From the IMG/VR virus record IMGVR_UViG_3300043811_000050, positions 1-64,000 of that record: a stretch of DNA of 64,000 bases; one strand, 5' to 3'. The notes below the pieces were generated by a model, which searched no databases, was not told where the DNA came from, and worked only from the letters and a program-made list of their open reading frames with translations. Origin of the DNA: a virus. The position numbers were made by a program, and so were the translations under genes. The first letter of the stretch is position 1. Each line of letters begins with the position of its first letter. This document shows positions 1 through 64,000 of the stretch, in pieces.

Positions 1-6
1 CAGGAC

Positions 7-495
7 GTGCTGGTCGGCGTGCCGGGGGAGACAAACTTCAAGGGCCGCAAGGCCGGCGAACCATCTAATTCTGCTTTGGCCTACGTGCATGATAACGGCG
101 CACCCGAGGCCAGCATCCCGGCGCGTCCGTTCATGAGACCCGGAATAAGGGCGGCTAAGAAAGCGATCGTAGTACAGCTTCAGCTGGCCGGCAGGGCGGC
201 CATCGATGGCGACAGCACGAAGGTCATGGCGCGGTTGCACGCTGCCGGGCTCGCCGCCGTCGCCAGCATCCGCGCCGTTATTACCGCGGGCATCCCACCG
301 CCGCTGGCGCCGAGCACCGTAGAAAAGCGCATCGCGCGGCGGGCGAGCGGCACGTGGCGTCGTAAGCGACGCGCCGAGGTTGCGGCGAACGTTGCCGCTG
401 GCGCCGCCCCGGGCGAGGGCATTTTTACGCCGCTTATAGACACTGGAGCTTTGAGGGCGGCGATAACGCACGTTATCAGGCCAAAAGCAAGATGA
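7..495 (+). CDS. Neck/virion morphogenesis protein (probably 5'-truncated by the window)
   Basis: Motifs IPARPFMRP and PLIDTGALR typical of phage neck/tail-completion proteins; first gene of the tail cluster. Confidence 0.7.
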   Translation: MLVGVPGETNFKGRKAGEPSNSALAYVHDNGAPEASIPARPFMRPGIRAAKKAIVVQLQLAGRAAIDGDSTKVMARLHAAGLAAVASIRAVITAGIPPPLAPSTVEKRIARRASGTWRRKRRAEVAANVAAGAAPGEGIFTPLIDTGALRAAITHVIRPKAR

Positions 496-908
496 GCCTC
501 ATCGATGTAGACGACGTAATCTTCGACCCGTTCGTGGCGGGCCAGTTCGTAACGGTCGTGCGCCGCGAGCAGGAAGTCAACGAGCAAGGTGAAGGCGTCG
601 AAACCGATACCACGATCCCGAACGTCGTCGCCAGCGTCACGCCTACGGGGGACAATTCGCTTGTACGGGAAGAGGCGTTCAGCGCGCAGGCGCAGACTAT
701 TCGAGTCATTACGGCGTTTCGCCTGCGGGGTCAGACGAAAGACCCGAGCACAGGCAAGTCATTCTTGCCGGACATAGTCCTGTGGCATAGCGACAGCTAC
801 ATCGTCAAAATCGTCAACGACTATACGCCCTACGGCGCCGGGTTCATCGAGGCTGAGTGCGAGAGCATCGACTATCAGCAGGCTCCGGCGCGGTGGGGCC
901 AGGGTTAA
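492..908 (+). CDS. Head-closure/head-tail adaptor protein
   Basis: 138 aa beta-rich protein, ATGA overlap with upstream gene, synteny. Confidence 0.6.
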   Translation: MSLIDVDDVIFDPFVAGQFVTVVRREQEVNEQGEGVETDTTIPNVVASVTPTGDNSLVREEAFSAQAQTIRVITAFRLRGQTKDPSTGKSFLPDIVLWHSDSYIVKIVNDYTPYGAGFIEAECESIDYQQAPARWGQG

Positions 909-923
909 TCAGGAGACGGACCG

Positions 924-1898
924 ATGATCATCAAGAGGGTTTCTGACGGCGTGACTCGTCGGCGATGGCCAAAGCACTTGCTGGCAGGCGCGAGCATGGC
1001 CGCGCTCTCGATGGCGATGCTGCAAGCGGGCTTCTCGGACTATGCGGCCAAGAACTTCCTGAACTCCGTCGTCGGCCTAACCGGCGTTCAGCCCGTCTAT
1101 CTTGCCCTGTTCACGACGGCGCCGACGAGCGACGCTGGAACCGGGGGGACTGAGGTGAGTGGTACGGACTATGCTCGCGTGCAGATCGCTGGCCAGGTTG
1201 CCGCCACGGCATCGTGGACGACGTCAACGACCAACATCACCATGACGTCGAACCCCGGCTGGGTGACGCCGGGGATGAACGTGTACGATGCCACCAACTC
1301 CCAGCAGATTGGCACCGTGCTGACCTACGTCGGAACGGCGCTCGTCTTGACCGCGAACGCGGCGCACGCTAGCGCGGGCTCGACCGACAGCCTCGCCTTC
1401 TGCGCGTTTGCGCCGGCCGTCGGATCGGCAAACAATCCCGAGCCAAACACGACTCCAGTCTCGTCGACCTCCACGAACACGACGATCACATTCGCAACAG
1501 CGGGATCGAATTGGGGTACGGCAACTTCATTCGGTCTCTACGACGCATTGACCAGTGGCAACCTGCTAGGATGGGATTATATTGGTATTTATAAGTGGAT
1601 ACCATTCACTTGCACGAATGCGTCTCCCGGTGTCATGACGGCTGATACCGCGGCTGACGCCCCTCCCAACGGGTCATCGATCGTTGTCACGCAGAAATAT
1701 GGTGGAACGTTACCGCCCACGGGTGGATCGTGGGCTGGCTTGTTGACGACGGCGGGGCTCTCCGGCGCTACTTTCAACGCCAGCGTGAGCACGACTGGCA
1801 TTGGCGGCGGTCAGTTTCGCCAGGTCGCCGTTCAATCCATTCCGAACAACGTGACGGCCAGCTTCGGGGCAGGCACATTGGCTTTAACGCTGGCGTAA
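924..1898 (+). CDS. Structural appendage/collar-type protein with signal-peptide-like N-terminus
   Basis: YLALFTTAP..GGTEVSG.DYARVQI and NWGTATSFGLYDALTSGNLL motifs of a widespread phage fibre/collar family; N-terminal TRRRW..LLAGASMAALSMAMLQA. Confidence 0.55.
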   Translation: MIIKRVSDGVTRRRWPKHLLAGASMAALSMAMLQAGFSDYAAKNFLNSVVGLTGVQPVYLALFTTAPTSDAGTGGTEVSGTDYARVQIAGQVAATASWTTSTTNITMTSNPGWVTPGMNVYDATNSQQIGTVLTYVGTALVLTANAAHASAGSTDSLAFCAFAPAVGSANNPEPNTTPVSSTSTNTTITFATAGSNWGTATSFGLYDALTSGNLLGWDYIGIYKWIPFTCTNASPGVMTADTAADAPPNGSSIVVTQKYGGTLPPTGGSWAGLLTTAGLSGATFNASVSTTGIGGGQFRQVAVQSIPNNVTASFGAGTLALTLA

Positions 1899-1907
1899 GC
1901 TGACATC

Positions 1908-3734
1908 GTGGCGACCGTCCAAGTCATCCTCACGAGCGCCAACACGTCGCCTTGGCTCGTGCCGGCTAACTTCGGCGCGCTCGTTTCGGTTGAGTGCGTA
2001 GCCGGGGGAGGGAGCGGCGGTGCCGCGCGCGGCGGAGCTGGGGCCGGAGCGAGTGGCGGCGGTGGGGGCGAATACGCGAAATCGACTGGCGCTCAACTGA
2101 CGGGGAATATCGGCAGTGGCGGCACGCCATGGATCGGGTGGACCCGTGGCTTCACGACAGTACCTTTTTCGTGCCCTGCCGGGGTAGCTGGAGTAACAAC
2201 TACAGGGGTCGGGACGAGCGGGATACCAGGCGGCAATGCCATTTTCGGTGCCACCACGTTAGGTGGCATCACACTGACCACAGGTGTGGGCGCCGTCGGA
2301 GGATCGGGCGGCGGTGGCGTGACGTCCGGTAATACCATAGCCGGCGGAGCTGGTGGCACCGGCGGCGTAGGCTACACGCTCAGCAATGGCGGCGCCGGCG
2401 GCAATGTTACCGCTCGTGCCGGTTCCGGTGGCGGTGGAGCAGGTGGCCCGAGCGGAGCCGGCATCGCTGGTGTGGCTGGGGGCACTACGTCAATCGGAAC
2501 GAATGGCGGGGCAGGCGACGCGAATGCTTCCCTCACGGCCGGCGCCGGCGGAGTGGGCTCAACTACGAGTCCGGCCGGTGCTGGTGGGAATGGTACAGAA
2601 TGGGGCGCAGCCGGATGTGGGGGAGGCGGCGGAGGGCTCTTCGATACGAGCAGCGGAACGGCCGGTGCCGGCGGCCTATATGGCGGCGGCGGAGGTGGCT
2701 GCAATACAGCAACCAGTCCGGCCACATCCGGGGCCGCTGGCGGGGCACTCATCGTCATCACGTACATTACTGCGGTGGTAGCTCTCACGGGGCAGATGGG
2801 ATCGCAGTCTAAGGGCATTGGAATGGTAATGGCCGGAGCAGTTCTGCACGGCCGGGTGACTGGGGCAATGCAAGGGCGTGCGGCGCCCCATGGCGCGGTT
2901 TTGCTGACGGGGCAACTGACTACCCAGGCTAAAGGATCGGCGCATTCTTCGGGGGCGGCGATGCTCGCTGGGGTCATGACGATGATGGCTAAGGCTCGCG
3001 GAGCGATGGCGGGCGTCGTGCCACTGGCAGGTCGGCTGACCTCTCAGTTCAAGATCACCCCTGGTCTATTATCGATCAGCTTATTCGTGGCACTTACAGG
3101 TCGCATCTCCGGTCAGCTAAAGGCACGAGCGGCCCCGTCGGCGGCAGTAGCGCTATCCGGCACCATGACGACGCAGGCTCAGGGTTCAGCGCCACCCCCT
3201 ACGCTGCTCATCTTCCTGACGGGAAGGCTCGCTGCGCAGGCTAAGGGCGCTGCGACGGCGACTGCCAATGTCGCGTTGACCGGGTGTGCTACTATGATGG
3301 CTGCCGGTCGTGGCGTAGCCGGTGGCATCGTGCCGCTTTCGGGCGCATTGGCCGCGATGGTCAAGGCGACTGCCGGCCTAGCGGGGGATACTCTACTTAC
3401 CGGGCGACTGACGGCGATGGCCGCTGGAACTTCTCAGATTACGGCAATGGCTGCGCTCGTTGGTCGCGTGCAAGGCGCACTCAAGGCGACGGCTTCCATT
3501 GCGATAGTGGGTATGGTTCATCTTACCGGCCGCATGTCGGCCATGGCCACAGGGCGCGGCCTCATTACTGCTTATTCCAGTCTCGTCGGCCTCGTCGGAG
3601 GGATCAAGGGAATGATGACCGGGCGGGGATCACTGACGATGTACAACGCCCCGCACTCGGTCTCGCTCGTCGTCAACTCGTGGACGGTCAATCTCGGGGT
3701 CGCTCAGGCGACCGTCAATTTGGTGATTGAGTAA
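1908..3734 (+). CDS. Glycine-rich structural fibre protein with C-terminal ~22-aa beta repeats
   Basis: VECVAGGGSGG...GGGGGEYAKS glycine-rich domain followed by repeated LxGx(L/M)..Q.K(G/A) units. Confidence 0.6.
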   Translation: MATVQVILTSANTSPWLVPANFGALVSVECVAGGGSGGAARGGAGAGASGGGGGEYAKSTGAQLTGNIGSGGTPWIGWTRGFTTVPFSCPAGVAGVTTTGVGTSGIPGGNAIFGATTLGGITLTTGVGAVGGSGGGGVTSGNTIAGGAGGTGGVGYTLSNGGAGGNVTARAGSGGGGAGGPSGAGIAGVAGGTTSIGTNGGAGDANASLTAGAGGVGSTTSPAGAGGNGTEWGAAGCGGGGGGLFDTSSGTAGAGGLYGGGGGGCNTATSPATSGAAGGALIVITYITAVVALTGQMGSQSKGIGMVMAGAVLHGRVTGAMQGRAAPHGAVLLTGQLTTQAKGSAHSSGAAMLAGVMTMMAKARGAMAGVVPLAGRLTSQFKITPGLLSISLFVALTGRISGQLKARAAPSAAVALSGTMTTQAQGSAPPPTLLIFLTGRLAAQAKGAATATANVALTGCATMMAAGRGVAGGIVPLSGALAAMVKATAGLAGDTLLTGRLTAMAAGTSQITAMAALVGRVQGALKATASIAIVGMVHLTGRMSAMATGRGLITAYSSLVGLVGGIKGMMTGRGSLTMYNAPHSVSLVVNSWTVNLGVAQATVNLVIE

Positions 3735-4081
3735 TGTCGTTCCTGGACTACTATGGCCCGACGCCGTCATTCTTTCTGGGGGGGACTCTGTTCTTCTCAG
3801 CGTCGTTTCTCGATCAGAATGGCAACCCGACCAATCCGGCTTCAGTCATAGTCAACCTAGTATATCCGGCCCAGGGCGGCGGAACGAAATCGACAAGTAT
3901 CCCCATGATAGTTACCGGTTTTCAGTGGACGGCGAATTGGGTGGCTGATTCAGCTTCTCCTGTACTGGCGGCCGTAGGCCTGGTGTATGGCAGCCTGCAG
4001 AGCAATCCACCGCTTCCGGCTGTGAAAGATTTTCAACTGTTTTTATCAGCAAATCCCGCCAATCAGGCGCTTGACGTATGA
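3734..4081 (+). CDS. Small Ig-like/structural hypothetical protein
   Basis: ORF coupled to both neighbours; FLDQNGNPTNP beta-sandwich-like signature. Confidence 0.45.
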   Translation: MSFLDYYGPTPSFFLGGTLFFSASFLDQNGNPTNPASVIVNLVYPAQGGGTKSTSIPMIVTGFQWTANWVADSASPVLAAVGLVYGSLQSNPPLPAVKDFQLFLSANPANQALDV

Positions 4082-4674
4082 CCGATTCATCGACAGGAGG
4101 ATATCTCGTCCCAGCAGCATTGCCCGCACCGCTGCAGGATCAGCAGCTTTACGAGGCGCTGCAGTCCATGGTCGTTGGCGTTACCGGCCTGGATGGAACA
4201 TTGGTACGCCCGCGCTGGCAGCCGGAACCGAGTCTCATCCCCGCAGCAGGGACGTGCTGGATCGCGATAGGCGTGACCGACCGCGAGGCCGATGTGTTCC
4301 CGTTCCTCGGGTTCTTTCCGAACGACACGACGAACTACCAGCTGCAACGTCACGAAGAGTTCACGATGCTCGCCAGCGTCTATGATCTCGGCTACAACGG
4401 CGAGGCCGATACCGTGGCAGCTGTACTGCGCGATGGTATCATGATTCCGCAGAACAACGACGCGCTCGCAGCCAACGGCATCTACGTGGTGGGAGACGCT
4501 GACCTTGCCGTAGCGCCGTCATTGTTCAAGCAGCGATGGATGTATCGAGTGGACTTGAAGATTCGGTTCCGTAGACAGATCACGCGGCAATACTCGGTTG
4601 ATCCGTTGGCGACGGTCGGAGTCGACCTGTATACTGACGATGGCCAGCCGCCGCGCGTCATATCTGGTTCTTGA
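4078..4674 (+). CDS. Tail terminator/neck terminator protein
   Basis: DSSTGGYL, VRPRWQPEP and W..RVDL.I motifs; directly upstream of the sheath. Confidence 0.75.
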   Translation: MTDSSTGGYLVPAALPAPLQDQQLYEALQSMVVGVTGLDGTLVRPRWQPEPSLIPAAGTCWIAIGVTDREADVFPFLGFFPNDTTNYQLQRHEEFTMLASVYDLGYNGEADTVAAVLRDGIMIPQNNDALAANGIYVVGDADLAVAPSLFKQRWMYRVDLKIRFRRQITRQYSVDPLATVGVDLYTDDGQPPRVISGS

Positions 4675-4675
4675 A

Positions 4676-5014
4676 ATGGCCAAATACAGCTTCATAAATG
4701 TTGATGCCTCTCTGAGGGGGCCTAGTAGGATGGATGAGATGGAACCTCATGAAAAGCGTGCTGCCGAGATGGACTCACTGCTCGAGGAGCACAAGGCGCG
4801 CGTTGCGCTGTTGCCGCCACACATCTACGCCCATAACCTGATACCAATTGCCGAGATCCAGCGAGCAACGCAGAACAACCTGGTGCGGGCGCAGGGACTG
4901 GCAGCTTCGTGCAAGGCTTATGCTGCTGCCGTCGAAGCTATGTGGACGCGCCACGCCGCCGAGGAGGCCGAAGAGCGCGGCGGCGGAGTTCGCGAAGAGA
5001 TTAAGGAGCACTGA
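4676..5014 (+). CDS. Hypothetical protein whose N-terminus resembles the tail tube N-terminus
   Basis: Starts MAKYSFINVDASLRGP, versus tube MAAYSFINIAMSIVGP. Confidence 0.5.
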   Translation: MAKYSFINVDASLRGPSRMDEMEPHEKRAAEMDSLLEEHKARVALLPPHIYAHNLIPIAEIQRATQNNLVRAQGLAASCKAYAAAVEAMWTRHAAEEAEERGGGVREEIKEH

Positions 5015-5017
5015 GAC

Positions 5018-6556
5018 ATGACCACCGGCCTCCCCGTTGCCCTCATCGTCGCTGTCTCAGTCTCCATCACACCGAGCGGAACGCCGACGCCGAACTTTAA
5101 CACCGGCCTCGTCATGGGATCATCCAGCGTGATCGACGTAGTCACGCGGATGCGCACCTACTCGACGCTGACCGCTGTTGCCAATGACTTTGGCACATCG
5201 GCGCCGGAATATCTTGCGGCGCAGGCATGGTTCGGCCAGCTACCGCAGCCGACGTCCCTCAACATCGGGCGGTGGGCGCAGGCTGCTACACCCGGTCAGC
5301 TGTACTGTGGCGGACTCAGTGCGGCGAATACGCTCGTCTCGGCGTGGTCGAGTATCAGTAATGGCTCGTTCAAGATCAACGTGGACGGCGCGGGTCTCAT
5401 CGCCATCACCGGCCTTAACTTCTCGTCCGGCCCCGTCACTACCCTCAATGGCGTGGCGTCGGTCATCCAGACGGCCCTGCAAGCCATCGGTACCGGAGGC
5501 TATACGGCAGCGACCTGCGTCTACAACAGCGTCTACAATCGCTTCATCATCACGTCAGGGGTGACGGGTACTACGTCGACCGTCAGCTTCCTGCAGGGCG
5601 GCGGCGGTGGCACCGACATCTCGGCCCAGCTCGCCGGGCTCTCGACATCCTCGGGCGCTTACGTCGCCAACGGCATCACTGCCGAGACCTACCTTAGCGC
5701 GGTGACGACGCTCGACGTGAACTATGGCGGTCAGTGGTATGAGCTATTCACGACCAGCGCGGCGGACAGCGACGTAGAGGCCATCGCGCCCTACATCGAA
5801 GCCGCTGGAACCGCGCTGCATTATTACTTCGTCACCAGCCAGGAGGCTGCGACCATCACGACCGGCGACAGCACCAGCTTGGCTTACACGTTGAAGCAAA
5901 CCGGCTACAACCACACCGCCGTCATGTACAGCGGGCAGAGTGCCTACGCGGGCGTATCATTGGGCGCTCGCATCGTTACGGTCAATTGGTCCGGGCAGAA
6001 CACGACGCTGACATTGATGTTCAAGCAGTTGCCGGGCATCGCGGCGGACACATTGACCACGACGCAGCTCGGCCAGGCGCTCAGCAGCAATGCCAATGTC
6101 TATGTAAACTACAACAACGTTCAGGCGGCTGGCGTAACGCCGATCACGCAGCCGGGCGTCGCGACCAGTGGCATCTACATCGACAGCATCGTCGGCATCG
6201 ACGTGCTGGCGGCAACCATCCAGGCGAACTTGTTCAACGTGCTGGTGGGCACGCCGAAGGTCCCGCAAACCGATGCTGGTCAGGGTGTGCTCGCCAACTC
6301 GATCTCGGGCTCGGTCAAGGGCTTTGCCACTAATCCGGGCAACGGATTGCTCGGACCGGGTGTATGGAACGCAGCAGGTTTCGGCCAGCTGACGCAAGGC
6401 GCGTGGATGCCAACCGGCTACTACGTCTATCAGCCGCCGATCTCGGGTCAGTCTCAGAGCCAGCGGCAGGCGCGACAGTCGGTGCCGTTCCAGGTCGCGG
6501 CGAAACTTGCCGAAGCGACGCAGTCGGTCAGCGTGCTGCTGAGCGTCAACCAGTAA
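5018..6556 (+). CDS. Contractile tail sheath protein (DUF3383 type)
   Basis: 512 aa; DFG..APEY.AA..WF.Q.PQP, TLMFKQLPG and KVPQTDAG motifs. Confidence 0.9.
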   Translation: MTTGLPVALIVAVSVSITPSGTPTPNFNTGLVMGSSSVIDVVTRMRTYSTLTAVANDFGTSAPEYLAAQAWFGQLPQPTSLNIGRWAQAATPGQLYCGGLSAANTLVSAWSSISNGSFKINVDGAGLIAITGLNFSSGPVTTLNGVASVIQTALQAIGTGGYTAATCVYNSVYNRFIITSGVTGTTSTVSFLQGGGGGTDISAQLAGLSTSSGAYVANGITAETYLSAVTTLDVNYGGQWYELFTTSAADSDVEAIAPYIEAAGTALHYYFVTSQEAATITTGDSTSLAYTLKQTGYNHTAVMYSGQSAYAGVSLGARIVTVNWSGQNTTLTLMFKQLPGIAADTLTTTQLGQALSSNANVYVNYNNVQAAGVTPITQPGVATSGIYIDSIVGIDVLAATIQANLFNVLVGTPKVPQTDAGQGVLANSISGSVKGFATNPGNGLLGPGVWNAAGFGQLTQGAWMPTGYYVYQPPISGQSQSQRQARQSVPFQVAAKLAEATQSVSVLLSVNQ

Positions 6557-6571
6557 CCATAGGAGGGCGCC

Positions 6572-7027
6572 GTGGCGGCCTACAGCTTTATAAATATTGC
6601 CATGTCTATTGTGGGGCCAGGCGGCGCCTTCAATCTCGGCTATGGTTCTGGCGACGCTGAAGAGGGCATAACTATTGAGATGATCGACGACAAGAACAAG
6701 ATGGACGTCGGTGCAGATGGTTCCATCATGCACAGCCTACGCGCCAGCAACGCCGGGCGCATTACGGTGCGATTGCTCAAGACTGCGCCGACGAACTCAC
6801 TGCTCTCGGGTCTCTATAATTTTCAGCGGTTCAGCAGCGGTAACTGGGGTCAAAACTCTATTGTTACTACTGACACAGCGCGTGGTGACTTGGTCCTTGC
6901 CAGTCAGATGGCGTTCGTCAAGCAGAGCGACCTGACTTACGCTCAGGACGGCAACTACAACACGTGGGTCTTCATCGGCAGCATCGACAACGAGCTGCTG
7001 GGCACCGGCACACCGAGTGCGAACTGA
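6572..7027 (+). CDS. Tail tube protein (DUF3277 type)
   Basis: YSF...GPGG...AEEGI and GADG..MHSL motifs; follows the sheath. Confidence 0.85.
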   Translation: MAAYSFINIAMSIVGPGGAFNLGYGSGDAEEGITIEMIDDKNKMDVGADGSIMHSLRASNAGRITVRLLKTAPTNSLLSGLYNFQRFSSGNWGQNSIVTTDTARGDLVLASQMAFVKQSDLTYAQDGNYNTWVFIGSIDNELLGTGTPSAN

Positions 7028-7464
7028 TGCCTGACACCACTGAATATCTCGGCCACACCTACCGCGTCGAATCCATGACGGTGATGGTGGAACTCCACGT
7101 GGCGCGGCGCATGGGAGCGGCGATGGTGGAAGCTGTGGCGGAGAGCTATCGACGCGGCGACACGCAAATCCTGCTTCCTGAGGTGATCGCGTGGGGCAGC
7201 CTCAGCAACGAGGACGTCGAGTACATCGTCAATGCATGCATGGGCGCGTTGCGGCGGCACGATCCCAAGCGCGAGCAGTGGGCTCCGGTGTGGGCGGCGG
7301 GGCAACCAATGTTCCAGGACATCGACCGCCCGACAATGATGCACCTCGTCGGGGAGGTGCTGCGCTTGCGCATCGGCCCTTTCTCACCAGAGCCCGCCCC
7401 GAAGGCATCAAGCGACGCGAAGGTGGACGGTGGGCCAGCCTCCCCGGCGGGGAAGACTACTTGA
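7027..7464 (+). CDS. Tail assembly chaperone
   Basis: Lies between tube and tape measure; in-frame slippery heptamer C CCT TTC at 7377-7383. Confidence 0.7.
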   Translation: MPDTTEYLGHTYRVESMTVMVELHVARRMGAAMVEAVAESYRRGDTQILLPEVIAWGSLSNEDVEYIVNACMGALRRHDPKREQWAPVWAAGQPMFQDIDRPTMMHLVGEVLRLRIGPFSPEPAPKASSDAKVDGGPASPAGKTT

Positions 7465-7604
7465 TGCGCCCAGTTATTGAAGGGTGCCTGTCGCTGGTTG
7501 ACTTGCACGATACGCGCATTGGGCTGCTGGACATTGGGCTGCTGAATGACGCACTCGACGTGCGTGCGGAGAACGAGCGGCGGGCAAATGAGAGAGACAA
7601 ATGA
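7377..7604 (+). CDS. -1 frameshift extension of the tail assembly chaperone (G-T type)
   Basis: The -1 frame encodes LPGGEDYLMRPV...LLNDALDVRAENE, a typical second-chaperone segment. Confidence 0.65.
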   Translation, partial: PFLTRARPEGIKRREGGRWASLPGGEDYLMRPVIEGCLSLVDLHDTRIGLLDIGLLNDALDVRAENERRANERDK

Positions 7605-7837
7605 CAGATAATGAAAAGCTTTATGATGCCTTGGTTGCTCAGATGGAGTATGTGCAGGCGCTTCAACGTCATCAGCTGCTGTGGTTAAAATGGGTACTGG
7701 CAACTTGCCCGGAGAAACTACCGAATACCGGCTTACCCACTGAAGATATTGCCAATGCCACCGCCGCCGTAAATAATGCACGGGATAACGCCATGACTGC
7801 ATATTATGCGGCAATACCAGGAATACTGCGACAGTGA
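7601..7837 (+). CDS. Hypothetical protein
   Basis: 78 aa ORF with overlapping start/stop on both sides. Confidence 0.5.
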   Translation: MTDNEKLYDALVAQMEYVQALQRHQLLWLKWVLATCPEKLPNTGLPTEDIANATAAVNNARDNAMTAYYAAIPGILRQ

Positions 7838-9117
7838 CTGCTCAGGTCCTACAAGAGTACCTCGTCTCACTTGGCTTCACCGTCAACCAGGCGCAGCTGC
7901 GCAGCTTCAGCGACGCGCTGAAGGGTACGGCGACGTCTGCCGCCAAGCTGGGGGCCGAGGTCGTGGCCACGAGCGTTTCGCTGACCGAGATGGTGAGCGC
8001 GGTGGCCAAGCAATTCGAAGACCTCTACTACATGAGCCAGCGCACGGGTTCCACAGTCACCAACTTGCAGGCGGTTAGCTTTGCTGCGACGCAGATAGGT
8101 GTTTCAGCAGATGAGGCCAAGGGTGCTATAGAGGGTTTTGCTTCGGCGATGCGTCGCCAGCCTGGCTTGCGCAATTTATTTGAAGGCGTTACTAAGCACA
8201 AGCTGACGGGCGATCCAGAAGTTGATATACGAACTTTTGTACGGTCTCAGCGTGGCGTTGCCGATTACATTGCTTTACAGTATGCAGATCAATTGCATAT
8301 TCCGGAGCATCTCTATTTGCAATATAAGAACAATAACAATCTTGAGCGAATGGAGGCTTCTAAAGCTGAGTACATCAAACGCTTGAAAGAGGCTAACCTT
8401 GATTATGGACCAGATGATCGTCGGTGGGTCGACTTTGAGAATACGCTCGGGCACCTCGCCAGTCAGTTTGGCATTGTTGGTAAACGCATTGCGGAGGATC
8501 TCCGACCGGAGATTCAGGGTGCTATTGAAGACCTCGATAAGATGGTTGGACGTTTTGGTCCAACGGATGTAACTAGCCAGGGTAAACTAGGTACCGCAGC
8601 TGGTTTGGCTGGAGGCGTTACGGCAGGTTCAGGAATAATGGCGGTTATAGGTAGAGTGCTTGGCTTTAGTGGCTGGAAAACAGGGCCGTATAGTTTAATA
8701 CCGATGATAATGCAGATGATAAAGGAGGATTCTGAAAATCCAGACCAACCGTTGAGGTCAGCTATACGCCAAGTGCTTGGCATTCACGATTATCATGAGC
8801 CAGCCATGTGGTCCCCGGGGGGCAGCTGGAAGCCTGGGACGGCCGCCTTTAGCAATCCTGAGAAGGGAGGGAGTGGCCTCCCGATGCCTCGTGGCTCGTT
8901 TACTATTCCCCAGGGTAACATAACTGCGGGAGACGTCGTTGGTGTCGATAGTGCTCCTGCCGTGGGTGCAAACAATTCGCGAACCAATACGATCAACGTC
9001 AGTCAAATCAACCATATGCCAAACGTCAAGAACGCTGCAGACGTTCAATATGAGATGAACGAGGCCAATAGGCGCATCGCTGATACCTTCAGAAGTCTCA
9101 GTCAGAAAATACAATGA
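7834..9117 (+). CDS. Tape measure protein (short, 427 aa)
   Basis: EYLVSLGF start, LYYMSQRTG motif, helical character, position after chaperones. Confidence 0.8.
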   Translation: MTAQVLQEYLVSLGFTVNQAQLRSFSDALKGTATSAAKLGAEVVATSVSLTEMVSAVAKQFEDLYYMSQRTGSTVTNLQAVSFAATQIGVSADEAKGAIEGFASAMRRQPGLRNLFEGVTKHKLTGDPEVDIRTFVRSQRGVADYIALQYADQLHIPEHLYLQYKNNNNLERMEASKAEYIKRLKEANLDYGPDDRRWVDFENTLGHLASQFGIVGKRIAEDLRPEIQGAIEDLDKMVGRFGPTDVTSQGKLGTAAGLAGGVTAGSGIMAVIGRVLGFSGWKTGPYSLIPMIMQMIKEDSENPDQPLRSAIRQVLGIHDYHEPAMWSPGGSWKPGTAAFSNPEKGGSGLPMPRGSFTIPQGNITAGDVVGVDSAPAVGANNSRTNTINVSQINHMPNVKNAADVQYEMNEANRRIADTFRSLSQKIQ

Positions 9118-9674
9118 GTCTTATACCTCTCGGCGTCTCCGTCGGCATCGCGGCCCTGGAGGGTCTGCTCAGCCCGGTGCTCATCCGCCCTCGCTCGATC
9201 GGCGGCTTCATTGCGGACGTGACCGTCGAGGAGAGCGCAGACGACGAAGTTGAGATCACGCAGATACCGGTTGAGAGCGGTGCCGCGGTCACTGACCATG
9301 CCTACAAGCGCCCGGCGCGGTTGACCATTCGAGCGGGCTGGTCGGACTCCTCGGCGCAGGCCGGCGGTAATCCGGTCTACGACCAGCAGGTCTATCAGGC
9401 GTTCCTGATGCTGCAGGCGTCACTCGTTCCGTTTCAGGTAATCACCGGCAAGCGCATCTACAACAACATGCTCGCGCGGCGTGTCAGCCAGACGACCAGC
9501 GAGAGCACCGAAAACGCGCTGATGATGACCGTCGAGTGCCAGGAGATTATCTTCGTCACGACCAGCACCACAACTGTTCCGCCGGCTGCGCAGCAGCAGA
9601 ATGCTGCCGCGACTGCGCCGGTCAATCCTGTTGGTCAAAAACCATTGCTACCCGCGCCGCTATTCAGGAGTTAA
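9114..9674 (+). CDS. Baseplate/tube-initiator (Dit-like) protein
   Basis: EIT..PVE.GA.VTDHAY..P and TGKR.Y.NML motifs. Confidence 0.8.
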   Translation: MSLIPLGVSVGIAALEGLLSPVLIRPRSIGGFIADVTVEESADDEVEITQIPVESGAAVTDHAYKRPARLTIRAGWSDSSAQAGGNPVYDQQVYQAFLMLQASLVPFQVITGKRIYNNMLARRVSQTTSESTENALMMTVECQEIIFVTTSTTTVPPAAQQQNAAATAPVNPVGQKPLLPAPLFRS

Positions 9675-9731
9675 AGATGTATGACATTGACAGGGCGATG
9701 GTCCTTGTAGCCGAGCTAGAGGGTGCGGAAC

Positions 9732-10022
9732 ATGAATGATTTTGAAGAGTACGTTAGCAAAAATTGGCGCGTGTGGGATGAGACTGGCCTCGTTAGTGCT
9801 GCGCTTGGCCTCGGTGGGTCGGTCGGCGAGTGTCAAGAGCGCGTCAATAAGCATATTCGCAGCATCACCGCAGCAATAAACGTTGACGCACTCAAGCTCG
9901 AATTGGGCGACGTTCTACACTACCTCGTTGTCTTGGCACAGTTCCATGGACTGACGCTCGCGGAAATCGCCGAGGCGAACATGCAGAAACTAGACAATCA
10001 ATATGAGAGGCGCCGTACGTGA
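9732..10022 (+). CDS. MazG-like nucleotide pyrophosphohydrolase-domain protein
   Basis: LGL.G.VGE...ELGDVL.Y......GLTL.EI...N..KL signature. Confidence 0.75.
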   Translation: MNDFEEYVSKNWRVWDETGLVSAALGLGGSVGECQERVNKHIRSITAAINVDALKLELGDVLHYLVVLAQFHGLTLAEIAEANMQKLDNQYERRRT

Positions 10023-10339
10023 CTCCGTACCTCATCCCGACACAGCCTCAGGCTCAGCAGATCCAGATCACGTTGGGCACCGTCGCCTATAATCTCGTCC
10101 TGCGCTGGAACGTGCCGAACGCGAGCTGGATGATGGACATCTTGGATGACAACGGCGACCAGATCGTCAGCGGCATTCCTGCGGTACCCGGCGAAGACCT
10201 GCTGACGCCATTCGCATATCTCGGCATCGGTGGCAGCGTCGGGGCAGGCGAGATACAGGTGCAGACGGCCAGCAACACGTTCGCGGTACCAACTTACGCC
10301 AACCTCGGTAGTGACGGCAATCTGTACTGGTTGCAATGA
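10019..10339 (+). CDS. Baseplate plug/small baseplate protein
   Basis: LRWN....W..DI.D..G..IV.GIP.V.G.DLL motif. Confidence 0.75.
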   Translation: MTPYLIPTQPQAQQIQITLGTVAYNLVLRWNVPNASWMMDILDDNGDQIVSGIPAVPGEDLLTPFAYLGIGGSVGAGEIQVQTASNTFAVPTYANLGSDGNLYWLQ

Positions 10340-10355
10340 TGCAAGGGGAGGTCCT

Positions 10356-10556
10356 ATGTCTAAAACCAAGATTGTAGTTGTGGTGACATCAGCTTTTATT
10401 AATTCAGATGGTGAGGCTGAACCGCACATTAAAACTGGACTCTTTTCTACAGAAGACGCGGCTAAGTCTTGGCTTGAGGGGGATGGAACGAAAGAAGAGG
10501 TCGACCATATCACGTATGCTCGGCACACCCATAGTCGCCTTCATGCGAAAGCTTAG
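10356..10556 (+). CDS. Hypothetical protein
   Basis: GGAGG RBS, 66 aa. Confidence 0.5.
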   Translation: MSKTKIVVVVTSAFINSDGEAEPHIKTGLFSTEDAAKSWLEGDGTKEEVDHITYARHTHSRLHAKA

Positions 10557-10607
10557 TCGGTCTATCGACGATAAGTTAAAAGTACCGTTGGCACAAGTAC
10601 CAGCCTA

Positions 10608-11651
10608 ATGGTCGACGCGCCCCCTAACCTCCCCGTCACGCTGCAGGCGCCTACGCCTCCGCCGAACTATCGCCAGTATCTGCGCAAGGTGGGGCTGGTG
10701 ATCTATAATAATTTGGCGGGAGTTCAAGGACCGACGCAGGGAGGGCCGCCGCTCGAATCCACGAATGCCAGCGGCATCGATGTCAGCAACATGCGCATCA
10801 CTTTCCAGGTGCGTCAGTTTGATACTGCGGTGCCTAATCTCGCGACGATTCGCGTGTACAACCTCAAGGATGAGACCGCTCTGAAGATACAGAAGGAGTT
10901 CCAGTACGTCGCGCTGCAGGCCGGATACGAGGGAGGCAACTACGGTCAAATATTCCAGGGCACCATCAAGCAGTTCAAGAAGGGGCGGGTCGACAACATC
11001 ACTACGTTCCTGGAGATGTTCTGCAGCGATGGCGACCAGGCGTGGAACTTCAACTACATCAATGCCGCTATTGCGGCCAATAGGACGTTTCAGCAGCAGG
11101 CTGATTTTATTCAGAATAAAATGAACCCAGATCTAAGCAACCCACAACCAGCACAGCTTCCCCAGGGAATCGGAGGTTTGACGCAGGCAAGAGGCCGCGT
11201 GCTGTTTGGCAATTCAGTAGCTAGTCTCAATGACATCGCATTGAGCACGAATACAACCTTCAAAATCGTCAATGGGCAGTTGATTTTTACGACAATGACT
11301 GGGTACGACCCCGGTGCTGTCATCCAGCTAAACGTCAAGACCGGCCTTGTGCTCGTACCTGAGGTCACGGATAACGGAATCATGGTCACTGCTCTTCTCA
11401 ATCCGTTTTTGAGATGTGGGCGGCGGGTGCAGATCAACAATCGCGATATCAATACGAACATTCTTACGGGCGCGGGTGCGCTGGTACAGCCGACCATTCT
11501 GGCATTCCCTGCCAGCACCGATGCAGATGGCTTCTACCGCGTCATTGTCGCCGACCATGAGGGCGACAGCCGCGGCGGGCCGTCGTGGTTCACTCGCATG
11601 ACCTGCTTAGCACTGACAAGTGAGGATGGTCAGGTGGCGACGGGGGGCTGA
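10608..11651 (+). CDS. Baseplate hub protein
   Basis: PN.A.IRVYNL, LQAGY....G.IFQG and G.YRV....H.GDSRG..W motifs. Confidence 0.85.
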   Translation: MVDAPPNLPVTLQAPTPPPNYRQYLRKVGLVIYNNLAGVQGPTQGGPPLESTNASGIDVSNMRITFQVRQFDTAVPNLATIRVYNLKDETALKIQKEFQYVALQAGYEGGNYGQIFQGTIKQFKKGRVDNITTFLEMFCSDGDQAWNFNYINAAIAANRTFQQQADFIQNKMNPDLSNPQPAQLPQGIGGLTQARGRVLFGNSVASLNDIALSTNTTFKIVNGQLIFTTMTGYDPGAVIQLNVKTGLVLVPEVTDNGIMVTALLNPFLRCGRRVQINNRDINTNILTGAGALVQPTILAFPASTDADGFYRVIVADHEGDSRGGPSWFTRMTCLALTSEDGQVATGG

Positions 11652-11653
11652 CA

Positions 11654-11971
11654 GTGTTTCTCCACATTGGCGGACTCGTGTTCGACGCCACGCCCGAGCA
11701 GATTCAGAAGGTGATGAATCTGTACAACCGGCCAGGAACGCCGGGTGAGAAGCAGGCGGCAGAAGCAGCATTGCGGCGGATGGGCGTTGCGTCACGGTCT
11801 AAGAAGTATGAGGTCGAGGTTACTTTTGCTCAAGGAGGCAGATGGACCTGGGAAGGAGAAGCCTCCGATGAGTTAGACGCAGAACGCCAAGCCCGGGAAT
11901 ATTTTAAAAAGTATTTCAAGAAAGGAACTAAAATTCCTCAGTATCAGATGCAGCGAGCAAGGCGAATATAG
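11654..11971 (+). CDS. Hypothetical protein
   Basis: 105 aa ORF between hub and spike. Confidence 0.5.
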   Translation: MFLHIGGLVFDATPEQIQKVMNLYNRPGTPGEKQAAEAALRRMGVASRSKKYEVEVTFAQGGRWTWEGEASDELDAERQAREYFKKYFKKGTKIPQYQMQRARRI

Positions 11972-12798
11972 TGGACCGTCGCGAGCGAATGGGGGACCTG
12001 ACGCTGCTGTTCCAGGCAGCGCTGGACGGGCAGCAGTCGAACATCTGGACGGCACTGCCTGGATACTACATTGGTCCAGGCTCCAAGATCGGTACAGCGC
12101 AGGTGCAGATCACAGTGCAGGGGCGATTCCTCAACCAGGACGGTGAGACATGGGGGCCGTGGCAAAGCATCCAGCCGTGCCAGGACTGCCCGATCAGCTG
12201 GCCAGGCGGCAGCCGTGGCCGGCTGGTGTGGCCGTTGGCCACCGGCGACGAGGGCCTGATCGTGTTTGCTAGCCGGTGCATCGACAACTGGTGGCTGCAA
12301 GGTGGCCCGCAGCCTCCGGCCATGATTCGGATGCACGATCTCAGTGACGGCATCTTTATTCCGGGCATATTCAGCCAGCCTAATGCCCCCGCCGCCACGA
12401 CGCCACCCGCCAACATGCGGTTGACCAGTAATGATGGGCTGACCTACCTCGAGCTGAACGATGTTGGTCAGATCATTAACGTAGTGGCTCCGGGTGGCAT
12501 TAATCTCGACGGTCCAATGAACTTCACTGACAACGCCCAGCTCATGGGGAACGTGAAAATCACAGGCACCTTGGAGGTGACCGGCGCTGTCACCGCGGAC
12601 GCCGGAATGACCGTTACTGGCACTTTGGCTGCTAACGGGGGGGCTGCTGTCACAGGCGCGCTGACGGCTACCGGGGGCATTACTGCCGGCCAGGGCGGCG
12701 CCGACAGTGTGACGCTGCAGGGGCATACTCACTCGTACCAGGAGCCTACGGGCGCGAGCGCGCCGGCTCCGACTGCGGCGCCGAAGGCAGGAACATGA
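11971..12798 (+). CDS. Baseplate membrane-puncturing spike (Gp138-like)
   Basis: GDEGL.VF..RCID.WW..G and RMHDLSDG motifs, beta-helix repeats, apical HxH (GHTH). Confidence 0.9.
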   Translation: MDRRERMGDLTLLFQAALDGQQSNIWTALPGYYIGPGSKIGTAQVQITVQGRFLNQDGETWGPWQSIQPCQDCPISWPGGSRGRLVWPLATGDEGLIVFASRCIDNWWLQGGPQPPAMIRMHDLSDGIFIPGIFSQPNAPAATTPPANMRLTSNDGLTYLELNDVGQIINVVAPGGINLDGPMNFTDNAQLMGNVKITGTLEVTGAVTADAGMTVTGTLAANGGAAVTGALTATGGITAGQGGADSVTLQGHTHSYQEPTGASAPAPTAAPKAGT

Positions 12799-13169
12799 GG
12801 GTCCGTGCTCTATCCGCGACTGGCGACTTCACCTGGGGCCAGGGCGGCGGCAACTACCTGGTCGACAGCCCGGCCGCCGTGGGCCAGCTGGTTGAAACTA
12901 CGCTGCAAATGTGGCAGGGTGAGTGGTTCCTTGATACGCTCTACGGCACCCCGTGGCTCCAGCAGATATTGGGCCAGTTCGGCGCCAAGAGCGTTGTGGA
13001 TATCATCATCCAGTCGGTTATCCTCAGCACCCAGCCAGCGGGATGCGTGACGCAGATAGTCGAGTACAGCTCGACGCTGAGCGGTAGGGCGCTGACCGTA
13101 CAGGCGACCATCGACACTCAGTTCAGTGCGGCTGGGCAGTCGACTACAGTGATCAACGTAGAGATATGA
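12795..13169 (+). CDS. Baseplate wedge/sheath initiator (gp25-like)
   Basis: W.GEWFLD...GTPW motif. Confidence 0.8.
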   Translation: MRVRALSATGDFTWGQGGGNYLVDSPAAVGQLVETTLQMWQGEWFLDTLYGTPWLQQILGQFGAKSVVDIIIQSVILSTQPAGCVTQIVEYSSTLSGRALTVQATIDTQFSAAGQSTTVINVEI

Positions 13170-13178
13170 AAGATAATA

Positions 13179-13367
13179 TTGGATCGTCAAAAACGATTCA
13201 TACGAGATGCTCCCGAGGTCCACGTAACCCAGCAAGGTTCGATGTGGAGGTATTATTATCTTCTCAAAGGTAAACTGCACCCGCACGAAATGTCCAAGCC
13301 CTACAAAACAAGACAAGAGGCTGAGATAGCTGGACGAATGAACACGGATAAACTGGACACAAAGTGA
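13179..13367 (+). CDS. Hypothetical protein
   Basis: Small AT-richer ORF; start uncertain. Confidence 0.35.
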   Translation: MDRQKRFIRDAPEVHVTQQGSMWRYYYLLKGKLHPHEMSKPYKTRQEAEIAGRMNTDKLDTK

Positions 13368-14527
13368 CTATTCCCACTACCCAGATCACTTCTACCGGCG
13401 TCGTCGTTCCCGACTACGCCGACGTGCTCGCGGGCAGCCAGAACCTGTTCGGTTCCATCTATGGCGCCGACACGGTGCTGAATCCGAATACGCAGGACGA
13501 GCAGATGCTTGCCATCTTCGCGCAGGCCGTCTCCGCTCTCAACCAGCTCGCCGCCTCAGTCTACAATGCCTACTCGCCGGTCTACGCCCAAGGCGCTGGC
13601 CTCTCAGCGCTGGTGCTCATCAACGCGATCCGCCGGCTGGTGCCGACGTTCTCGACCTGCACCGTCACGCTGACTGGCACGGCGAATACCATCATTAACA
13701 ATGGCCAAGTTGGCGATAACCAGAACCTCAGCACGGTATGGAACCTGCCGCCGACCGTGACCATCGGGACCGGCGGTACCGTGACCGTTACTGCTACCTG
13801 TATCACACCGGGCGCTATCAACCTGAGCGCCGGTCAGCTCAGTGTCATTCTGACGCCGACGCTCAACTGGCAGTCGGTCACGAACGGATCAAACACGCCC
13901 GCAGTCGGATCGCCGGTCGAGAGCGATGCCGCGCTGCGCCAGCGCCAGGTGGTGAGCACGGCCGGGCCTGCTGTTACTCCGGCGGCATCGATCGCCGCAG
14001 CTGTTGCCAATGTGCCGGGCGTGACGAACGTGGCCTACGACAATAACGACACTGGATCGACGGACGGGAACGGAGTGCCGGGCCACACTATTTCAGTGAT
14101 CGTGGTCGGCGGCGCACAGTTAGACGTCGCTACCGCGATCTTCAACAAGAAGTCCGAGGGTACCGGCACCTACGGCAGCACCTCGCAAGTCGTAGTCGAC
14201 GAGAACGGTGTATCGGACACCATCAACTTCTACTATGCTTCGACGACTACGATCTCCGCAGTCTTTACCGTGACGCCGCTTACGGGGTACTCGCTCGCCA
14301 CGGCAGCGGCTATCCAGGCAGCGGCGCTGGCATATATCGAGGGGCTGGACATCGGCGAGCCCGTTGTCTATTTCACGCTTGCTGGCATCGCCACGCTGCA
14401 GGGTACTCAGTATGCCAGCCAATTCAAGCTCGAGTCCGTGACCCTAAACACGGGCACCTCCGACATCACCATCGCCTTCAACGCCATCGCCGTCTCCGCG
14501 ACGGCCGACCTGGTCGTAGTCAGCTAA
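13364..14527 (+). CDS. Baseplate J-like wedge protein
   Basis: A.G..L, ESDA.LR.RQ and G.P.H.I..IV.GG motifs. Confidence 0.9.
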   Translation: MTIPTTQITSTGVVVPDYADVLAGSQNLFGSIYGADTVLNPNTQDEQMLAIFAQAVSALNQLAASVYNAYSPVYAQGAGLSALVLINAIRRLVPTFSTCTVTLTGTANTIINNGQVGDNQNLSTVWNLPPTVTIGTGGTVTVTATCITPGAINLSAGQLSVILTPTLNWQSVTNGSNTPAVGSPVESDAALRQRQVVSTAGPAVTPAASIAAAVANVPGVTNVAYDNNDTGSTDGNGVPGHTISVIVVGGAQLDVATAIFNKKSEGTGTYGSTSQVVVDENGVSDTINFYYASTTTISAVFTVTPLTGYSLATAAAIQAAALAYIEGLDIGEPVVYFTLAGIATLQGTQYASQFKLESVTLNTGTSDITIAFNAIAVSATADLVVVS

Positions 14528-15190
14528 ATGCCGCTCGATTACACTCAGCCACCGTTCCCGGACAACTGGCTGGCGCTCGTCACCAGCGAGTATAACCAGC
14601 AGCCGAACTTCATGGCGATGATGGCGGGGCTTCTGCAGCCGCTCGCTGACCTATATGCAACGATCGAATCGATACCTTCCCTGTTTGACCTCGACACCGC
14701 CGTAGGCGACCAGCTCGACAAGACAGGGCAATGGATCGGCGTCACACGGTACCTGTCCGAGCCGCTGACCGGCGTTTACTTCAGCTGGGGCATCGCGGGC
14801 GTCGGCTGGGGCCAAGGCGTGTGGCATGCTCCCGGCACGCCGACGACGGAGTTAGTGGCGCTCAATGACGCCGACTATCGCATCCTGCTCTACGCCACCG
14901 CGGCGGCGAACAATTGGGATGGCACTATCCCCGGCGCCTATGACGTGTGGAACACCTTGTTCGCCAGCACCGGGCTTACCCTGCTGATATTCGACTTCCA
15001 GGACATGACGATAGGGCTGGCGCTGGTCGGCTCCCCGACCGCGGTCCAGCAGGCGCTGTTCCAGGGCGGTTACCTGAACCTTGTGCCCGCAGGCGTAGGC
15101 GTCAGATGGTACGCCATAAACCCGACGCAACCATACTTCTACTGGGGCGTTTCAGGCTCTGGATGGGGCCAGGGCTACTGGCTAGGATGA
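14528..15190 (+). CDS. Baseplate wedge protein (DUF2612 type)
   Basis: FDLDTAVG.QLD..G.WIG..R and N.WDGT motifs. Confidence 0.85.
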   Translation: MPLDYTQPPFPDNWLALVTSEYNQQPNFMAMMAGLLQPLADLYATIESIPSLFDLDTAVGDQLDKTGQWIGVTRYLSEPLTGVYFSWGIAGVGWGQGVWHAPGTPTTELVALNDADYRILLYATAAANNWDGTIPGAYDVWNTLFASTGLTLLIFDFQDMTIGLALVGSPTAVQQALFQGGYLNLVPAGVGVRWYAINPTQPYFYWGVSGSGWGQGYWLG

Positions 15191-15197
15191 GGAAAGC

Positions 15198-16415
15198 ATG
15201 ACCGCAGAAATCGACTATATTCCGTTTGCCAATACTCTTGTGCCTCCAGCGGTGATGCCTCTATCCAGCTATGCGACCATAGCCGCCAGCGGGCTGTCTG
15301 TGGAGTTGGCTGACCCTACTCAGGCCAATAGATCATGGCGCCAGAGCAGCATGTTCGCTGCCGCGCTGGCGAACATCATCAGCACGCAGCTCGGCGGTAT
15401 CAATGTTCTCGACGACGGCAACCTGACTACGCTCATCACTAACCTGACCGCCGCGCTGCAGACACTCGGTGCGAGCGGCATCAGTCTCGGGTTCAATGCA
15501 CCGGTCAACCTGTCGATAGGCGCCTCGGTCGGGTCCAACCAGCTGACCGTCAGCATCCTCGGTACCAACGGATCGGCGCCGAGCGCAACCAACCCCGTGA
15601 CCATTCCGTTCCGTGACAGCACCATCGCCAACGGCGAGCTGGTAGCGGAAACCGTAACGGCGGCTACAACCCTCGTCATAGCATCCGGCGACACCATGGG
15701 TGCCCCCAGCGGCGTTCCGTTCCGCTTGTGGGTGGTGGCGTTCAACAACGCCAGCACCGTCGCGCTCGGTCTCATCAATTGCTCAACACCGACGACACCG
15801 ATCTTCCCCCTTAACGAGGACGCTCCGCAGACCTCAGTCGCCTCTGGCTATAGCACGGCCGGCGTCTACTATACGACGAGTGTCGTCTCCGCCAAGTCAA
15901 TTCGCATCCTCGGCTACATGGAGTGGGGGTCCGGTCTGACGACTGCTGGCACCTGGGCGACTGGTCCCACTAAGATTCAGCTATTCGGCCCTGGCCAGCG
16001 CAAACCGGGGGAACCGGTTCAGGGTCCAATAATCGGCAGCGGAACTACCCAGGGGACAACGGGAACTGTGAGCGTGTTTTCTCCGTTCTCGAATCCCATC
16101 ACCGCCTCCATAACGCCAACTGCATCAATGAATTTCATTAGAGTCCGCGTGGACGGCGTTACTGAATCCAATGGGTCGGGAAGTGTGTACCAAATCGCTC
16201 GAGGATCAACCCTGATCGGAACTATTCAGGCAGCTGATGGTGCGCTCATCTCGATCTCCGTGCCCGCCCTGGATGCGCCTGGTGTCGTTACGTCGGTTAC
16301 CTATCAATTATACGGTAAGCCAACATCCGGAAGTGGTCCCACTTTGTTCCCGTACACGAACGCCGGGGCGTTATCAACCGGAGGTCAGATCGAACTGGTG
16401 GAACTCATGGGGTAA
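15198..16415 (+). CDS. Tail fibre protein
   Basis: N...WRQSS..AAALA...VLDDG N-terminal baseplate anchor; last gene of the tail module. Confidence 0.8.
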   Translation: MTAEIDYIPFANTLVPPAVMPLSSYATIAASGLSVELADPTQANRSWRQSSMFAAALANIISTQLGGINVLDDGNLTTLITNLTAALQTLGASGISLGFNAPVNLSIGASVGSNQLTVSILGTNGSAPSATNPVTIPFRDSTIANGELVAETVTAATTLVIASGDTMGAPSGVPFRLWVVAFNNASTVALGLINCSTPTTPIFPLNEDAPQTSVASGYSTAGVYYTTSVVSAKSIRILGYMEWGSGLTTAGTWATGPTKIQLFGPGQRKPGEPVQGPIIGSGTTQGTTGTVSVFSPFSNPITASITPTASMNFIRVRVDGVTESNGSGSVYQIARGSTLIGTIQAADGALISISVPALDAPGVVTSVTYQLYGKPTSGSGPTLFPYTNAGALSTGGQIELVELMG

Positions 16416-16475
16416 TTGCGTTATAACACTGTTATATAGTGGGCTTATGATACAATTCAAAAAGGAGCTGTAGCA

Positions 16476-16811
16476 ATGAACCCGAACACAAACACTTGGC
16501 TCAGTTGGATTACGACCGGGATCGGCCTTGCCGGCTCCGCTGCCGCCACCAAGGGCCTGATCGATCAGAGCACGGCGACTTCGATTGCCGGCGCGGCGGC
16601 GACGCTCGTGCCGCTGCTGTGGGGGTTGTTCATTCACCGGGACAGCAAGGTCGTTGAGACGGCGAGCGAGATCAAAGGCGTTGCGCCGATCCAGATCCAG
16701 CCTACCGCCGCACCCGCGCTCCAGACGATGGCCAAGGATGACTCGATCAAGACCGTCGTCGAGGCCGCGCCGCCGCCTTCCCCCTATGCCACCAGCAGAC
16801 AGAGGCTGTAA
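16476..16811 (+). CDS. Putative holin
   Basis: Two hydrophobic segments; first gene of the lysis cassette; AGGAG RBS. Confidence 0.55.
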   Translation: MNPNTNTWLSWITTGIGLAGSAAATKGLIDQSTATSIAGAAATLVPLLWGLFIHRDSKVVETASEIKGVAPIQIQPTAAPALQTMAKDDSIKTVVEAAPPPSPYATSRQRL

Positions 16812-17173
16812 TGGACTGGACATCAATTCTAAATCTGCTCCCTATCGTGGTCCGGCTCGAGCCTGTCATCGCCAAGTACGGGCCGGCCGCGATTGCGCTC
16901 TACAAGGCAGACGAGCCGACCGCGCTGCAGCTGTTCTCAGACGTGGCGGCTACGGTTGGCGATTCGAGCCCCATCGCGTGGATCAATCTGGCGATCAAAT
17001 GGGGGCCGACCTTGGCAACGTTCGTCCAGACCGAGGGACCGGTGGTGCAGCAGTTCATCGCGGACGTTAAGGCGGCGATCGGCACCATGCCGGTTCCGTC
17101 GATCGCGCCGGCTCCAGTTGTGGTGCCGACGGCGCCTGTGCCTCAACTGCCAGCCGGAGGCTTCACCTCGTGA
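16811..17173 (+). CDS. Hypothetical protein with two internal repeats
   Basis: KYGP...DV.A.VG and KWGP...DV.A.IG repeat. Confidence 0.5.
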   Translation: MDWTSILNLLPIVVRLEPVIAKYGPAAIALYKADEPTALQLFSDVAATVGDSSPIAWINLAIKWGPTLATFVQTEGPVVQQFIADVKAAIGTMPVPSIAPAPVVVPTAPVPQLPAGGFTS

Positions 17174-18447
17174 ACCTCGATCCCACGCAAATCATGCTGC
17201 TCATGCTCCTTGTGAGCGTGGGCGCGGATAAGGCGCTCATATTCTATCAGGCAATCCTGCTAGCGAGGAAGAACGGTGCGCCAGCCACACAACCTGCCCT
17301 TCCTGTTGGGCCTATCCCTGCTGGGCCTGTGCCAGTTTCTCCTGGTGGTGGCGGTGTTCAATCGCCCACCGGTCCCGCTCCTCCGGCCCCGCCCGCCGTT
17401 ATTCCTCCAGTCATTGTTCTCCCTCCCGCACCACCAGCGCCCCCGGTGGTTGTCAAACCAGCCCCTGTCCCCTCCCCTGCTGCCGGCCTCCCGCGATTTA
17501 CCAACATCACCACAACCAGCTTTGCCGGCGTCGGAGACAGCGAAGTCTCAAAAGAGTCCGCTTACTACCCGGAACACTACCCAAAAAAGTACGTCGAAAG
17601 CGATGACCCCGGAGCGGCCCTCCCCTACCGTTTCCCCGGAACGCCTCCTGTCATCCGAGTCTTCTTCCGCGGCAAGACCGTTGACTGCCCCGTCGTCGAT
17701 GTTGGCCCTTGGAACACCCATGATCCCTACTGGGATCACGGTGCCCGTCCCCAGGCCGAGACCGGAACCGATACGACTGGCCGACATACAAATCTGGCCG
17801 GACTCGACATCACGCCCGGAGCATGGAAAGCACTCGGCAAGACCGGCAATCTCGATGATGTCAAGGACATCACGTCATGGGATTTCGTGTCGGTGCTCGA
17901 CAAAGGTAATGTACCGGCGCCAGCACCGCCAATCACACCATCGGCGCCAGTAACTGGTGCGATCCCAGGCATCACGCACACCACCTATCCGAGCCAAGAT
18001 GAAGCTTATTCATACTTCGGTGAGCCTGGATCGAACCTTGTCAAGGTGACGTGCCCATGGGTGCTGACCGTTGAGGGAACGCACGCGCAGTGGATCGCAA
18101 TTAACGCGAAGTGCGCGGCTAGTCTTACAATGATCCTCAACGCCATCTGGAACCATCCAGCGATCGGGCAGAGCCAGGACAAGATCAATGAATTCGGATA
18201 CAACATCTTCGATGGTTCATATAATGATAGAAATATCGGCGGGACTGGAACACTATCGCAGCACGCGTGGGGAGCGGCAATTGACTGGAATGCTGCGGCT
18301 AATCCGCAGCACGCCACGGCCAGCCAAACCAAGTTCAAAGAAGACAGCCTAATCGTCGTTGCGTTCAAGCAGGCCGGATGGACCTGGGGCGGCGATTGGA
18401 GTGCGAAATATAGGGACGCAATGCACACTCAAATGTTAAGGGCCTGA
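17170..18447 (+). CDS. Modular endolysin: N-terminal TM, Pro-rich linker, DPBB/RlpA-like domain, M15 peptidase
   Basis: VVDVGPW...LDITPGAW (double-psi beta-barrel); SQHAWGAAID..WGGDW..DAMH (M15 Zn peptidase). Confidence 0.8.
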   Translation: MNLDPTQIMLLMLLVSVGADKALIFYQAILLARKNGAPATQPALPVGPIPAGPVPVSPGGGGVQSPTGPAPPAPPAVIPPVIVLPPAPPAPPVVVKPAPVPSPAAGLPRFTNITTTSFAGVGDSEVSKESAYYPEHYPKKYVESDDPGAALPYRFPGTPPVIRVFFRGKTVDCPVVDVGPWNTHDPYWDHGARPQAETGTDTTGRHTNLAGLDITPGAWKALGKTGNLDDVKDITSWDFVSVLDKGNVPAPAPPITPSAPVTGAIPGITHTTYPSQDEAYSYFGEPGSNLVKVTCPWVLTVEGTHAQWIAINAKCAASLTMILNAIWNHPAIGQSQDKINEFGYNIFDGSYNDRNIGGTGTLSQHAWGAAIDWNAAANPQHATASQTKFKEDSLIVVAFKQAGWTWGGDWSAKYRDAMHTQMLRA

Positions 18448-18450
18448 TCA

Positions 18451-18867
18451 ATGCCACCCAAGCGCTGTATACATTTTGACAATCCGAGAGATGCGTTCGA
18501 AAGCATGTTTATGCCAGAACCAAATTCAGGCTGCTGGATTTGGTTGGGACCGATCTTTGAAAAACGCGGCGGCTATGGCTGTTTCACAATGCGGCCTGCC
18601 GGAATAATCATGCAGCGCGCGCATCGTGTCTCATGGAAACTGTATCGACGTGCTGATCTTCCCAAGGAAGTCCACATCCTGCATCACTGCGACAATGTGC
18701 TTTGCGTCAATCCTGACCATCTATTTGAAGGTGATCAAGCCGCCAATATGCGGGACAAGTCATTGAAAGGACGTCAATTGCGCGGCAAGAACCATCCAAA
18801 ATATAAGCACGGGCTCTATGTTGGTGACAAAGCCAATCCAGAATATACACAGCCGAGGGACCGATGA
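18451..18867 (+). CDS. HNH homing endonuclease
   Basis: GCWIW..GYG..AHRVSW..HHCDN..CVNPDHL..N..D. Confidence 0.9.
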   Translation: MPPKRCIHFDNPRDAFESMFMPEPNSGCWIWLGPIFEKRGGYGCFTMRPAGIIMQRAHRVSWKLYRRADLPKEVHILHHCDNVLCVNPDHLFEGDQAANMRDKSLKGRQLRGKNHPKYKHGLYVGDKANPEYTQPRDR

Positions 18868-18935
18868 CTATCTTTTGGACCATATGGCTGTTCATCCTGA
18901 TCCCGGTATCCTTCCAGATGCTGAAGGCATAACCA

Positions 18936-19127
18936 ATGTTCGAAATCATCTTCACCTGTATCGGCCTGTACTGTGGAGATGGAGTTTCATTTCCAAACCC
19001 TGTCGCGCATTTCTTGACGCTCAAAATGTGCGACGACTTTGGGAGACTAATGGTCAGCGAGCACGTCCCGATCAAGGGGATGACAATCAAGTTCCAGTGC
19101 CTTCGTCTCGACGGAGAAGACCTGTGA
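18936..19127 (+). CDS. Small Cys-containing hypothetical protein
   Basis: Hydrophobic N-terminus, F.T...C...C pattern. Confidence 0.45.
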   Translation: MFEIIFTCIGLYCGDGVSFPNPVAHFLTLKMCDDFGRLMVSEHVPIKGMTIKFQCLRLDGEDL

Positions 19128-19146
19128 CAAACGGAGAAATATCACC

Positions 19147-20280
19147 ATGGCAGTTAAGACAGTAACACATCCAGACGGCCGCACCGCCCGCTTCGGCCGC
19201 AAGCACAGGGTCGGCGGTCGCGTTACCCTGAAGCTGAAGAACTATATGATCCCAGGCGTGACGCCGCCGGCCTCAACCAATTATGCGGCAGCGGCGACGC
19301 CAGCGCTCGCGGAGATGTACGAAAACGACAGCCTTGGAGATTGCGTGATCGCCGGCATCCAGCACGTCGAGGGTGTGATGACCGGCAATGAGCCGGCTAC
19401 CCCGCTGATCTACACCACGGCACAGACTACGGCATTTTACAGCGGCGCATGCGGCTATGTTCCCGGCAATCCAAATACTGACGAGGGGTGCGATATTGAG
19501 ACCACCATTGCTTGGTGGATGAAGAATGGAGCTCCCTCCGGCAGCGCGCATAAGCCCCTCGCGTACCTCGAAGTCGACCCTACTAATCAGGCCGAGGTGC
19601 AAACCGCAATATGGCTGTTTGAGAACCTGATCATCGGTCTTGACCTGCCGGATGCATGGATCACACCGTTCCCGTCCGCGAGCGGATTCACTTGGGATGT
19701 GGCTGGCCCGCCTGATCCCGAGAACGGACACTGTCCGCCGGGCATCGACTACAACTCCAATGGCATTATCATTTCCACTTGGGCAATGACCGGGCTGATG
19801 ACATACGCCGCTCTGGCGTTCTACTGTGCGGCGGCTCAAGAGGGGGAATGCTATGTCGTCTTCTCGCAGGATACGCTGAATGCGGCGACCGGCCTTGCGC
19901 CAACTGGGCTCAACTACGCTCAAATGATCGCGGACTGGAACGCTATGGGGGGCAATCTAACCCCTCCCGTCACCCCGCCTCCGCCGTCCCCGCCTCCGCC
20001 GTCCCCGCCGCCTCCCCCCGGCACGGTACCCAGCCACGCCGCGCTCGATCAAGCATTGACGGCCCTTGGCCGCGTCATCAATGAAATCCAGAACCCCAAC
20101 GTGCGCAGCGACGTGCAGAGAGAGTTCCGGGTAGTCAGCAGCCAGGCGGCAGCCTATGAGACTGCGGTTACGGCTGGCTGGGGGACGACAGCTCCGTCTC
20201 GGCCACCCCAGCAGGGCAATCCGCAGCCCCAGCCGCCTCGACGCCCCGGCCGCGACCCACTGATAGGTAGAACAAGCTAG
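19147..20280 (+). CDS. Papain-like cysteine peptidase with polyproline linker
   Basis: NDSLGDCVIAG (catalytic Cys), GHC (His), STWA; PPPPSPPPPSPPPPP tract. Confidence 0.6.
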   Translation: MAVKTVTHPDGRTARFGRKHRVGGRVTLKLKNYMIPGVTPPASTNYAAAATPALAEMYENDSLGDCVIAGIQHVEGVMTGNEPATPLIYTTAQTTAFYSGACGYVPGNPNTDEGCDIETTIAWWMKNGAPSGSAHKPLAYLEVDPTNQAEVQTAIWLFENLIIGLDLPDAWITPFPSASGFTWDVAGPPDPENGHCPPGIDYNSNGIIISTWAMTGLMTYAALAFYCAAAQEGECYVVFSQDTLNAATGLAPTGLNYAQMIADWNAMGGNLTPPVTPPPPSPPPPSPPPPPGTVPSHAALDQALTALGRVINEIQNPNVRSDVQREFRVVSSQAAAYETAVTAGWGTTAPSRPPQQGNPQPQPPRRPGRDPLIGRTS

Positions 20281-20282
20281 CT

Positions 20283-20696
20283 ATGAGAGCGCCCCCCATC
20301 TTCAAGCTACCGGCCTACGTCGTCTTCCGGGTTAACGGCGTAGGCATCTTCCTTCACCCAAACATGGAGAATCTCGTCATGCTAAATCTGACGGTGGGCC
20401 ACACCGCAACTCTTGGCATCGAATATCTCGACCAGAACGGAAATCCAATGCTTACGGCTCCCGTACCGGATAGCCCGCCGACTTGGACAAACAACCCATC
20501 AGCCCCAGGTGTTGACACATTCACTCCGTCCCCGGACGGGACATCTGCGACTCTGGTTGCGGACGCGGCAGGCAGTGACTCGGTTAGCCTGAGTGTGATC
20601 GTTGGCAGCCAGACGTTTCCGGCATCGCTTGCGATTACGATTAGTGCGGAGGCACAGGTCTTGACCTCCGTCGCGATCACGTCGACCGTGAGTTGA
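20283..20696 (+). CDS. Ig-like hypothetical protein (start may be 20379)
   Basis: LDQNGNP...W...SPDG.SATL beta-sandwich pattern. Confidence 0.5.
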   Translation: MRAPPIFKLPAYVVFRVNGVGIFLHPNMENLVMLNLTVGHTATLGIEYLDQNGNPMLTAPVPDSPPTWTNNPSAPGVDTFTPSPDGTSATLVADAAGSDSVSLSVIVGSQTFPASLAITISAEAQVLTSVAITSTVS

Positions 20697-20703
20697 TCGA
20701 CCT

Positions 20704-20895
20704 TTGAACGGCGGCACCAAATGGCCGCTCAATCTCGACCGGGATCGGGGGATAAAAATCACCATCGATCTCGGTCGCGCGCCTGACGATCCGGGGCGAC
20801 GGGCGGACATTTATCATGCCCTGCGCATCCTCGCGGACAATGATATGATCGAAGGGCTTGAATGTGACCGGGGAGGGCTGAAGATCGTGAAATAG
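20704..20895 (+). CDS. Hypothetical protein
   Basis: ORF in operon context. Confidence 0.35.
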   Translation: MNGGTKWPLNLDRDRGIKITIDLGRAPDDPGRRADIYHALRILADNDMIEGLECDRGGLKIVK

Positions 20896-20904
20896 GAGGC
20901 GAAA

Positions 20905-21156
20905 ATGGTCTGTGTACTAAATCCGGCATTCTGGGTCTACATCGTTGTTCTAATTGGCGGAATAATGCTGATTCGTCTGCTGGTTCCATGGTTTGTAAAC
21001 TTCTTTGGATTTCCGGCCCCGATCCCGCAAGCGATCATGATCATCCTCTGGATTGTCATTGCATGCGCCGGCATCTACTTCCTGTTTGAGCTCTTGAGTT
21101 GTGTGTTCAGTTCGGGAGGCGGCCTTAGCTTTCCGACATTTCCGCGCGGCAGATGA
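20905..21156 (+). CDS. Two-TM membrane protein
   Basis: Two long hydrophobic helices; AGGAGG RBS. Confidence 0.65.
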   Translation: MVCVLNPAFWVYIVVLIGGIMLIRLLVPWFVNFFGFPAPIPQAIMIILWIVIACAGIYFLFELLSCVFSSGGGLSFPTFPRGR

Positions 21157-21160
21157 TACG

Positions 21161-21265
21161 ATGCACCGCGACCACTCCGACCGGATGCGTGCCGCCGCCC
21201 GGATTGTAGTCCCTATCCTGATCGCTGCGGCGCTCTTCTTCGTGATCTGGTTGGTGACGCTATGA
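21161..21265 (+). CDS. 34-aa single-TM peptide
   Basis: MHRDHSDRMRAAARIVVPILIAAALFFVIWLVTL; below the ORF-track cutoff. Confidence 0.4.
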   Translation: MHRDHSDRMRAAARIVVPILIAAALFFVIWLVTL

Positions 21266-21415
21266 TGCGAGCGCTCTGCGCCCTGACCCTCGGCATGGCG
21301 GGAGGCTATGCGGTCCACATGACGTTCGTCGTCATGGGCTGGTCGCCGTGATCCCCGCCGTCCCCATGGCGGTCTACTTCAGCAAGTTCGGGGTGCTGAT
21401 ATACAATCCGGTGGC

Positions 21416-21655
21416 GTGGTACACAATCCCGCTCTGGTGGTACTTCCCATGATGGAATGGATGCTGATATCTGTGGTCGCGACGGCAACTGGGATTGCCC
21501 CGCTTCCAGGTTATCAGCCGCTTTACTTCCGCACATACCTTGCCTGCAACGAGGTCGCGCTGGAATTCACCCCACCAGGGAAGCCGCGCATAGGGACGCG
21601 ATTCGCGATATGCAGGAAACTGGGAGACGAGCCGGAGGACGGCAATGGCCGATAA
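21416..21655 (+). CDS. Small Cys-containing hypothetical protein
   Basis: Hydrophobic N-terminal segment; F.T...C...C pattern as in 18936..19127. Confidence 0.4.
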   Translation: MVHNPALVVLPMMEWMLISVVATATGIAPLPGYQPLYFRTYLACNEVALEFTPPGKPRIGTRFAICRKLGDEPEDGNGR

Positions 21656-22298
21656 TACCGGCACCGGATCGGATCGCGCCGAAAGCCCACCTCGTGGTTA
21701 TCAGGCGAGCGGGGGGCTAGTCCCCGTCCCCGATCCCACCCTGCTCACAACTCAGAGCCTGCAGCGTGAAATAGCCGCGTTGAAGGAGCTGTTCACCACC
21801 GAGCTCAAGTCGATCGATCAGCGCATTTCAGAGGTGTCCGCCTACAGTCGAGCCCGGAACGAAGACATCAGGTCGGCCTCAACCACTCTGCAGGCGCTGC
21901 TGGAAGAGAAGATCGACAAGCTGTCGGCGGTCTGCATCGAGAAGTTCGCTGGCGTTGGTGCGCAATTCGCGGAACGCGACACCAGAACCGACCAGCGCGC
22001 AGGCGACACCAAGCTAGCGGTCGACGCGGCCTTTGCCGCGGCGAAGGAGGCAACGGCCAAGATCGAAGCCGGGTTCACCAAGCAGATCGACGGGATGACG
22101 CAGATCCTCGACTCGAAGACGGCTAACCTTGGCGGCAACATTGACGACCTAAAGCAGCGCATGACGGCGGTTGAGAGCCGATCTGGAACTCAAACGGAAG
22201 GTCGCAGGGATAATCGGGATAACGTAGGGCTGATTGTGGCCATAATCGCAGCCGGATTGGCGGCGGGTTCTCTGTTTTTGCATTTTCCGGCACACTGA
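21645..22298 (+). CDS. Coiled-coil protein with C-terminal TM helix
   Basis: Heptad-rich body, C-terminal VGLIVAIIAAGLAAGSLFL. Confidence 0.65.
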   Translation: MADNTGTGSDRAESPPRGYQASGGLVPVPDPTLLTTQSLQREIAALKELFTTELKSIDQRISEVSAYSRARNEDIRSASTTLQALLEEKIDKLSAVCIEKFAGVGAQFAERDTRTDQRAGDTKLAVDAAFAAAKEATAKIEAGFTKQIDGMTQILDSKTANLGGNIDDLKQRMTAVESRSGTQTEGRRDNRDNVGLIVAIIAAGLAAGSLFLHFPAH

Positions 22299-22350
22299 AC
22301 AGCAGCGCCGCACGTCAAGCGGCTAGACTAGAACGGACGAGAACTGTGAA

Positions 22351-22728
22351 GTGGAACGTACGCGGGGTGGACGGCGTGAGCCCGAGGAGGAGGCCGGGCG
22401 CAGCGTCGACCAGTCTCCGCTCGAGCTCCTAGCGGAAGTCGTCAAGGGGCTCGGGGCTAGGCTTGACGTCGTCCGGGGGCAGTCCGAAGAACTCCTGGAA
22501 GCGATACGGAGCCACGAAAGTCTACGCCCGGACGAGGTGCTGGAACTTCGCAATTTCGTGAAGGAGACGCTCCCGCAGATACAGGAAATCCTGGAGAACA
22601 GGAGGAACCAGAAGTGGTTCTGGAAGCGTGTTGGGCTGATGTTTGTTGGCGGTCCCGCCCTGGTGACGATGGGCGCGGCGCTTTGGCAACTCGGCATCAA
22701 GCTGATCGAATGGATACGCAGCCAGTAA
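22351..22728 (+). CDS. Coiled-coil protein with C-terminal TM helix
   Basis: Charged helical N-terminus, hydrophobic C-terminus. Confidence 0.55.
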   Translation: MERTRGGRREPEEEAGRSVDQSPLELLAEVVKGLGARLDVVRGQSEELLEAIRSHESLRPDEVLELRNFVKETLPQIQEILENRRNQKWFWKRVGLMFVGGPALVTMGAALWQLGIKLIEWIRSQ

Positions 22729-23189
22729 GGCGGCTCTGCGGCTGGATCTGGAGGAACCCATCGACGGTCGGGTCGGTTCTGATCGGCGCGGTGCTCTTCT
22801 TCATACCCGCCTCCATGCTGTGGGACCGCTCGCCGGCCGGGGAAACGCATCTGTGGATCGATCCGCCCGTCGTGGCGCCGGGCCAGCACTTCCAGGCGGT
22901 GTGGACCTACCACGTGCTGCGGCCCAATTGCGTTGGGAGAGTCCACCCAGTGCTGGAGGACAGTGCCCATCAGGTGTTCGCCTTCGCCTCCGTCGACTCG
23001 GTGGTCCATGGCCCGGTCGGCACCACGGGGACCTATCATTCCAACTGGAGGGCACCCAACGGGATTGCCCCCGGACCCGTCACGATGCGGCGCTACACGG
23101 ACCGCGGATGCAACCCCTTGCAGTTCTGGCTCTGGCCCATGAAGGAGGTCCATGAGGCGAAGTTTACCGTTGCCCTCGCCCCCAGATAA
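22710..23189 (+). CDS. Membrane-anchored periplasmic hypothetical protein
   Basis: N-terminal TM, beta-rich domain with two Cys; last gene before the terminator. Confidence 0.55.
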   Translation: MDTQPVRRLCGWIWRNPSTVGSVLIGAVLFFIPASMLWDRSPAGETHLWIDPPVVAPGQHFQAVWTYHVLRPNCVGRVHPVLEDSAHQVFAFASVDSVVHGPVGTTGTYHSNWRAPNGIAPGPVTMRRYTDRGCNPLQFWLWPMKEVHEAKFTVALAPR

Positions 23190-23240
23190 AGCGACAATGG
23201 GTTCGTGAGCGATCCCTCTCAGGATGCTCCTCCCAGACTT

Positions 23241-23270
23241 GACCCCGCGGCGCAAGCTGCGGGGTCTTTT
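23241..23270 (+). terminator. Rho-independent terminator ending the late operon
   Basis: GACCCCGCGGC-GCAA-GCTGCGGGGTC-TTTT between convergent operons. Confidence 0.85.
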
Positions 23271-23512
23271 CAATTTATTCTCCTGTCGCTCTTTTCGGTC
23301 GACGCTGCGCTAATATCCTTTTGCGTCTGGTGCACCTGACCCAGCGCCGCGCCGAGCAGCCGGTGCAGCTCCTCGGCGGTCTCGTAGGTCAATGCCACGT
23401 CGGCGTGGACTTGCCAGCGCGTATTAGCCCCGAAGGCGCCCGTGCTGAACTGCAGCCGGACGAGCGGCAGCTTGGCCAGGATTGCAACTTGGATCTTGTC
23501 GATGACGTTCAT
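23270..23512 (-). CDS. Hypothetical protein
   Basis: Last ORF of the leftward operon. Confidence 0.45.
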   Translation of the reverse strand: MNVIDKIQVAILAKLPLVRLQFSTGAFGANTRWQVHADVALTYETAEELHRLLGAALGQVHQTQKDISAASTEKSDRRIN

Positions 23513-23600
23513 TTCTTCGGATTCCACAGAACAACCGCCAGGACCAGAATGCTCGGCGTCCACGACAGCATGATCCCAAGCAGTATCGCTTCAAGTGTGG

Positions 23601-24560
23601 TCAAGCTCTCCTCCCCACCACGTACCCTGACACCACTGGTCCCTTGAATACCACCGGCTTGGGCCAGACCCCCGGCGACCAGTGAGTTGCCCCATCCATT
23701 ATGGGGGCAAGGTACTTTGCCCCCCAGATGGAAGCCGGCGCACCCTGGGGCACCTCGCACTCGGCCTCCCCTGATATAACCGCTTTGCCAAATGTGCTCT
23801 CAATCCGATCCGCATAGACCAGGATGGTGTCCTCGGCCAGGGCTGCTATTTCAAGGAAGGCTGAGCGGAAATCTGGCTCTATCTTCTGTGTCGGTTGCTC
23901 GTCCAGCGCCGACCGCACCAGGGCTGCGGCCTTGGCAGGGAACTCCCCGACCACCAGCTGGCTGCGCATCCACGCACCGTTGCGCCAGCGGAAGGCCACA
24001 TAGTGGTCGGTCCAGGCCCAGGCGTCCAGCCCTTCTTCCCGATCGATGATGAAATCCACGGCCCAGACGGGAAGCATGGCCTGGACGTCTCCTAGCTCCG
24101 GGCAGGGAGCACCCCCAAGCGCAATGTTATTGGTCGCGTAGCACCAGCCCTGCTGAAGTGCGATGCACATGGCCCATTGTTGTCCGGTATTGTCTGATAT
24201 GAATGGCCGAAGTGCCTTCAGTATACCGGGCAAGCCGGCAGGCATGGGTAGCCACTCAACATCCACACCGGGAAAGTTCCAATCGGTCATCGGCAACGTC
24301 TGAATGGTTCCGCGAAATCGCCCGGATTTAATGGTGATCGACCCATCATTGACTGTAATCGACACTTCTCCGGGCATCCTTGCCAAAACCTTTTCGAACT
24401 CCATGCCGGGAACCAGGAATTGCTGTCCAGTCGGCCACGGATGACCGGCAGTCAAGTTTATATTGGTTGCTTTGATGATGCCGTTGTCAACGCAGTAAAA
24501 GTTCATGCCGAACGACTTGACGCTCATGGCGTCGTGAATCCATTTCAGGGCTTGTTTCAT
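23601..24560 (-). CDS. DNA sliding clamp (Pol III beta)-like protein
   Basis: 319 aa; I.ATN, FLVP...F..VL..MP, ITIKSGR......L....FP and a second ATN in domain 2, as in DnaN folds. Confidence 0.65.
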   Translation of the reverse strand: MKQALKWIHDAMSVKSFGMNFYCVDNGIIKATNINLTAGHPWPTGQQFLVPGMEFEKVLARMPGEVSITVNDGSITIKSGRFRGTIQTLPMTDWNFPGVDVEWLPMPAGLPGILKALRPFISDNTGQQWAMCIALQQGWCYATNNIALGGAPCPELGDVQAMLPVWAVDFIIDREEGLDAWAWTDHYVAFRWRNGAWMRSQLVVGEFPAKAAALVRSALDEQPTQKIEPDFRSAFLEIAALAEDTILVYADRIESTFGKAVISGEAECEVPQGAPASIWGAKYLAPIMDGATHWSPGVWPKPVVFKGPVVSGYVVGRRA

Positions 24561-24574
24561 TTACGCCCACCTTT

Positions 24575-25249
24575 TCAAAATAGCCCCGGCTGCTTGATCG
24601 CATCCGAGATGCGCTTACATGCGATATCGAAGTATTTAGGCTCTTTTTCAATGCCGATGAATTTCCTTCCCAGGCCAACGGCAGCGACTCCCGTCGTACC
24701 GGAGCCCATGAACGGGTCTATTATGCTGTGCACATCATCGGGAAGCTGCCCTATACACCATTCCATGACTTGAACCGGCTTTTGCGTCGGATGCTGGCGA
24801 GTAATGGAATCTCCTTGCCGCAGCATGCCGTTCCACATCCAGCGAAAAATGCGCACGGCTTTTGGAAGATTGGTCCAGGCAAGCTCACAATCGGCAAAGT
24901 TGCTTTCACCGTTTACCTTATCCCACACCAGCCAGCATGGCGTTGGTCCGAGTCCTTGAAAATAGTTGCCGCCGAAAATAATCTGCCATTTTGACGACGC
25001 GAGTAGCATTGCTACACATTCAGTGCTGATTGGTTCCTTGTCCCATGACACTTCGCCATAATCAATAGCAGCTGCATAACGCAGGTTATTGCCAGCACCT
25101 CTGGCGGCTCCATATCCGCCACGAGACGCAATCTTTTTATCGTTTTCATTAATCCCATATGGCGGATCGGTAACGCAGGCGTCAACGCGAGGAAGCGTTG
25201 GCAAAATAGCTCGACAGTCTCCAAGATAGAGGGAGACGTATTCAGACAA
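24575..25249 (-). CDS. N6A/N4C DNA methyltransferase, beta class (likely TTG start)
   Basis: GDC, TDPPY, HPTQKP and DPFMGSGTT motifs. Confidence 0.9.
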   Translation of the reverse strand: MSEYVSLYLGDCRAILPTLPRVDACVTDPPYGINENDKKIASRGGYGAARGAGNNLRYAAAIDYGEVSWDKEPISTECVAMLLASSKWQIIFGGNYFQGLGPTPCWLVWDKVNGESNFADCELAWTNLPKAVRIFRWMWNGMLRQGDSITRQHPTQKPVQVMEWCIGQLPDDVHSIIDPFMGSGTTGVAAVGLGRKFIGIEKEPKYFDIACKRISDAIKQPGLF

Positions 25250-25253
25250 TTGC

Positions 25254-25715
25254 TCACGCCGGACCCAGCAATTCCCCGATGACTGTGGCGAAGGGATATT
25301 GTTCAAAGATTTTCCCCGCCTTGCCGCCGCGCGCGGAGGGCGCGGAACTGTCGTGCGTGCGAATATGCACTGTCTGAATACGAAGCGACGGCGGCAAATA
25401 TGCAATGCGACGACAATCGAGGGCGACGCATGCAAGCGCATCGAAATCGTGCGGTTGATAAACGCGCTGGCCGCCCTTCCCCGCGCGCCGGACGTGCCAT
25501 AGATAGGCCGGAAAATGGCCCTTGCGTTGCGGAATTGCCTTGGGGGCACGAGTGGCTTTGACCTGAATGCGAATTAGTCGCCCGCCCACATCGACGGCCA
25601 CATCGTAAGGACAGTTTTGATCGGTTAGAAAGGCCCGATATCCCTGTAAAATAAGGTCCGCGCAGACAAGATGCTCGCCCGCCACCCCAGCCGCTAAATC
25701 GCTGATATTTTCCAT
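25254..25715 (-). CDS. PD-(D/E)XK endonuclease (homing-endonuclease-like)
   Basis: G..GE..V..DL...G, PYD, RIQVK and Y...DFD motifs. Confidence 0.8.
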   Translation of the reverse strand: MENISDLAAGVAGEHLVCADLILQGYRAFLTDQNCPYDVAVDVGGRLIRIQVKATRAPKAIPQRKGHFPAYLWHVRRAGKGGQRVYQPHDFDALACVALDCRRIAYLPPSLRIQTVHIRTHDSSAPSARGGKAGKIFEQYPFATVIGELLGPA

Positions 25716-25729
25716 GCGAAAATTTTAAC

Positions 25730-25848
25730 ACAAAAACCGTATGGAGTCCAGTAACCACCGCGTCGACCTTCCCCAGCATCGGCAACACATCGCGACAATC
25801 CGCGTTGTACACCACGGCTCCTTCGGCGAGTTCCTTCTTAATAATCAC
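25730..25848 (-). pseudogene. Truncated second methyltransferase N-terminus
   Basis: GTG start with GGAGG RBS: IIKKELAEGAVVYNADCRDVLPMLGKVDAVVT, then frameshifted remains of the PPYG codons (CCA TAC GGT). Confidence 0.7.
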
Positions 25849-26126
25849 TTGGTCCCCTCCCGCCGATAGTACACGCGTCCACGGGACTCGCTGATGATCT
25901 TGTGGGTAGCGTGCAGGTTGGCCTGACATTTCGCCGTTGTGGCCATGGACTCCGGCCGGCGCTCGGGGAACTTCTTGGCCAGGATGCCGATCAGCTCCGA
26001 AATGCTGGCTCCGCTTTTGCGGGATATGGCCTCAATGATCGTCGTGCAGACGCCGCTGCGCTGGGTAAGCGGCGGTCGCGACTTGTCAGGCACGACTATA
26101 GATTTTGCTGACTTTGACATGGTCAA
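25845..26126 (-). CDS. Small winged-helix protein (DUF3489-like)
   Basis: IIEAISRKSGASISEL...GRVY pattern. Confidence 0.55.
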   Translation of the reverse strand: MTMSKSAKSIVVPDKSRPPLTQRSGVCTTIIEAISRKSGASISELIGILAKKFPERRPESMATTAKCQANLHATHKIISESRGRVYYRREGTK

Positions 26127-27052
26127 CGCTCCCCAAAATACTTCGTGACGCTGCCGGCTTCCTTTTCCTTACGGAGAGTCAGTCCGCACGCCTTGGCCAT
26201 TGCCGGCATTGACACAGCAGTCCATCCAGTAGCTGCGAGAACATCGGCAGTGGTGCAGCCGCTCTTTCTCGTCAGCAATTCGGCAATGAGCTGAGTCTTG
26301 GCACCACAGGTGCCTGCGCCGTTGCCATTTCTGACTTTGGCAGCCTTAGCCTTGGCGGTCTTAGCCTTAATAACCTTCGCTTTGGCCTTACTGGCCTTCT
26401 TTGATTTGCTCGCCACAATAGTCTCCTTTTCATCGTTAGAAACTTCGTTGGGAATCTCGGGAGCATTGTCCAGCGCCGACTGCATCTGCACCGACGGTGG
26501 AGAAACACATATCAACTTGTCATTCACAAGGTGCCATTCTGCCAAGGCCGGCCGATCAGGCTGGTCCTCGGTGGTCACCCAGACAAAGGCCACCTTTTTG
26601 CCGCCGCGACCGGCAGCATATCCAACCTTGTCTGCGATCTCATTGACAGTGGCGCCCGGAGCCAGGGACGTCTTGCCCCGGGCGATTACCTTCATATCCT
26701 GATCGAGTGGAAGAATCAACAACTTGGCCATGATGGCTACACTCCCGTGAAGAGGCTGGATCAGGCTTTCCCATCGACCGGTTCGCGGGTTCCAGCGTTG
26801 TCCGCGTCGATCTGTCTTAACAGATTTGATGCCGGTTTTAGGTCCAGCCGGCTTGACCTGAGATTTCTGCGCAGCACTAATTTTCATTTGTTTTTCAACG
26901 TTATGGTCGATGAAGATCGCTTGCTTAACCGGCCGATTGGCCCAGGCCTCGAAGCGATCGTCGGTGCCCATGAACAGAAAGTCCGGGGCGCCATCCTCGA
27001 CCATCTGCATGATATGTCGGGGCAACTCATGGGGTCCGTCGGATGGGTTCAT
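26123..27052 (-). CDS. Protein with Lys/Ala-rich linker and C-terminal DUF3489-like winged helix
   Basis: KTQLIAELLTRKSGCT..DV.AATGW......AK..GL.L; histone-like KASKAKAK tract; GGAGG RBS. Confidence 0.65.
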   Translation of the reverse strand: MNPSDGPHELPRHIMQMVEDGAPDFLFMGTDDRFEAWANRPVKQAIFIDHNVEKQMKISAAQKSQVKPAGPKTGIKSVKTDRRGQRWNPRTGRWESLIQPLHGSVAIMAKLLILPLDQDMKVIARGKTSLAPGATVNEIADKVGYAAGRGGKKVAFVWVTTEDQPDRPALAEWHLVNDKLICVSPPSVQMQSALDNAPEIPNEVSNDEKETIVASKSKKASKAKAKVIKAKTAKAKAAKVRNGNGAGTCGAKTQLIAELLTRKSGCTTADVLAATGWTAVSMPAMAKACGLTLRKEKEAGSVTKYFGER

Positions 27053-27090
27053 TGGTAGTGCCTCCTGTGTGGATAATCAGCTTACGTTGG

Positions 27091-27108
27091 ATTGATACAA
27101 AAATCAAG
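27091..27108. promoter_or_regulatory. Operator copy 3 overlapping a leftward promoter
   Basis: ATTGATACAAAAATCAAG; minus strand reads TTGATT-N17-TAAGCT. Confidence 0.6.
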
Positions 27109-27517
27109 GCTCTTGTTTCACCCCCAGCTTGACGATCATTTTCTGCAAGTCCTTTCTTACCTGATCCTGGGATTTCCTATAGACATCAACCACAATGGAA
27201 GCCGCGGCGGTGAGATCGCCGCCCTGCAACCAGTCATTATCATCATGCTTGGCGAGCAATTCTAAGGCTTGCTTGTAGTTAATATATTTTGGATCACGTT
27301 TCTGTTTCCTCCTGTACTTGAGGTAAGCGGTCCAGACCAAGTGTGCCGGGACTGACACATACCTCATTCCGAGTTTCCTCAAGAGGTTTTCAAGTTCGAC
27401 CAGTCGGGTCACCTCTTCGAGCTGAGCAGATGTGGCACACTTGAGTGCAGATGTTGCCTCAACGGCTTCCTGTCTTCTTGGCTGGTATCGTCTCACCCAT
27501 TCATAGAACAAATCCAT
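27104..27517 (-). CDS. Hypothetical protein
   Basis: Coupled ORF with GGAGG RBS. Confidence 0.5.
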   Translation of the reverse strand: MDLFYEWVRRYQPRRQEAVEATSALKCATSAQLEEVTRLVELENLLRKLGMRYVSVPAHLVWTAYLKYRRKQKRDPKYINYKQALELLAKHDDNDWLQGGDLTAAASIVVDVYRKSQDQVRKDLQKMIVKLGVKQEP

Positions 27518-27729
27518 CACCCCCTCCCGCACGCCTGCGCCACCAGCACCACGGCATGCATGCACAGCCAGGCCTCGTGTACATCCGCCGGCAGCCGGCG
27601 CATCTTGTTGGCAAGGGCCAGGGCGCGGACCCGCGGCACCAGCTCGTGGACCGGCAGCGAGCGCCAGCTCTTGACCAGCGCGCGGGCGCGGGCGTCGGGG
27701 TCGATATAAAGGATATTGCTGATGGTCAT
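27517..27729 (-). CDS. Hypothetical protein
   Basis: Coupled ORF. Confidence 0.5.
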   Translation of the reverse strand: MTISNILYIDPDARARALVKSWRSLPVHELVPRVRALALANKMRRLPADVHEAWLCMHAVVLVAQACGRG

Positions 27730-28262
27730 ATCAGCCCCCTCGCTTTGGCCAATGCTTCGAGACTGTCAAGAATAGCAAAGGTCTCGAGGCCAAGCTGTGT
27801 TCCGCCGCGGGTTTGTCGCCAGTGCTTATGCGCCTCTGGCAGGGTGAAATAACGGCACCCCGCCTTTACCATGGGTTCGGAATCCTGGGTCAACTTTTGT
27901 AGTAGAAAGTGATAGCCGTCTGAGCGAACGCCACCTTGAATAATCCATTGATCCCTAAGGTAGACCCCGCTGAGATAGGCCCCGCTAAGATTGGCCCCGC
28001 TAAGATTGGCCCCGCTGAGATTGGCCCCGCTAAGATTGGCCCAGCCGAGATTGGCCCCGCTAAGATTGGCCCAGTCGAGGTCAGCCCCTCTAAGGTTGGC
28101 CCCCCTAAGGTCGGCTCCGGTGAGATCGGCCACGTTGAGATCGGCCCCGGTGAGGTCGGCCCCAGTGAGGTCGGCCCCGTTGAGGTCAGCTCCGGTGAGG
28201 TCGGCCCCACCAAAATTTCGCCGGCCGCTTTCATACGCTGCTAACAGTTCATCTCTTGTCAT
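27726..28262 (-). CDS. Pentapeptide-repeat protein
   Basis: About 17 tandem A(D/N)LxG units; C-terminal AGCRYFT..EA..HW domain. Confidence 0.9.
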   Translation of the reverse strand: MTRDELLAAYESGRRNFGGADLTGADLNGADLTGADLTGADLNVADLTGADLRGANLRGADLDWANLSGANLGWANLSGANLSGANLSGANLSGAYLSGVYLRDQWIIQGGVRSDGYHFLLQKLTQDSEPMVKAGCRYFTLPEAHKHWRQTRGGTQLGLETFAILDSLEALAKARGLI

Positions 28263-28328
28263 AATTCCTCCTACGCCCCGCATGTCGCGGCTGGAGGCCC
28301 CCGGCATGGCCGAGGGCCTCGGGTCGCT

Positions 28329-28520
28329 TCAGTCCCCCGTCATTACGGCCAGCGCCTGCGACATGCGGTAGTGGACCGCCTGCACGAGCTGCAGCTCGAA
28401 GGCCTCGCGCGCGGCGCGCAGCGCCTCGGCGTGGACGTCCTGGGTAGCCGCCTGGGCGGCGTCCAGTTTCTCCAGCAGCGTGCGAAGGCTCTGCGTCTTG
28501 GTTTTGACTAGCTGGTTCAT
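28329..28520 (-). CDS. Hypothetical protein
   Basis: AGGAG RBS downstream of a promoter. Confidence 0.5.
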   Translation of the reverse strand: MNQLVKTKTQSLRTLLEKLDAAQAATQDVHAEALRAAREAFELQLVQAVHYRMSQALAVMTGD

Positions 28521-28575
28521 GGTGATTCTCCTGTGATGCCGGGGTCCCATCCCCGACAATTCCGATAATACGCCT

Positions 28576-28593
28576 CTTGATAAAAATATCAAG
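28576..28593. promoter_or_regulatory. Palindromic operator overlapping a leftward promoter
   Basis: CTTGATA-AAAA-TATCAAG; minus strand TTGATA-N16-TATTAT. Confidence 0.75.
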
Positions 28594-29229
28594 CCCTTTG
28601 ATGCTGATTTTTTAAAAAAGTTCAGCCATAACCATGGTGCTGCCGGCTGAGGTCCCAGTCAACCTGCCACCGCGCCTCAAGGTCGCGACGGGCCGCTGCT
28701 TCGGTGGCGAAAGTGCCGTAGACGCGGCCCCGGACGACCAGAAACCAGCCCTCGAGGAGCTGGAACACTTGGTCTTGGACGTGGAGAGGTTCCATAACAT
28801 TCGTTATCCAGTTTCGGTTCCCGCTGTCGCGGCTAGGACTTGTTGTGGCTCCGCCATAAGGCATGAGCCCGCCCAAAACAGTACCCTCCGATAAAGAACA
28901 ACGCGGCGATCACTATGAGCCCAATCATATTGGCAGTCCTCCCGTCGTCAGCATCATCCAGAACCCGCCTGCGGCGAGGAAGCCGCTTATCGCGGCCACC
29001 TCGATCGCTGTGATGAGGGCCTCGCGGATCATTTGGATGGCACCGTAGGCATGATGCGCAGATCGCCACAATTGCCAGGACCAATGTATTCAACGTTCGA
29101 TCCGGCACCGAGATAGGCCGCGCGGCCTACAATCGCGAATAGGTAGCCATGGTTGGCTGCGGTCTGAAGGTTGATTTCGATCCGTGTCATTTCTGTATTC
29201 CCCGTTGCTGATGACTGGACTATACACCT

Positions 29230-29247
29230 CTTGATATTTTTATCAAG
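29230..29247. promoter_or_regulatory. Palindromic operator overlapping a leftward promoter
   Basis: CTTGATA-TTTT-TATCAAG; minus strand TTGATA-N16-TATAGT. Confidence 0.75.
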
Positions 29248-29251
29248 CCCC

Positions 29252-29653
29252 TCACTGATCTTTTTTCAAAATTCTTTCCACTGCCTCCCAGTCCCACCGC
29301 CCCGGCCACCCTTCCTCCCGCAGCATCGGCCTTATGGCCTTGAGCCCCCCGGTCTTGAGCCCTTTGGCGTCCTTGCCACGGTACAGCCACAGCTCATCTA
29401 TCCGCCGGACGGCAATGAACACCCGTCCACCCAACCGCGCCCGCCGGTCAATCCATGCAACCTGGAACGGCCAGGACTTGGTCTTTGGGATCACCCATCC
29501 TTTGGTCTGCTTGTATTCAATCCATCCCTGGATGCCACCGGGAAAACAGAACTCGCTGTCTGGTATCCCACGCTCTGTCTGCCCGGACTCGATTGAAGTC
29601 CACTGCGCGGACTTGATGTGCTTGCGGAACAGCTGGCGGAGTCCACCGTCCAT
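29252..29653 (-). CDS. VRR-NUC/Holliday-junction-resolvase-like nuclease
   Basis: GIPD...WIEYK...Q.AW...R...GG PD-(D/E)XK pattern. Confidence 0.75.
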   Translation of the reverse strand: MDGGLRQLFRKHIKSAQWTSIESGQTERGIPDSEFCFPGGIQGWIEYKQTKGWVIPKTKSWPFQVAWIDRRARLGGRVFIAVRRIDELWLYRGKDAKGLKTGGLKAIRPMLREEGWPGRWDWEAVERILKKDQ

Positions 29654-29685
29654 TGTGAGGTCCTTTAGGCCATTTAAGCAGGGGC

Positions 29686-29714
29686 TTGCTTTTTTATTTT
29701 ACCCGTTTTATCCT
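29686..29714 (+). promoter_or_regulatory. Rightward sigma70-like promoter of the replication operon
   Basis: TTGCTT-N17-TATCCT upstream of an AGGAG RBS. Confidence 0.55.
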
Positions 29715-29737
29715 ATGGGTCCACACAGGAGGTTAGC

Positions 29738-29941
29738 ATGGAAAAAAAACCGTACTGCCTTCGCGGCCCGATGTACCGACTTAGACATGGTGATGAAGTC
29801 CGCACGACCTATGACATGGTCGGACGCGTTGTTGAATTTCCAAAGAGCGCCCCCGGATTGGTCCTTCTCCAATTCCCCGACGGGAAAAAGGCCCTCCATC
29901 ATATTGACTATTTAAGATTTGAGCATAGGGGGCAGGCATGA
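29738..29941 (+). CDS. Hypothetical protein
   Basis: RBS present; first gene after the promoter. Confidence 0.5.
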   Translation: MEKKPYCLRGPMYRLRHGDEVRTTYDMVGRVVEFPKSAPGLVLLQFPDGKKALHHIDYLRFEHRGQA

Positions 29942-30531
29942 ACACCCCCAGCGCGGCCTTGGCCGCAGCAATAACAAACGCCAGACTTGCCCTCAACCCG
30001 GATAAGCTCGACCGCCTGCGCGAGGCCACGAAACACTTACGTAACCTGACACTCGAGGCCAACGACCTCGAAGTCCAGCTCAAGTCCCGCAAGGGCGAAA
30101 TCGACACCATGACCAAGTCGACCCTTCCCGCCCTATTCGAGGAAGCCGGCGTCACATCCATCGGCATCGAGGCCGAGGGCAATATGCCGGCCTATGAGGC
30201 CAGGACGCAGCCCTATTATCACGCTAATATCAAAGCGGACTGGGAGCCGGAAAAGAAGAACGAGGCATTCACCTGGCTGACGGACCACGGGCACGGTGAC
30301 CTTATCAAAGCGGTCATCACCGTTGAGTTCGGCCGTGGTGAATATGGCACCATGAAGAAGGTCGAGGATTGGCTCAGGGAGTCCAAGGTGGTTTACACCA
30401 ACGACCGTGCGGTTCCCTGGGCCACCTTAACCGCATTCGTGAAAGAACAGATCACAAAGCACAATACCATTCCGCCCTTGGAAACCTTGGGAGCGACAGT
30501 GGGGAAAGTGGTTAAGTTAAAGCAGCTATAA
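29938..30531 (+). CDS. Conserved phage replication-module protein
   Basis: Coiled coil plus AF.WL...GHGDLIK and V...TL.AFVKE motifs, common upstream of phage SSB-like genes. Confidence 0.6.
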   Translation: MNTPSAALAAAITNARLALNPDKLDRLREATKHLRNLTLEANDLEVQLKSRKGEIDTMTKSTLPALFEEAGVTSIGIEAEGNMPAYEARTQPYYHANIKADWEPEKKNEAFTWLTDHGHGDLIKAVITVEFGRGEYGTMKKVEDWLRESKVVYTNDRAVPWATLTAFVKEQITKHNTIPPLETLGATVGKVVKLKQL

Positions 30532-30760
30532 GTATAATGCGATGGCGTAACTATCAAGAATGGAGAGATGAGATGATCTTTATAGGACCACTATTATCGC
30601 TTATAGGATTATGCATAGCGATATCTTCCGGGCAGACATGGTCGATTGTTTTTTGCTCAGAACAGACTGGACATGCAGGAATTGGTTGAGAGGCCAATCT
30701 TGAGCCAGCCGGAGACGTGACAGCCCGGAGAGACGGGGCACAATTTAACAGGAGGTACCA

Positions 30761-31555
30761 ATGGCAAGTGCAAAGGTAAAGGAACGTCAGGAACCCGTAC
30801 CCATCAAGCACGTCGGCCCCCCGGCCGAGCTCGCCAACCGCTTTGCCGCCGACGCTGGCAAGGGGCTGTCGACCGATCAAGCGGACAATATGGTTCCGTT
30901 GATCTATTTGTTGCAGGCCGGCAGCCCGCAAGTCAAAAAGGGCGACCCCAACCGCATTGAAGGGGCCGAGGCCGGCGACTTCTGGCTGCGCAACGCGACT
31001 GATCCTATTATCAAGGGCGAAGACGGGCTGCTGTTTCAGCCTTGCTACTTTGAGAAAGATTTTGTTGAATGGCAGCCCAACCGCCAAGGCCTCGTGGCCC
31101 GTCATCGGGATATTCCCAACGATGTCACCGAAGAACCACACCCGAAAAATCCAAACCGAAAGATCCTGGTCAGGGAAAATGGCAACGAGATAGCCGAAAC
31201 CCGTTACCATATCGGCCGGATTCTTAACCGTGACCCTCCATTGTCCTACATCATTACTTTCACCTCTACCGGCCATACAGTCTCCCGCAACTGGATGTTC
31301 ATGATGAACAGCAAGCAGTACCGGGGGGTCAAAGTTCCGTCATTTGCCCGCAGCTATTGGCTCAACACCTTGGTCAAGACCAAAGGGCCGGACAGCTGGT
31401 TCATGGTAACGGTCAAGGACGGGGATTGGGTATCGGCCGAGGACTATGCGGCGGGAGAGGCGCTGTACAATGCCTTCAACACCGGGGCCAAGGTGGCCGA
31501 GGCGCCGGCGGCGACCGAACCGGGGGCGGTGGAGCGGGACGAGGTGCCGTTTTAA
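30761..31555 (+). CDS. ssDNA-binding/annealing protein
   Basis: P.I.LLQ..SPQV and SR.W motifs; acidic C-terminus DEVPF. Confidence 0.65.
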   Translation: MASAKVKERQEPVPIKHVGPPAELANRFAADAGKGLSTDQADNMVPLIYLLQAGSPQVKKGDPNRIEGAEAGDFWLRNATDPIIKGEDGLLFQPCYFEKDFVEWQPNRQGLVARHRDIPNDVTEEPHPKNPNRKILVRENGNEIAETRYHIGRILNRDPPLSYIITFTSTGHTVSRNWMFMMNSKQYRGVKVPSFARSYWLNTLVKTKGPDSWFMVTVKDGDWVSAEDYAAGEALYNAFNTGAKVAEAPAATEPGAVERDEVPF

Positions 31556-31621
31556 CTGTTAAAACAGTTTCAAACTTCCAGCCCTGGCTAATAAAGCCAG
31601 GGCATTCACAGGAGAACAAAA

Positions 31622-32122
31622 ATGGAAATGATGGCTGCTAGACAAGGACAGACCAAGGTGACCGGAGACGCCAAGGCGGCCGGGGACCAGGGCCCAGTGT
31701 TTATTGACGAAGACATTGTCAAGGGAAACGAGAACTTGACCCTTGGCCCAGGCTACTTTTCTGCCCGTCGTTTTGCCCAGAAAGTCACGGCTGATTTTCA
31801 GGCCGAGTTCTTTGAGCCCTTGCTCAAGGACTTCGAAACCCGATTTATCATGCGCCTGTGGGACGCGGTTACTGACAGTCTGATCAAGGATACCGAGTAT
31901 AATATTCAGAGCCATGTTTGGCGCACCGTCGATGACATTATAAAGGGGCTACTTTCCGGCGAAACCTGGATCATGCGCAAGTATGTCCTGGGGGAGAAGT
32001 ATGATTGTGAAAAGGTGCGCGCTACGGTGGCTCATTACGTGCCGGCAGAGCTGCAGGACAAGAGAATAGCCGAGCTGGAGGAAGAAATCCAAGAGCTGCG
32101 AAAGCGGCTGGATTATAAATAA
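31622..32122 (+). CDS. Hypothetical protein
   Basis: AGGAG RBS. Confidence 0.55.
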   Translation: MEMMAARQGQTKVTGDAKAAGDQGPVFIDEDIVKGNENLTLGPGYFSARRFAQKVTADFQAEFFEPLLKDFETRFIMRLWDAVTDSLIKDTEYNIQSHVWRTVDDIIKGLLSGETWIMRKYVLGEKYDCEKVRATVAHYVPAELQDKRIAELEEEIQELRKRLDYK

Positions 32123-32257
32123 ACACGCGGTCCAAGTGCGGCCTTGAATGCCCGGAGCCTGGCATTCTAAGAAGTGGGCGCCCGCCCCCTCCTGTGGGGT
32201 CAGTACTTGGGGAAACTCCGGCGCGGAGCCGCATTTTATTAAGAAAGAGCCACGGGT

Positions 32258-32440
32258 ATGGCACTAATTGCTTTTACTGTGAGTAAAGACGATGTGGCAC
32301 TAATTGCTGCCGCGCCGGATATGCTGGCAGCACTGCGAATTGTCACGGCTCAATTAACTACAATAGATAACGAGGAAGCGTGCAACGCAGTACGCATCGC
32401 CATCAGCAAAGCGGAAGGAAAAGCCTGCCATGGACCATAA
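32258..32440 (+). CDS. Hypothetical protein
   Basis: LIAAAPDMLAAL motif common in phage small proteins. Confidence 0.5.
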   Translation: MALIAFTVSKDDVALIAAAPDMLAALRIVTAQLTTIDNEEACNAVRIAISKAEGKACHGP

Positions 32441-33961
32441 ACCATTCATCTGGGACCTCTTCGCCGGCTACACCAAGGCCTACGGCCGCTATGACCTTAG
32501 CAAGCAACGCACCAACGACCGGGGCAAGGTGGAAGGCAAGGCGCTCACAATCAAGGAACCGGTAACACAGGCGCTATGGGAGGCCCATTTGGCAGGACAT
32601 GGACCAGGGCTCGGAATCATTCCGCTGCGGACGGACAATACCGTCATCTGGGCCTGTATTGATATTGATATTTATAATCTTGACCTCGCAGCCCTTGAGG
32701 CCAAAATCCATAAGCTCCAACTGCCGCTGGTCATAGTGCGAACCAAAAGTGGTGGCGCCCATTGCTTCCTGTTCCTGGAGAAACCAACGCCGGCCAAGGA
32801 CGTCCGCAATACCATGGAATCCTGGGCCGCCGCCCTCGGGCATGGAGGTTGCGAAATCTTTCCCAAGCAGACTAGCCGCTACGATGAGGACCACGATCTC
32901 GGCAACTGGTTAAATATGCCATATTACTATGCCGAAAAGACCTTGCGTTATGGGATTCGGGATGGGCAGCGGCTGTCACTGGATGAGTTTGTGGAGTATG
33001 CATGGGGGAAGCGGGTTGATCTGGAAACCATTCCAAGCCCTTTAGCTCAGAGGAGGACAGCTCAAATAATTTCAATGAAGGCCCACCCTGTCTTCAGCAC
33101 CTAGAACGTATGGGCGGTTTCCCGGAACATCGCAACGACGGCATGTACAACGTGGCAGTCTACCTGCGCAAGCGGTTCCCGGATGACTGGCAGGACAGAA
33201 TCCAAGAGTATAATGTCAGAATGTGCACCCCGCCGCTGACCCTTTCCGAACTAAACACAATAGTAAAATCTGTTGGCAGCAAGGCTTATGGCTACCGTTG
33301 CAAGCATCAACCCATTGCTGCCCATTGCCATCGACGCTCTTGCCTGGGCCGCACCTATGGGGTCGGGGAAACTGGGGAAGGCGGCACCCAGCCAGAAATA
33401 GGGTCCATTACCAAATATGTCGGGGACCCCGTGCTGTGGTTCCTGGAAATCAGCAACACCAGGATTATGCTGACGACGGAGGAGCTGCTTAACCAGAACC
33501 TGTTCAAGAAAAAAGTGGTCGACAGCAACATCAATAGAATTCCCGCCACTCTGCCCCCGGCCCGCTGGGGCAAGTTCGTGGATGAGAAGCTGCGGTCATG
33601 CGAGATCGTAGAAGTACCAGTCGACGCCAGTCCCACCGGGCAGTTCCAGATGCTGGTCGAGCAATTTGCCACCGGACAGGCCCAGGCCACCTCAAAAGAG
33701 GAACTGGTTCATCGCCATTCACCGTTCAAGGCCGGGGATGGCGAAGTATGGTTCCGCTCCCGCGGCCTGCTGGAATACCTGGCGCTCCATAGTTTCAAAT
33801 ACAAATCCGAGCACCATGTCTGGCAAATGCTGCGCGACATGAAGGGGGAAAGCCGGCTGGTCAAGATCAAGGGAAAAAACTATAATATATGGGTGATACC
33901 GGAGCCGGAGCGGGGAGCTGAGGACACGCCGCTGCCGGAGTTCGGGACGAAGGAGTTTTGA
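32430..33961 (+). CDS. AEP-superfamily primase, split by a -1 frameshift at about 33038-33044
   Basis: DID, TKSGGAH, EIFPKQ and GNWLNMPY in frame 1; GPPCL..RNDGMYN (PriCT-like) and Cys/His cluster in the -1 frame. Confidence 0.85.
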
Positions 33962-33965
33962 AACA

Positions 33966-34163
33966 ATGAGACAGTTTGACCATGTAAGATTAGTGAAAAT
34001 AAAAATACCGCCTAATGAGTATCAATTATCCGATATCTATATTGGATGCACTGGGTACATAATAGAAGTTAAGGAAGGATTAGGCCGCCTTGTTTTGGAC
34101 GCTGGGCCATCTTTATGGTGCGACGATGAAATGATAGAAACCGTAGAGGACGGCAAGCTATGA
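33966..34163 (+). CDS. Hypothetical protein
   Basis: Small AT-rich ORF. Confidence 0.45.
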   Translation: MRQFDHVRLVKIKIPPNEYQLSDIYIGCTGYIIEVKEGLGRLVLDAGPSLWCDDEMIETVEDGKL

Positions 34164-34387
34164 ACGACTTGGGGGACGCGGACGTGCAGATTTTCATCTT
34201 GATCGTCGCCGCCATGGCATACGTTGGAGCCGCTGCTGGTTTTTACAGCGTGTTGGAAGAGGTCCATCTTAACATGGCAAAGAAATATACAAGTTGGCAA
34301 GTGCAGTTCGGGCGCGTCACCGTCGCAATGTGCTGGCCCGCCATTGCGGCCTATGTTTGGGCTAAAGAATACTTAGGTCGCCGATAA
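34160..34387 (+). CDS. Small membrane protein
   Basis: Two hydrophobic segments. Confidence 0.5.
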   Translation: MNDLGDADVQIFILIVAAMAYVGAAAGFYSVLEEVHLNMAKKYTSWQVQFGRVTVAMCWPAIAAYVWAKEYLGRR

Positions 34388-34402
34388 CTCAGGAGACAAG
34401 CC

Positions 34403-34945
34403 ATGAACATCATGCTCGATTTGGAGACTTGGGGGATGCGGCCGGGGTGTGCGATTCGCAGCATCGGCGCCATAGCGTTCGATTTTAATATTGCTGGTGA
34501 GGCTGCAGTATTCTACCGCAATATTGACGAACTGAGCTGCAGGGAAGCGGGGCTTGTATTCGAGAAAAGCACAATCGATTGGTGGAACCAGCAATCGAAA
34601 GAGTCGATAGACGCCCTGGGCGTCGCCCCGAAGCCACTGCTGATCATCGTGCGAGAGTTCAAGGGATGGTGGGCGAAGCTCGCCGCCGACAAGGTATGGT
34701 CGCAAGGGGCCAACTTCGACTCAGTCCTGTGGGAGTTCGCATGCCGTGCCGTAGGCCTTGAGGCACCATGGCGATTCTTCAACGTGCGTGACACCAGGAC
34801 GCTCTACGATGCTGCTGGGCTCAATTACCAAGCAGTTCCTCGTGAAGGCATCGAACACCACGCCCTCGACGATTGCCGACACCAGATCATGCTCTGCCGC
34901 ATGGCGTGGCAGACAATCAAGAGCAGGACAAAGGCGCCAGCATGA
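34403..34945 (+). CDS. DEDDh 3'-5' exonuclease (Rv2179c-like)
   Basis: DLET, GANFD, RDTRT and HHALDD motifs. Confidence 0.9.
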   Translation: MNIMLDLETWGMRPGCAIRSIGAIAFDFNIAGEAAVFYRNIDELSCREAGLVFEKSTIDWWNQQSKESIDALGVAPKPLLIIVREFKGWWAKLAADKVWSQGANFDSVLWEFACRAVGLEAPWRFFNVRDTRTLYDAAGLNYQAVPREGIEHHALDDCRHQIMLCRMAWQTIKSRTKAPA

Positions 34946-36417
34946 GAACCCACATCATCTACGGTCCTCCCGGCACTGGCAAAACCACGACTCTGCTTGA
35001 CGAAGTGGATGCTGCCCTGCAGGTCGGAGTCGACCCCAGTCGCATCGGATTCTTCACCTTCACCCGCAAGGCGGCCAATGAGGCCATTACGCGGGCAACC
35101 AGTCGTTTCCCCTATACCCAGGACGATTTCCTCTGGTTCCGCACGCTGCATTCGGCCGCCTTCAAGCTGCTGGGTCTGCGGCGTGACGAAGTCATGGGAA
35201 CCAGCCATTACCGCGAGCTGGGGGCAGCGCTGGGATGCTTTACCTTCCGGCACAGCTATGGGGCAACAATCGAGCGTCCACCCCAGGACGGTGGCCTTGG
35301 TGACCGTGCCCTGTCCATCTATTCCCTGGCCAGGGCCAAGCAGGTCTCCGTCGAGCAGGCCTGGCGCGAAGCAGTCGATCCGCGCATCAGCCTACAGGAC
35401 GTCCTGCGGTTTTCCAGCGCACTGAACGAATACAAAAAAGCCATGGCCATCTTGGACTTTAACGATTTCATGGATCACGAAAGCCACGGCCCGCTTGATC
35501 TCGACCTCATGATCCTTGATGAAGGCCAGGACTTTACACATCAGCAATGGGAGTTCGCCCGCCGCATCGGAGCCATGGCAAAGCGCATCATTATCGCGGG
35601 CGACGATGACCAGACCATATTTGAATGGTCGGGCGCCGACTTGCAAAGTTTTCTGAGTTTCAAGGGCGAAATGAAGGTGCTGCCGCGGTCGTGGCGCCTG
35701 CCACAGAAGATATGGCTGAAGGTCGAGAGCATTTCCCGGCAGATCAAGGTCAGGCGGCCGAAGAGTTGGCAGGCCAAGAGCAATGAGCAAGGGGAAGTCC
35801 ATTACCTCGACCACTTCGACCAGATACCACTGCGTGGGGTGTCCTCGTGGCTGCTGCTGACCCGTAATGTCTACCAATTGCCGGCTCTAGTCAAAGCGTG
35901 CCGAGACCAGGGCGTGGTCTACCAGCACGAGGGGGAGTGGTCAAACCGGGCTGCCTCAGTGCGCGCGGTTGTGGCCTATGAGCGTTTGCGGCGGGGCGAG
36001 ACGCTCAGCGGAATCGAAGCCGGACTGGTGGTGCGGCATATCAGCGGCATGGAGCCACTGGCCGAGCCGCAAAAGAAATTCGCCTGGAACGATCTGACAT
36101 TCCCATTCCAAGGCCGGCCGGACTGGATGGCCGCCCTGACGGCACTGGGGACCGACGAGCGCGAATACATACGCCGCCTGCGGCGCGAGGGCGAACCACT
36201 CAGCAAGCCAGGGCGAGTGGTCATAAGCACCATCCATGGCGCCAAGGGGGGCGAAGCCGACTGCGTCATGGTTAGCCCCGACATCACCAAGCGCGTCATG
36301 ATGGGAATGCAGCACGATCGCGACCAGGAGATGCGGGTGTGGTATGTTGCGGCGTCGCGGGCTCGGGAGCGGCTGTACTTGGCAAAGCCGCAGACGACAA
36401 GGTTTGTGGAGCTATAG
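34942..36417 (+). CDS. UvrD/Rep-like SF1 helicase
   Basis: GPPGTGKT, DEGQD, GDDDQ, TIHGAKGGE and YVAASRA. Confidence 0.92.
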   Translation: MRTHIIYGPPGTGKTTTLLDEVDAALQVGVDPSRIGFFTFTRKAANEAITRATSRFPYTQDDFLWFRTLHSAAFKLLGLRRDEVMGTSHYRELGAALGCFTFRHSYGATIERPPQDGGLGDRALSIYSLARAKQVSVEQAWREAVDPRISLQDVLRFSSALNEYKKAMAILDFNDFMDHESHGPLDLDLMILDEGQDFTHQQWEFARRIGAMAKRIIIAGDDDQTIFEWSGADLQSFLSFKGEMKVLPRSWRLPQKIWLKVESISRQIKVRRPKSWQAKSNEQGEVHYLDHFDQIPLRGVSSWLLLTRNVYQLPALVKACRDQGVVYQHEGEWSNRAASVRAVVAYERLRRGETLSGIEAGLVVRHISGMEPLAEPQKKFAWNDLTFPFQGRPDWMAALTALGTDEREYIRRLRREGEPLSKPGRVVISTIHGAKGGEADCVMVSPDITKRVMMGMQHDRDQEMRVWYVAASRARERLYLAKPQTTRFVEL

Positions 36418-36430
36418 TGAGGAGTTCATA

Positions 36431-36874
36431 ATGGGCTGGTGGCATAATATCGCCGATGGCAGACTCCCTGACTTCATAATTGGGGATAAGGATAATCCAT
36501 ATCTTCGCCGCTGGTGGATCATCCCACGCAACAATTTTGCCAATGCCTATTTGCATCAGTTCCTGCGATCGGACGATGAGCCGCTACATGACCATATGTA
36601 TATTAACCTGAGCTACCTGCTTGAGGGCGCTTATGTAGAACACACAATTGCCCAAGGTGGCGTGCACCATGCACAGCGTTATTCGGCCGGCGACTTCCGC
36701 TTCCGCTTGCCTTGGACAGCACATCGTATTGAAATCAAGGAGCCATGCTGGTCTCTCTTTCTGACTGGCCCTCGTGTCCGGGAGTGGGGCTTCCATTGTC
36801 CAAAAGGCTGGCGCCACTGGCGCGAATTTACTGATGAACGTGACGCTGGGGCAATTGGGAAAGGATGCGAATAA
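36431..36874 (+). CDS. Cupin-fold hypothetical protein
   Basis: YLH.F.RSD...HDH...L.G.Y.E...HR...W.LF.TGP. Confidence 0.65.
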   Translation: MGWWHNIADGRLPDFIIGDKDNPYLRRWWIIPRNNFANAYLHQFLRSDDEPLHDHMYINLSYLLEGAYVEHTIAQGGVHHAQRYSAGDFRFRLPWTAHRIEIKEPCWSLFLTGPRVREWGFHCPKGWRHWREFTDERDAGAIGKGCE

Positions 36875-38589
36875 TGGACAGCCGCATCACCTACCAACCC
36901 AAAACCGCCCCACGCGCCCATCAGGCCGAGGCGCTGCGCCGGCTTGACAACATGATCGTCTTCGCCCTCCTAATGGACATGGGCACCGGCAAGTCTAAGG
37001 TCATCCTCGACAAGTTCGGCGCCCTCGAGCTGACCGGACAAGCCCACGACCTCGGAATCATTGCTCCAGCCGGCTCCATCACCAATTGGTATGAGGACAA
37101 GAGCGACCTGCAGCTGTCGCAGCTCAAGACCCATCTGTCGGAGGACCTGTACAAGCGGCTGGCATGGGCAGTATGGACGTCGAAGCAGACCAGGAAACAG
37201 CAGGAGCGGCTGGAGTGGCTGCTGACCGTGACCAACAGGCCACGGGCGTTGTTTGTTAATATCGAGGCGCTGTCGCGGAAGATTAAGGTCAATCAGGCAT
37301 ATCAATACTGTGCAAAGTTCCTTGATACGAACCGTAAAAGCATTCTTGCAGTTGATGAATCAACTGGCATCCGCAACACCAGCCTACGTACCGAAGCGGT
37401 CCAGCAGCTCGGACGATTTGCAGACATCCGCTACATCCTGACTGGACTGATCACACCAAAGAACCCCCTGGACCTCTACCGCCAATTCGAGTTCCTCGAT
37501 CCCAGAATCCTCGGCTATTCCAACTTCGCCACCTTCCGTGCCCGCTATGCCATTGTCGAGCGGATATGCATGCTGCCACAAGAGCAAATCCGTAATACTT
37601 TCCTGGCCTGCGTCGGCATCAAGCGGGGGCAATGCCTGCTATCGGACGGACTGCTGAGAAACAAATATGCCAAGGTCTACCCAAGACAAGACCCCTCCAG
37701 AATGCCGCGCAGCGAGCTGGTGGAGGGATTGCTAATTGCCGCCGACGGCATGAAGCGAGCTGATCTTGTCGAGGCCATCCTGGCCATGGGCGGGTACATC
37801 CAAAACGTCCCGCAGATCAAAGGCTATCAGAATATCGAGGAGCTGCAGCAGAAAATTGCTCCTTGGTCCTACCGCGTCACCAAGGATCAGGCCCTCGATC
37901 TGCCGCCCAAGATCTACCAAATACGGGAAGTGGCCCTGACAACCGAGCAGAAGAAGGCTTATGGGGAGCTGCTGGAGTTTGCCACTACGGCACTTGCCGG
38001 AGAGGAAACGGATACCGGACATGTTACCGCGTCTTCCGCAATTACCCAAATTGTCAAGCTGCATCAGCTGGTTTGTGGATACGGGGTGGATGAGCATGGT
38101 GGCATCAATCCGGTTAGATTTAACCGGATTGATGCCCTGATAGAATTATTGGACGAATGCGAAGGCAAGGTTATAATATGGGCCGAATACCTGTATTCGA
38201 TCTACCAGATCGTCGAGGCGCTGGAGAAAGAATATGGCAAGGAATCCGTTGCCACCTTCAGCGGGGCAAACAAGGCAACTCGAGGCCAGGATGAGCGACG
38301 TTTCCTTTCCGATCCGCTATGCCGGTTCATGGTTGCCAGCTATGCCGGATCGCTGGGTAATACTTGGATCAATGCAAATACCATTGTTTACTTTGCCAAC
38401 ACCTATGACCTGGAAAAACGCATGCAAAGCGAGGACCGCTCGCATCGCGATGGCCTGCGCCATTCGGTCACCTATGTTGACCTGATGGCAATGGGAACGG
38501 TGGATGAGAAAATTGTCAAGGCGTTGCGGAACAAGATCAACATGGCAACGGCCATAACCGGAGAAGGGTGGAAACAATGGCTGATCTAA
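36874..38589 (+). CDS. SNF2-like SF2 helicase with internal insertion
   Basis: DMGTGKS, VDES, LTG..TP and QSEDRSHR. Confidence 0.9.
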   Translation: MDSRITYQPKTAPRAHQAEALRRLDNMIVFALLMDMGTGKSKVILDKFGALELTGQAHDLGIIAPAGSITNWYEDKSDLQLSQLKTHLSEDLYKRLAWAVWTSKQTRKQQERLEWLLTVTNRPRALFVNIEALSRKIKVNQAYQYCAKFLDTNRKSILAVDESTGIRNTSLRTEAVQQLGRFADIRYILTGLITPKNPLDLYRQFEFLDPRILGYSNFATFRARYAIVERICMLPQEQIRNTFLACVGIKRGQCLLSDGLLRNKYAKVYPRQDPSRMPRSELVEGLLIAADGMKRADLVEAILAMGGYIQNVPQIKGYQNIEELQQKIAPWSYRVTKDQALDLPPKIYQIREVALTTEQKKAYGELLEFATTALAGEETDTGHVTASSAITQIVKLHQLVCGYGVDEHGGINPVRFNRIDALIELLDECEGKVIIWAEYLYSIYQIVEALEKEYGKESVATFSGANKATRGQDERRFLSDPLCRFMVASYAGSLGNTWINANTIVYFANTYDLEKRMQSEDRSHRDGLRHSVTYVDLMAMGTVDEKIVKALRNKINMATAITGEGWKQWLI

Positions 38590-38804
38590 CAGACAGCATA
38601 CTAAAAACTGCCCTCGATGAGGCTAAGAAGTTAGCTGTTTCTCTTCTTCAGCGCTGCAAGTCAGAAGAAGAAGTGATAGCTGTATCCATTGCTTTTGCTC
38701 TTGAAGCCAAGGTGCTATGGACCCATTTCGGCGGGTCGCGTTACGCAGCCGCCCAGTTTTATCGTTTGGCTGATAAATGCGTTGAGGAAGGAGACCCGCC
38801 ATGA
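38577..38804 (+). CDS. Hypothetical protein
   Basis: Coupled ORF. Confidence 0.5.
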   Translation: MADLTDSILKTALDEAKKLAVSLLQRCKSEEEVIAVSIAFALEAKVLWTHFGGSRYAAAQFYRLADKCVEEGDPP

Positions 38805-39211
38805 GCCGCTCCGGTTACTCCGACGATGGTGATCACTGGGCAATGATCCGCTGGCGCGGTGCCGTCACGTCCGCATTCCGCGGCCGACGCGGTCAGGCCT
38901 TTCTACAGGAGATGCTAACGGCGCTGGATGCGATGCCGGAGAAGCGGCTGGTGGCGGAAGAGCTGGCCACCTATAGCGGCGAGGTCTGCGCTCTCGGCGC
39001 GGTGGGAGTGGCACGTGGCCTTGGGATGGGGGTGGTCGACCCTGAGGACTACGAGGGCGTCGCTGAGCTATTCCGGGTGCCTCGCGCGCTGGCCCAGGAG
39101 GTCATGTGGATGAATGATGAGGGCGCATACCGAATCGAGACGCCCGAGCAGCGGTGGGTCCGCATGCGGGCATGGGTGGCAAGCCAAATCAAGCACGCGG
39201 AGAAGGAGTGA
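38801..39211 (+). CDS. Conserved phage hypothetical protein
   Basis: MSRSGYSDD..WRG.V.SA.RG.RGQ..L pattern. Confidence 0.6.
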   Translation: MSRSGYSDDGDHWAMIRWRGAVTSAFRGRRGQAFLQEMLTALDAMPEKRLVAEELATYSGEVCALGAVGVARGLGMGVVDPEDYEGVAELFRVPRALAQEVMWMNDEGAYRIETPEQRWVRMRAWVASQIKHAEKE

Positions 39212-39681
39212 TGAGCGGTCCATGGCCCGAACAGGATATCGCCCTACTGAAACGCCGATGGGAGGAAGGTGCCACTGATTCCCAAATCGCTCACGAGCTG
39301 AACGGGCGGTACACGCGAAATGCAGTCATTGGCCAGCGCCACCGGGCCGGATGGATCGGACGCCCAGCCGGTGCCAAGGTCAGGCATGCACTTAGCCAGT
39401 CCAAGCGGACCGACCACGCCAGGCCGGTGCCATACGCGCCGCCGGTCATTGCCGCTGCTCTAGGAGAGGAGTGCCCAATCGTCGAGATTACCGTGGCCGA
39501 ATCCGATCCCGGTAATATTGCCATTGTCGATCTCGAACCGCATCACTGCCGCTGGCCAACCTGGACCAGCGCGGAGAAAGGGGGTATGTATTGCGGCGCC
39601 AAGCGCCTGGAGGGCCACCCATACTGCGGGCCGCACTGCAGCGTTGCATATACCACCAAGACATGGCCGCAACGACTGTAG
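39211..39681 (+). CDS. gcrA: GcrA-family transcription regulator
   Basis: W....I..L...W..G....IA......TRNAVIG..HR plus C-terminal CRWP...YCG.......YC..H...AY. Confidence 0.85.
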   Translation: MSGPWPEQDIALLKRRWEEGATDSQIAHELNGRYTRNAVIGQRHRAGWIGRPAGAKVRHALSQSKRTDHARPVPYAPPVIAAALGEECPIVEITVAESDPGNIAIVDLEPHHCRWPTWTSAEKGGMYCGAKRLEGHPYCGPHCSVAYTTKTWPQRL

Positions 39682-39693
39682 AAGGTGAGAACA

Positions 39694-39903
39694 ATGGACG
39701 AACTAATAGACTCGATCCTCGGCGAAAACAAGGGCCGGTTTGAGCGGCGCTCTTGTTTTCGGTGCGAGGGAACTGGCCGGCTGAAGGGTATCCGGGACAA
39801 GCGTATTAGGTCTCACGATAGACGTCGGCGAGCGTCGTGTCCGAACTGTGGCGGGTATGGGTTCATCGAAGTGTGCACACTTTTGCCGAGGAAAAGGAGC
39901 TAA
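39694..39903 (+). CDS. Small Zn-finger protein
   Basis: CxxCxGxG twice (DnaJ-type). Confidence 0.55.
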   Translation: MDELIDSILGENKGRFERRSCFRCEGTGRLKGIRDKRIRSHDRRRRASCPNCGGYGFIEVCTLLPRKRS

Positions 39904-39996
39904 CCCGAGATTGTCTGCACAATCCAATATTGGGCGAGTGGAGAGTGAATATGGTCTGCATTACAAGCAACGCATCCCACTAAGAAGGATACACCA

Positions 39997-40251
39997 ATGT
40001 CAAACGCACTGAAAGAGGCCCAGTTCAGGCTTTGTGAGCAGCTTAACTGGCGTGGCCCTAGCGGAAAATGTATGGGCATTGTGACTCTTACCCGCGACCA
40101 GGCCGTGGCCATCCTCGACGGCCCCACCGATCCGGTCGCAGTGCTGGACGAAATTGCCCGGCTGGCGATGTCCATTTCCAGGAAAGAAATTGAAAAATAT
40201 GCCGAAGCCGGAGGGATGTGGAGCGCGCTCGGCAAGTGCAAGGGAGAATGA
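39997..40251 (+). CDS. Hypothetical protein
   Basis: AAGGA RBS. Confidence 0.45.
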   Translation: MSNALKEAQFRLCEQLNWRGPSGKCMGIVTLTRDQAVAILDGPTDPVAVLDEIARLAMSISRKEIEKYAEAGGMWSALGKCKGE

Positions 40252-40490
40252 TTATGAACGAGGAAACCTTGGGCCGGGCTCGCCAGTTGATTGATGCCGA
40301 ATTTGGCGACGGCTACGCAATGCGGCATCCTGAACTTGTTGGCGCTTGGTTACAGGCCGAAGCCTCACACCGTATCGCAGATCAATTGAAATGGCTTGGC
40401 GTCGGCGACGCGGCTACCACAATGGGCGCGTTGGAATTCGTTGGCGTGGCGCTCGAAAAGATTGCGGCGGCTATCCTTGAGAGTACATGA
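40248..40490 (+). CDS. Hypothetical protein
   Basis: ID..FG.GYA..HPELVGA motif. Confidence 0.5.
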   Translation: MIMNEETLGRARQLIDAEFGDGYAMRHPELVGAWLQAEASHRIADQLKWLGVGDAATTMGALEFVGVALEKIAAAILEST

Positions 40491-40712
40491 TGCGTACCGA
40501 CAACTAAGGATAAAGCAGATGTGCAACTGCATAGACAAAGTTAATGCTGACCTTTATCGCTCGTGGCAGACTGCCCCGTTACCATCCTGGGCGAAAGAAG
40601 GAAGTGGGCCACGAAGTATCCAGGCTCCGCCAGTGCGCTATGAAGACCTCATTCGTACTTTTGACGTCTGCCCTTTCTGCGGCACGAAGTATCCGTTAAG
40701 TCCTGAAAGTAC

Positions 40713-42677
40713 GTGATGCGCACCGACAGCTACGGCCTGTTCTGGGAAGACGCGCCCCCCGAGCGCCGTAGCGCCGTCACCGGCCCGCGGCCGCTGCCAC
40801 CTATCCCTGCGACTTCGTGGCAGTTGCCAGACGGCCCCGACGCCTACCCACGACTCAGCGGCCAGGGCTTCATTGCCATCGACGTGGAAACCTACGATCC
40901 CCAGCTGGCAACCCGCGGCATGGGTGCTTGGCGCGATGGGCGCTTGGTCGGGGTGGCAGTGGGAACCCAGGCTGGGTTTCGCGGCTATTACCCGATCGCC
41001 CACGAGATCGGTCCAAACCTGCCACGGGAATACGTGCTGGAGTGGCTGGACCGAGAGCTGCGGACACCAGTTCCGAAGGTCGGGGCGAATCTGCTGTATG
41101 ACTTAAGCTATTTGCAGGCCAATGGGGTCATGGTCGAAGGGCCATTTTATGATATCCAGATCGCGGAGCCGTTGTTGGATGAGACGCAGTTGTCTTATTC
41201 GCTGGAGAGCATTGCTCGCCGGAGACTGAATGAAGGCAAGGTCGAGGACGAAATGTCCAAGTGGCTTACCAAGGCATTTGGAGACGAGCATGGGATTAAG
41301 AATAACATCTGGCGCGCTCCGCCAGCGATAGTCGGACCCTATGCCGAAGGCGACGTCGATCTGCCTCTGCGGATATTCGAAAAGCAGAAGCTCGAGCTGG
41401 AATCTCAGGGCCTGTGGGGCTTGTTCATTATGGAATCCAAATTGATTCCGATGCTGGTTGCCATGCACCGCCGCGGAGTGCGCGTGGATATCCCACGTGC
41501 CGAGGAACTCTATGAGTATATGTCACGCAAGCAGGCCGCGGCACTTGATAAAATCAAGCTAGTCTCCGGGTTGGTTCCCGACCTGTGGGCCGCGGCCAGC
41601 CTTGCCAAAGTCTTCGACAAGGCCGGCGTCTCCTACCCGCGCACCGCCAAGACCAATGCGCCATCCTTCACCAAGGAGTGGCTGGCCCACTGCGAGCACC
41701 CGGTTGCTGGCCTCATACGTGAAGCCAGGGAGCTGGATAAGCTTAAGGAAACATTCGTCAAGGGTTTTATCCTGGAGGGGCACACCAATGAGCGCATACA
41801 CTGCCAATTCAACCAGCTGCGGTCGGATGAGGGGGGGACTGTCAGCGGCCGGCTCAGCTCATCAAAACCGAATTTGCAGCAGGTCCCGATCAGAGGAGCA
41901 GAAGCCAAAATAATCCGGCAAGCTTTCATAGCGGAAATGGATCAGGACTGGTGGAAACTCGATTGGAGTCAGATTGAGTACAGGCTCATTGTCCACTACG
42001 CCGCCATGCTTCGCCTTCGTGGCGCAGAAGAAGTGGTTAATAAATATAACAACGACCCCAGCACCGATTATCACCAAGCTGTCGCCGATATGACCGGACT
42101 GTCCAGGAACCATGCAAAAGGCTTGAACTTCGGTCTCGCCTACGGGCAAGGCCTATGGCTGCTATGCCATAACCTTGGTGTCGACCAGCAAGAGGGCGAG
42201 CGCATCATTGAGGAGTATCACAGCAAAGCGCCTTACATACGCTTGCTTTCTCAACAGGTCATGGCCAAAGCGGCCAGGATCGGCGAAATACGGACCATGA
42301 TGGGCCGAAAGCGCCGGTTCAACATGTGGGAGCGTACCGAGTGGAAGGATGGGCAGAAAAAGGCCATCTATTACAAGCAGCGTGAACCCGGAACTAAACG
42401 GGCCTTTATCCATGCGTCCCTCAACGCCCTGATCCAGGGTTCCGCTGCCGACATCATGAAACTAGCCATGGTGCGGATATGGGAATCCGGAGTCTGTGGT
42501 GTCCTGGGGGCGCCGCACCTAACCGTACACGACGAGCTGGATGGCAGCGCGCCCAAAACGGCCCAGGGACAGGACGCGCTGGCCGAAGTGCGGCGTATCA
42601 TGGAAAACGTCGTCACGCTGCAAGTGCCGTTGCGGGCTGATGGCGGAGTGGGGGCGAATTGGGGGTCGGTTGTTTAA
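40713..42677 (+). CDS. Family A DNA polymerase with 3'-5' exonuclease domain
   Basis: DVET/N..YD/YA..D exonuclease motifs; SGRLSS..PNLQ, DWSQIEYR, AKGLNFGLAYG, IQGSAADI and VHDEL. Confidence 0.95.
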   Translation: MMRTDSYGLFWEDAPPERRSAVTGPRPLPPIPATSWQLPDGPDAYPRLSGQGFIAIDVETYDPQLATRGMGAWRDGRLVGVAVGTQAGFRGYYPIAHEIGPNLPREYVLEWLDRELRTPVPKVGANLLYDLSYLQANGVMVEGPFYDIQIAEPLLDETQLSYSLESIARRRLNEGKVEDEMSKWLTKAFGDEHGIKNNIWRAPPAIVGPYAEGDVDLPLRIFEKQKLELESQGLWGLFIMESKLIPMLVAMHRRGVRVDIPRAEELYEYMSRKQAAALDKIKLVSGLVPDLWAAASLAKVFDKAGVSYPRTAKTNAPSFTKEWLAHCEHPVAGLIREARELDKLKETFVKGFILEGHTNERIHCQFNQLRSDEGGTVSGRLSSSKPNLQQVPIRGAEAKIIRQAFIAEMDQDWWKLDWSQIEYRLIVHYAAMLRLRGAEEVVNKYNNDPSTDYHQAVADMTGLSRNHAKGLNFGLAYGQGLWLLCHNLGVDQQEGERIIEEYHSKAPYIRLLSQQVMAKAARIGEIRTMMGRKRRFNMWERTEWKDGQKKAIYYKQREPGTKRAFIHASLNALIQGSAADIMKLAMVRIWESGVCGVLGAPHLTVHDELDGSAPKTAQGQDALAEVRRIMENVVTLQVPLRADGGVGANWGSVV

Positions 42678-42691
42678 TGGAGGGATCGGAA

Positions 42692-42916
42692 ATGACTGTG
42701 GTAAAGCTGGAACACAAAGATTCAAACGGTATCGTTAAAATGTTTGAGGAGCTTACGGAAAAAGCCCGCGCCGGTGAATTTTTGACGGCCGTTTCCGTTT
42801 GTCTCATGCCTGGAAACAAATACGTTGTCCGTTTCAGCAGCTACAAGAACGGGATGGAACTCGTTGGTGCCTGCGAGTGCGCGAAGGCGGCGCTTCTAGA
42901 AGACATGAATCAATAG
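42692..42916 (+). CDS. Hypothetical protein
   Basis: Operon context. Confidence 0.5.
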   Translation: MTVVKLEHKDSNGIVKMFEELTEKARAGEFLTAVSVCLMPGNKYVVRFSSYKNGMELVGACECAKAALLEDMNQ

Positions 42917-42933
42917 CGATGAAGGAGGCGACG

Positions 42934-43593
42934 ATGAATAGGGCAAGCATAGCGTTTCTGTTGATGACAACCGCAGCGTGGGCGGATGTGATCCGCCCAC
43001 AATGTCAGACTGAAGAATCACGTGGTCTGCGGTTCACTTCGATTGCCATGTACAAGGCGGCAGATGACTCCGACCCATGGCGTAGCTGTTCCAACTGCTC
43101 GCTGCCATCTTCAGTCGTTGATACTGGTCGAGCTACGCAGGAACGCTTTCGAGCGGAAGGACACGCCGCACTATTGAAAGCACGGGCACTGGAGGCCGCG
43201 CATTGCCCTGAGATCGCCGACGCGATCATGAACAACATTCCAGCGACGGATGAAGAGAAAGCATCCATCACCACTGAATTCTCTGCATTGATGCAGAAGG
43301 AATATGAGCACACTCATAAGCTTCGAGTCTGGCAGAGAGAGCATCCGCAATGCGAACATGTCACTTGGTGGTGGGGCAGCAGAGGTGGATCGAAGGAAGA
43401 TTTTGAGGGGAAAAACGGGCAATGTTCGGCCGATGGAGCAGGCGAACAATGGCGTGGTACCAAAGACGACATGAAGATGTTCGACCCGGTGACCAATGAA
43501 CTGATAGCGAAAGTATCGTGTGCCAACGCATTACGGAAACACGGTTTTGGCGATGGCTCCTACGCCGATCCCAAGCTGTGCAGTGAAAAATGA
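42934..43593 (+). CDS. Cys-containing hypothetical protein with signal peptide
   Basis: MNRASIAFLLMTTAAWA|D; AGGAGG RBS. Confidence 0.55.
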   Translation: MNRASIAFLLMTTAAWADVIRPQCQTEESRGLRFTSIAMYKAADDSDPWRSCSNCSLPSSVVDTGRATQERFRAEGHAALLKARALEAAHCPEIADAIMNNIPATDEEKASITTEFSALMQKEYEHTHKLRVWQREHPQCEHVTWWWGSRGGSKEDFEGKNGQCSADGAGEQWRGTKDDMKMFDPVTNELIAKVSCANALRKHGFGDGSYADPKLCSEK

Positions 43594-43895
43594 CTAGTCA
43601 CCGCGTCACCCGTTGCCCCCACGGCCATCCCTACACCCCGGAAAACACGATCTGGGTCACCAAGACCATTCGCCGCGGTGCCAAGGTCTTTGGTCCTTAC
43701 CGACTGCGCGAATGTCGGACCTGCCGAAGCTTAGCCACCCTGATTGGGTATTATTACAAGGGGAGATCCAGGCACCGGCGCGCGGCGTTGGCCAGGAATC
43801 CGGACCTGTGGGTGCCGCCGCATGAAGTGCTGGTGCGGGCGGCGGCTTCCGTACAGCGAAGAAAGCTTCTCCGAGGCGCATGCCATGGACAGTAA
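43590..43895 (+). CDS. Stand-alone HNH-associated Zn-finger protein
   Basis: CPHGHPYTPENT...RECRTC. Confidence 0.6.
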   Translation: MTSHRVTRCPHGHPYTPENTIWVTKTIRRGAKVFGPYRLRECRTCRSLATLIGYYYKGRSRHRRAALARNPDLWVPPHEVLVRAAASVQRRKLLRGACHGQ

Positions 43896-44244
43896 AACCA
43901 GGTTCCTGCTCGGAAAGATGGTAGGTTTGCTCGGGAGCGACCATGACGGCGAAGTTGTTGCTGCGGCTAGGCAAATCCGGCGCTTGTTGGAATCCAAAAG
44001 GCTCACGTTTGGCGATTTGGTGGCGTTGGTTGGCGGGCCGGAGAGCGTGAAGGGTCGAGCCGCCACTGTGAAGAACGGCACATGGGAGATGGCCGAAAGG
44101 ATCCTCGAAAATGAATTGATGATGCGCCCGCACGAAATACGTTTCGTAAAAGATGTTGCGGCGCGGTCGCAGGCTTGGGCGCATTTTAGGATGACGCCCA
44201 AGCAGTCCGGCTGGTTTTCGTACCTTTATGCGCGGTACGGCTAA
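43885..44244 (+). CDS. Hypothetical protein
   Basis: LLGSDHDGEVVAAAR and E..FV.D...TPKQ..W patterns. Confidence 0.55.
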   Translation: MDSKTRFLLGKMVGLLGSDHDGEVVAAARQIRRLLESKRLTFGDLVALVGGPESVKGRAATVKNGTWEMAERILENELMMRPHEIRFVKDVAARSQAWAHFRMTPKQSGWFSYLYARYG

Positions 44245-44251
44245 AAAGCGC

Positions 44252-44280
44252 TTGCGCGCCGACCCGGTCCCATGTATAAG
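44252..44280 (+). promoter_or_regulatory. sigma70-like promoter with no downstream ORF
   Basis: TTGCGC-N17-TATAAG. Confidence 0.55.
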
Positions 44281-44285
44281 GGCAT

Positions 44286-44382
44286 TCGACACACATCCTT
44301 AATTGGATGAGTCGACGCCTGCCGGGGTTACACCCCACGGCTGACATAGGTGGCGCGACCTGGACCCCCAGGCGCGCCACCT
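44286..44382 (+). ncRNA. Candidate three-hairpin small RNA
   Basis: Stems at 44286-44315, 44321-44341 and 44348-44382 directly after the promoter. Confidence 0.45.
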
Positions 44383-44399
44383 GCCGTTAGAGGGAAAAG

Positions 44400-44890
44400 A
44401 GGCACATAGCTACCATACCCCGGCCATAGGTTACCCAATTCCCACACGGTAAAAAATATCTAGGTTTGTCAATGGGTTACCAAGGGGGTACCATGTCTCT
44501 TTTATGCCACATAGATTTTGTAATTTTCTTACAATTTATTGAAATTGTTAGGTTTTTTGGCACAATTCCCCTATACTACTAGCACATAGCACCAGCGTGA
44601 TGTAAGAATAAAAAAAACAAAAATCGTAAAAAAGCTATGGTAGGTATGGTGTGTCCGAATAGCACCTTAGTAAGTATTGAAGAAAAAAAGGGCATGTGGT
44701 AAAAATGTGACATATGGTAGTAGTATAGCCGGTATGGTAGGGTACCGTAGGTTGTAGTGTTTTTAGCGATTATGCTTAATTGCCCGCGCGCAAAGGTCGG
44801 AAAATATAATGATCTCAATTACCTGGGTGCTATGGTAAATAGTAGTAGTATATGGGAATTTGGCGTTTTTCTGTAATGATTTCAATGGGT
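44400..44890. repeat. AT-rich region with TATGGT/ACCATA repeats and a long imperfect inverted repeat (putative origin)
   Basis: Arms 44538-44593 and 44826-44886, including a 17/18 match between 44564-44581 and 44843-44860. Confidence 0.55.
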
Positions 44891-45121
44891 GTGGTATTTA
44901 GGTGCGCTGGGGTCGAGGTAATGGCGGTGTTTAGGTGTGGGATGGTGCTAATCCGCCGCTGGAGCGGTCAGGGTGCGATTTAAGATGGGGTAGGGTGGTG
45001 GGAGGCGCCTGGCTGGTTGAGCGCACCACGGGCCACGGCTCGCAGGCCACGGGGCTGTTAAAACAAAACTTGTAGACGCTGTGGTTTTGCCATATATGGG
45101 TTTGACCCCTTGGGAGCGCTC

Positions 45122-45625
45122 ATGCCCTGGATTGTCGCCCGCACTGTACCCGGAGCCGAGAGCAAGGCCCTGCTGCATGTCGAGCGCGGGACGGGCGGCG
45201 AATGCTATCTCCCAAGGTTCAGGCAGGCTCGAGTGGTCTGTCACCGGCGCGTGCTGCGAATGCAGGTCTTGTTCCCCGGCTACTTGTTCGTGGCTGCCAT
45301 GAAGCGTTGGCACTGGCTGCTTGGGACTATTGGTGTTCGGGGGGTGCTGATGAACGGCGATCGCCCAGGCACCATTACCGACGAAGAGGTAGACCGGTTG
45401 AAGTCAGCCCACGATGAGGATGGCTTTGTGGTGCTACCTGGCCGCCCGGATATCTCCCGCTTTGCATCCAATGAGCCGGTGCGTGCCATCAATGGACCGT
45501 TTCGTGATCTGATAGGGTTGCATGAAGGCCTCGGGCCGCATGGGCGCTGCCAGATTCTGTTCGACCTGCTGGGTAGAAAAGTGCGTGTGGCGATTCCTGA
45601 GGAAGACTTGGTTTCGGCTGCTTGA
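45122..45625 (+). CDS. NusG/RfaH-like transcription antitermination factor
   Basis: W.V..T.P..E, LFPGYLFV, T.GV, KOW-like GPF..L.G. Confidence 0.88.
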   Translation: MPWIVARTVPGAESKALLHVERGTGGECYLPRFRQARVVCHRRVLRMQVLFPGYLFVAAMKRWHWLLGTIGVRGVLMNGDRPGTITDEEVDRLKSAHDEDGFVVLPGRPDISRFASNEPVRAINGPFRDLIGLHEGLGPHGRCQILFDLLGRKVRVAIPEEDLVSAA

Positions 45626-45629
45626 CGCA

Positions 45630-45650
45630 GCGCCTCGGGCGTTTTTCTTG
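45630..45650 (+). terminator. Weak terminator between the nusG-like gene and terS
   Basis: GCGCC-TCG-GGCGT followed by TTTTCTT. Confidence 0.4.
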
Positions 45651-45703
45651 TGCAGCTCCTTGGCCCGATGCTGGCGAGGGAGAGATGCGGAGCGTTTGAC
45701 AAC

Positions 45704-46255
45704 ATGGAAAGGGGTCGACCATCAGCGTACAAGGCGGAATATGCTCAGGTTGCAAAAGAGATGTGCAAGCTGGGGGCAACTGATGCTGACTTGGCAGATG
45801 CATTTGATGTTGCCATTGCTACCATTACAAATTGGAAAAACACCCGCCCGAATTTTTTGGCAGCCTTAAAGGGCGGAAAGCATGAGGTTGATAATCTCGT
45901 CGAGCGGTCGCTGCTCAATCGAGCATTGGGTTATTCCTTTGATGCTGTTAAGATTTTTTGCCATGATGGTGAGATAATCAAGGTCCCATATCGCGAGCAC
46001 ATTCCACCGGACACCACGGCTTGTATCTTCTGGCTCAAGAACCGGCGCCCGCAGGAATGGCGCGACAAGCACGATCTGAACGTCAATGGAAGAGTCAACG
46101 TTAACCACAGCCTCGTCCCCTCTGATATCGCAGCCCTCGCCGCCGGCGACCTCGATGAACTTCAGAGAAAGTATTCTGAGACGCTTGATCTGGTCGCTGA
46201 AGTGCAGCAAATCCCAGCCGCTTCGGATGATCGAACGCGAGAAGAGCCGGCGTGA
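45704..46255 (+). CDS. Terminase small subunit
   Basis: GRPS.Y..EY, GATD..LA..F.V, SL..RA.GY and PPDTTACIFWLKNR. Confidence 0.9.
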   Translation: MERGRPSAYKAEYAQVAKEMCKLGATDADLADAFDVAIATITNWKNTRPNFLAALKGGKHEVDNLVERSLLNRALGYSFDAVKIFCHDGEIIKVPYREHIPPDTTACIFWLKNRRPQEWRDKHDLNVNGRVNVNHSLVPSDIAALAAGDLDELQRKYSETLDLVAEVQQIPAASDDRTREEPA

Positions 46256-47771
46256 CATCTTTTATTGGCTCGACACTTGGGTCTGGACGTCGGACCCGAG
46301 GCTCAGCGAGAAGGGCCTGCTGGCTAATGTGCCTTTTGACTTGTTCGAAAGTCAGCGCGAGCTGGTAACCTTCCTGATGGACCGGCTGGCTGCCAAGCAG
46401 GATAATGCGATAGCCAAGAGCCGCGATATGGGGTTCAGCTGGATTGCTGCTGCCGTTGCCGTTTGGCACTGGCTCTATGTGCCGGGGTTCAAGACGACTT
46501 ACAGCAGTTACGAGCAATCCAAGGTTGATCACCTTGGCAATCCGGATAGCTTCTTCGAGAAATGTCGTATCTTGCTGCGTCTCTTGCCGACCTGGATGCT
46601 GCCGCCAGGTTATACTCCGTCGCGTCACGATAATTTCATGCGCTTGGTCAACCCGGAGAATGGTAATGTCATCTCGGGTGAGGTCGGTGACCAGATGGGC
46701 CGCGGTGGGCGGTCGTCGTGGTATTTGCTGGACGAGTGCGCATTCATGGATCACCCTGATGCAGTGGATGCCGCGACTGCCGCGAACACACGCTGTCGCA
46801 CGTTCGGTTCGACAGTCAGCGGCCTCGGCAACCTGTTTGCGCGCAAGTGGTTCAGCTTGGCGGAGGGCCAGAAGTTCCGGTTCCACTGGTCGAGCGACCC
46901 GCGCAAGACAACGCTGGACCCCGGCTGGGAGGCCCGCGAGCGCGGGCGCCTTGAGGGATGGAAGTTTGCGAGTGAGTACGACATCGACTTCTCGGCCTCG
47001 GTCGAGGGCGTGTTTATCCCGGCAGCTTGGGTGCAGAGTTGCGTGAGGTTGGCGGAGTTCGCAAATTATGAGACAGTTCCCCCCTCAGTGCATGGCGTTG
47101 CCGGAATGGACGTCGGTGGCGGGGGGGACGGTCTCAGCACTTACGTTTCCCGTTTTGGCCCTTGGGTACGAACCATTGCCTCCCGTGGTGACCCTGATAC
47201 CATCGGCACTGCTCATTGGGGCGTCGAGTGCGCCCGTGCCGACAGCTTCACGCGACCTGATGGATGGGATTGCCGAGTGACTCGGCTGCACTACGACGAG
47301 ATTGGTATCGGTACCGCAGTCCGCTCGACCTTCTTGCGTCACGAGGTCATTGGCCTCAACACCACCGGCGTCAACGTCGGCAAGCCCCCAAGCGAGACGC
47401 AGTGGGAAGATGGCGAGTCCAGCGAGGAGAAGTTCGGAAACATGAAGGCCGAGCTGTGGGCGATGGTTCGCGAGCGTGTCAAGTGCGGCCACGAGCTGTA
47501 TCTCCATTTGACCGGGCAGCCCGGTGGCGTCGAGCACCCGTGGGCGAATGTGCTGATCCTGCCGAACAAAACCAAGGATGACATGACCTTGCAGGAGCAG
47601 ATGAGCTATCCGCGCCGGCTGACGGACGAGAAGGGTCGTGTGATTGTGGAGAAGAAGAAGGATATGCTAGAGAAGCGTGGGCTCAAGTCGCCTGACCACG
47701 CCGAGGCGCTGGTGTTGACTGTGGCGCAGCCGGACCTCGACGTGTGGGAAAAGCTGGGGGCGGCAGCGTGA
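46155..47771 (+). CDS. Terminase large subunit (start 46155 or 46227)
   Basis: KSRDMGFSW (Walker A), GRGGR, LLDE, GMDVG and SPDHAEAL. Confidence 0.92.
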   Translation: MNFRESILRRLIWSLKCSKSQPLRMIEREKSRRDIFYWLDTWVWTSDPRLSEKGLLANVPFDLFESQRELVTFLMDRLAAKQDNAIAKSRDMGFSWIAAAVAVWHWLYVPGFKTTYSSYEQSKVDHLGNPDSFFEKCRILLRLLPTWMLPPGYTPSRHDNFMRLVNPENGNVISGEVGDQMGRGGRSSWYLLDECAFMDHPDAVDAATAANTRCRTFGSTVSGLGNLFARKWFSLAEGQKFRFHWSSDPRKTTLDPGWEARERGRLEGWKFASEYDIDFSASVEGVFIPAAWVQSCVRLAEFANYETVPPSVHGVAGMDVGGGGDGLSTYVSRFGPWVRTIASRGDPDTIGTAHWGVECARADSFTRPDGWDCRVTRLHYDEIGIGTAVRSTFLRHEVIGLNTTGVNVGKPPSETQWEDGESSEEKFGNMKAELWAMVRERVKCGHELYLHLTGQPGGVEHPWANVLILPNKTKDDMTLQEQMSYPRRLTDEKGRVIVEKKKDMLEKRGLKSPDHAEALVLTVAQPDLDVWEKLGAAA

Positions 47772-47933
47772 CTGAACAAGAAACAGCTGAGGAACTCAAG
47801 GAACGCCTCCATCGTGAGTTTGTTGATAGTATGGTTGTAATGATTGCGGCATATGCTTCTGGGTTTATTTTATTTTTGGAGTGGATTAGTGGCTAAGTGC
47901 GCTACGATGGAAAAGCTGGGAGCGGCAGCGTGA
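47747..47933 (+). repeat. 25-bp direct repeat of the terL 3' end flanking a 42-aa ORF
   Basis: GGAAAAGCTGGG(G/A)GCGGCAGCGTGA at 47747-47771 and 47909-47933. Confidence 0.85.
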
Positions 47934-47997
47934 GTATTATTGGCCCGATCTTCTTGGCTGTCATTGTCGTGATGCTCTTGGCAACGTGTTTTATTTG

Positions 47998-48213
47998 ATG
48001 GGCGTTGTTCTCCCGTTCAAGCGGCCGGAGTGGCGGATAGTAACCAACCCAGCTGATATGAATGGCTATCAATGTCTAGTCTGCGGCTTATTTTTTTATT
48101 TTGATTATAACTATCGATGCTCGGTCTGCGGCTTATCGTTTTATGTTGATGATGGCATCCGCATGGAAACTGACACTGAATATGCAGCTCGCATTAAGAG
48201 GCTCGAGTCGTAG
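47998..48213 (+). CDS. Small protein with duplicated CxxC module
   Basis: YQCLVCGLFFYFD / YRCSVCGLSFYVD. Confidence 0.5.
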   Translation: MGVVLPFKRPEWRIVTNPADMNGYQCLVCGLFFYFDYNYRCSVCGLSFYVDDGIRMETDTEYAARIKRLES

Positions 48214-50306
48214 TGGCTAAGCGTCAGGGTATCACGCGCAAGACACTGACGCAGGCGCAGCGCGATGAGCGCAAGCACGTCCGCGCCCTTGCGCGCACCA
48301 AGCGCGGCGGGTTTGATAGCTTTAACAACTGGTCGATCAACCTGGGGATGGGCACGAACAACGCCCTCTCCGGTGGCACCTATGGCTTCAACCCAATTAC
48401 GCGCATCCGCACCTTGTTGGAGTGGATGTATCGCGGCAACTGGCTCAGCCTCGTGGCAGTCGACGGCATTGCCAAGGACATGACGCGCGAGGGTTATACT
48501 ATCAAGGCCGAGGATCTCGAGCCCGAGGACACGAAGAAGATCTACACGCGCCTGGCGCGCACGCAGACGATGTCGTGCCTCTGTACTGTCATCAGTTGGG
48601 CGCGACTCTACGGCGGCGCTTGCGGATATATTCAAGTCTACGGGCAGGATCCGGCGACGCCGCTGCGGCCGGAGACGGTGCCGGTCGGCGGCTACCGCGG
48701 GCTAATGGTGCTTGATCGCTGGATGTTGGAGCCGCAGCTCAACGATCTCGTCGAAGAAGGACCAGAAGCTGGATTACCGCGTTTTTACCGCGTGACCAGT
48801 GACGCGCCGGGGCTCAAGGGGCGCCTCGTCCACCACAGCCGCATGATACGCTTGATCGGCGTCAAGCTGCCGTACTGGCAGGCAATGATGGAGAATTACT
48901 GGGGGCTCAGCATCTTCGAGCCGCTGTATGATCGCATGGTGGCGTTCGATTCCGCGACCATGGGCGCGGCGCAATTGGCCTATAAGGCGCATGTCCGCAC
49001 GCTCAAGATCGGCAACTATCGCCAGATCTTAGCGCAGGGCGGCCCGACGTTCAATGGCTTGATGAAGATGCTGGAGCTCGTGCGTACCGGGCAGAGCGTC
49101 GAGGGCTTGACGGTCATCGACGGTCAGGACGAGATGGAGACGCAGCAGACCGGCGCGTTGACCGGTATTGGCGAGATCGTACTCAAACTTGGCGAGCAGA
49201 TTGGCGGCGGGCTCGGTGTGCCGATGACCAAGCTGTTTGGCCAGTCGCCGGGCGGCCTCAACTCGACCGGCGAGAGCGACATCCGTGGTTACTATGATGG
49301 CATCGAGCAGAAGCAGAAGGACGAGCTGTCCGAGCCGATGCACGGCTTGACGCGCGTGGTCGCCTACAGCGAGGGCGTTGGTGACAAGCTCGGTGACGAT
49401 TTTGACATCGAATGGAATCCGCTGTGGCAGATGACCGATGCAGAGCGCGGCGAGATTGATGAGAAGAACACTGGCTCTGCGCTGGCGCTGTTCGAGTCAG
49501 GTAATATTAGTGCCCAGCAGTTGCTTAAGGAGGTCGTGCATCGTGGTCAGGCGACGAACACTTGGCAGACGAGCATCACGGCCGAGGACATCGAGGCAGC
49601 TGACGATGAGCTGCCAGAGCCCGAGATGCCAGCGATGCCTGCCGATCCAAACGCTGCACCGGGGAGTGTGACCGGCGCGACGTTCGGCGCCGGCGGGCAG
49701 CAGACGGGCCAGGTGAAGCCCGGCGGCGCGCTGCGGAAGGAGCTGCGCAAGTCGGGGGATCGCAAGGTGACATGGGGTGTGCACCAATGGGCTCGTGACC
49801 TAGACCCTAAATTATTATCGTCGTGGGCGGTTGATCGCGATTCCGATGGTTATAAGAGATATTCGCGCTATGATATCGATCCCGTGCTTGCGTCGCAGCC
49901 AGGCTCATTTATGGGACTGCCCGTCGTCGTGGAGCACAGTAAGGGCACTCAGCGCTGGGAAGGCGCCCCGCGCCTGCCGGCGCACTACGGCTACATTCCT
50001 GGCGTCGGGTCGGCTGAGGGCGAGACTGAGTGGATGGACTGCATGGTGGGCGACGCGACGGACGCGCCTTACGCATTTGTTCTCGACCACTATGATCGCG
50101 ACGGTAAGTTCGAAGAGCACAAAATCATGATTGGGTTCCATCGCCTCGAAGACGCTTTACGCGCCCACCGTGTCGCCTATGACGGCACCGGGTGCGCGGC
50201 GCGCGGTGTGTGTCAGATGACTATTCCGCAGGTGCAGCAGTGGATGGCGCGCGACCGCAACCAGCGGATTGAGGCGATGGTGCCGATGGATCGGAGGGCG
50301 GCGTGA
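48213..50306 (+). CDS. Portal protein (DUF1073 type) with fused C-terminal inorganic-pyrophosphatase-like domain
   Basis: W.RLYGG, VH.SR, P.TKLFGQSP.GLNSTGESD..YYD; C-terminal VE..KG..R..HYGYI..D..V..F.EHK.M.GF. Confidence 0.88.
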   Translation: MAKRQGITRKTLTQAQRDERKHVRALARTKRGGFDSFNNWSINLGMGTNNALSGGTYGFNPITRIRTLLEWMYRGNWLSLVAVDGIAKDMTREGYTIKAEDLEPEDTKKIYTRLARTQTMSCLCTVISWARLYGGACGYIQVYGQDPATPLRPETVPVGGYRGLMVLDRWMLEPQLNDLVEEGPEAGLPRFYRVTSDAPGLKGRLVHHSRMIRLIGVKLPYWQAMMENYWGLSIFEPLYDRMVAFDSATMGAAQLAYKAHVRTLKIGNYRQILAQGGPTFNGLMKMLELVRTGQSVEGLTVIDGQDEMETQQTGALTGIGEIVLKLGEQIGGGLGVPMTKLFGQSPGGLNSTGESDIRGYYDGIEQKQKDELSEPMHGLTRVVAYSEGVGDKLGDDFDIEWNPLWQMTDAERGEIDEKNTGSALALFESGNISAQQLLKEVVHRGQATNTWQTSITAEDIEAADDELPEPEMPAMPADPNAAPGSVTGATFGAGGQQTGQVKPGGALRKELRKSGDRKVTWGVHQWARDLDPKLLSSWAVDRDSDGYKRYSRYDIDPVLASQPGSFMGLPVVVEHSKGTQRWEGAPRLPAHYGYIPGVGSAEGETEWMDCMVGDATDAPYAFVLDHYDRDGKFEEHKIMIGFHRLEDALRAHRVAYDGTGCAARGVCQMTIPQVQQWMARDRNQRIEAMVPMDRRAA

Positions 50307-50683
50307 TCTTTCGCACAATCGTCTTTGCTGCTGTTTTGTGCGCTGGCGCTGCTCATGCGAAGTGGCAAAACGTCGCCGGAGAATGGGACCAGTATCGTCT
50401 CAACGAGACGCAAAAGCAGTGGTTCAAGGGTGTGCACCCAAAGCGGTCAGGGCTGGCCTGCTGTGACATAGCAGATGGCCACCCGACGGCTGACTAGCAT
50501 CGCGCTGATGGCTGGTATATCCCAAATCCGTTTCATCCTGATTGGGACTGGGTGCGCGTGCCCGACGAGGCGATGACTGTGCCTGGAACTAATCCGATTG
50601 GCGTCGCGACGGTCTGGTTCGGGACGCAGCAGGCTGACGGAACACCATATATTCGTTGCTTCGTGCCGGAAGCCGAAACATGA
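50303..50683 (+). pseudogene. Secreted Cys-rich protein interrupted by an in-frame TAG at 50495-50497
   Basis: Signal peptide and CC..ADG before the stop; W..VP...NP.G.A.VW...IRCF.P after it; ends in an ATGA overlap with the next gene. Confidence 0.65.
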
Positions 50684-50889
50684 GCGAGCGTTCTGTAGTT
50701 TACACCAACAAGTCTGTTGCCGACGATTTTGCCCCATATGTTCACTTTTCATTGGATGAGGATGGTAGGTTGTTTATTCGAGTTCGAGCGGTTGGTTCCG
50801 GACCGGGTAAGATAGGGCCGAGGTCTGTTACGACTTTATCCAAGGATGAGGTCAAGGAGTTGACGAGAGCGTTGAGGAAGATCAAGTGA
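50680..50889 (+). CDS. Hypothetical protein
   Basis: Coupled ORF. Confidence 0.5.
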   Translation: MSERSVVYTNKSVADDFAPYVHFSLDEDGRLFIRVRAVGSGPGKIGPRSVTTLSKDEVKELTRALRKIK

Positions 50890-51335
50890 GCCAAGCGATG
50901 CGCTTCGGCGCCGACGTCCGTACCGAGGAAGATCAGCGCCTCGCGTATTGGACGGGTCGGCTCCAAAAAATGTTGGAGCGTCGCTGGCGCGGGATTGTGA
51001 CGCGACAGCTGTTAGACGAGTGCAAGGAGCTGGTCGAGGACTTCAGAACCCGCTTGCGCCTCCATGGGGGCCTGAACTACCCCGAGGTCGTGCTTGTCTA
51101 CATCCGCGAGGTCGGCGCGCTGGAAGTCGTGCGCGCGGACATTGACGAGGCGAACTTGCAGCGCTGGATCGTCAATTTGACGGTCAAGTATCGGCACGTT
51201 ACGGCGCGCGGAATCGCGGAATCGCTGGCGGAGCACTTTCCTGGCTATCGGCCAGGGCAGATGGAGTTCCGTCGCCGCGAGCCGACGACCAATGGTGGTG
51301 TGCATCCGGTGCGGATGACGGGGGTGCCGGTATGA
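50886..51335 (+). CDS. Hypothetical protein
   Basis: Coupled ORF. Confidence 0.55.
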   Translation: MSQAMRFGADVRTEEDQRLAYWTGRLQKMLERRWRGIVTRQLLDECKELVEDFRTRLRLHGGLNYPEVVLVYIREVGALEVVRADIDEANLQRWIVNLTVKYRHVTARGIAESLAEHFPGYRPGQMEFRRREPTTNGGVHPVRMTGVPV

Positions 51336-51550
51336 GTTTTGCCAGCACTGGTGGCTATGATCTGCACATTCGTAGGTGCGGGGAATGTGTCCCGTTCGAT
51401 TCGGGGCAGCTGGCACCAATATGACTAAACGGATATCTGGTAAGTATTTCGCCCTGTACTTGGGGTCGAAGAGTCATCCGTACTGGGTGAGATACAGCTG
51501 GAAGCACCTGTTTCGTGGACTGCCTACTCCCGCGATGAGGGCGTGGATAG

Positions 51551-52321
51551 ATGCCTCGTGACGAGGCTTCCCGCCACCAGCGCGCCAAGCAGCGCCGCAA
51601 GGAGCAATCCGTGTTTGGTCGCGTGCGGCGCGCCGAGATGCAGTATTCGCGTCAGCTGCGCGCCATCGCCCGCAACTGCGGCCTGCTTGCTCATCACTAC
51701 GATCCCGACAAGCCTGAAACGGCACACTGGCTGGTGGGTGCGTTGCGACAGTATGCGGAGACGGTGCGGAATTGGGCGACTGCCAGCGGCGCGCGGATGC
51801 TGGCCGAGGTTGAGCATCGTGATGCGCAGGCGTGGGCGAAGCACAGCAGGAATATGAGCGAGGGGTTGCAGCGCGAGATTGCGACGGCGCCGACGGGAGA
51901 GCTTCTTCGTGCGCTATTGGCTGAGCAGGTGGATCTCATAACTTCAATTCCGCGCGAGGCTGCCGTTCGAGTGCAGGAACTGGCTGTACGCGGGATGGAA
52001 GGAAGCGAACGCCCGGCGCACATCGCCGAGGAGATAATGCGTACGGGCGAGGTCACGGAATCTCGTGCTCGACTCATCGCACGCACCGAAGTCGCTCGGG
52101 CGTCAAGCAAAATGACGGAGAGCCGGGCGCGCTATATCGGTTCTGAGGGCTATATCTGGCGCACCGCCGAGGATCGCGACGTGCGACCTGAGCATCGCAA
52201 GCTCAACGGCAAGTACTTCAGCTGGGACGATCCGCCGATCGCAGGGAGCAATGGCGAACGCGCGCACGCAGGTCAAATCTATAATTGCCGATGCGTCTGC
52301 GAGCCCGTGGTGCCCGAGTGA
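51551..52321 (+). CDS. Head morphogenesis protein (MuF/SPP1 gp7)
   Basis: RARLIARTE, Y.W.T..D..VR..H and GQIYNCRC. Confidence 0.92.
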   Translation: MPRDEASRHQRAKQRRKEQSVFGRVRRAEMQYSRQLRAIARNCGLLAHHYDPDKPETAHWLVGALRQYAETVRNWATASGARMLAEVEHRDAQAWAKHSRNMSEGLQREIATAPTGELLRALLAEQVDLITSIPREAAVRVQELAVRGMEGSERPAHIAEEIMRTGEVTESRARLIARTEVARASSKMTESRARYIGSEGYIWRTAEDRDVRPEHRKLNGKYFSWDDPPIAGSNGERAHAGQIYNCRCVCEPVVPE

Positions 52322-52344
52322 CTTCAACAAGAGGAGTGACCGCA

Positions 52345-53640
52345 ATGAAGAAGCTATGGACTCTGATGGCGGGCGCTCTCGCTCTCGCTGCTGCGTGGAT
52401 CAAAAACCCGGCGGTCGCCCTGTTGGCGTGCGCGCCGGCGTGCGCCTTGGTGCTGTGTACGGCGGTCGCCCCCCGGCTGGGGGCACAGCCCTATCCAATC
52501 AACTCGCCATTCTACATCCCTAGCGCGATCCTTGGCCAACAGACCATCACGGTCGCCGCCGGGTCGAGCTACGTGTTCCAGACCAACGGCCAAGGCACGT
52601 TATACATGCGCGTCTCGGGCTCGCCGGTTGGCCTGTCGGCCCAGGTGCAAGTGACGGAAGGACGCGCGACGCAGACGGTCGCGCAGACGCTCACTTCTTT
52701 CACGCAGGCGAATCCTGGCGTGTTCACGCTCGCCAATCACGGCCTGTCGATCAATCAGCCGGTCGTCTTTACGTCGGCACAATCGACGCTGCCGACGCTG
52801 ATCGTGTCGGGTACCACGTATTACGTGGTTGCGGGCGGATTTACGTCCAGCACGTTCGAGCTGGCGGCCACGCCGGGTGGCACTGCAATCAATACCACCG
52901 CGGGCTCCCCGAGTGGTACGGTGACATTCTCGAGCACGTCGCTGCTGTGGAATAATGCAGCTGTCGACCAGGTCGGGGGATGGCGCGTCTCCAGCCCGAT
53001 TACTGCCACCGGACTCTATAAGCTCAATGTGTCGGGCGCTGCCGCGGTGCGGCTGAACGTCTCGGCGCTGACGAGCGGTGTCACTTATGTCGACTTCAGT
53101 GCTTCTCCTGGTGAAGAGTTCGTTCGCACCAATCCAATGACGCGGGCGACATATCGAGCCTCTGCGTCGATTGGCACAGGTGCGACGACCAACTTCCTGG
53201 TGCTCGCCGGCAGCGCCACCAAGAACGTCATTATCACTCATGCCGACTGCTCTGGCCGTGCGACCGCGGCCATTGTGGTCGGGATTGAGGCTGATTTGCG
53301 TTCCACGGCAGACAGCGGCGACGCGGGCACCGCCGTAACTGCGACCCCACTTGACAGTAGCATGGGCGCGGCGACGGCCACCGTGGTCAGCCATACCACG
53401 AGCCCAACACCGGGCACGCTGACGGGTGCTGTGGCTGTCGGCCAGCTCGGCATTGTGGTTGCTGCGCCGAGCGTGACCGATTTCCCGATGCCGAACGTGC
53501 TCAACTTCGAGTTCGCACGCTGGCCGGGTTCGTCCCAGGTCGTCCTTCACGGTGTCGCTCAGGAGTTCTCGCTGACGACCAGCGCAGCGTTCGGCACGGC
53601 CGCCGCGGTGACCTGCAATCTTGAATGGCAGGAAGATTGA
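52345..53640 (+). CDS. Exported beta-rich structural-like protein
   Basis: GAGGAG RBS; long signal-like N-terminus ending LGA|Q; internal NHGL....V.F.....LP......YYV phage fibre domain. Confidence 0.6.
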   Translation: MKKLWTLMAGALALAAAWIKNPAVALLACAPACALVLCTAVAPRLGAQPYPINSPFYIPSAILGQQTITVAAGSSYVFQTNGQGTLYMRVSGSPVGLSAQVQVTEGRATQTVAQTLTSFTQANPGVFTLANHGLSINQPVVFTSAQSTLPTLIVSGTTYYVVAGGFTSSTFELAATPGGTAINTTAGSPSGTVTFSSTSLLWNNAAVDQVGGWRVSSPITATGLYKLNVSGAAAVRLNVSALTSGVTYVDFSASPGEEFVRTNPMTRATYRASASIGTGATTNFLVLAGSATKNVIITHADCSGRATAAIVVGIEADLRSTADSGDAGTAVTATPLDSSMGAATATVVSHTTSPTPGTLTGAVAVGQLGIVVAAPSVTDFPMPNVLNFEFARWPGSSQVVLHGVAQEFSLTTSAAFGTAAAVTCNLEWQED

Positions 53641-53666
53641 GCAATGTCTAGCGAGGGAGACAGGCC

Positions 53667-54089
53667 GTGCTGAAAATAAGGGTGGTCCTTGTCGTGGCGA
53701 TGCTGAGCCTTCTCAGCGTCTCTCTCGCCTGCGCCCAGTCTTTCCCGCGCGGGTATCTAAGCGCGGCTAACCTCAACCCCACGCTCGTCAACGGCGGACC
53801 GACGCTCATCAAGATGCTCGTGCTGGTTAATACCACTACGACGCTCTACTATCTCAAGTTCTACAACAAGGCGACAGCGCCGACGTGCGGTACCGACACG
53901 CCGCTTTGGACGGTGCCGGTGCCGTTTGGGGCCTCTAACTCCGGGAGCGGAGCTGTGATCCCCGTTCTTGACGGCCTGCAGTTTCCCCTTGGTCTCGGCT
54001 TCTGCCTGACGGGTGGCATCGCCGCGAACGACACTACGAACGCTGCCACGGGCGTTGCGATCAATCTCGGGATCACGAGTTATCAGTGA
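53667..54089 (+). CDS. Exported small beta-sandwich protein
   Basis: Signal ending ACA|Q; YLKFYNKATAPT.GT..P....F..G motif seen in phage structural proteins. Confidence 0.65.
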   Translation: MLKIRVVLVVAMLSLLSVSLACAQSFPRGYLSAANLNPTLVNGGPTLIKMLVLVNTTTTLYYLKFYNKATAPTCGTDTPLWTVPVPFGASNSGSGAVIPVLDGLQFPLGLGFCLTGGIAANDTTNAATGVAINLGITSYQ

Positions 54090-54502
54090 GATATGCCCTG
54101 GTGGCGGCCTTCGCTCTTCTCGCGAGCAGCGCGTGGGCGCAGCTCACGACCATGGGCATCGGGGGTGGCGGGGGAGGCGTCTTCAATGGTCCATCGGTTA
54201 TCGCGGTCACGCCGAACACTGGGCCTACCGCGGGTGGAACGCCAGTCGTCATCAGCGGGACAAACTTCACTGGAGTCACTGCCGTCAGCTTCGGCGGCAC
54301 GCCGGCGGCTTCTTTCATGTTTATCAATGGAACGACGATCGACGCGACGTCCCCGGCGGGATCATCCGGCGTCGTTGACGTGCGCGTTACTACGCCAGTC
54401 GGCATGAGCGGGATAAACGTTGGAGATCGGTTTACCTACGGAACGGTGTGCTCGAACTCAATGGACTTTAGCCAGCCATGCAATACGCAATATGGATTTT
54501 AG
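54086..54502 (+). CDS. Exported IPT/TIG-domain protein
   Basis: Signal ending AWA|Q; P..GP.AGGT.V.ISG.NF.....V.FG...V.VTTP.G. Confidence 0.85.
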   Translation: MRYALVAAFALLASSAWAQLTTMGIGGGGGGVFNGPSVIAVTPNTGPTAGGTPVVISGTNFTGVTAVSFGGTPAASFMFINGTTIDATSPAGSSGVVDVRVTTPVGMSGINVGDRFTYGTVCSNSMDFSQPCNTQYGF

Positions 54503-54771
54503 CAGTTTTTCTCGCGTCCGCGCTGTCGGCGCTTGCGCAGGAGCGCACGTTCACGTGGACGCTCACCGAATCCGAAATGAATTACATTGGGGCGCTGATT
54601 GATATTGAGAAGGCTAAGCCATCAGGGCAGCTTGTCCAGCACCTTGCGGACAAGATCCAAGCCCAAATAACGCAGCAAGTGCAGACGGGCCAGAAGGCGG
54701 CGCTGGACGCGATCGAAAAGCAGGTGCGTGACAGGGTTGAGGCCGAGAAGCATAAGGAACCGCCGCCGTGA
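54478..54771 (+). CDS. Small exported helical protein
   Basis: Signal ending ALA|Q. Confidence 0.55.
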   Translation: MQYAIWILAVFLASALSALAQERTFTWTLTESEMNYIGALIDIEKAKPSGQLVQHLADKIQAQITQQVQTGQKAALDAIEKQVRDRVEAEKHKEPPP

Positions 54772-55940
54772 TAAAGCTCCTTCGTCTTTTGGCGTGCAGT
54801 CTCGTGCTCGCGTGGGGTGCGCCTGCGTCGGCGAATTGGCTGTATACGCCTGGTGCCGGACCTTCCAACTTTAGATCATTCAATAGCGGCACGACTCCTG
54901 CTGGGACGTCTGCGTGCGCCGCGACGAATACTGACTGCATGGCGTTTGTTCCTATAGATATCACGGGGACGCCACTCTTTTCCTCCGGTAATCCTGGTGT
55001 CGTGTCAGGTGGACCTTTTGCGGTCACAGGGACATTTTGGCAGGCCACTCAGCCGGTGAGCGGCACCTTTTGGCAGGCCACTCAGCCGGTCAGTGGTACA
55101 TTCTGGCAGGCAACACAACCGATCAGCGCCGCGGCATTACCATTGCCCACTGGCGCTGCTACTCAAACGACGCTGGCCGCCGTCCTGTCAGCGCTTGGTT
55201 CGCCCTTTCAGGCCGGTGCGTCGATCGGTAATACGACATTCGGATCAACACAGGGTACGTCGCCGTGGGTCATTGGTGGCGCGGCTGCGGCGGGCGCGGT
55301 TCCGGTCGGCAATCCGTTGTTCACCGGAATGTTTGACGGGACCGACATCCGCCGCGTGATGGGCGATGAAACGAACGGCCTATGGGTCAACATCAAGGCG
55401 GGCGCGGGTTCCGGTGGGACGGCACTCGCTGACGAGGCGCCGTTCACGCAGGGTGCGACGAACACGACGCCGCTCGGGTGTTTCTATACTACCTCTGTGA
55501 CCAATTTGCTCACCGGCCAGGCTGGCGTGGGCCGCTGCACTAATGATCGTCAGCAAATGACGTCGGACGCGGCGGTGTTGGCGCAGCTCGTCACACTGAA
55601 CGCGACGGCACTCACGCCGGTCCCGTTTCCGGTTAACATCACATGGACACCGTGCACAGGGGCGACCAGCGCGAATACAATTGCAGCCGGTGGAACGGCG
55701 CAAGTCGCGCTGCCAGCAAGTGCAACGGTTCACGGCTTTGCTATTGCAAATAACTCTGCCGACCCGATGTGGTTGAGCTTTACTACGACAGCAACGATCG
55801 GCAGTGATTTTTTATTGCCTGCGGGGTCGTCAACGGTGTCCGGTGGTAGTTTCTTCGGCCCTCCTGGGTCTGGGTTTAATGGAAACTTGTCAGTGATAGC
55901 GGCCACGACTGGGGATAAGTTTTCGTGCACAAAATTCTGA
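54768..55940 (+). CDS. Exported fibre-like protein with GTFWQATQPVS repeats
   Basis: Signal ending ASA|N; three 11-aa tandem repeats at about 55030-55126. Confidence 0.65.
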   Translation: MIKLLRLLACSLVLAWGAPASANWLYTPGAGPSNFRSFNSGTTPAGTSACAATNTDCMAFVPIDITGTPLFSSGNPGVVSGGPFAVTGTFWQATQPVSGTFWQATQPVSGTFWQATQPISAAALPLPTGAATQTTLAAVLSALGSPFQAGASIGNTTFGSTQGTSPWVIGGAAAAGAVPVGNPLFTGMFDGTDIRRVMGDETNGLWVNIKAGAGSGGTALADEAPFTQGATNTTPLGCFYTTSVTNLLTGQAGVGRCTNDRQQMTSDAAVLAQLVTLNATALTPVPFPVNITWTPCTGATSANTIAAGGTAQVALPASATVHGFAIANNSADPMWLSFTTTATIGSDFLLPAGSSTVSGGSFFGPPGSGFNGNLSVIAATTGDKFSCTKF

Positions 55941-57574
55941 CCATAGTCGCATTTTTGTTGCTCGGTCTCCTGGCACCCCGCGAGGCGTCGGCGCAGCTTG
56001 TGCCGCACGGTTTTCCATCAGCGTTTAGCGGTGGAGGCGGCCTAACCCAGACGAGCTATTACGTCAACAACAGCGGTAGTGATTCTAGCCCTGGTACCGT
56101 TGGCAGCCCATGGCAGACACTCACCAAGGTCAATGGCTTCACGTTTCCAACGAATTCGACCATTTTTTTCGCGGGTGGTCAGTCATTCTCCGGCACGCTT
56201 GAGATAGGAACCGGGTTCGTAACGGGGGCGCAGTTCAGCGGCACTTTAACGGTCGATTCCTATGGCACTGGACGGGCTACCATAAATGCCGGAACCGGCG
56301 ACGGCTTCTATATTATAAATGTTGGAAACGTGACTATTCAAGACCTGATCTTTACGGCATCGGGAGGCGCGAACAATCTCGGAGGGTATGTCACCAATTC
56401 TCAGGCCGGCAACACGCAACTTAGTAACGTCCTGCTAAACAACCTTGATGTGAGCGGATTCGACAAGGCACAGATAGTCCTTGGCGGCGATGCTGGGACT
56501 TCTGGGTTTACGAACTTCTCGCTGACAAACAGCGTTCTGCACGGCGCGGGGAATAGTGGATTCCAATCCTACGGCAGCGTAAGCGGAAGCTACTCGCACT
56601 ACAATGTCACGCTCACGAATGTCACCACGTATGATATCCCTGGCCACAGCGGAGTTGGCTCCGGAAGCGGAATAGTGTTGGGAGAGGTCGATGGCGCGAC
56701 CGTCCAAAACAGCCTGTCCTATGGCAACGGCACTATTGGTTTAGGGGGCGTCGGCATCTGGACCTATGACTCGAACAACATCCATTTCGTCGAGAACGAG
56801 TCACATCACAATACTAGCACCAGCGGCGACGGCGACGGGTTCGACTTCGATGGTGGAATAACTAACTCTCTTATGGAGAAAAACTATTCTCATGATAACA
56901 AGGGCAGTGGTTTCTTGCTATATGCGTATGCTGGTTTGCCATGGAGCAGTAACACTCTTCGGGATAATATCTCTCAGAATGATGGTTCTGGGGGAGCTAG
57001 CGGCATATATATTGGAAATGATGGCACGGCGGTTCAGACGGGCGCGTCGATCTACAATAATACGGTATACAATTCGAGTGGCCGCGAATGTCTTGCGATT
57101 GGCGTAGGTACCTCTTCCAATAACATCACCGCCCTTATCGCAAACAACATTTTCAATTGCGATTCAACTCCGCTGGTCGCCACTGCAGCGACATTGACAG
57201 GATCGTCAGTATCTCTACTCACCAACGACTATTATGCGCCGACATCGTTTTCCATTACGTGGTTGGGAGCGACCTATACCAGTTTTGCCTCATGGCAGAC
57301 GGCTACAGGGCAAGAGAAGATCAGTGGGACGAACGTCGGGCTTACGTCGAACCCATTGTTGTCCGGTGCCGGGAGCGGCGGAACGTGCGGGGGATGGTCG
57401 GCGACATGCCCGTCGCAGTACGAGCTGACCTCCGGTTCGCCAATGATTGGCACCGGGCTCAACCTGACATTGTCTCCCTATAGTCTGGTAGTTGGGACAA
57501 GTGACTACTACACTAATACGATCCCGAATGGGACTGGCACTGGCTATAATGTCGGCGCATACGGGGCACCATGA
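55925..57574 (+). CDS. Exported right-handed beta-helix (pectate-lyase-like) protein
   Basis: Signal ending ASA|Q; YYV...G.D...G....PW.T and DGDGFDFD..N.SHDN repeats. Confidence 0.8.
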   Translation: MHKILTIVAFLLLGLLAPREASAQLVPHGFPSAFSGGGGLTQTSYYVNNSGSDSSPGTVGSPWQTLTKVNGFTFPTNSTIFFAGGQSFSGTLEIGTGFVTGAQFSGTLTVDSYGTGRATINAGTGDGFYIINVGNVTIQDLIFTASGGANNLGGYVTNSQAGNTQLSNVLLNNLDVSGFDKAQIVLGGDAGTSGFTNFSLTNSVLHGAGNSGFQSYGSVSGSYSHYNVTLTNVTTYDIPGHSGVGSGSGIVLGEVDGATVQNSLSYGNGTIGLGGVGIWTYDSNNIHFVENESHHNTSTSGDGDGFDFDGGITNSLMEKNYSHDNKGSGFLLYAYAGLPWSSNTLRDNISQNDGSGGASGIYIGNDGTAVQTGASIYNNTVYNSSGRECLAIGVGTSSNNITALIANNIFNCDSTPLVATAATLTGSSVSLLTNDYYAPTSFSITWLGATYTSFASWQTATGQEKISGTNVGLTSNPLLSGAGSGGTCGGWSATCPSQYELTSGSPMIGTGLNLTLSPYSLVVGTSDYYTNTIPNGTGTGYNVGAYGAP

Positions 57575-60150
57575 GAAAAATCGCCATAGCTATTATTTTC
57601 TTTCTCGCTGTTTTCGGCGCGTTGCCGTCACATGCGCAGTTCAACGGCTGCGCGCCGGGGTTCTGTGGCTCGTATCCGCTTTCCACGGCAGGATGCACGT
57701 CAGCTTCTACATATATCGGCCCTGGAGACAAACAGGCTTACGCTATTTGGGCAGGGGTACGGGCCTACTCGCACGCGACGTGTGGAAAGCCGGCGCTGAA
57801 TGTCTGCGACAGCACGGGCGGCTCGGACGTGTCTTGCGCTGATCTGGTAACCGACACCACGACAGGACTGATCGTCGCCAAGGCGATGCCGCCGCCTAGC
57901 TCGATCACATGCGGAGCCGTGCACAATCCTAACTGCACCGTGAAGATCATCTATGATCAGACGGGCAACAACGCCTGCGGCGGCCCGTGCAATGCCACTC
58001 AGAACACGGTGGCGAATAGATACTACATTGACAGCTACTCTAGCTGCAGCGGGCTCTCGGCGACCATTTGCCTGTACAGCAACGTGGCGACGTCCGGCGG
58101 GTACACCATGCCTGGCTCTGCCACGTTCTCGCAGCCCTATGCGATTGAGATAATCGCATACACCGCGAACGCTAGCGCTCTCAATATCTTCATGCAGGTT
58201 AACGATACTAGGTTGTATTTTCAGACTTCATCCTCCGGCGACATCATCAGCGCGTGCGACTATACGAGTTTCGCGACGACTAATATCTACTCGAACGTGC
58301 CGACTGACTTGGTATCAACCTGCGTCGGGGGGGTAAATTCCCTGTATCAGCAGGGCGTCGTGAGCGGCAATACTGGCTCGGGCGGCGCGACGACTCAGGC
58401 AGGGACGCCGTCCGTCCTGCAAAACTCGTCGTCGCCGGTTAACTTCTGGGAGTACGGGTTTATCAACGGCAACCCGATTTCGAATATCCCAACGATACAT
58501 ATGGCTGCTTGTACGTTCTATGGATACACTTGTGGCGGTTCGGGATGTACTGCGGCTACTGCTTGGCTGGCGCGCACGTCTGGGCTCAGTATGACCGAGA
58601 CCAATGCCTATACTACCATGATCTGTGGCATGATTGCGGATGGAAACGGATGTGCGGCATGGAGCGGCAGCAGTGGCACTATGGACCTGCTTTACGTTTT
58701 TGCCACGAACACGACGACTACGGCAAATTTGAATCTGTGCGGGACCGGAAATACTCTGACTCAATCAGGAACCGTTACGTTCCTTGCCGATAACTATTAT
58801 CAAGGGAACGGGTCTACGGGATACTTTGATACCGGCCTGATACTTCCATCGACCGACTTCACCCAAAACAGTGCATCACTTGGAACCTATGTTCTCAACA
58901 ACAGAACCAGCACGAGCCTTTCGTACTGCGAAATTGGACATCCGACGGGGATATTTATAGCGCCGGACAACAACGCGGGCGGATATGAACAGTCCTTGCT
59001 AGAGGTAACAGGTGACTCGGCTGCAGGTCAAACTTCTGCGCAGGGCGCGTGGATTGCAACAAGAACTGCAAGTAATGCAGTTGCTGGATATAAAAATGGA
59101 AGTTCCACGCCGATTTTGACAGGAACAACTGCGAGCGTGAGTTTTAGTGGGTCATACAGCATCTACGTTTCTTCTTGTCGCTTTGGTGCTGGCCAAACCG
59201 CGTCCAATTGGTCTGCCGATCAGATCGCTGCCACCTTTGTCGGTGGAGCACTCACCGCAACCCAAGCTGTGGCTATCAATAATCGAATTAACGCCTACAT
59301 GACTGCGCTCGGGATCAACGTGTATTCGGCGAGTTGCAGTGGCTACCAGGGTGCTGGAGATATAATTCCGTCTGCATCGGCCGGGTTCTCAGTACAGGCG
59401 TGGTCGGTGGCGACATGCGGCAGCAAGGTTGCAAATGTATGCGTGTCCGGGGTTTGCGCGGACATGTTGTCTAGTGCGATAAATGGACAGCTTGTTTCGC
59501 AGAACATCAACGGGACTGTGTGCCCGGCCACGAGTACGACTGCGTGCGTCGTTGAAAAGTGGTACGACCAGACGGCGAGTGGGCAGTGCTCGGGAAGCTG
59601 CGATCTTGGCCAATACATGACCAACCCATATATGGTCCTGACGACAGCATGTCCGAGCCCGATTACTGTTTGCTTGATAAGCAACAGCACTGGGACTGCT
59701 GCAATTAATGCAGCGGCCGGAAACATAACCTTGCCGGTTCCGGTCACAACCATGGTCGCTGGAGCCATAGCTAGCACCGGAGCGGGAAGTTTCAATCAAT
59801 ACTTTGCCGTGAGCAATGGCGCACAAATAACCGCTGATGGCGGGGCAGCCAACACCGTCGATTTTAGTTGTAACGCCTTTGGGACTTCGCATTCAAATCC
59901 CACGACCGATGGCGTATTTCATTCCCTTCTTTTGGAATGCGATAGCACGACATATGGCATTTGGGTAAACGGGTCAGCTGGGACCTCATCGTCATGGACA
60001 TCAGCTTCAGAAACCGGATTTCCATACGCTGGATACACTGCCACACCAAGTCAAGCGGTGTATCTTGTCGAAGCAGGCATTTGGAAAAGTGGCGCGTCCG
60101 CTAGCGCAGCGGCTTTATACACCAACCAGCACACAAGGTTCGGGTTCTGA
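57571..60150 (+). CDS. Exported Cys-rich multidomain lectin/arabinofuranosidase-B-like protein
   Basis: Signal ending SHA|Q; two G.GD...RA.S...C...YDQT domains flanking a ConA/LamG-like domain; about 34 Cys. Confidence 0.65.
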   Translation: MRKIAIAIIFFLAVFGALPSHAQFNGCAPGFCGSYPLSTAGCTSASTYIGPGDKQAYAIWAGVRAYSHATCGKPALNVCDSTGGSDVSCADLVTDTTTGLIVAKAMPPPSSITCGAVHNPNCTVKIIYDQTGNNACGGPCNATQNTVANRYYIDSYSSCSGLSATICLYSNVATSGGYTMPGSATFSQPYAIEIIAYTANASALNIFMQVNDTRLYFQTSSSGDIISACDYTSFATTNIYSNVPTDLVSTCVGGVNSLYQQGVVSGNTGSGGATTQAGTPSVLQNSSSPVNFWEYGFINGNPISNIPTIHMAACTFYGYTCGGSGCTAATAWLARTSGLSMTETNAYTTMICGMIADGNGCAAWSGSSGTMDLLYVFATNTTTTANLNLCGTGNTLTQSGTVTFLADNYYQGNGSTGYFDTGLILPSTDFTQNSASLGTYVLNNRTSTSLSYCEIGHPTGIFIAPDNNAGGYEQSLLEVTGDSAAGQTSAQGAWIATRTASNAVAGYKNGSSTPILTGTTASVSFSGSYSIYVSSCRFGAGQTASNWSADQIAATFVGGALTATQAVAINNRINAYMTALGINVYSASCSGYQGAGDIIPSASAGFSVQAWSVATCGSKVANVCVSGVCADMLSSAINGQLVSQNINGTVCPATSTTACVVEKWYDQTASGQCSGSCDLGQYMTNPYMVLTTACPSPITVCLISNSTGTAAINAAAGNITLPVPVTTMVAGAIASTGAGSFNQYFAVSNGAQITADGGAANTVDFSCNAFGTSHSNPTTDGVFHSLLLECDSTTYGIWVNGSAGTSSSWTSASETGFPYAGYTATPSQAVYLVEAGIWKSGASASAAALYTNQHTRFGF

Positions 60151-62804
60151 TGAATAGGGTCATTGCTCTCATCGTCTGTGCGCTGTTTGTCCTGGGCGCT
60201 GCGGCCCATGCGCAGTTTAACCCCGGCGGCAGCGGTGGAGGCGGAGGCGGAGGCGGAGGCAGCAGCACCCCCTTTGGGAACTTCATTGATCCGACCGTAC
60301 TGTTCAATGCTGACACGACCGGTACAGCCACCACCGGGACGATCACGAACGGTACTAACTCGCTGAGCGTCGCGAGCGCCACTACATGGCTCAATGGGCA
60401 AGGCATCGCGATCGCCAATGCAGGTCCGAGCGCCACCTTCACCGGGACGGCGGGGATTACGACCATCACGGCCGCTGGTGAGTCGGTTACGGTGCCCTCC
60501 CTTACCGTGTCGGCTGTGACCGGTACAATAACAGCGGGGATGCTAGTCTCCGGGACGGGGGTGCCTGCTGGAACCTACATCGGTCAGCAGACGAGTGGCA
60601 CGACCGGAGGGGCCGGTGTCTACGTCGTAAGTGCGACGACGACGGCCAGCGCCGCAAGCTTGGCCGGAAAGACAGAACTGATTGGCTGCGTCGGATCGAT
60701 ATCTGGGACCACGTTCACCATCGTCACTTGCGGCACAACCACAGCGCTCAACGCCTCGGCCACGGCGACGACACAGGCAGTCAACCACGACGACACCTAT
60801 GCGCTCGGGCAGGCTATAGCGCTGGCGGCCCCTGGACCACCCAAGCGCCCGATCAATCTCCCCTGTGGCACCTATAATGTGACCAGCACGCTCGTACTTG
60901 CTTATCCGATAAACATATTCGGAGAGGGAAGGGTGTGCGCCACCATACAGAATCGCGGCACGACAGATGATGTTTTGAAATTGACTAATAACTACACCAC
61001 CGGCGGCGGCCTGACGCTGCGAGATTTTGCTGTCTCCCAGGCTTCCGGGATTACCCCGACCAACGGGTACGGAATAAATCTGGCAGCCGCCGGGGGAGAT
61101 TGCATGTCTCAGGCACAGCCGCAGACGCACATATTCGATATGTATATCAGCGGCACATATGGGGGGATGAACATGGGGCCGGGTGTGTTAAATAGTTGGT
61201 TCAAGGACATGACTATTTATGGCTTGGGCCTTGGTCAGGCTATTTTTTATAATAATCCTCCACCATGCGGTGACAATGTTGTTGATGGTGTGTTCATGGG
61301 GGGTAACACTACATCCGGCCTTATTATAGCTACAGCCGACACCATATCATTTGTCAACAATAAAATCCTCAATTCTCAGTTGAAATTTGTGGCCGCCACT
61401 AGTTCCATCAGCGCCGCTATGCCGATCATAGACCGAGTACGAGTGGAAAACTTAAGCATTGAGGTAAACCCCGGTGGTCCGTCCTGTCTGATCGATTTTG
61501 GCACAAACGGTGTTTACCAAGTCATACTCATTGGAGGTGAGGCTGGCGGATCGGACGGCCAGTCGGCGCTGTTCTGCAACGCCAACAACAATATGAATGG
61601 CTATGTTTCAGGAATGGTCTCTGCTGGAACCAGCGATTATGCGGAAGGCGCCGTTAACGCGGAGTGGCCTGCCCCCATATTCCAAGGCTGTGGTACCAAT
61701 GGCACAGCCGTGGGAAGCGCCCTGAGCGGCACTGTCACCATGACGTGCTCGATGGGCAGCAACATGGCGATGCGGTTTGGTGTTCCAGCGACCACCAGTA
61801 ATGGAGCGACCATTGTAGTCCCAACGGTGAACTCAGGGTGGACATGCAGCGTCCAAGATGCGACTACCCCGGCCAATAGTTTTGTCCAGACTGGATGGAC
61901 GATTAATATAGCGTTCTTCAAGAACATAACGGCAGGTAGCGGCGATCAACTAACGTATGCCTGTCACCGGGGTGGGCCAAATCTACCTCCTTCGTGCTGG
62001 GGCCCTGGCGATATTGCTCCTGCTCTCGCTTGGCATGGGCTGCGGGCTTATTCGTCGGCTACTTGTGGCGCTCGGTTTGCCAACGTGTGCGTTAGCGGCG
62101 TGTGCGCGGACATGGTGACAAGTTCGACCACGGGTGCGGTGGTGCCCCAGGTGATCAACAGTGTCACTTGTCCAAATTCGTCCGGCACCTGCAAGGTGGC
62201 GAAATTGTACGATCAGACTCTCGGGAGCCAGTGCACCGGGTCGTGCGATCTAGCTCAGTCCGTCACAGCGGACCAATTTGAATTTATTACTTCGACGCCT
62301 CCTTCTGGAATCTGTAAGAGTGCATCACTGTGCCTTTATGACCCAGGGACGGCCGGAACTATCAATATGCTAAGTGCCGGGTCGGCTAGTATGTCGTTGC
62401 CATTCTCACTTGAATATGTCGGGTATATGAACACGACATCTGCAGCTCCCACACTAATTTCGATAGGAAGCGCTGGGATAGTCAATGATGGGGTCAACGC
62501 AAATCACTACTATTACTCGTGTAATTTTACCAATGGTAATGGAGCGCTCGATCTGCTGTCCACTCAGTTGTACCCTTTTATACTTACCTGTCCAGAGGCT
62601 AACACGAGCACACTGACCGCTTATGGTGTCATTATGCAGACTGTGGCATTTGGATCGGCTGGTACACAGAGCGGTCAGCTGGTGCTGGGGTCGGCGAATA
62701 ATGTGCCCAAGATTGTCGTGGAGGACGGCTTCTGGAACAGCGATCAAACTATTAACACGCCATTGCTCGGGTCCAATACGACTGCGTTCTGGGGCATCCT
62801 ATGA
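60150..62804 (+). CDS. Exported tailspike-like beta-helix protein with C-terminal Cys-rich YDQT domain
   Basis: Signal ending AHA|Q; DDT.A...AI......LP.G.Y......G.G pectate-lyase-3-like start; third copy of the YDQT domain. Confidence 0.7.
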   Translation: MNRVIALIVCALFVLGAAAHAQFNPGGSGGGGGGGGGSSTPFGNFIDPTVLFNADTTGTATTGTITNGTNSLSVASATTWLNGQGIAIANAGPSATFTGTAGITTITAAGESVTVPSLTVSAVTGTITAGMLVSGTGVPAGTYIGQQTSGTTGGAGVYVVSATTTASAASLAGKTELIGCVGSISGTTFTIVTCGTTTALNASATATTQAVNHDDTYALGQAIALAAPGPPKRPINLPCGTYNVTSTLVLAYPINIFGEGRVCATIQNRGTTDDVLKLTNNYTTGGGLTLRDFAVSQASGITPTNGYGINLAAAGGDCMSQAQPQTHIFDMYISGTYGGMNMGPGVLNSWFKDMTIYGLGLGQAIFYNNPPPCGDNVVDGVFMGGNTTSGLIIATADTISFVNNKILNSQLKFVAATSSISAAMPIIDRVRVENLSIEVNPGGPSCLIDFGTNGVYQVILIGGEAGGSDGQSALFCNANNNMNGYVSGMVSAGTSDYAEGAVNAEWPAPIFQGCGTNGTAVGSALSGTVTMTCSMGSNMAMRFGVPATTSNGATIVVPTVNSGWTCSVQDATTPANSFVQTGWTINIAFFKNITAGSGDQLTYACHRGGPNLPPSCWGPGDIAPALAWHGLRAYSSATCGARFANVCVSGVCADMVTSSTTGAVVPQVINSVTCPNSSGTCKVAKLYDQTLGSQCTGSCDLAQSVTADQFEFITSTPPSGICKSASLCLYDPGTAGTINMLSAGSASMSLPFSLEYVGYMNTTSAAPTLISIGSAGIVNDGVNANHYYYSCNFTNGNGALDLLSTQLYPFILTCPEANTSTLTAYGVIMQTVAFGSAGTQSGQLVLGSANNVPKIVVEDGFWNSDQTINTPLLGSNTTAFWGIL

Positions 62805-64000
62805 GCCGCAAGCGCTGTCCTTACGGGCCGACGAGCGAGGCTGACGCCGCCGCGCTGCGGGCGGCAAAGGAAAAGCGTTTTCTCGACGAGCGCCTCGCAC
62901 ATTTAATGTGGGGGCAAAAAGTTCTGACTGCGGCGAAGGCCACGGCGCTGGGCGCACTCGCGCTTGCCAGTGTGGCGTTCGTTGCGTTGCCGTCCGACAG
63001 GGTTTCCCGAAGAACGGCGCTGGGCGCACTCGCCAGTGTGGCGCTCATTGCGTTGCCGTCCGACAGGGCCGAGGCTTGGTTTCCTCACGGTACAGCCAGC
63101 GGCCCGCCTCCGATGACGCCGCAGTGGCCCGTGGCCCTGGGCGGATATACTAACTATTGGGTCGCTGATCCAAGCGCCGGGGGGAATGATACCACCAATA
63201 CCGGAACAAGCATGTCGTCGCCGTGGGCGACTGTTTCTAAGGTTAACACCGCGCTGGCTGGAGCAACGGGGAACGTTGCTGTAAACTTTCTTAGCACGTT
63301 TACCTATCAATGCCCGCTCAACGGGGCCGTACTCACTCCGTCCGGGACGACTAACTTTGCGTATCGTGGGTTGGTCGGCGCGACGACCCCTCCGATAATC
63401 TCAGCCAACGGCGTGGCCAGCAATCTCGGGATGGTTCGCACCGGAAGTGGTGTGCTTTTGGAGGGCATATCATTCCAAGGAAACTCAAACTCGTATGGGG
63501 TAGTGACAGGCGGGTCTGGTCTGGAAATTTCCCATTGCTGGGTTCAGAGTTTCCCTGTGGCAGGCGGCGGTGGGGTCGCTATTGCGGTTAACAACACGAA
63601 TACAAACATTCATGACTCTGTAATAGGTGGTCTAAGCCCGACCGACCAAACCAGTGTTGGTGTCATATATAACGCTGTCAGTGGTTCGGTTCTAAAGAAC
63701 AATACCATAGGGTATTGTGGTGGTAACCAAGCTAATCCAACACAGTATGGATTTGGCGTCCACACAACGGACAGCACGCTCACAGGAGTCCCCGGATTTA
63801 CATATTCCGGTGGCGTTCCTACCAACGCCCTTTTGGAAATAGCCTTTAACATAGTTCATGACTGCGGGGGGAATCTTACTTCGACGTTCGGTGGCGGCCC
63901 CAGCGGGATTGAGCTGGGCGGCGGTAATCGTCTATGGTGCCACGACAACATCGTTTATAACATACAGTCTGTGTCGTCGTTTACGGGTGGAACTGACTTT
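62801..64000 (+). CDS. Exported beta-helix protein (3'-truncated by the window; absent from the ORF track)
   Basis: Frame open from ATG 62801 to the end; SRRTALGALASVALIALPSDRAEA|WFPHG; G.D..N.G.....PW.T..KVN as in 55925..57574. Confidence 0.75.
   Translation, partial: MSRKRCPYGPTSEADAAALRAAKEKRFLDERLAHLMWGQKVLTAAKATALGALALASVAFVALPSDRVSRRTALGALASVALIALPSDRAEAWFPHGTASGPPPMTPQWPVALGGYTNYWVADPSAGGNDTTNTGTSMSSPWATVSKVNTALAGATGNVAVNFLSTFTYQCPLNGAVLTPSGTTNFAYRGLVGATTPPIISANGVASNLGMVRTGSGVLLEGISFQGNSNSYGVVTGGSGLEISHCWVQSFPVAGGGGVAIAVNNTNTNIHDSVIGGLSPTDQTSVGVIYNAVSGSVLKNNTIGYCGGNQANPTQYGFGVHTTDSTLTGVPGFTYSGGVPTNALLEIAFNIVHDCGGNLTSTFGGGPSGIELGGGNRLWCHDNIVYNIQSVSSFTGGTDF
62942..63068 (+). repeat. Tandem duplication of signal-peptide coding sequence
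   Basis: 62942-63002 and 63014-63068 are near-identical (TALGAL..ASVA..ALPSDR twice). Confidence 0.85.

Follow-up and report, generated by a model that had tools for sequence, protein, structure and literature searches.

The stretch of DNA analyzed here (the window) comprises 64,000 nucleotides, bases 1-64000 of the 73,133-base record of a soil phage with a complete genome. Nine consecutive genes on the plus strand, c1 to c9, occupy 12.6 kb (52345-64945) between a MuF-like minor head gene and a DUF2213 head gene and account for about one-sixth of the phage genome, amid its head-assembly genes (Table 1). Downstream of the DUF2213 gene follow a Phage_cement gene (PF22758) and then Major_capside, and a separate fiber gene lies elsewhere in the phage (PF23140 match at 924-1898). 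The initial annotation had described a run of nine genes after MuF that each open with a signal peptide, are mostly translationally coupled and take up more than 11 kb, and this description was borne out: the block is intact and lies inside the head operon, all nine genes open with a signal-peptide-like leader, and every cleavage context proposed (LGA/Q, ACA/Q, AWA/Q, ALA/Q, ASA/N, ASA/Q, SHA/Q, AHA/Q and AEA/W) is present in the sequence.

Table 1. Genes of the leader-gene cassette and the head genes at its borders
Feature	Position	Strand	Remarks
MuF-like minor head gene	51551-52321	+	PF04233, 1.8e-18; upstream cassette border
c1	52345-53640	+	431 aa
c2	53667-54089	+	140 aa
c3	54086-54502	+	138 aa
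c4	54478-54771	+	97 aa
c5	54768-55940	+	390 aa
c6	55925-57574	+	549 aa
c7	57571-60150	+	859 aa
c8	60150-62804	+	884 aa
c9	62801-64945	+	714 aa; 945 bases beyond window end (window part 62801-64000)
DUF2213, scaffold-like head gene	64942-66387	+	4.5e-41; downstream cassette border

Inside the cassette, neighboring genes overlap by 1-25 nucleotides at seven of the eight junctions, the remaining one (c1/c2) being a 26-nucleotide spacer with the motif GAGGGAG. MuF and c1 are separated by a 23-nucleotide spacer with GAGGAG, and the exit junction is again coupled, c9 overlapping the DUF2213 gene through GTGA in the same way as c2 overlaps c3. A consensus scan, which is weak evidence, found no excess of promoter-like sites (9 versus 7.8 in shuffled sequences) or terminator-like sites (11 versus 13.7) inside the cassette. 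A moron or lysogenic-conversion gene would have its own promoter and terminator and be expressed from the prophage; here both borders are coupled to head genes. There were no RNA runs containing the cassette stretch among the sequencing runs listed. All of the reading frames are intact, and GC3 is 0.55-0.60 in c6-c9 compared with 0.70-0.80 in core genes, which points to later acquisition of these four genes.

We assessed the leaders with a crude rule-based signal-peptide rule of our own, which flagged all nine cassette genes against a background of about 13% (on the minus strand, 26 of the 204 ORFs of 60 amino acids or more), c1 and c9 being flagged from internal start codons only. Measured against the features of a Sec/SPI leader (a basic n-region, an uncharged hydrophobic core, small residues at -3/-1 and a length of about 18-30 residues), those of c2, c3, c5, c6, c7 and c8 have all of them by this rule, and the n-region of c4 has no basic residue. 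By eye seven leaders are canonical, and c1 and c9 have atypical, duplicated ones. The c1 leader is 47 amino acids long with two hydrophobic segments, and the 91-amino acid leader of c9 has two such segments, a tandem duplication of 66-72 nucleotides inside it and an RR motif; these double leaders could impair export or form a membrane hairpin. The gene starts are fixed by the overlapping stop-start junctions and by Shine-Dalgarno motifs. Across 14 aligned members of the c1 family identity begins at an invariant Gln at +1 (Q48) behind leaders that vary in length and sequence, and the c2 family likewise has a conserved mature start after its leader.

The cysteine content of the mature proteins is 2.22%, versus 0.73% for 23 of the phage's other proteins, and the counts for c1-c8 (2, 2, 2, 0, 6, 4, 34 and 24) are all even; c9, with its RR leader, has 13 when counted from A91. 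Judged from the sequence, c1-c8 would be exported through Sec, their leaders cleaved and disulfides formed, and the earlier proposal that the proteins fold with disulfide bonds in the periplasm is plausible, given the even counts in all eight Sec-type proteins. A Tat leader would show an S/T-R-R-x-F-L-type motif before the hydrophobic core and be recognized by TIGR01409 or PF10518. By eye we read RR motifs in c9 and in four relatives (P0168, P0169, P0177 and P0184), on which basis the Tat route is suspected for c9; in the NCBIfam search TIGR01409 matched none of the five leaders tested among c9-type proteins, and c9 has no Pfam match. The periplasm of a diderm host is not the outside of the cell, so exported proteins would reach exopolysaccharide only at lysis, unless taken further by a secretion system.

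The first two genes belong to leader-bearing families, so far uncharacterized, of 36 (c1) and at least 499 members (c2, among 8000 candidates scored). In the predicted structure of c1 (pLDDT 67) the leader is followed by a beta-sandwich with an inserted small beta domain and then by a C-terminal jelly roll. The best fold match of the N-terminal domain is XepA/YomS from the Bacillus elements PBSX and SPbeta (6i56, Z 13.5, rmsd 2.8, 108 residues aligned; 6i5o, Z 13.1), at an identity of 10-14%. The jelly roll gives fold matches of Z 7.6-9.3, among them the HFTV1 turret (8qpg, Z 8.7) and the KHP40 cement protein (7dou, Z 7.6), values in the range that the tool calls "common." XepA is reported to be a late protein that is exported and absent from particles; it is described as lacking a transmembrane domain, and the signal peptides discussed with it are only those of other phages' lysins (PMC6834076). 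Unlike c1, XepA is part of a lysis cassette in a Gram-positive element, and c1 adds the jelly roll and a cleavable-looking leader. The c1 family has an invariant cysteine pair (C302 and C424). Searches with its profile gave no relative among 185,579 species-representative genomes and at least one locus, of 2.2 kb, in metagenomes, and in 50,697 cultured-phage records only the inserted small domain was matched (7 records, covering no more than 30% of the query). No similarity was seen between c1 and the leader protein of another viral contig (L084). The c2 protein consists of a 23-amino acid leader and a domain of ∼117 amino acids with two conserved cysteines, C74 and C113, both invariant in the family; 108 of the 120 relatives listed were flagged as leader-bearing, 70 of these 108 with Gln at +1. 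Similarity between c2 and the C terminus of c5 was not significant, and a complex prediction for the c1 C-terminal domain with c2 scored 0.00, which has no bearing on binding either way.

The three genes that follow are more varied. In c3 the leader is followed by a Gly run and an IPT/TIG domain (PF01833, 5.8e-12), and for c4 no family was found in Pfam, isolated-domain search included. In c5 the leader precedes three 33-nucleotide repeats (55021-55119), whose motif recurs in a leader-bearing protein of viral contig L008 (23 of 26 residues identical), and the C-terminal part of the protein matches phrog_22789.

The proposal of polysaccharide-degrading and lectin-like products is supported by c6, which matches GH136 in both profile and fold, and by the resemblances of the c7/c8 domain described below. 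Behind its leader c6 has a GH136-like right-handed beta-helix (pLDDT 74, pTM 0.76): the profile of its family alignment (A1) matches PDB lacto-N-biosidases at 1.5e-26 to 5e-12, and the first six Foldseek ranks are all GH136 (E 1.2e-9 to 4.3e-8). The likeness to enzymes such as LnbX is one of profile and fold, at an identity of 13-18% and TM of 0.40-0.53. LnbX has a partner chaperone. Weaker fold matches include chains of the HK620 tailspike (E about 1e-3), and the alignment contains an invariant D/G-rich stretch (G305, F306, D307, D309 and G311). Among the 993 relatives of c6, many belong to proteins of bacterial type that carry Por_Secre_tail or CBM-like domains. Of the 119 listed, 90 were flagged as leader-bearing, and most of the 20 read by eye have leaders of Sec, RR or lipoprotein type. 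About 20 of the 27 viral relatives have no leader and lie behind phage-type N termini, as in a tailspike-like protein of 608 amino acids on L008 that carries the catalytic module.

In c7 the leader is followed by a Cys-rich domain, a LamG-like middle and a second Cys-rich domain, and both Cys-rich copies match the C terminus of c8 (4e-24 and 9e-27). Residues 591-859 of c7 give an Atlas feature score of 0.98 and TM of 0.82 to viral clusters carrying PF09206 (ArabFuran-catal)/PF13385; the clusters nearest the Cys-rich domain are 100% viral, with PF09206 in 54-80% of members. The PF09206 Pfam model itself gave no match to the three isolated c7/c8 domains at E up to 5. The models suggest a resemblance, twice in c7 and once in c8, to ArabFuran-catal/LamG-like, ConA-like domains. 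The rest of c8 comprises the leader, a Gly run and a hypervariable body with a pectate-lyase-like beta-helix, whose PF12708 match (9.4e-6, 26 bits) lies below the cutoff of 27; c8 had no tblastn match in the 50,697 cultured-phage records. In c9 the long RR leader precedes a beta-helix-type protein, and of its 38 relatives four have RR leaders before a common W-F/L-x-H-G start, and others have N termini without a leader. Single-sequence PDB searches with c6, c7, c8 and c9 gave no meaningful match, isolated domains of c2, c4, c5, c7, c8 and c9 gave nothing in Pfam beyond the subthreshold PF12708, and the cassette proteins searched had no NCBIfam match.

Right-handed beta-helix modules that cut glycans and lectin-like C-terminal domains are also the hallmarks of virion tailspikes and fibers such as those of HK620 and P22, the relatives of c6 and c9 on viral contigs have phage-type N termini, and the body of c8 is swapped between close variants as in receptor-binding genes. 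The cassette differs from them in that an export leader stands in place of the N-terminal virion anchor and in lying in the head operon rather than with tail genes, in a phage that has separate fiber genes. Neither a particle-binding N-terminal domain nor placement in a tail module was found for any cassette gene; each begins with an export-type leader that passes directly into a short Gly-rich or Cys-rich segment. Since related viral modules elsewhere have phage-type N termini and no leader, the leader appears to replace the virion anchor here.

Natural variants could be read from soil contigs of two sequencing runs of one study (X2 and X3), cassette parts left uncovered in two further runs (X4 and X7) being set aside. 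In these variants c1 has a simple 23-amino acid leader (52394 joined to 52486), and a diverged sequence about as long takes the place of positions 60222-62709 in c8. The X2 and X3 contigs also skip c6 (55965 joined to 57634), a presence/absence polymorphism whose joint puts mature c7 in frame behind the c6 leader. In nature the cassette is maintained and rearranged while its leaders stay intact, modules being swapped at the leader boundary, and it provides a concrete case of a signal peptide serving as an exchange joint in modular evolution.

We then considered the same position in related phages. In most relatives MuF directly adjoins DUF2213 (40 loci; median gap 751 bp, maximum 3266 bp), and in one subclade one to four leader-bearing genes lie between the two, which makes the cassette an expansion of a conserved slot. 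Four viral contigs (L045 and L052-L054) carry a leader-bearing c1-like and c2-like pair there, the leaders of L052-L054 having been read by hand after a stricter leader rule missed them, and a fifth (L115) has c1 and c2 matches after MuF. The c1 and c2 leader families adjoining MuF in other viral contigs speak against the idea, raised as a possible refutation, of a recently captured, unexpressed host island; the lower GC3 of c6-c9 is an observation on the other side. The flanks place the slot in the head module, as first described, but elsewhere it also holds homing endonucleases (GIY-YIG), an intein-like ORF and small genes, which marks it as a plastic insertion site whose position alone implies no head function. 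Leader genes like c2 and c7 also occur away from head genes, and among the viral contigs examined other phage types have arrays of three to six large leader-bearing proteins. When viral contigs were scanned with c8 or DUF2213 as single proteins, there were no matches; alignments were needed.

With moderate confidence, we favor the view that the cassette encodes non-virion glycan-active proteins, exported by Sec or Tat, that act on polysaccharide of the host envelope or matrix and are freed at lysis. The genes would share transcription and translation with the late head genes, and their products would not become part of the virion during its cytoplasmic assembly. Eight proteins would leave through Sec and c9 possibly through Tat; in the periplasm the leaders would be removed and the cysteines oxidized, and the proteins would act there, and outside after lysis, by binding and cleaving polysaccharide of the envelope or matrix. 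The components would be the GH136-like hydrolase c6, the beta-helix proteins c8 and c9, the ConA/ArabFuran-catal-like modules of c7 and c8 and small beta-sandwiches in c1-c5, with the leader doubling as a module boundary for gene gain, loss and swap. For substrate and benefit we infer that progeny likely escape from exopolysaccharide or that receptors on dying cells and cell debris are likely destroyed. Of the first reading of the locus, the intact coupled leader block, the glycan-type products and the plausibility of periplasmic folding are supported. Phage depolymerases are usually seen as tail parts or as surplus tail proteins freed at lysis. If correct, our reading would add a third route, a soluble, oxidatively folded, exported glycan-active set expressed with the head genes, and it suggests that in some phages depolymerase-like proteins are exported from the cytoplasm rather than mounted on the virion. 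Such cassettes would be a source of secretion-ready, disulfide-stabilized enzymes of this kind.

The proteins might instead act before lysis, trimming nascent O-antigen, capsule or exopolysaccharide or masking receptors, and thereby exclude superinfection and stop progeny from re-adsorbing. They would be periplasmic in late infection, and the hypervariable c8 body fits an arms race over surface glycans. There is a bacterial parallel in WceF of Pantoea stewartii, which is reported as a Tat-exported exopolysaccharide-modifying enzyme of tailspike-like fold that acts on the producer's own polysaccharide, and exported enzymes of this fold control polymer length (PMC7949094). Compared by description rather than by sequence, WceF shares with the cassette an exported beta-helix and the Tat-type leader suspected for the c9 family, but it is encoded on the chromosome, in a polysaccharide synthesis cluster, and is not a phage late gene. 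The slot of viral contig L078 also holds a multi-pass protein among c2-, c3- and c5-like leader genes, although its Wzy_C match is weak and below the Pfam threshold (3.6e-5, 24 bits, cutoff 31.7). Late expression would leave little time to alter an existing surface, and nothing separates action before lysis from action after it; we regard this possibility as unlikely, if the least so of the alternatives.

We consider it somewhat less probable again that the periplasm-folded, disulfide-bonded proteins dock at lysis on finished capsids or necks as adhesin or enzyme appendages. Unaided binding to mature capsids is known from other decoration proteins. The location within the head operon, the recurrence of c1- and c2-like genes at MuF (L045, L052-L054 and L115), the matches of the c1 jelly roll to turret and cement proteins and the short mature N termini, partly common to c6-c9 and their relatives, all agree with docking, and the position of c1 and c2 beside head genes in several lineages together with the c1 jelly roll leaves room for a head-related role. 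Against this, no precedent was found in the literature searched, the phage already has a Phage_cement gene, the jelly-roll Z values are of the common kind, and both the unrelated inserts in the slot and the c2- and c7-like genes away from head genes loosen the tie to the head. More doubtful still is an elaborated form of this idea, a two-compartment particle in which capsids made in the cytoplasm are joined at burst by exported adhesins and enzymes, c1 and c2 forming a docking base, c5-c9 the payload and the leader a recombination joint.

That the genes are auxiliary carbon-degrading genes, host-type secreted CAZymes that boost host nutrition, or passive cargo with no role in the phage cycle, seems very unlikely. 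The bacterial-type relatives of c6, the GC3 of c6-c9 and the dispensability of c6 in natural variants would suit such an origin, and in a survey of prophage CAZymes 5% (3261 of 64,678) have predicted signal peptides (PMC13507307). Like the cassette, these and the auxiliary genes of soil viruses are phage-encoded, carbohydrate-active and predicted to carry signal peptides, but the prophage CAZymes are scattered single genes scored as helpers of host metabolism, whereas the cassette is a coupled nine-gene block of a late structural operon with the conserved non-enzyme members c1 and c2. Its genes belong to a late lytic operon and lack a promoter of their own, the c1 and c2 families are those of viral contigs, c1 being without relatives in the species-representative genomes, the clusters nearest the Cys-rich domain are wholly viral, and the reading frames are all intact with leaders kept in frame through rearrangements. 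Finally, we give hardly any credence to the N termini being membrane anchors, assembly handles or miscalled starts of cytoplasmic or inner-membrane proteins, a reading that the two hydrophobic segments in each of c1 and c9 and the c4 n-region would permit and against which stand the fixed gene starts, the small-x-small motifs, after which hundreds of relatives have a conserved mature start, and the even cysteine counts.

Relatives of MuF occur in Caballeronia, Burkholderia, Dyella and Ralstonia, in prophage-like regions that have no leader genes, and on one contig of an Acidobacteriaceae MAG, where one leader gene is present. As a lead, the host may be sought among Burkholderiales, Rhodanobacteraceae or Acidobacteriaceae from soil.

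The cassette consists of nine plus-strand genes (c1-c9) between MuF and DUF2213. Together they span 12,601 bases (17% of the genome), and each product opens with a hydrophobic leader closed by a small-x-small motif. The initial annotation had proposed at least nine consecutive signal-peptide genes after MuF, and nine are confirmed, with the small-x-small ends it listed found in every leader. Most genes are also translationally coupled, as it had claimed; of the eight internal junctions, seven have overlaps of 1-25 nt. The c9/DUF2213 overlap is GTGA, and the non-overlapping starts, those of c1 and c2, are preceded by GAGGAG and GAGGGAG, respectively. Our own strict signal-peptide rule, which is crude and fires on c1 and c9 solely from internal starts, flags 9/9 cassette genes, against a background of 26 among the 204 minus-strand ORFs that are 60 aa or longer. 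Seven of the nine leaders are canonical, though that of c4 lacks a basic residue. The c1 leader has 47 residues and two hydrophobic cores, resembling two distinct family leaders joined, and the 91-residue c9 leader has a tandemly duplicated core (66-72 nt; 62942-63068), the two copies flanking an RR pair. Recombination seems to be concentrated in DNA that encodes leaders. DUF2213, encoded by the next gene after c9, has no such leader. Upstream of MuF, a 64-aa ORF (50303-50497) overlaps the portal stop; its N terminus resembles a signal peptide with AHA↓K at the end, it contains 3 Cys, and it may add a tenth protein to the exported set.

The boundary at which conservation begins and the cysteines of the mature proteins provide evidence for the predicted leaders being genuine export signals. 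In a 14-row alignment of the c1 family (36 members), leader length and sequence vary, identity begins at an invariant Gln at the first mature residue (+1), and two Cys are invariant. The c2 family (at least 499 members, 8000 candidates scored) likewise has two invariant Cys and a conserved mature start; among the relatives listed, 108 of 120 were flagged as leader-bearing, with Gln at +1 in 70 of these 108, and most of the 12 misses also visibly carry leaders. For c6, 90 of 119 listed relatives were flagged, and most of the 20 that we read have Sec-, RR-, or lipoprotein-type leaders. In the c9 family (38 members), RR leaders precede a common W-F/L-x-H-G mature start in four members, and many others have phage-type N termini without a leader; the TIGR01409 model did not match the c9-family leaders tested, so that a Tat reading for this family stays a candidate only. 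Mature Cys counts for c1-c8 are even throughout (2, 2, 2, 0, 6, 4, 34, and 24), that of c9, counted from Ala-91, is 13, and Cys makes up 2.22% of the cassette proteins against 0.73% of 23 other phage proteins.

Several of the mature proteins resemble glycan-active enzymes or phage proteins. A profile of c6 and nine relatives matches solved GH136 lacto-N-biosidases (1.5e-26 to 5e-12), which are also the six best fold matches of the c6 model (pLDDT 74, pTM 0.76), followed by pectin/alginate lyases, epimerases, and tailspikes. A Cys-rich domain of ∼265 residues occurs twice in c7 and once in c8 (4e-24, 9e-27); in the Atlas, a resource of protein clusters, it adjoins purely viral clusters with PF09206 in 54-80% of members, and also LamG clusters (score 0.98, TM 0.82), and the PF09206 Pfam model itself does not match the c7/c8 domain. 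There is a pectate-lyase-like match in c8, below threshold, and an IPT/TIG domain in c3. In the c1 model (pLDDT 67), the N-domain is closest to PBSX XepA (Z 13.5) and YomS (Z 13.1; next match 9.3), a small inserted beta domain is like domains of phage tail and neck proteins, and the C-terminal jelly roll is like satellite-virus coats, the HFTV1 turret, and a cement protein (Z 7.6-9.3). No known family was found for c2, c4, or c5. Three tandem 33-nt repeats in c5 (55021-55119) each encode an 11-residue unit, and a single copy of this unit is found in a protein with a leader from the unrelated contig L008 (23 of 26 residues identical).

These folds and the leader evidence support in part the initial interpretation of an exported appendage or polysaccharide-degrading complex. 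The cassette proteins would belong to a known class, phage depolymerase-like accessory proteins. As the simplest account, we somewhat favor late expression and export without incorporation into virions, with envelope or matrix polysaccharide as the target and release at lysis; the periplasm would then serve the phage as the place where Cys-rich proteins that are stable in the environment fold. Among the nearest literature parallels are WceF (PMC7949094) and XepA, the latter reported to be made late, to be exported, and not to form part of particles (PMC6834076). That the proteins modify nascent surface polymers before the cell lyses is unlikely, and docking on heads after lysis slightly more so. 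The HFTV1 turrets, another near parallel, are glycan-active and assembled on the capsid, with no export mentioned in the available part of that account (PMC12494034). A pure carbon-degrading or cargo role fits the data less well and is improbable, and non-export, also a poorer fit, is the least probable of all. Other near parallels are the signal peptides reported on 5% of prophage CAZymes (PMC13507307) and the Bacillus phage GH32 enzymes, given as lacking them (PMC4595243). In the limited set of literature searched, no cassette of several leader-bearing genes was described for the head operon of a tailed phage.

The gene set is that of a contractile-tailed phage of the Pseudomonas E217/Pam3 type. 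The viral record (73,133 bases, rated complete) is covered by the window from 1 to 64000. Its first 616 bases match its last 613 (72521-73133) at 87.7% identity, which closes it circularly with a diverged overlap; the mismatches may reflect divergence of the terminal overlap or the merging of two strains in assembly. There are two versions of a neck-type gene, at 7-495 and at 72449-73012. The portal C terminus carries an inorganic-pyrophosphatase-like domain (PF18823, 1.6e-16) fused to Phage_portal_3, and the M15_4 peptidase (425 aa), a likely endolysin, is possibly membrane-tethered or exported. After the major capsid gene lies an HNH endonuclease gene of low GC3 (0.51) at 68652-69428 (6653-7429 of L002, the record continuation beyond the window), preceded by a hairpin with a 14-bp stem (L002 6589-6622).

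Phage genes identified in the record
Feature	Position	Strand	Evidence
Large terminase	46086-47771		tblastn matches in related loci
Portal	48213-50306		PF06381, 1.1e-87; fused InPase domain
MuF	stop at 52321	+	PF04233
DUF2213	start at 64942	+	4.5e-41
Phage_cement, then Major_capside			Major_capside 7.2e-64
Sheath			DUF3383, 2.3e-101
Holin			Pam3 gp28-type
M15_4 peptidase	17170-18447		hydrophobic N terminus
Family A DNA polymerase and helicases			identified in genome

Relatives show how far this slot can vary. In Edwardsiella phage vB_EpM_ZHS, which has the closest cultured portal (46% identical), three small genes (∼1 kb) lie between the MuF-like gene and DUF2213. A search with an alignment of three MuF proteins led to 64 viral loci, and in the 40 with DUF2213 downstream the distance is 51-3266 bp (median 751) against 12,621 bp here. 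Eight genome loci (seven from Caballeronia, Burkholderia, Dyella, and Ralstonia, and one Acidobacteriaceae MAG contig) have 11-1110 bp, with a slot leader gene solely in the MAG contig, and c1 has no relative in 185,579 species-representative genomes. A subclade has leader genes directly 3' of MuF, with c1 relatives in five loci (L039, L040, L042, L045, and L046), one of which (L045) has three leader genes before DUF2213; c1 matches also lie 3' of MuF in L115, L117, and L141. A short c1-like and a c2-like gene in L052-L054 were missed by our rule and found by hand reading. Four leader genes, including a c2 relative at 57%, are present in L078. In its slot (1838-4768), leader genes resembling c2, c3, and c5 are accompanied by a gene for a GIY-YIG endonuclease and by one for a multi-pass protein of 408 aa that matches Wzy_C (O-antigen-ligase) weakly (3.6e-5, below cut-off). 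The 70-kb contig L122 also has four, encoding 185, 464, 878, and 130 aa, in the stretch from MuF to a DUF2213-like gene; after these four and before the DUF2213-like gene, at 13878-15134, lies a 418-aa leaderless protein with a middle that is Nudix-like by eye. From this variety, the slot is plastic and the leader-bearing c1/c2 core is old in the lineage, the present cassette being the largest expansion seen among the fetched loci. The GC3 pattern (c1-c4, 0.68-0.76; core genes, 0.70-0.80; c5, 0.62; c6-c9, 0.55-0.60) agrees with an old core and later expansion.

Natural variants, from contigs of two soil sequencing runs aligned at 85% likeness, point to module exchange at the leader boundary. 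In one contig, 55965 is connected to 57634 through 25 letters, which by frame reading puts the c6 leader in frame on mature c7 with c6 removed, and depth over the c6 body is zero in these runs. A joint in c1 (52394 to 52486, 19 letters between) leaves a single 23-residue leader, as in the closest relatives. In a 6-kb contig, the end of c7 and c9 are retained with roughly 90-95% identity, and 60222-62709, the c8 body, is swapped for a diverged stretch of similar length. Modules thus undergo gain, loss, and replacement at this boundary; as the variant contigs all come from one study, they speak to the existence of such exchange and not to its frequency.

The same modules occur with and without leaders elsewhere. 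About 7 of the 27 c6 relatives read in viral contigs have leaders, the rest having short or long leaderless N termini. In L008, from a different phage type, a c6 relative stands behind a phage-type N terminus, and six or more leader genes come after it, some of them c5/c2-like. Leader genes of the c2-like and c7-like kinds also occur side by side at sites away from head genes. L004, L005, and L012 each encode three large leader proteins in a row, and L024 four, one with a c9-like mature start. Exported-protein arrays may be widespread among the fetched viral contigs. Runs of three to six consecutive large leader proteins lie by structural genes in unrelated viral contigs (L008, 13953-21653; L004, 6045-15666; L024, 4547-11755).
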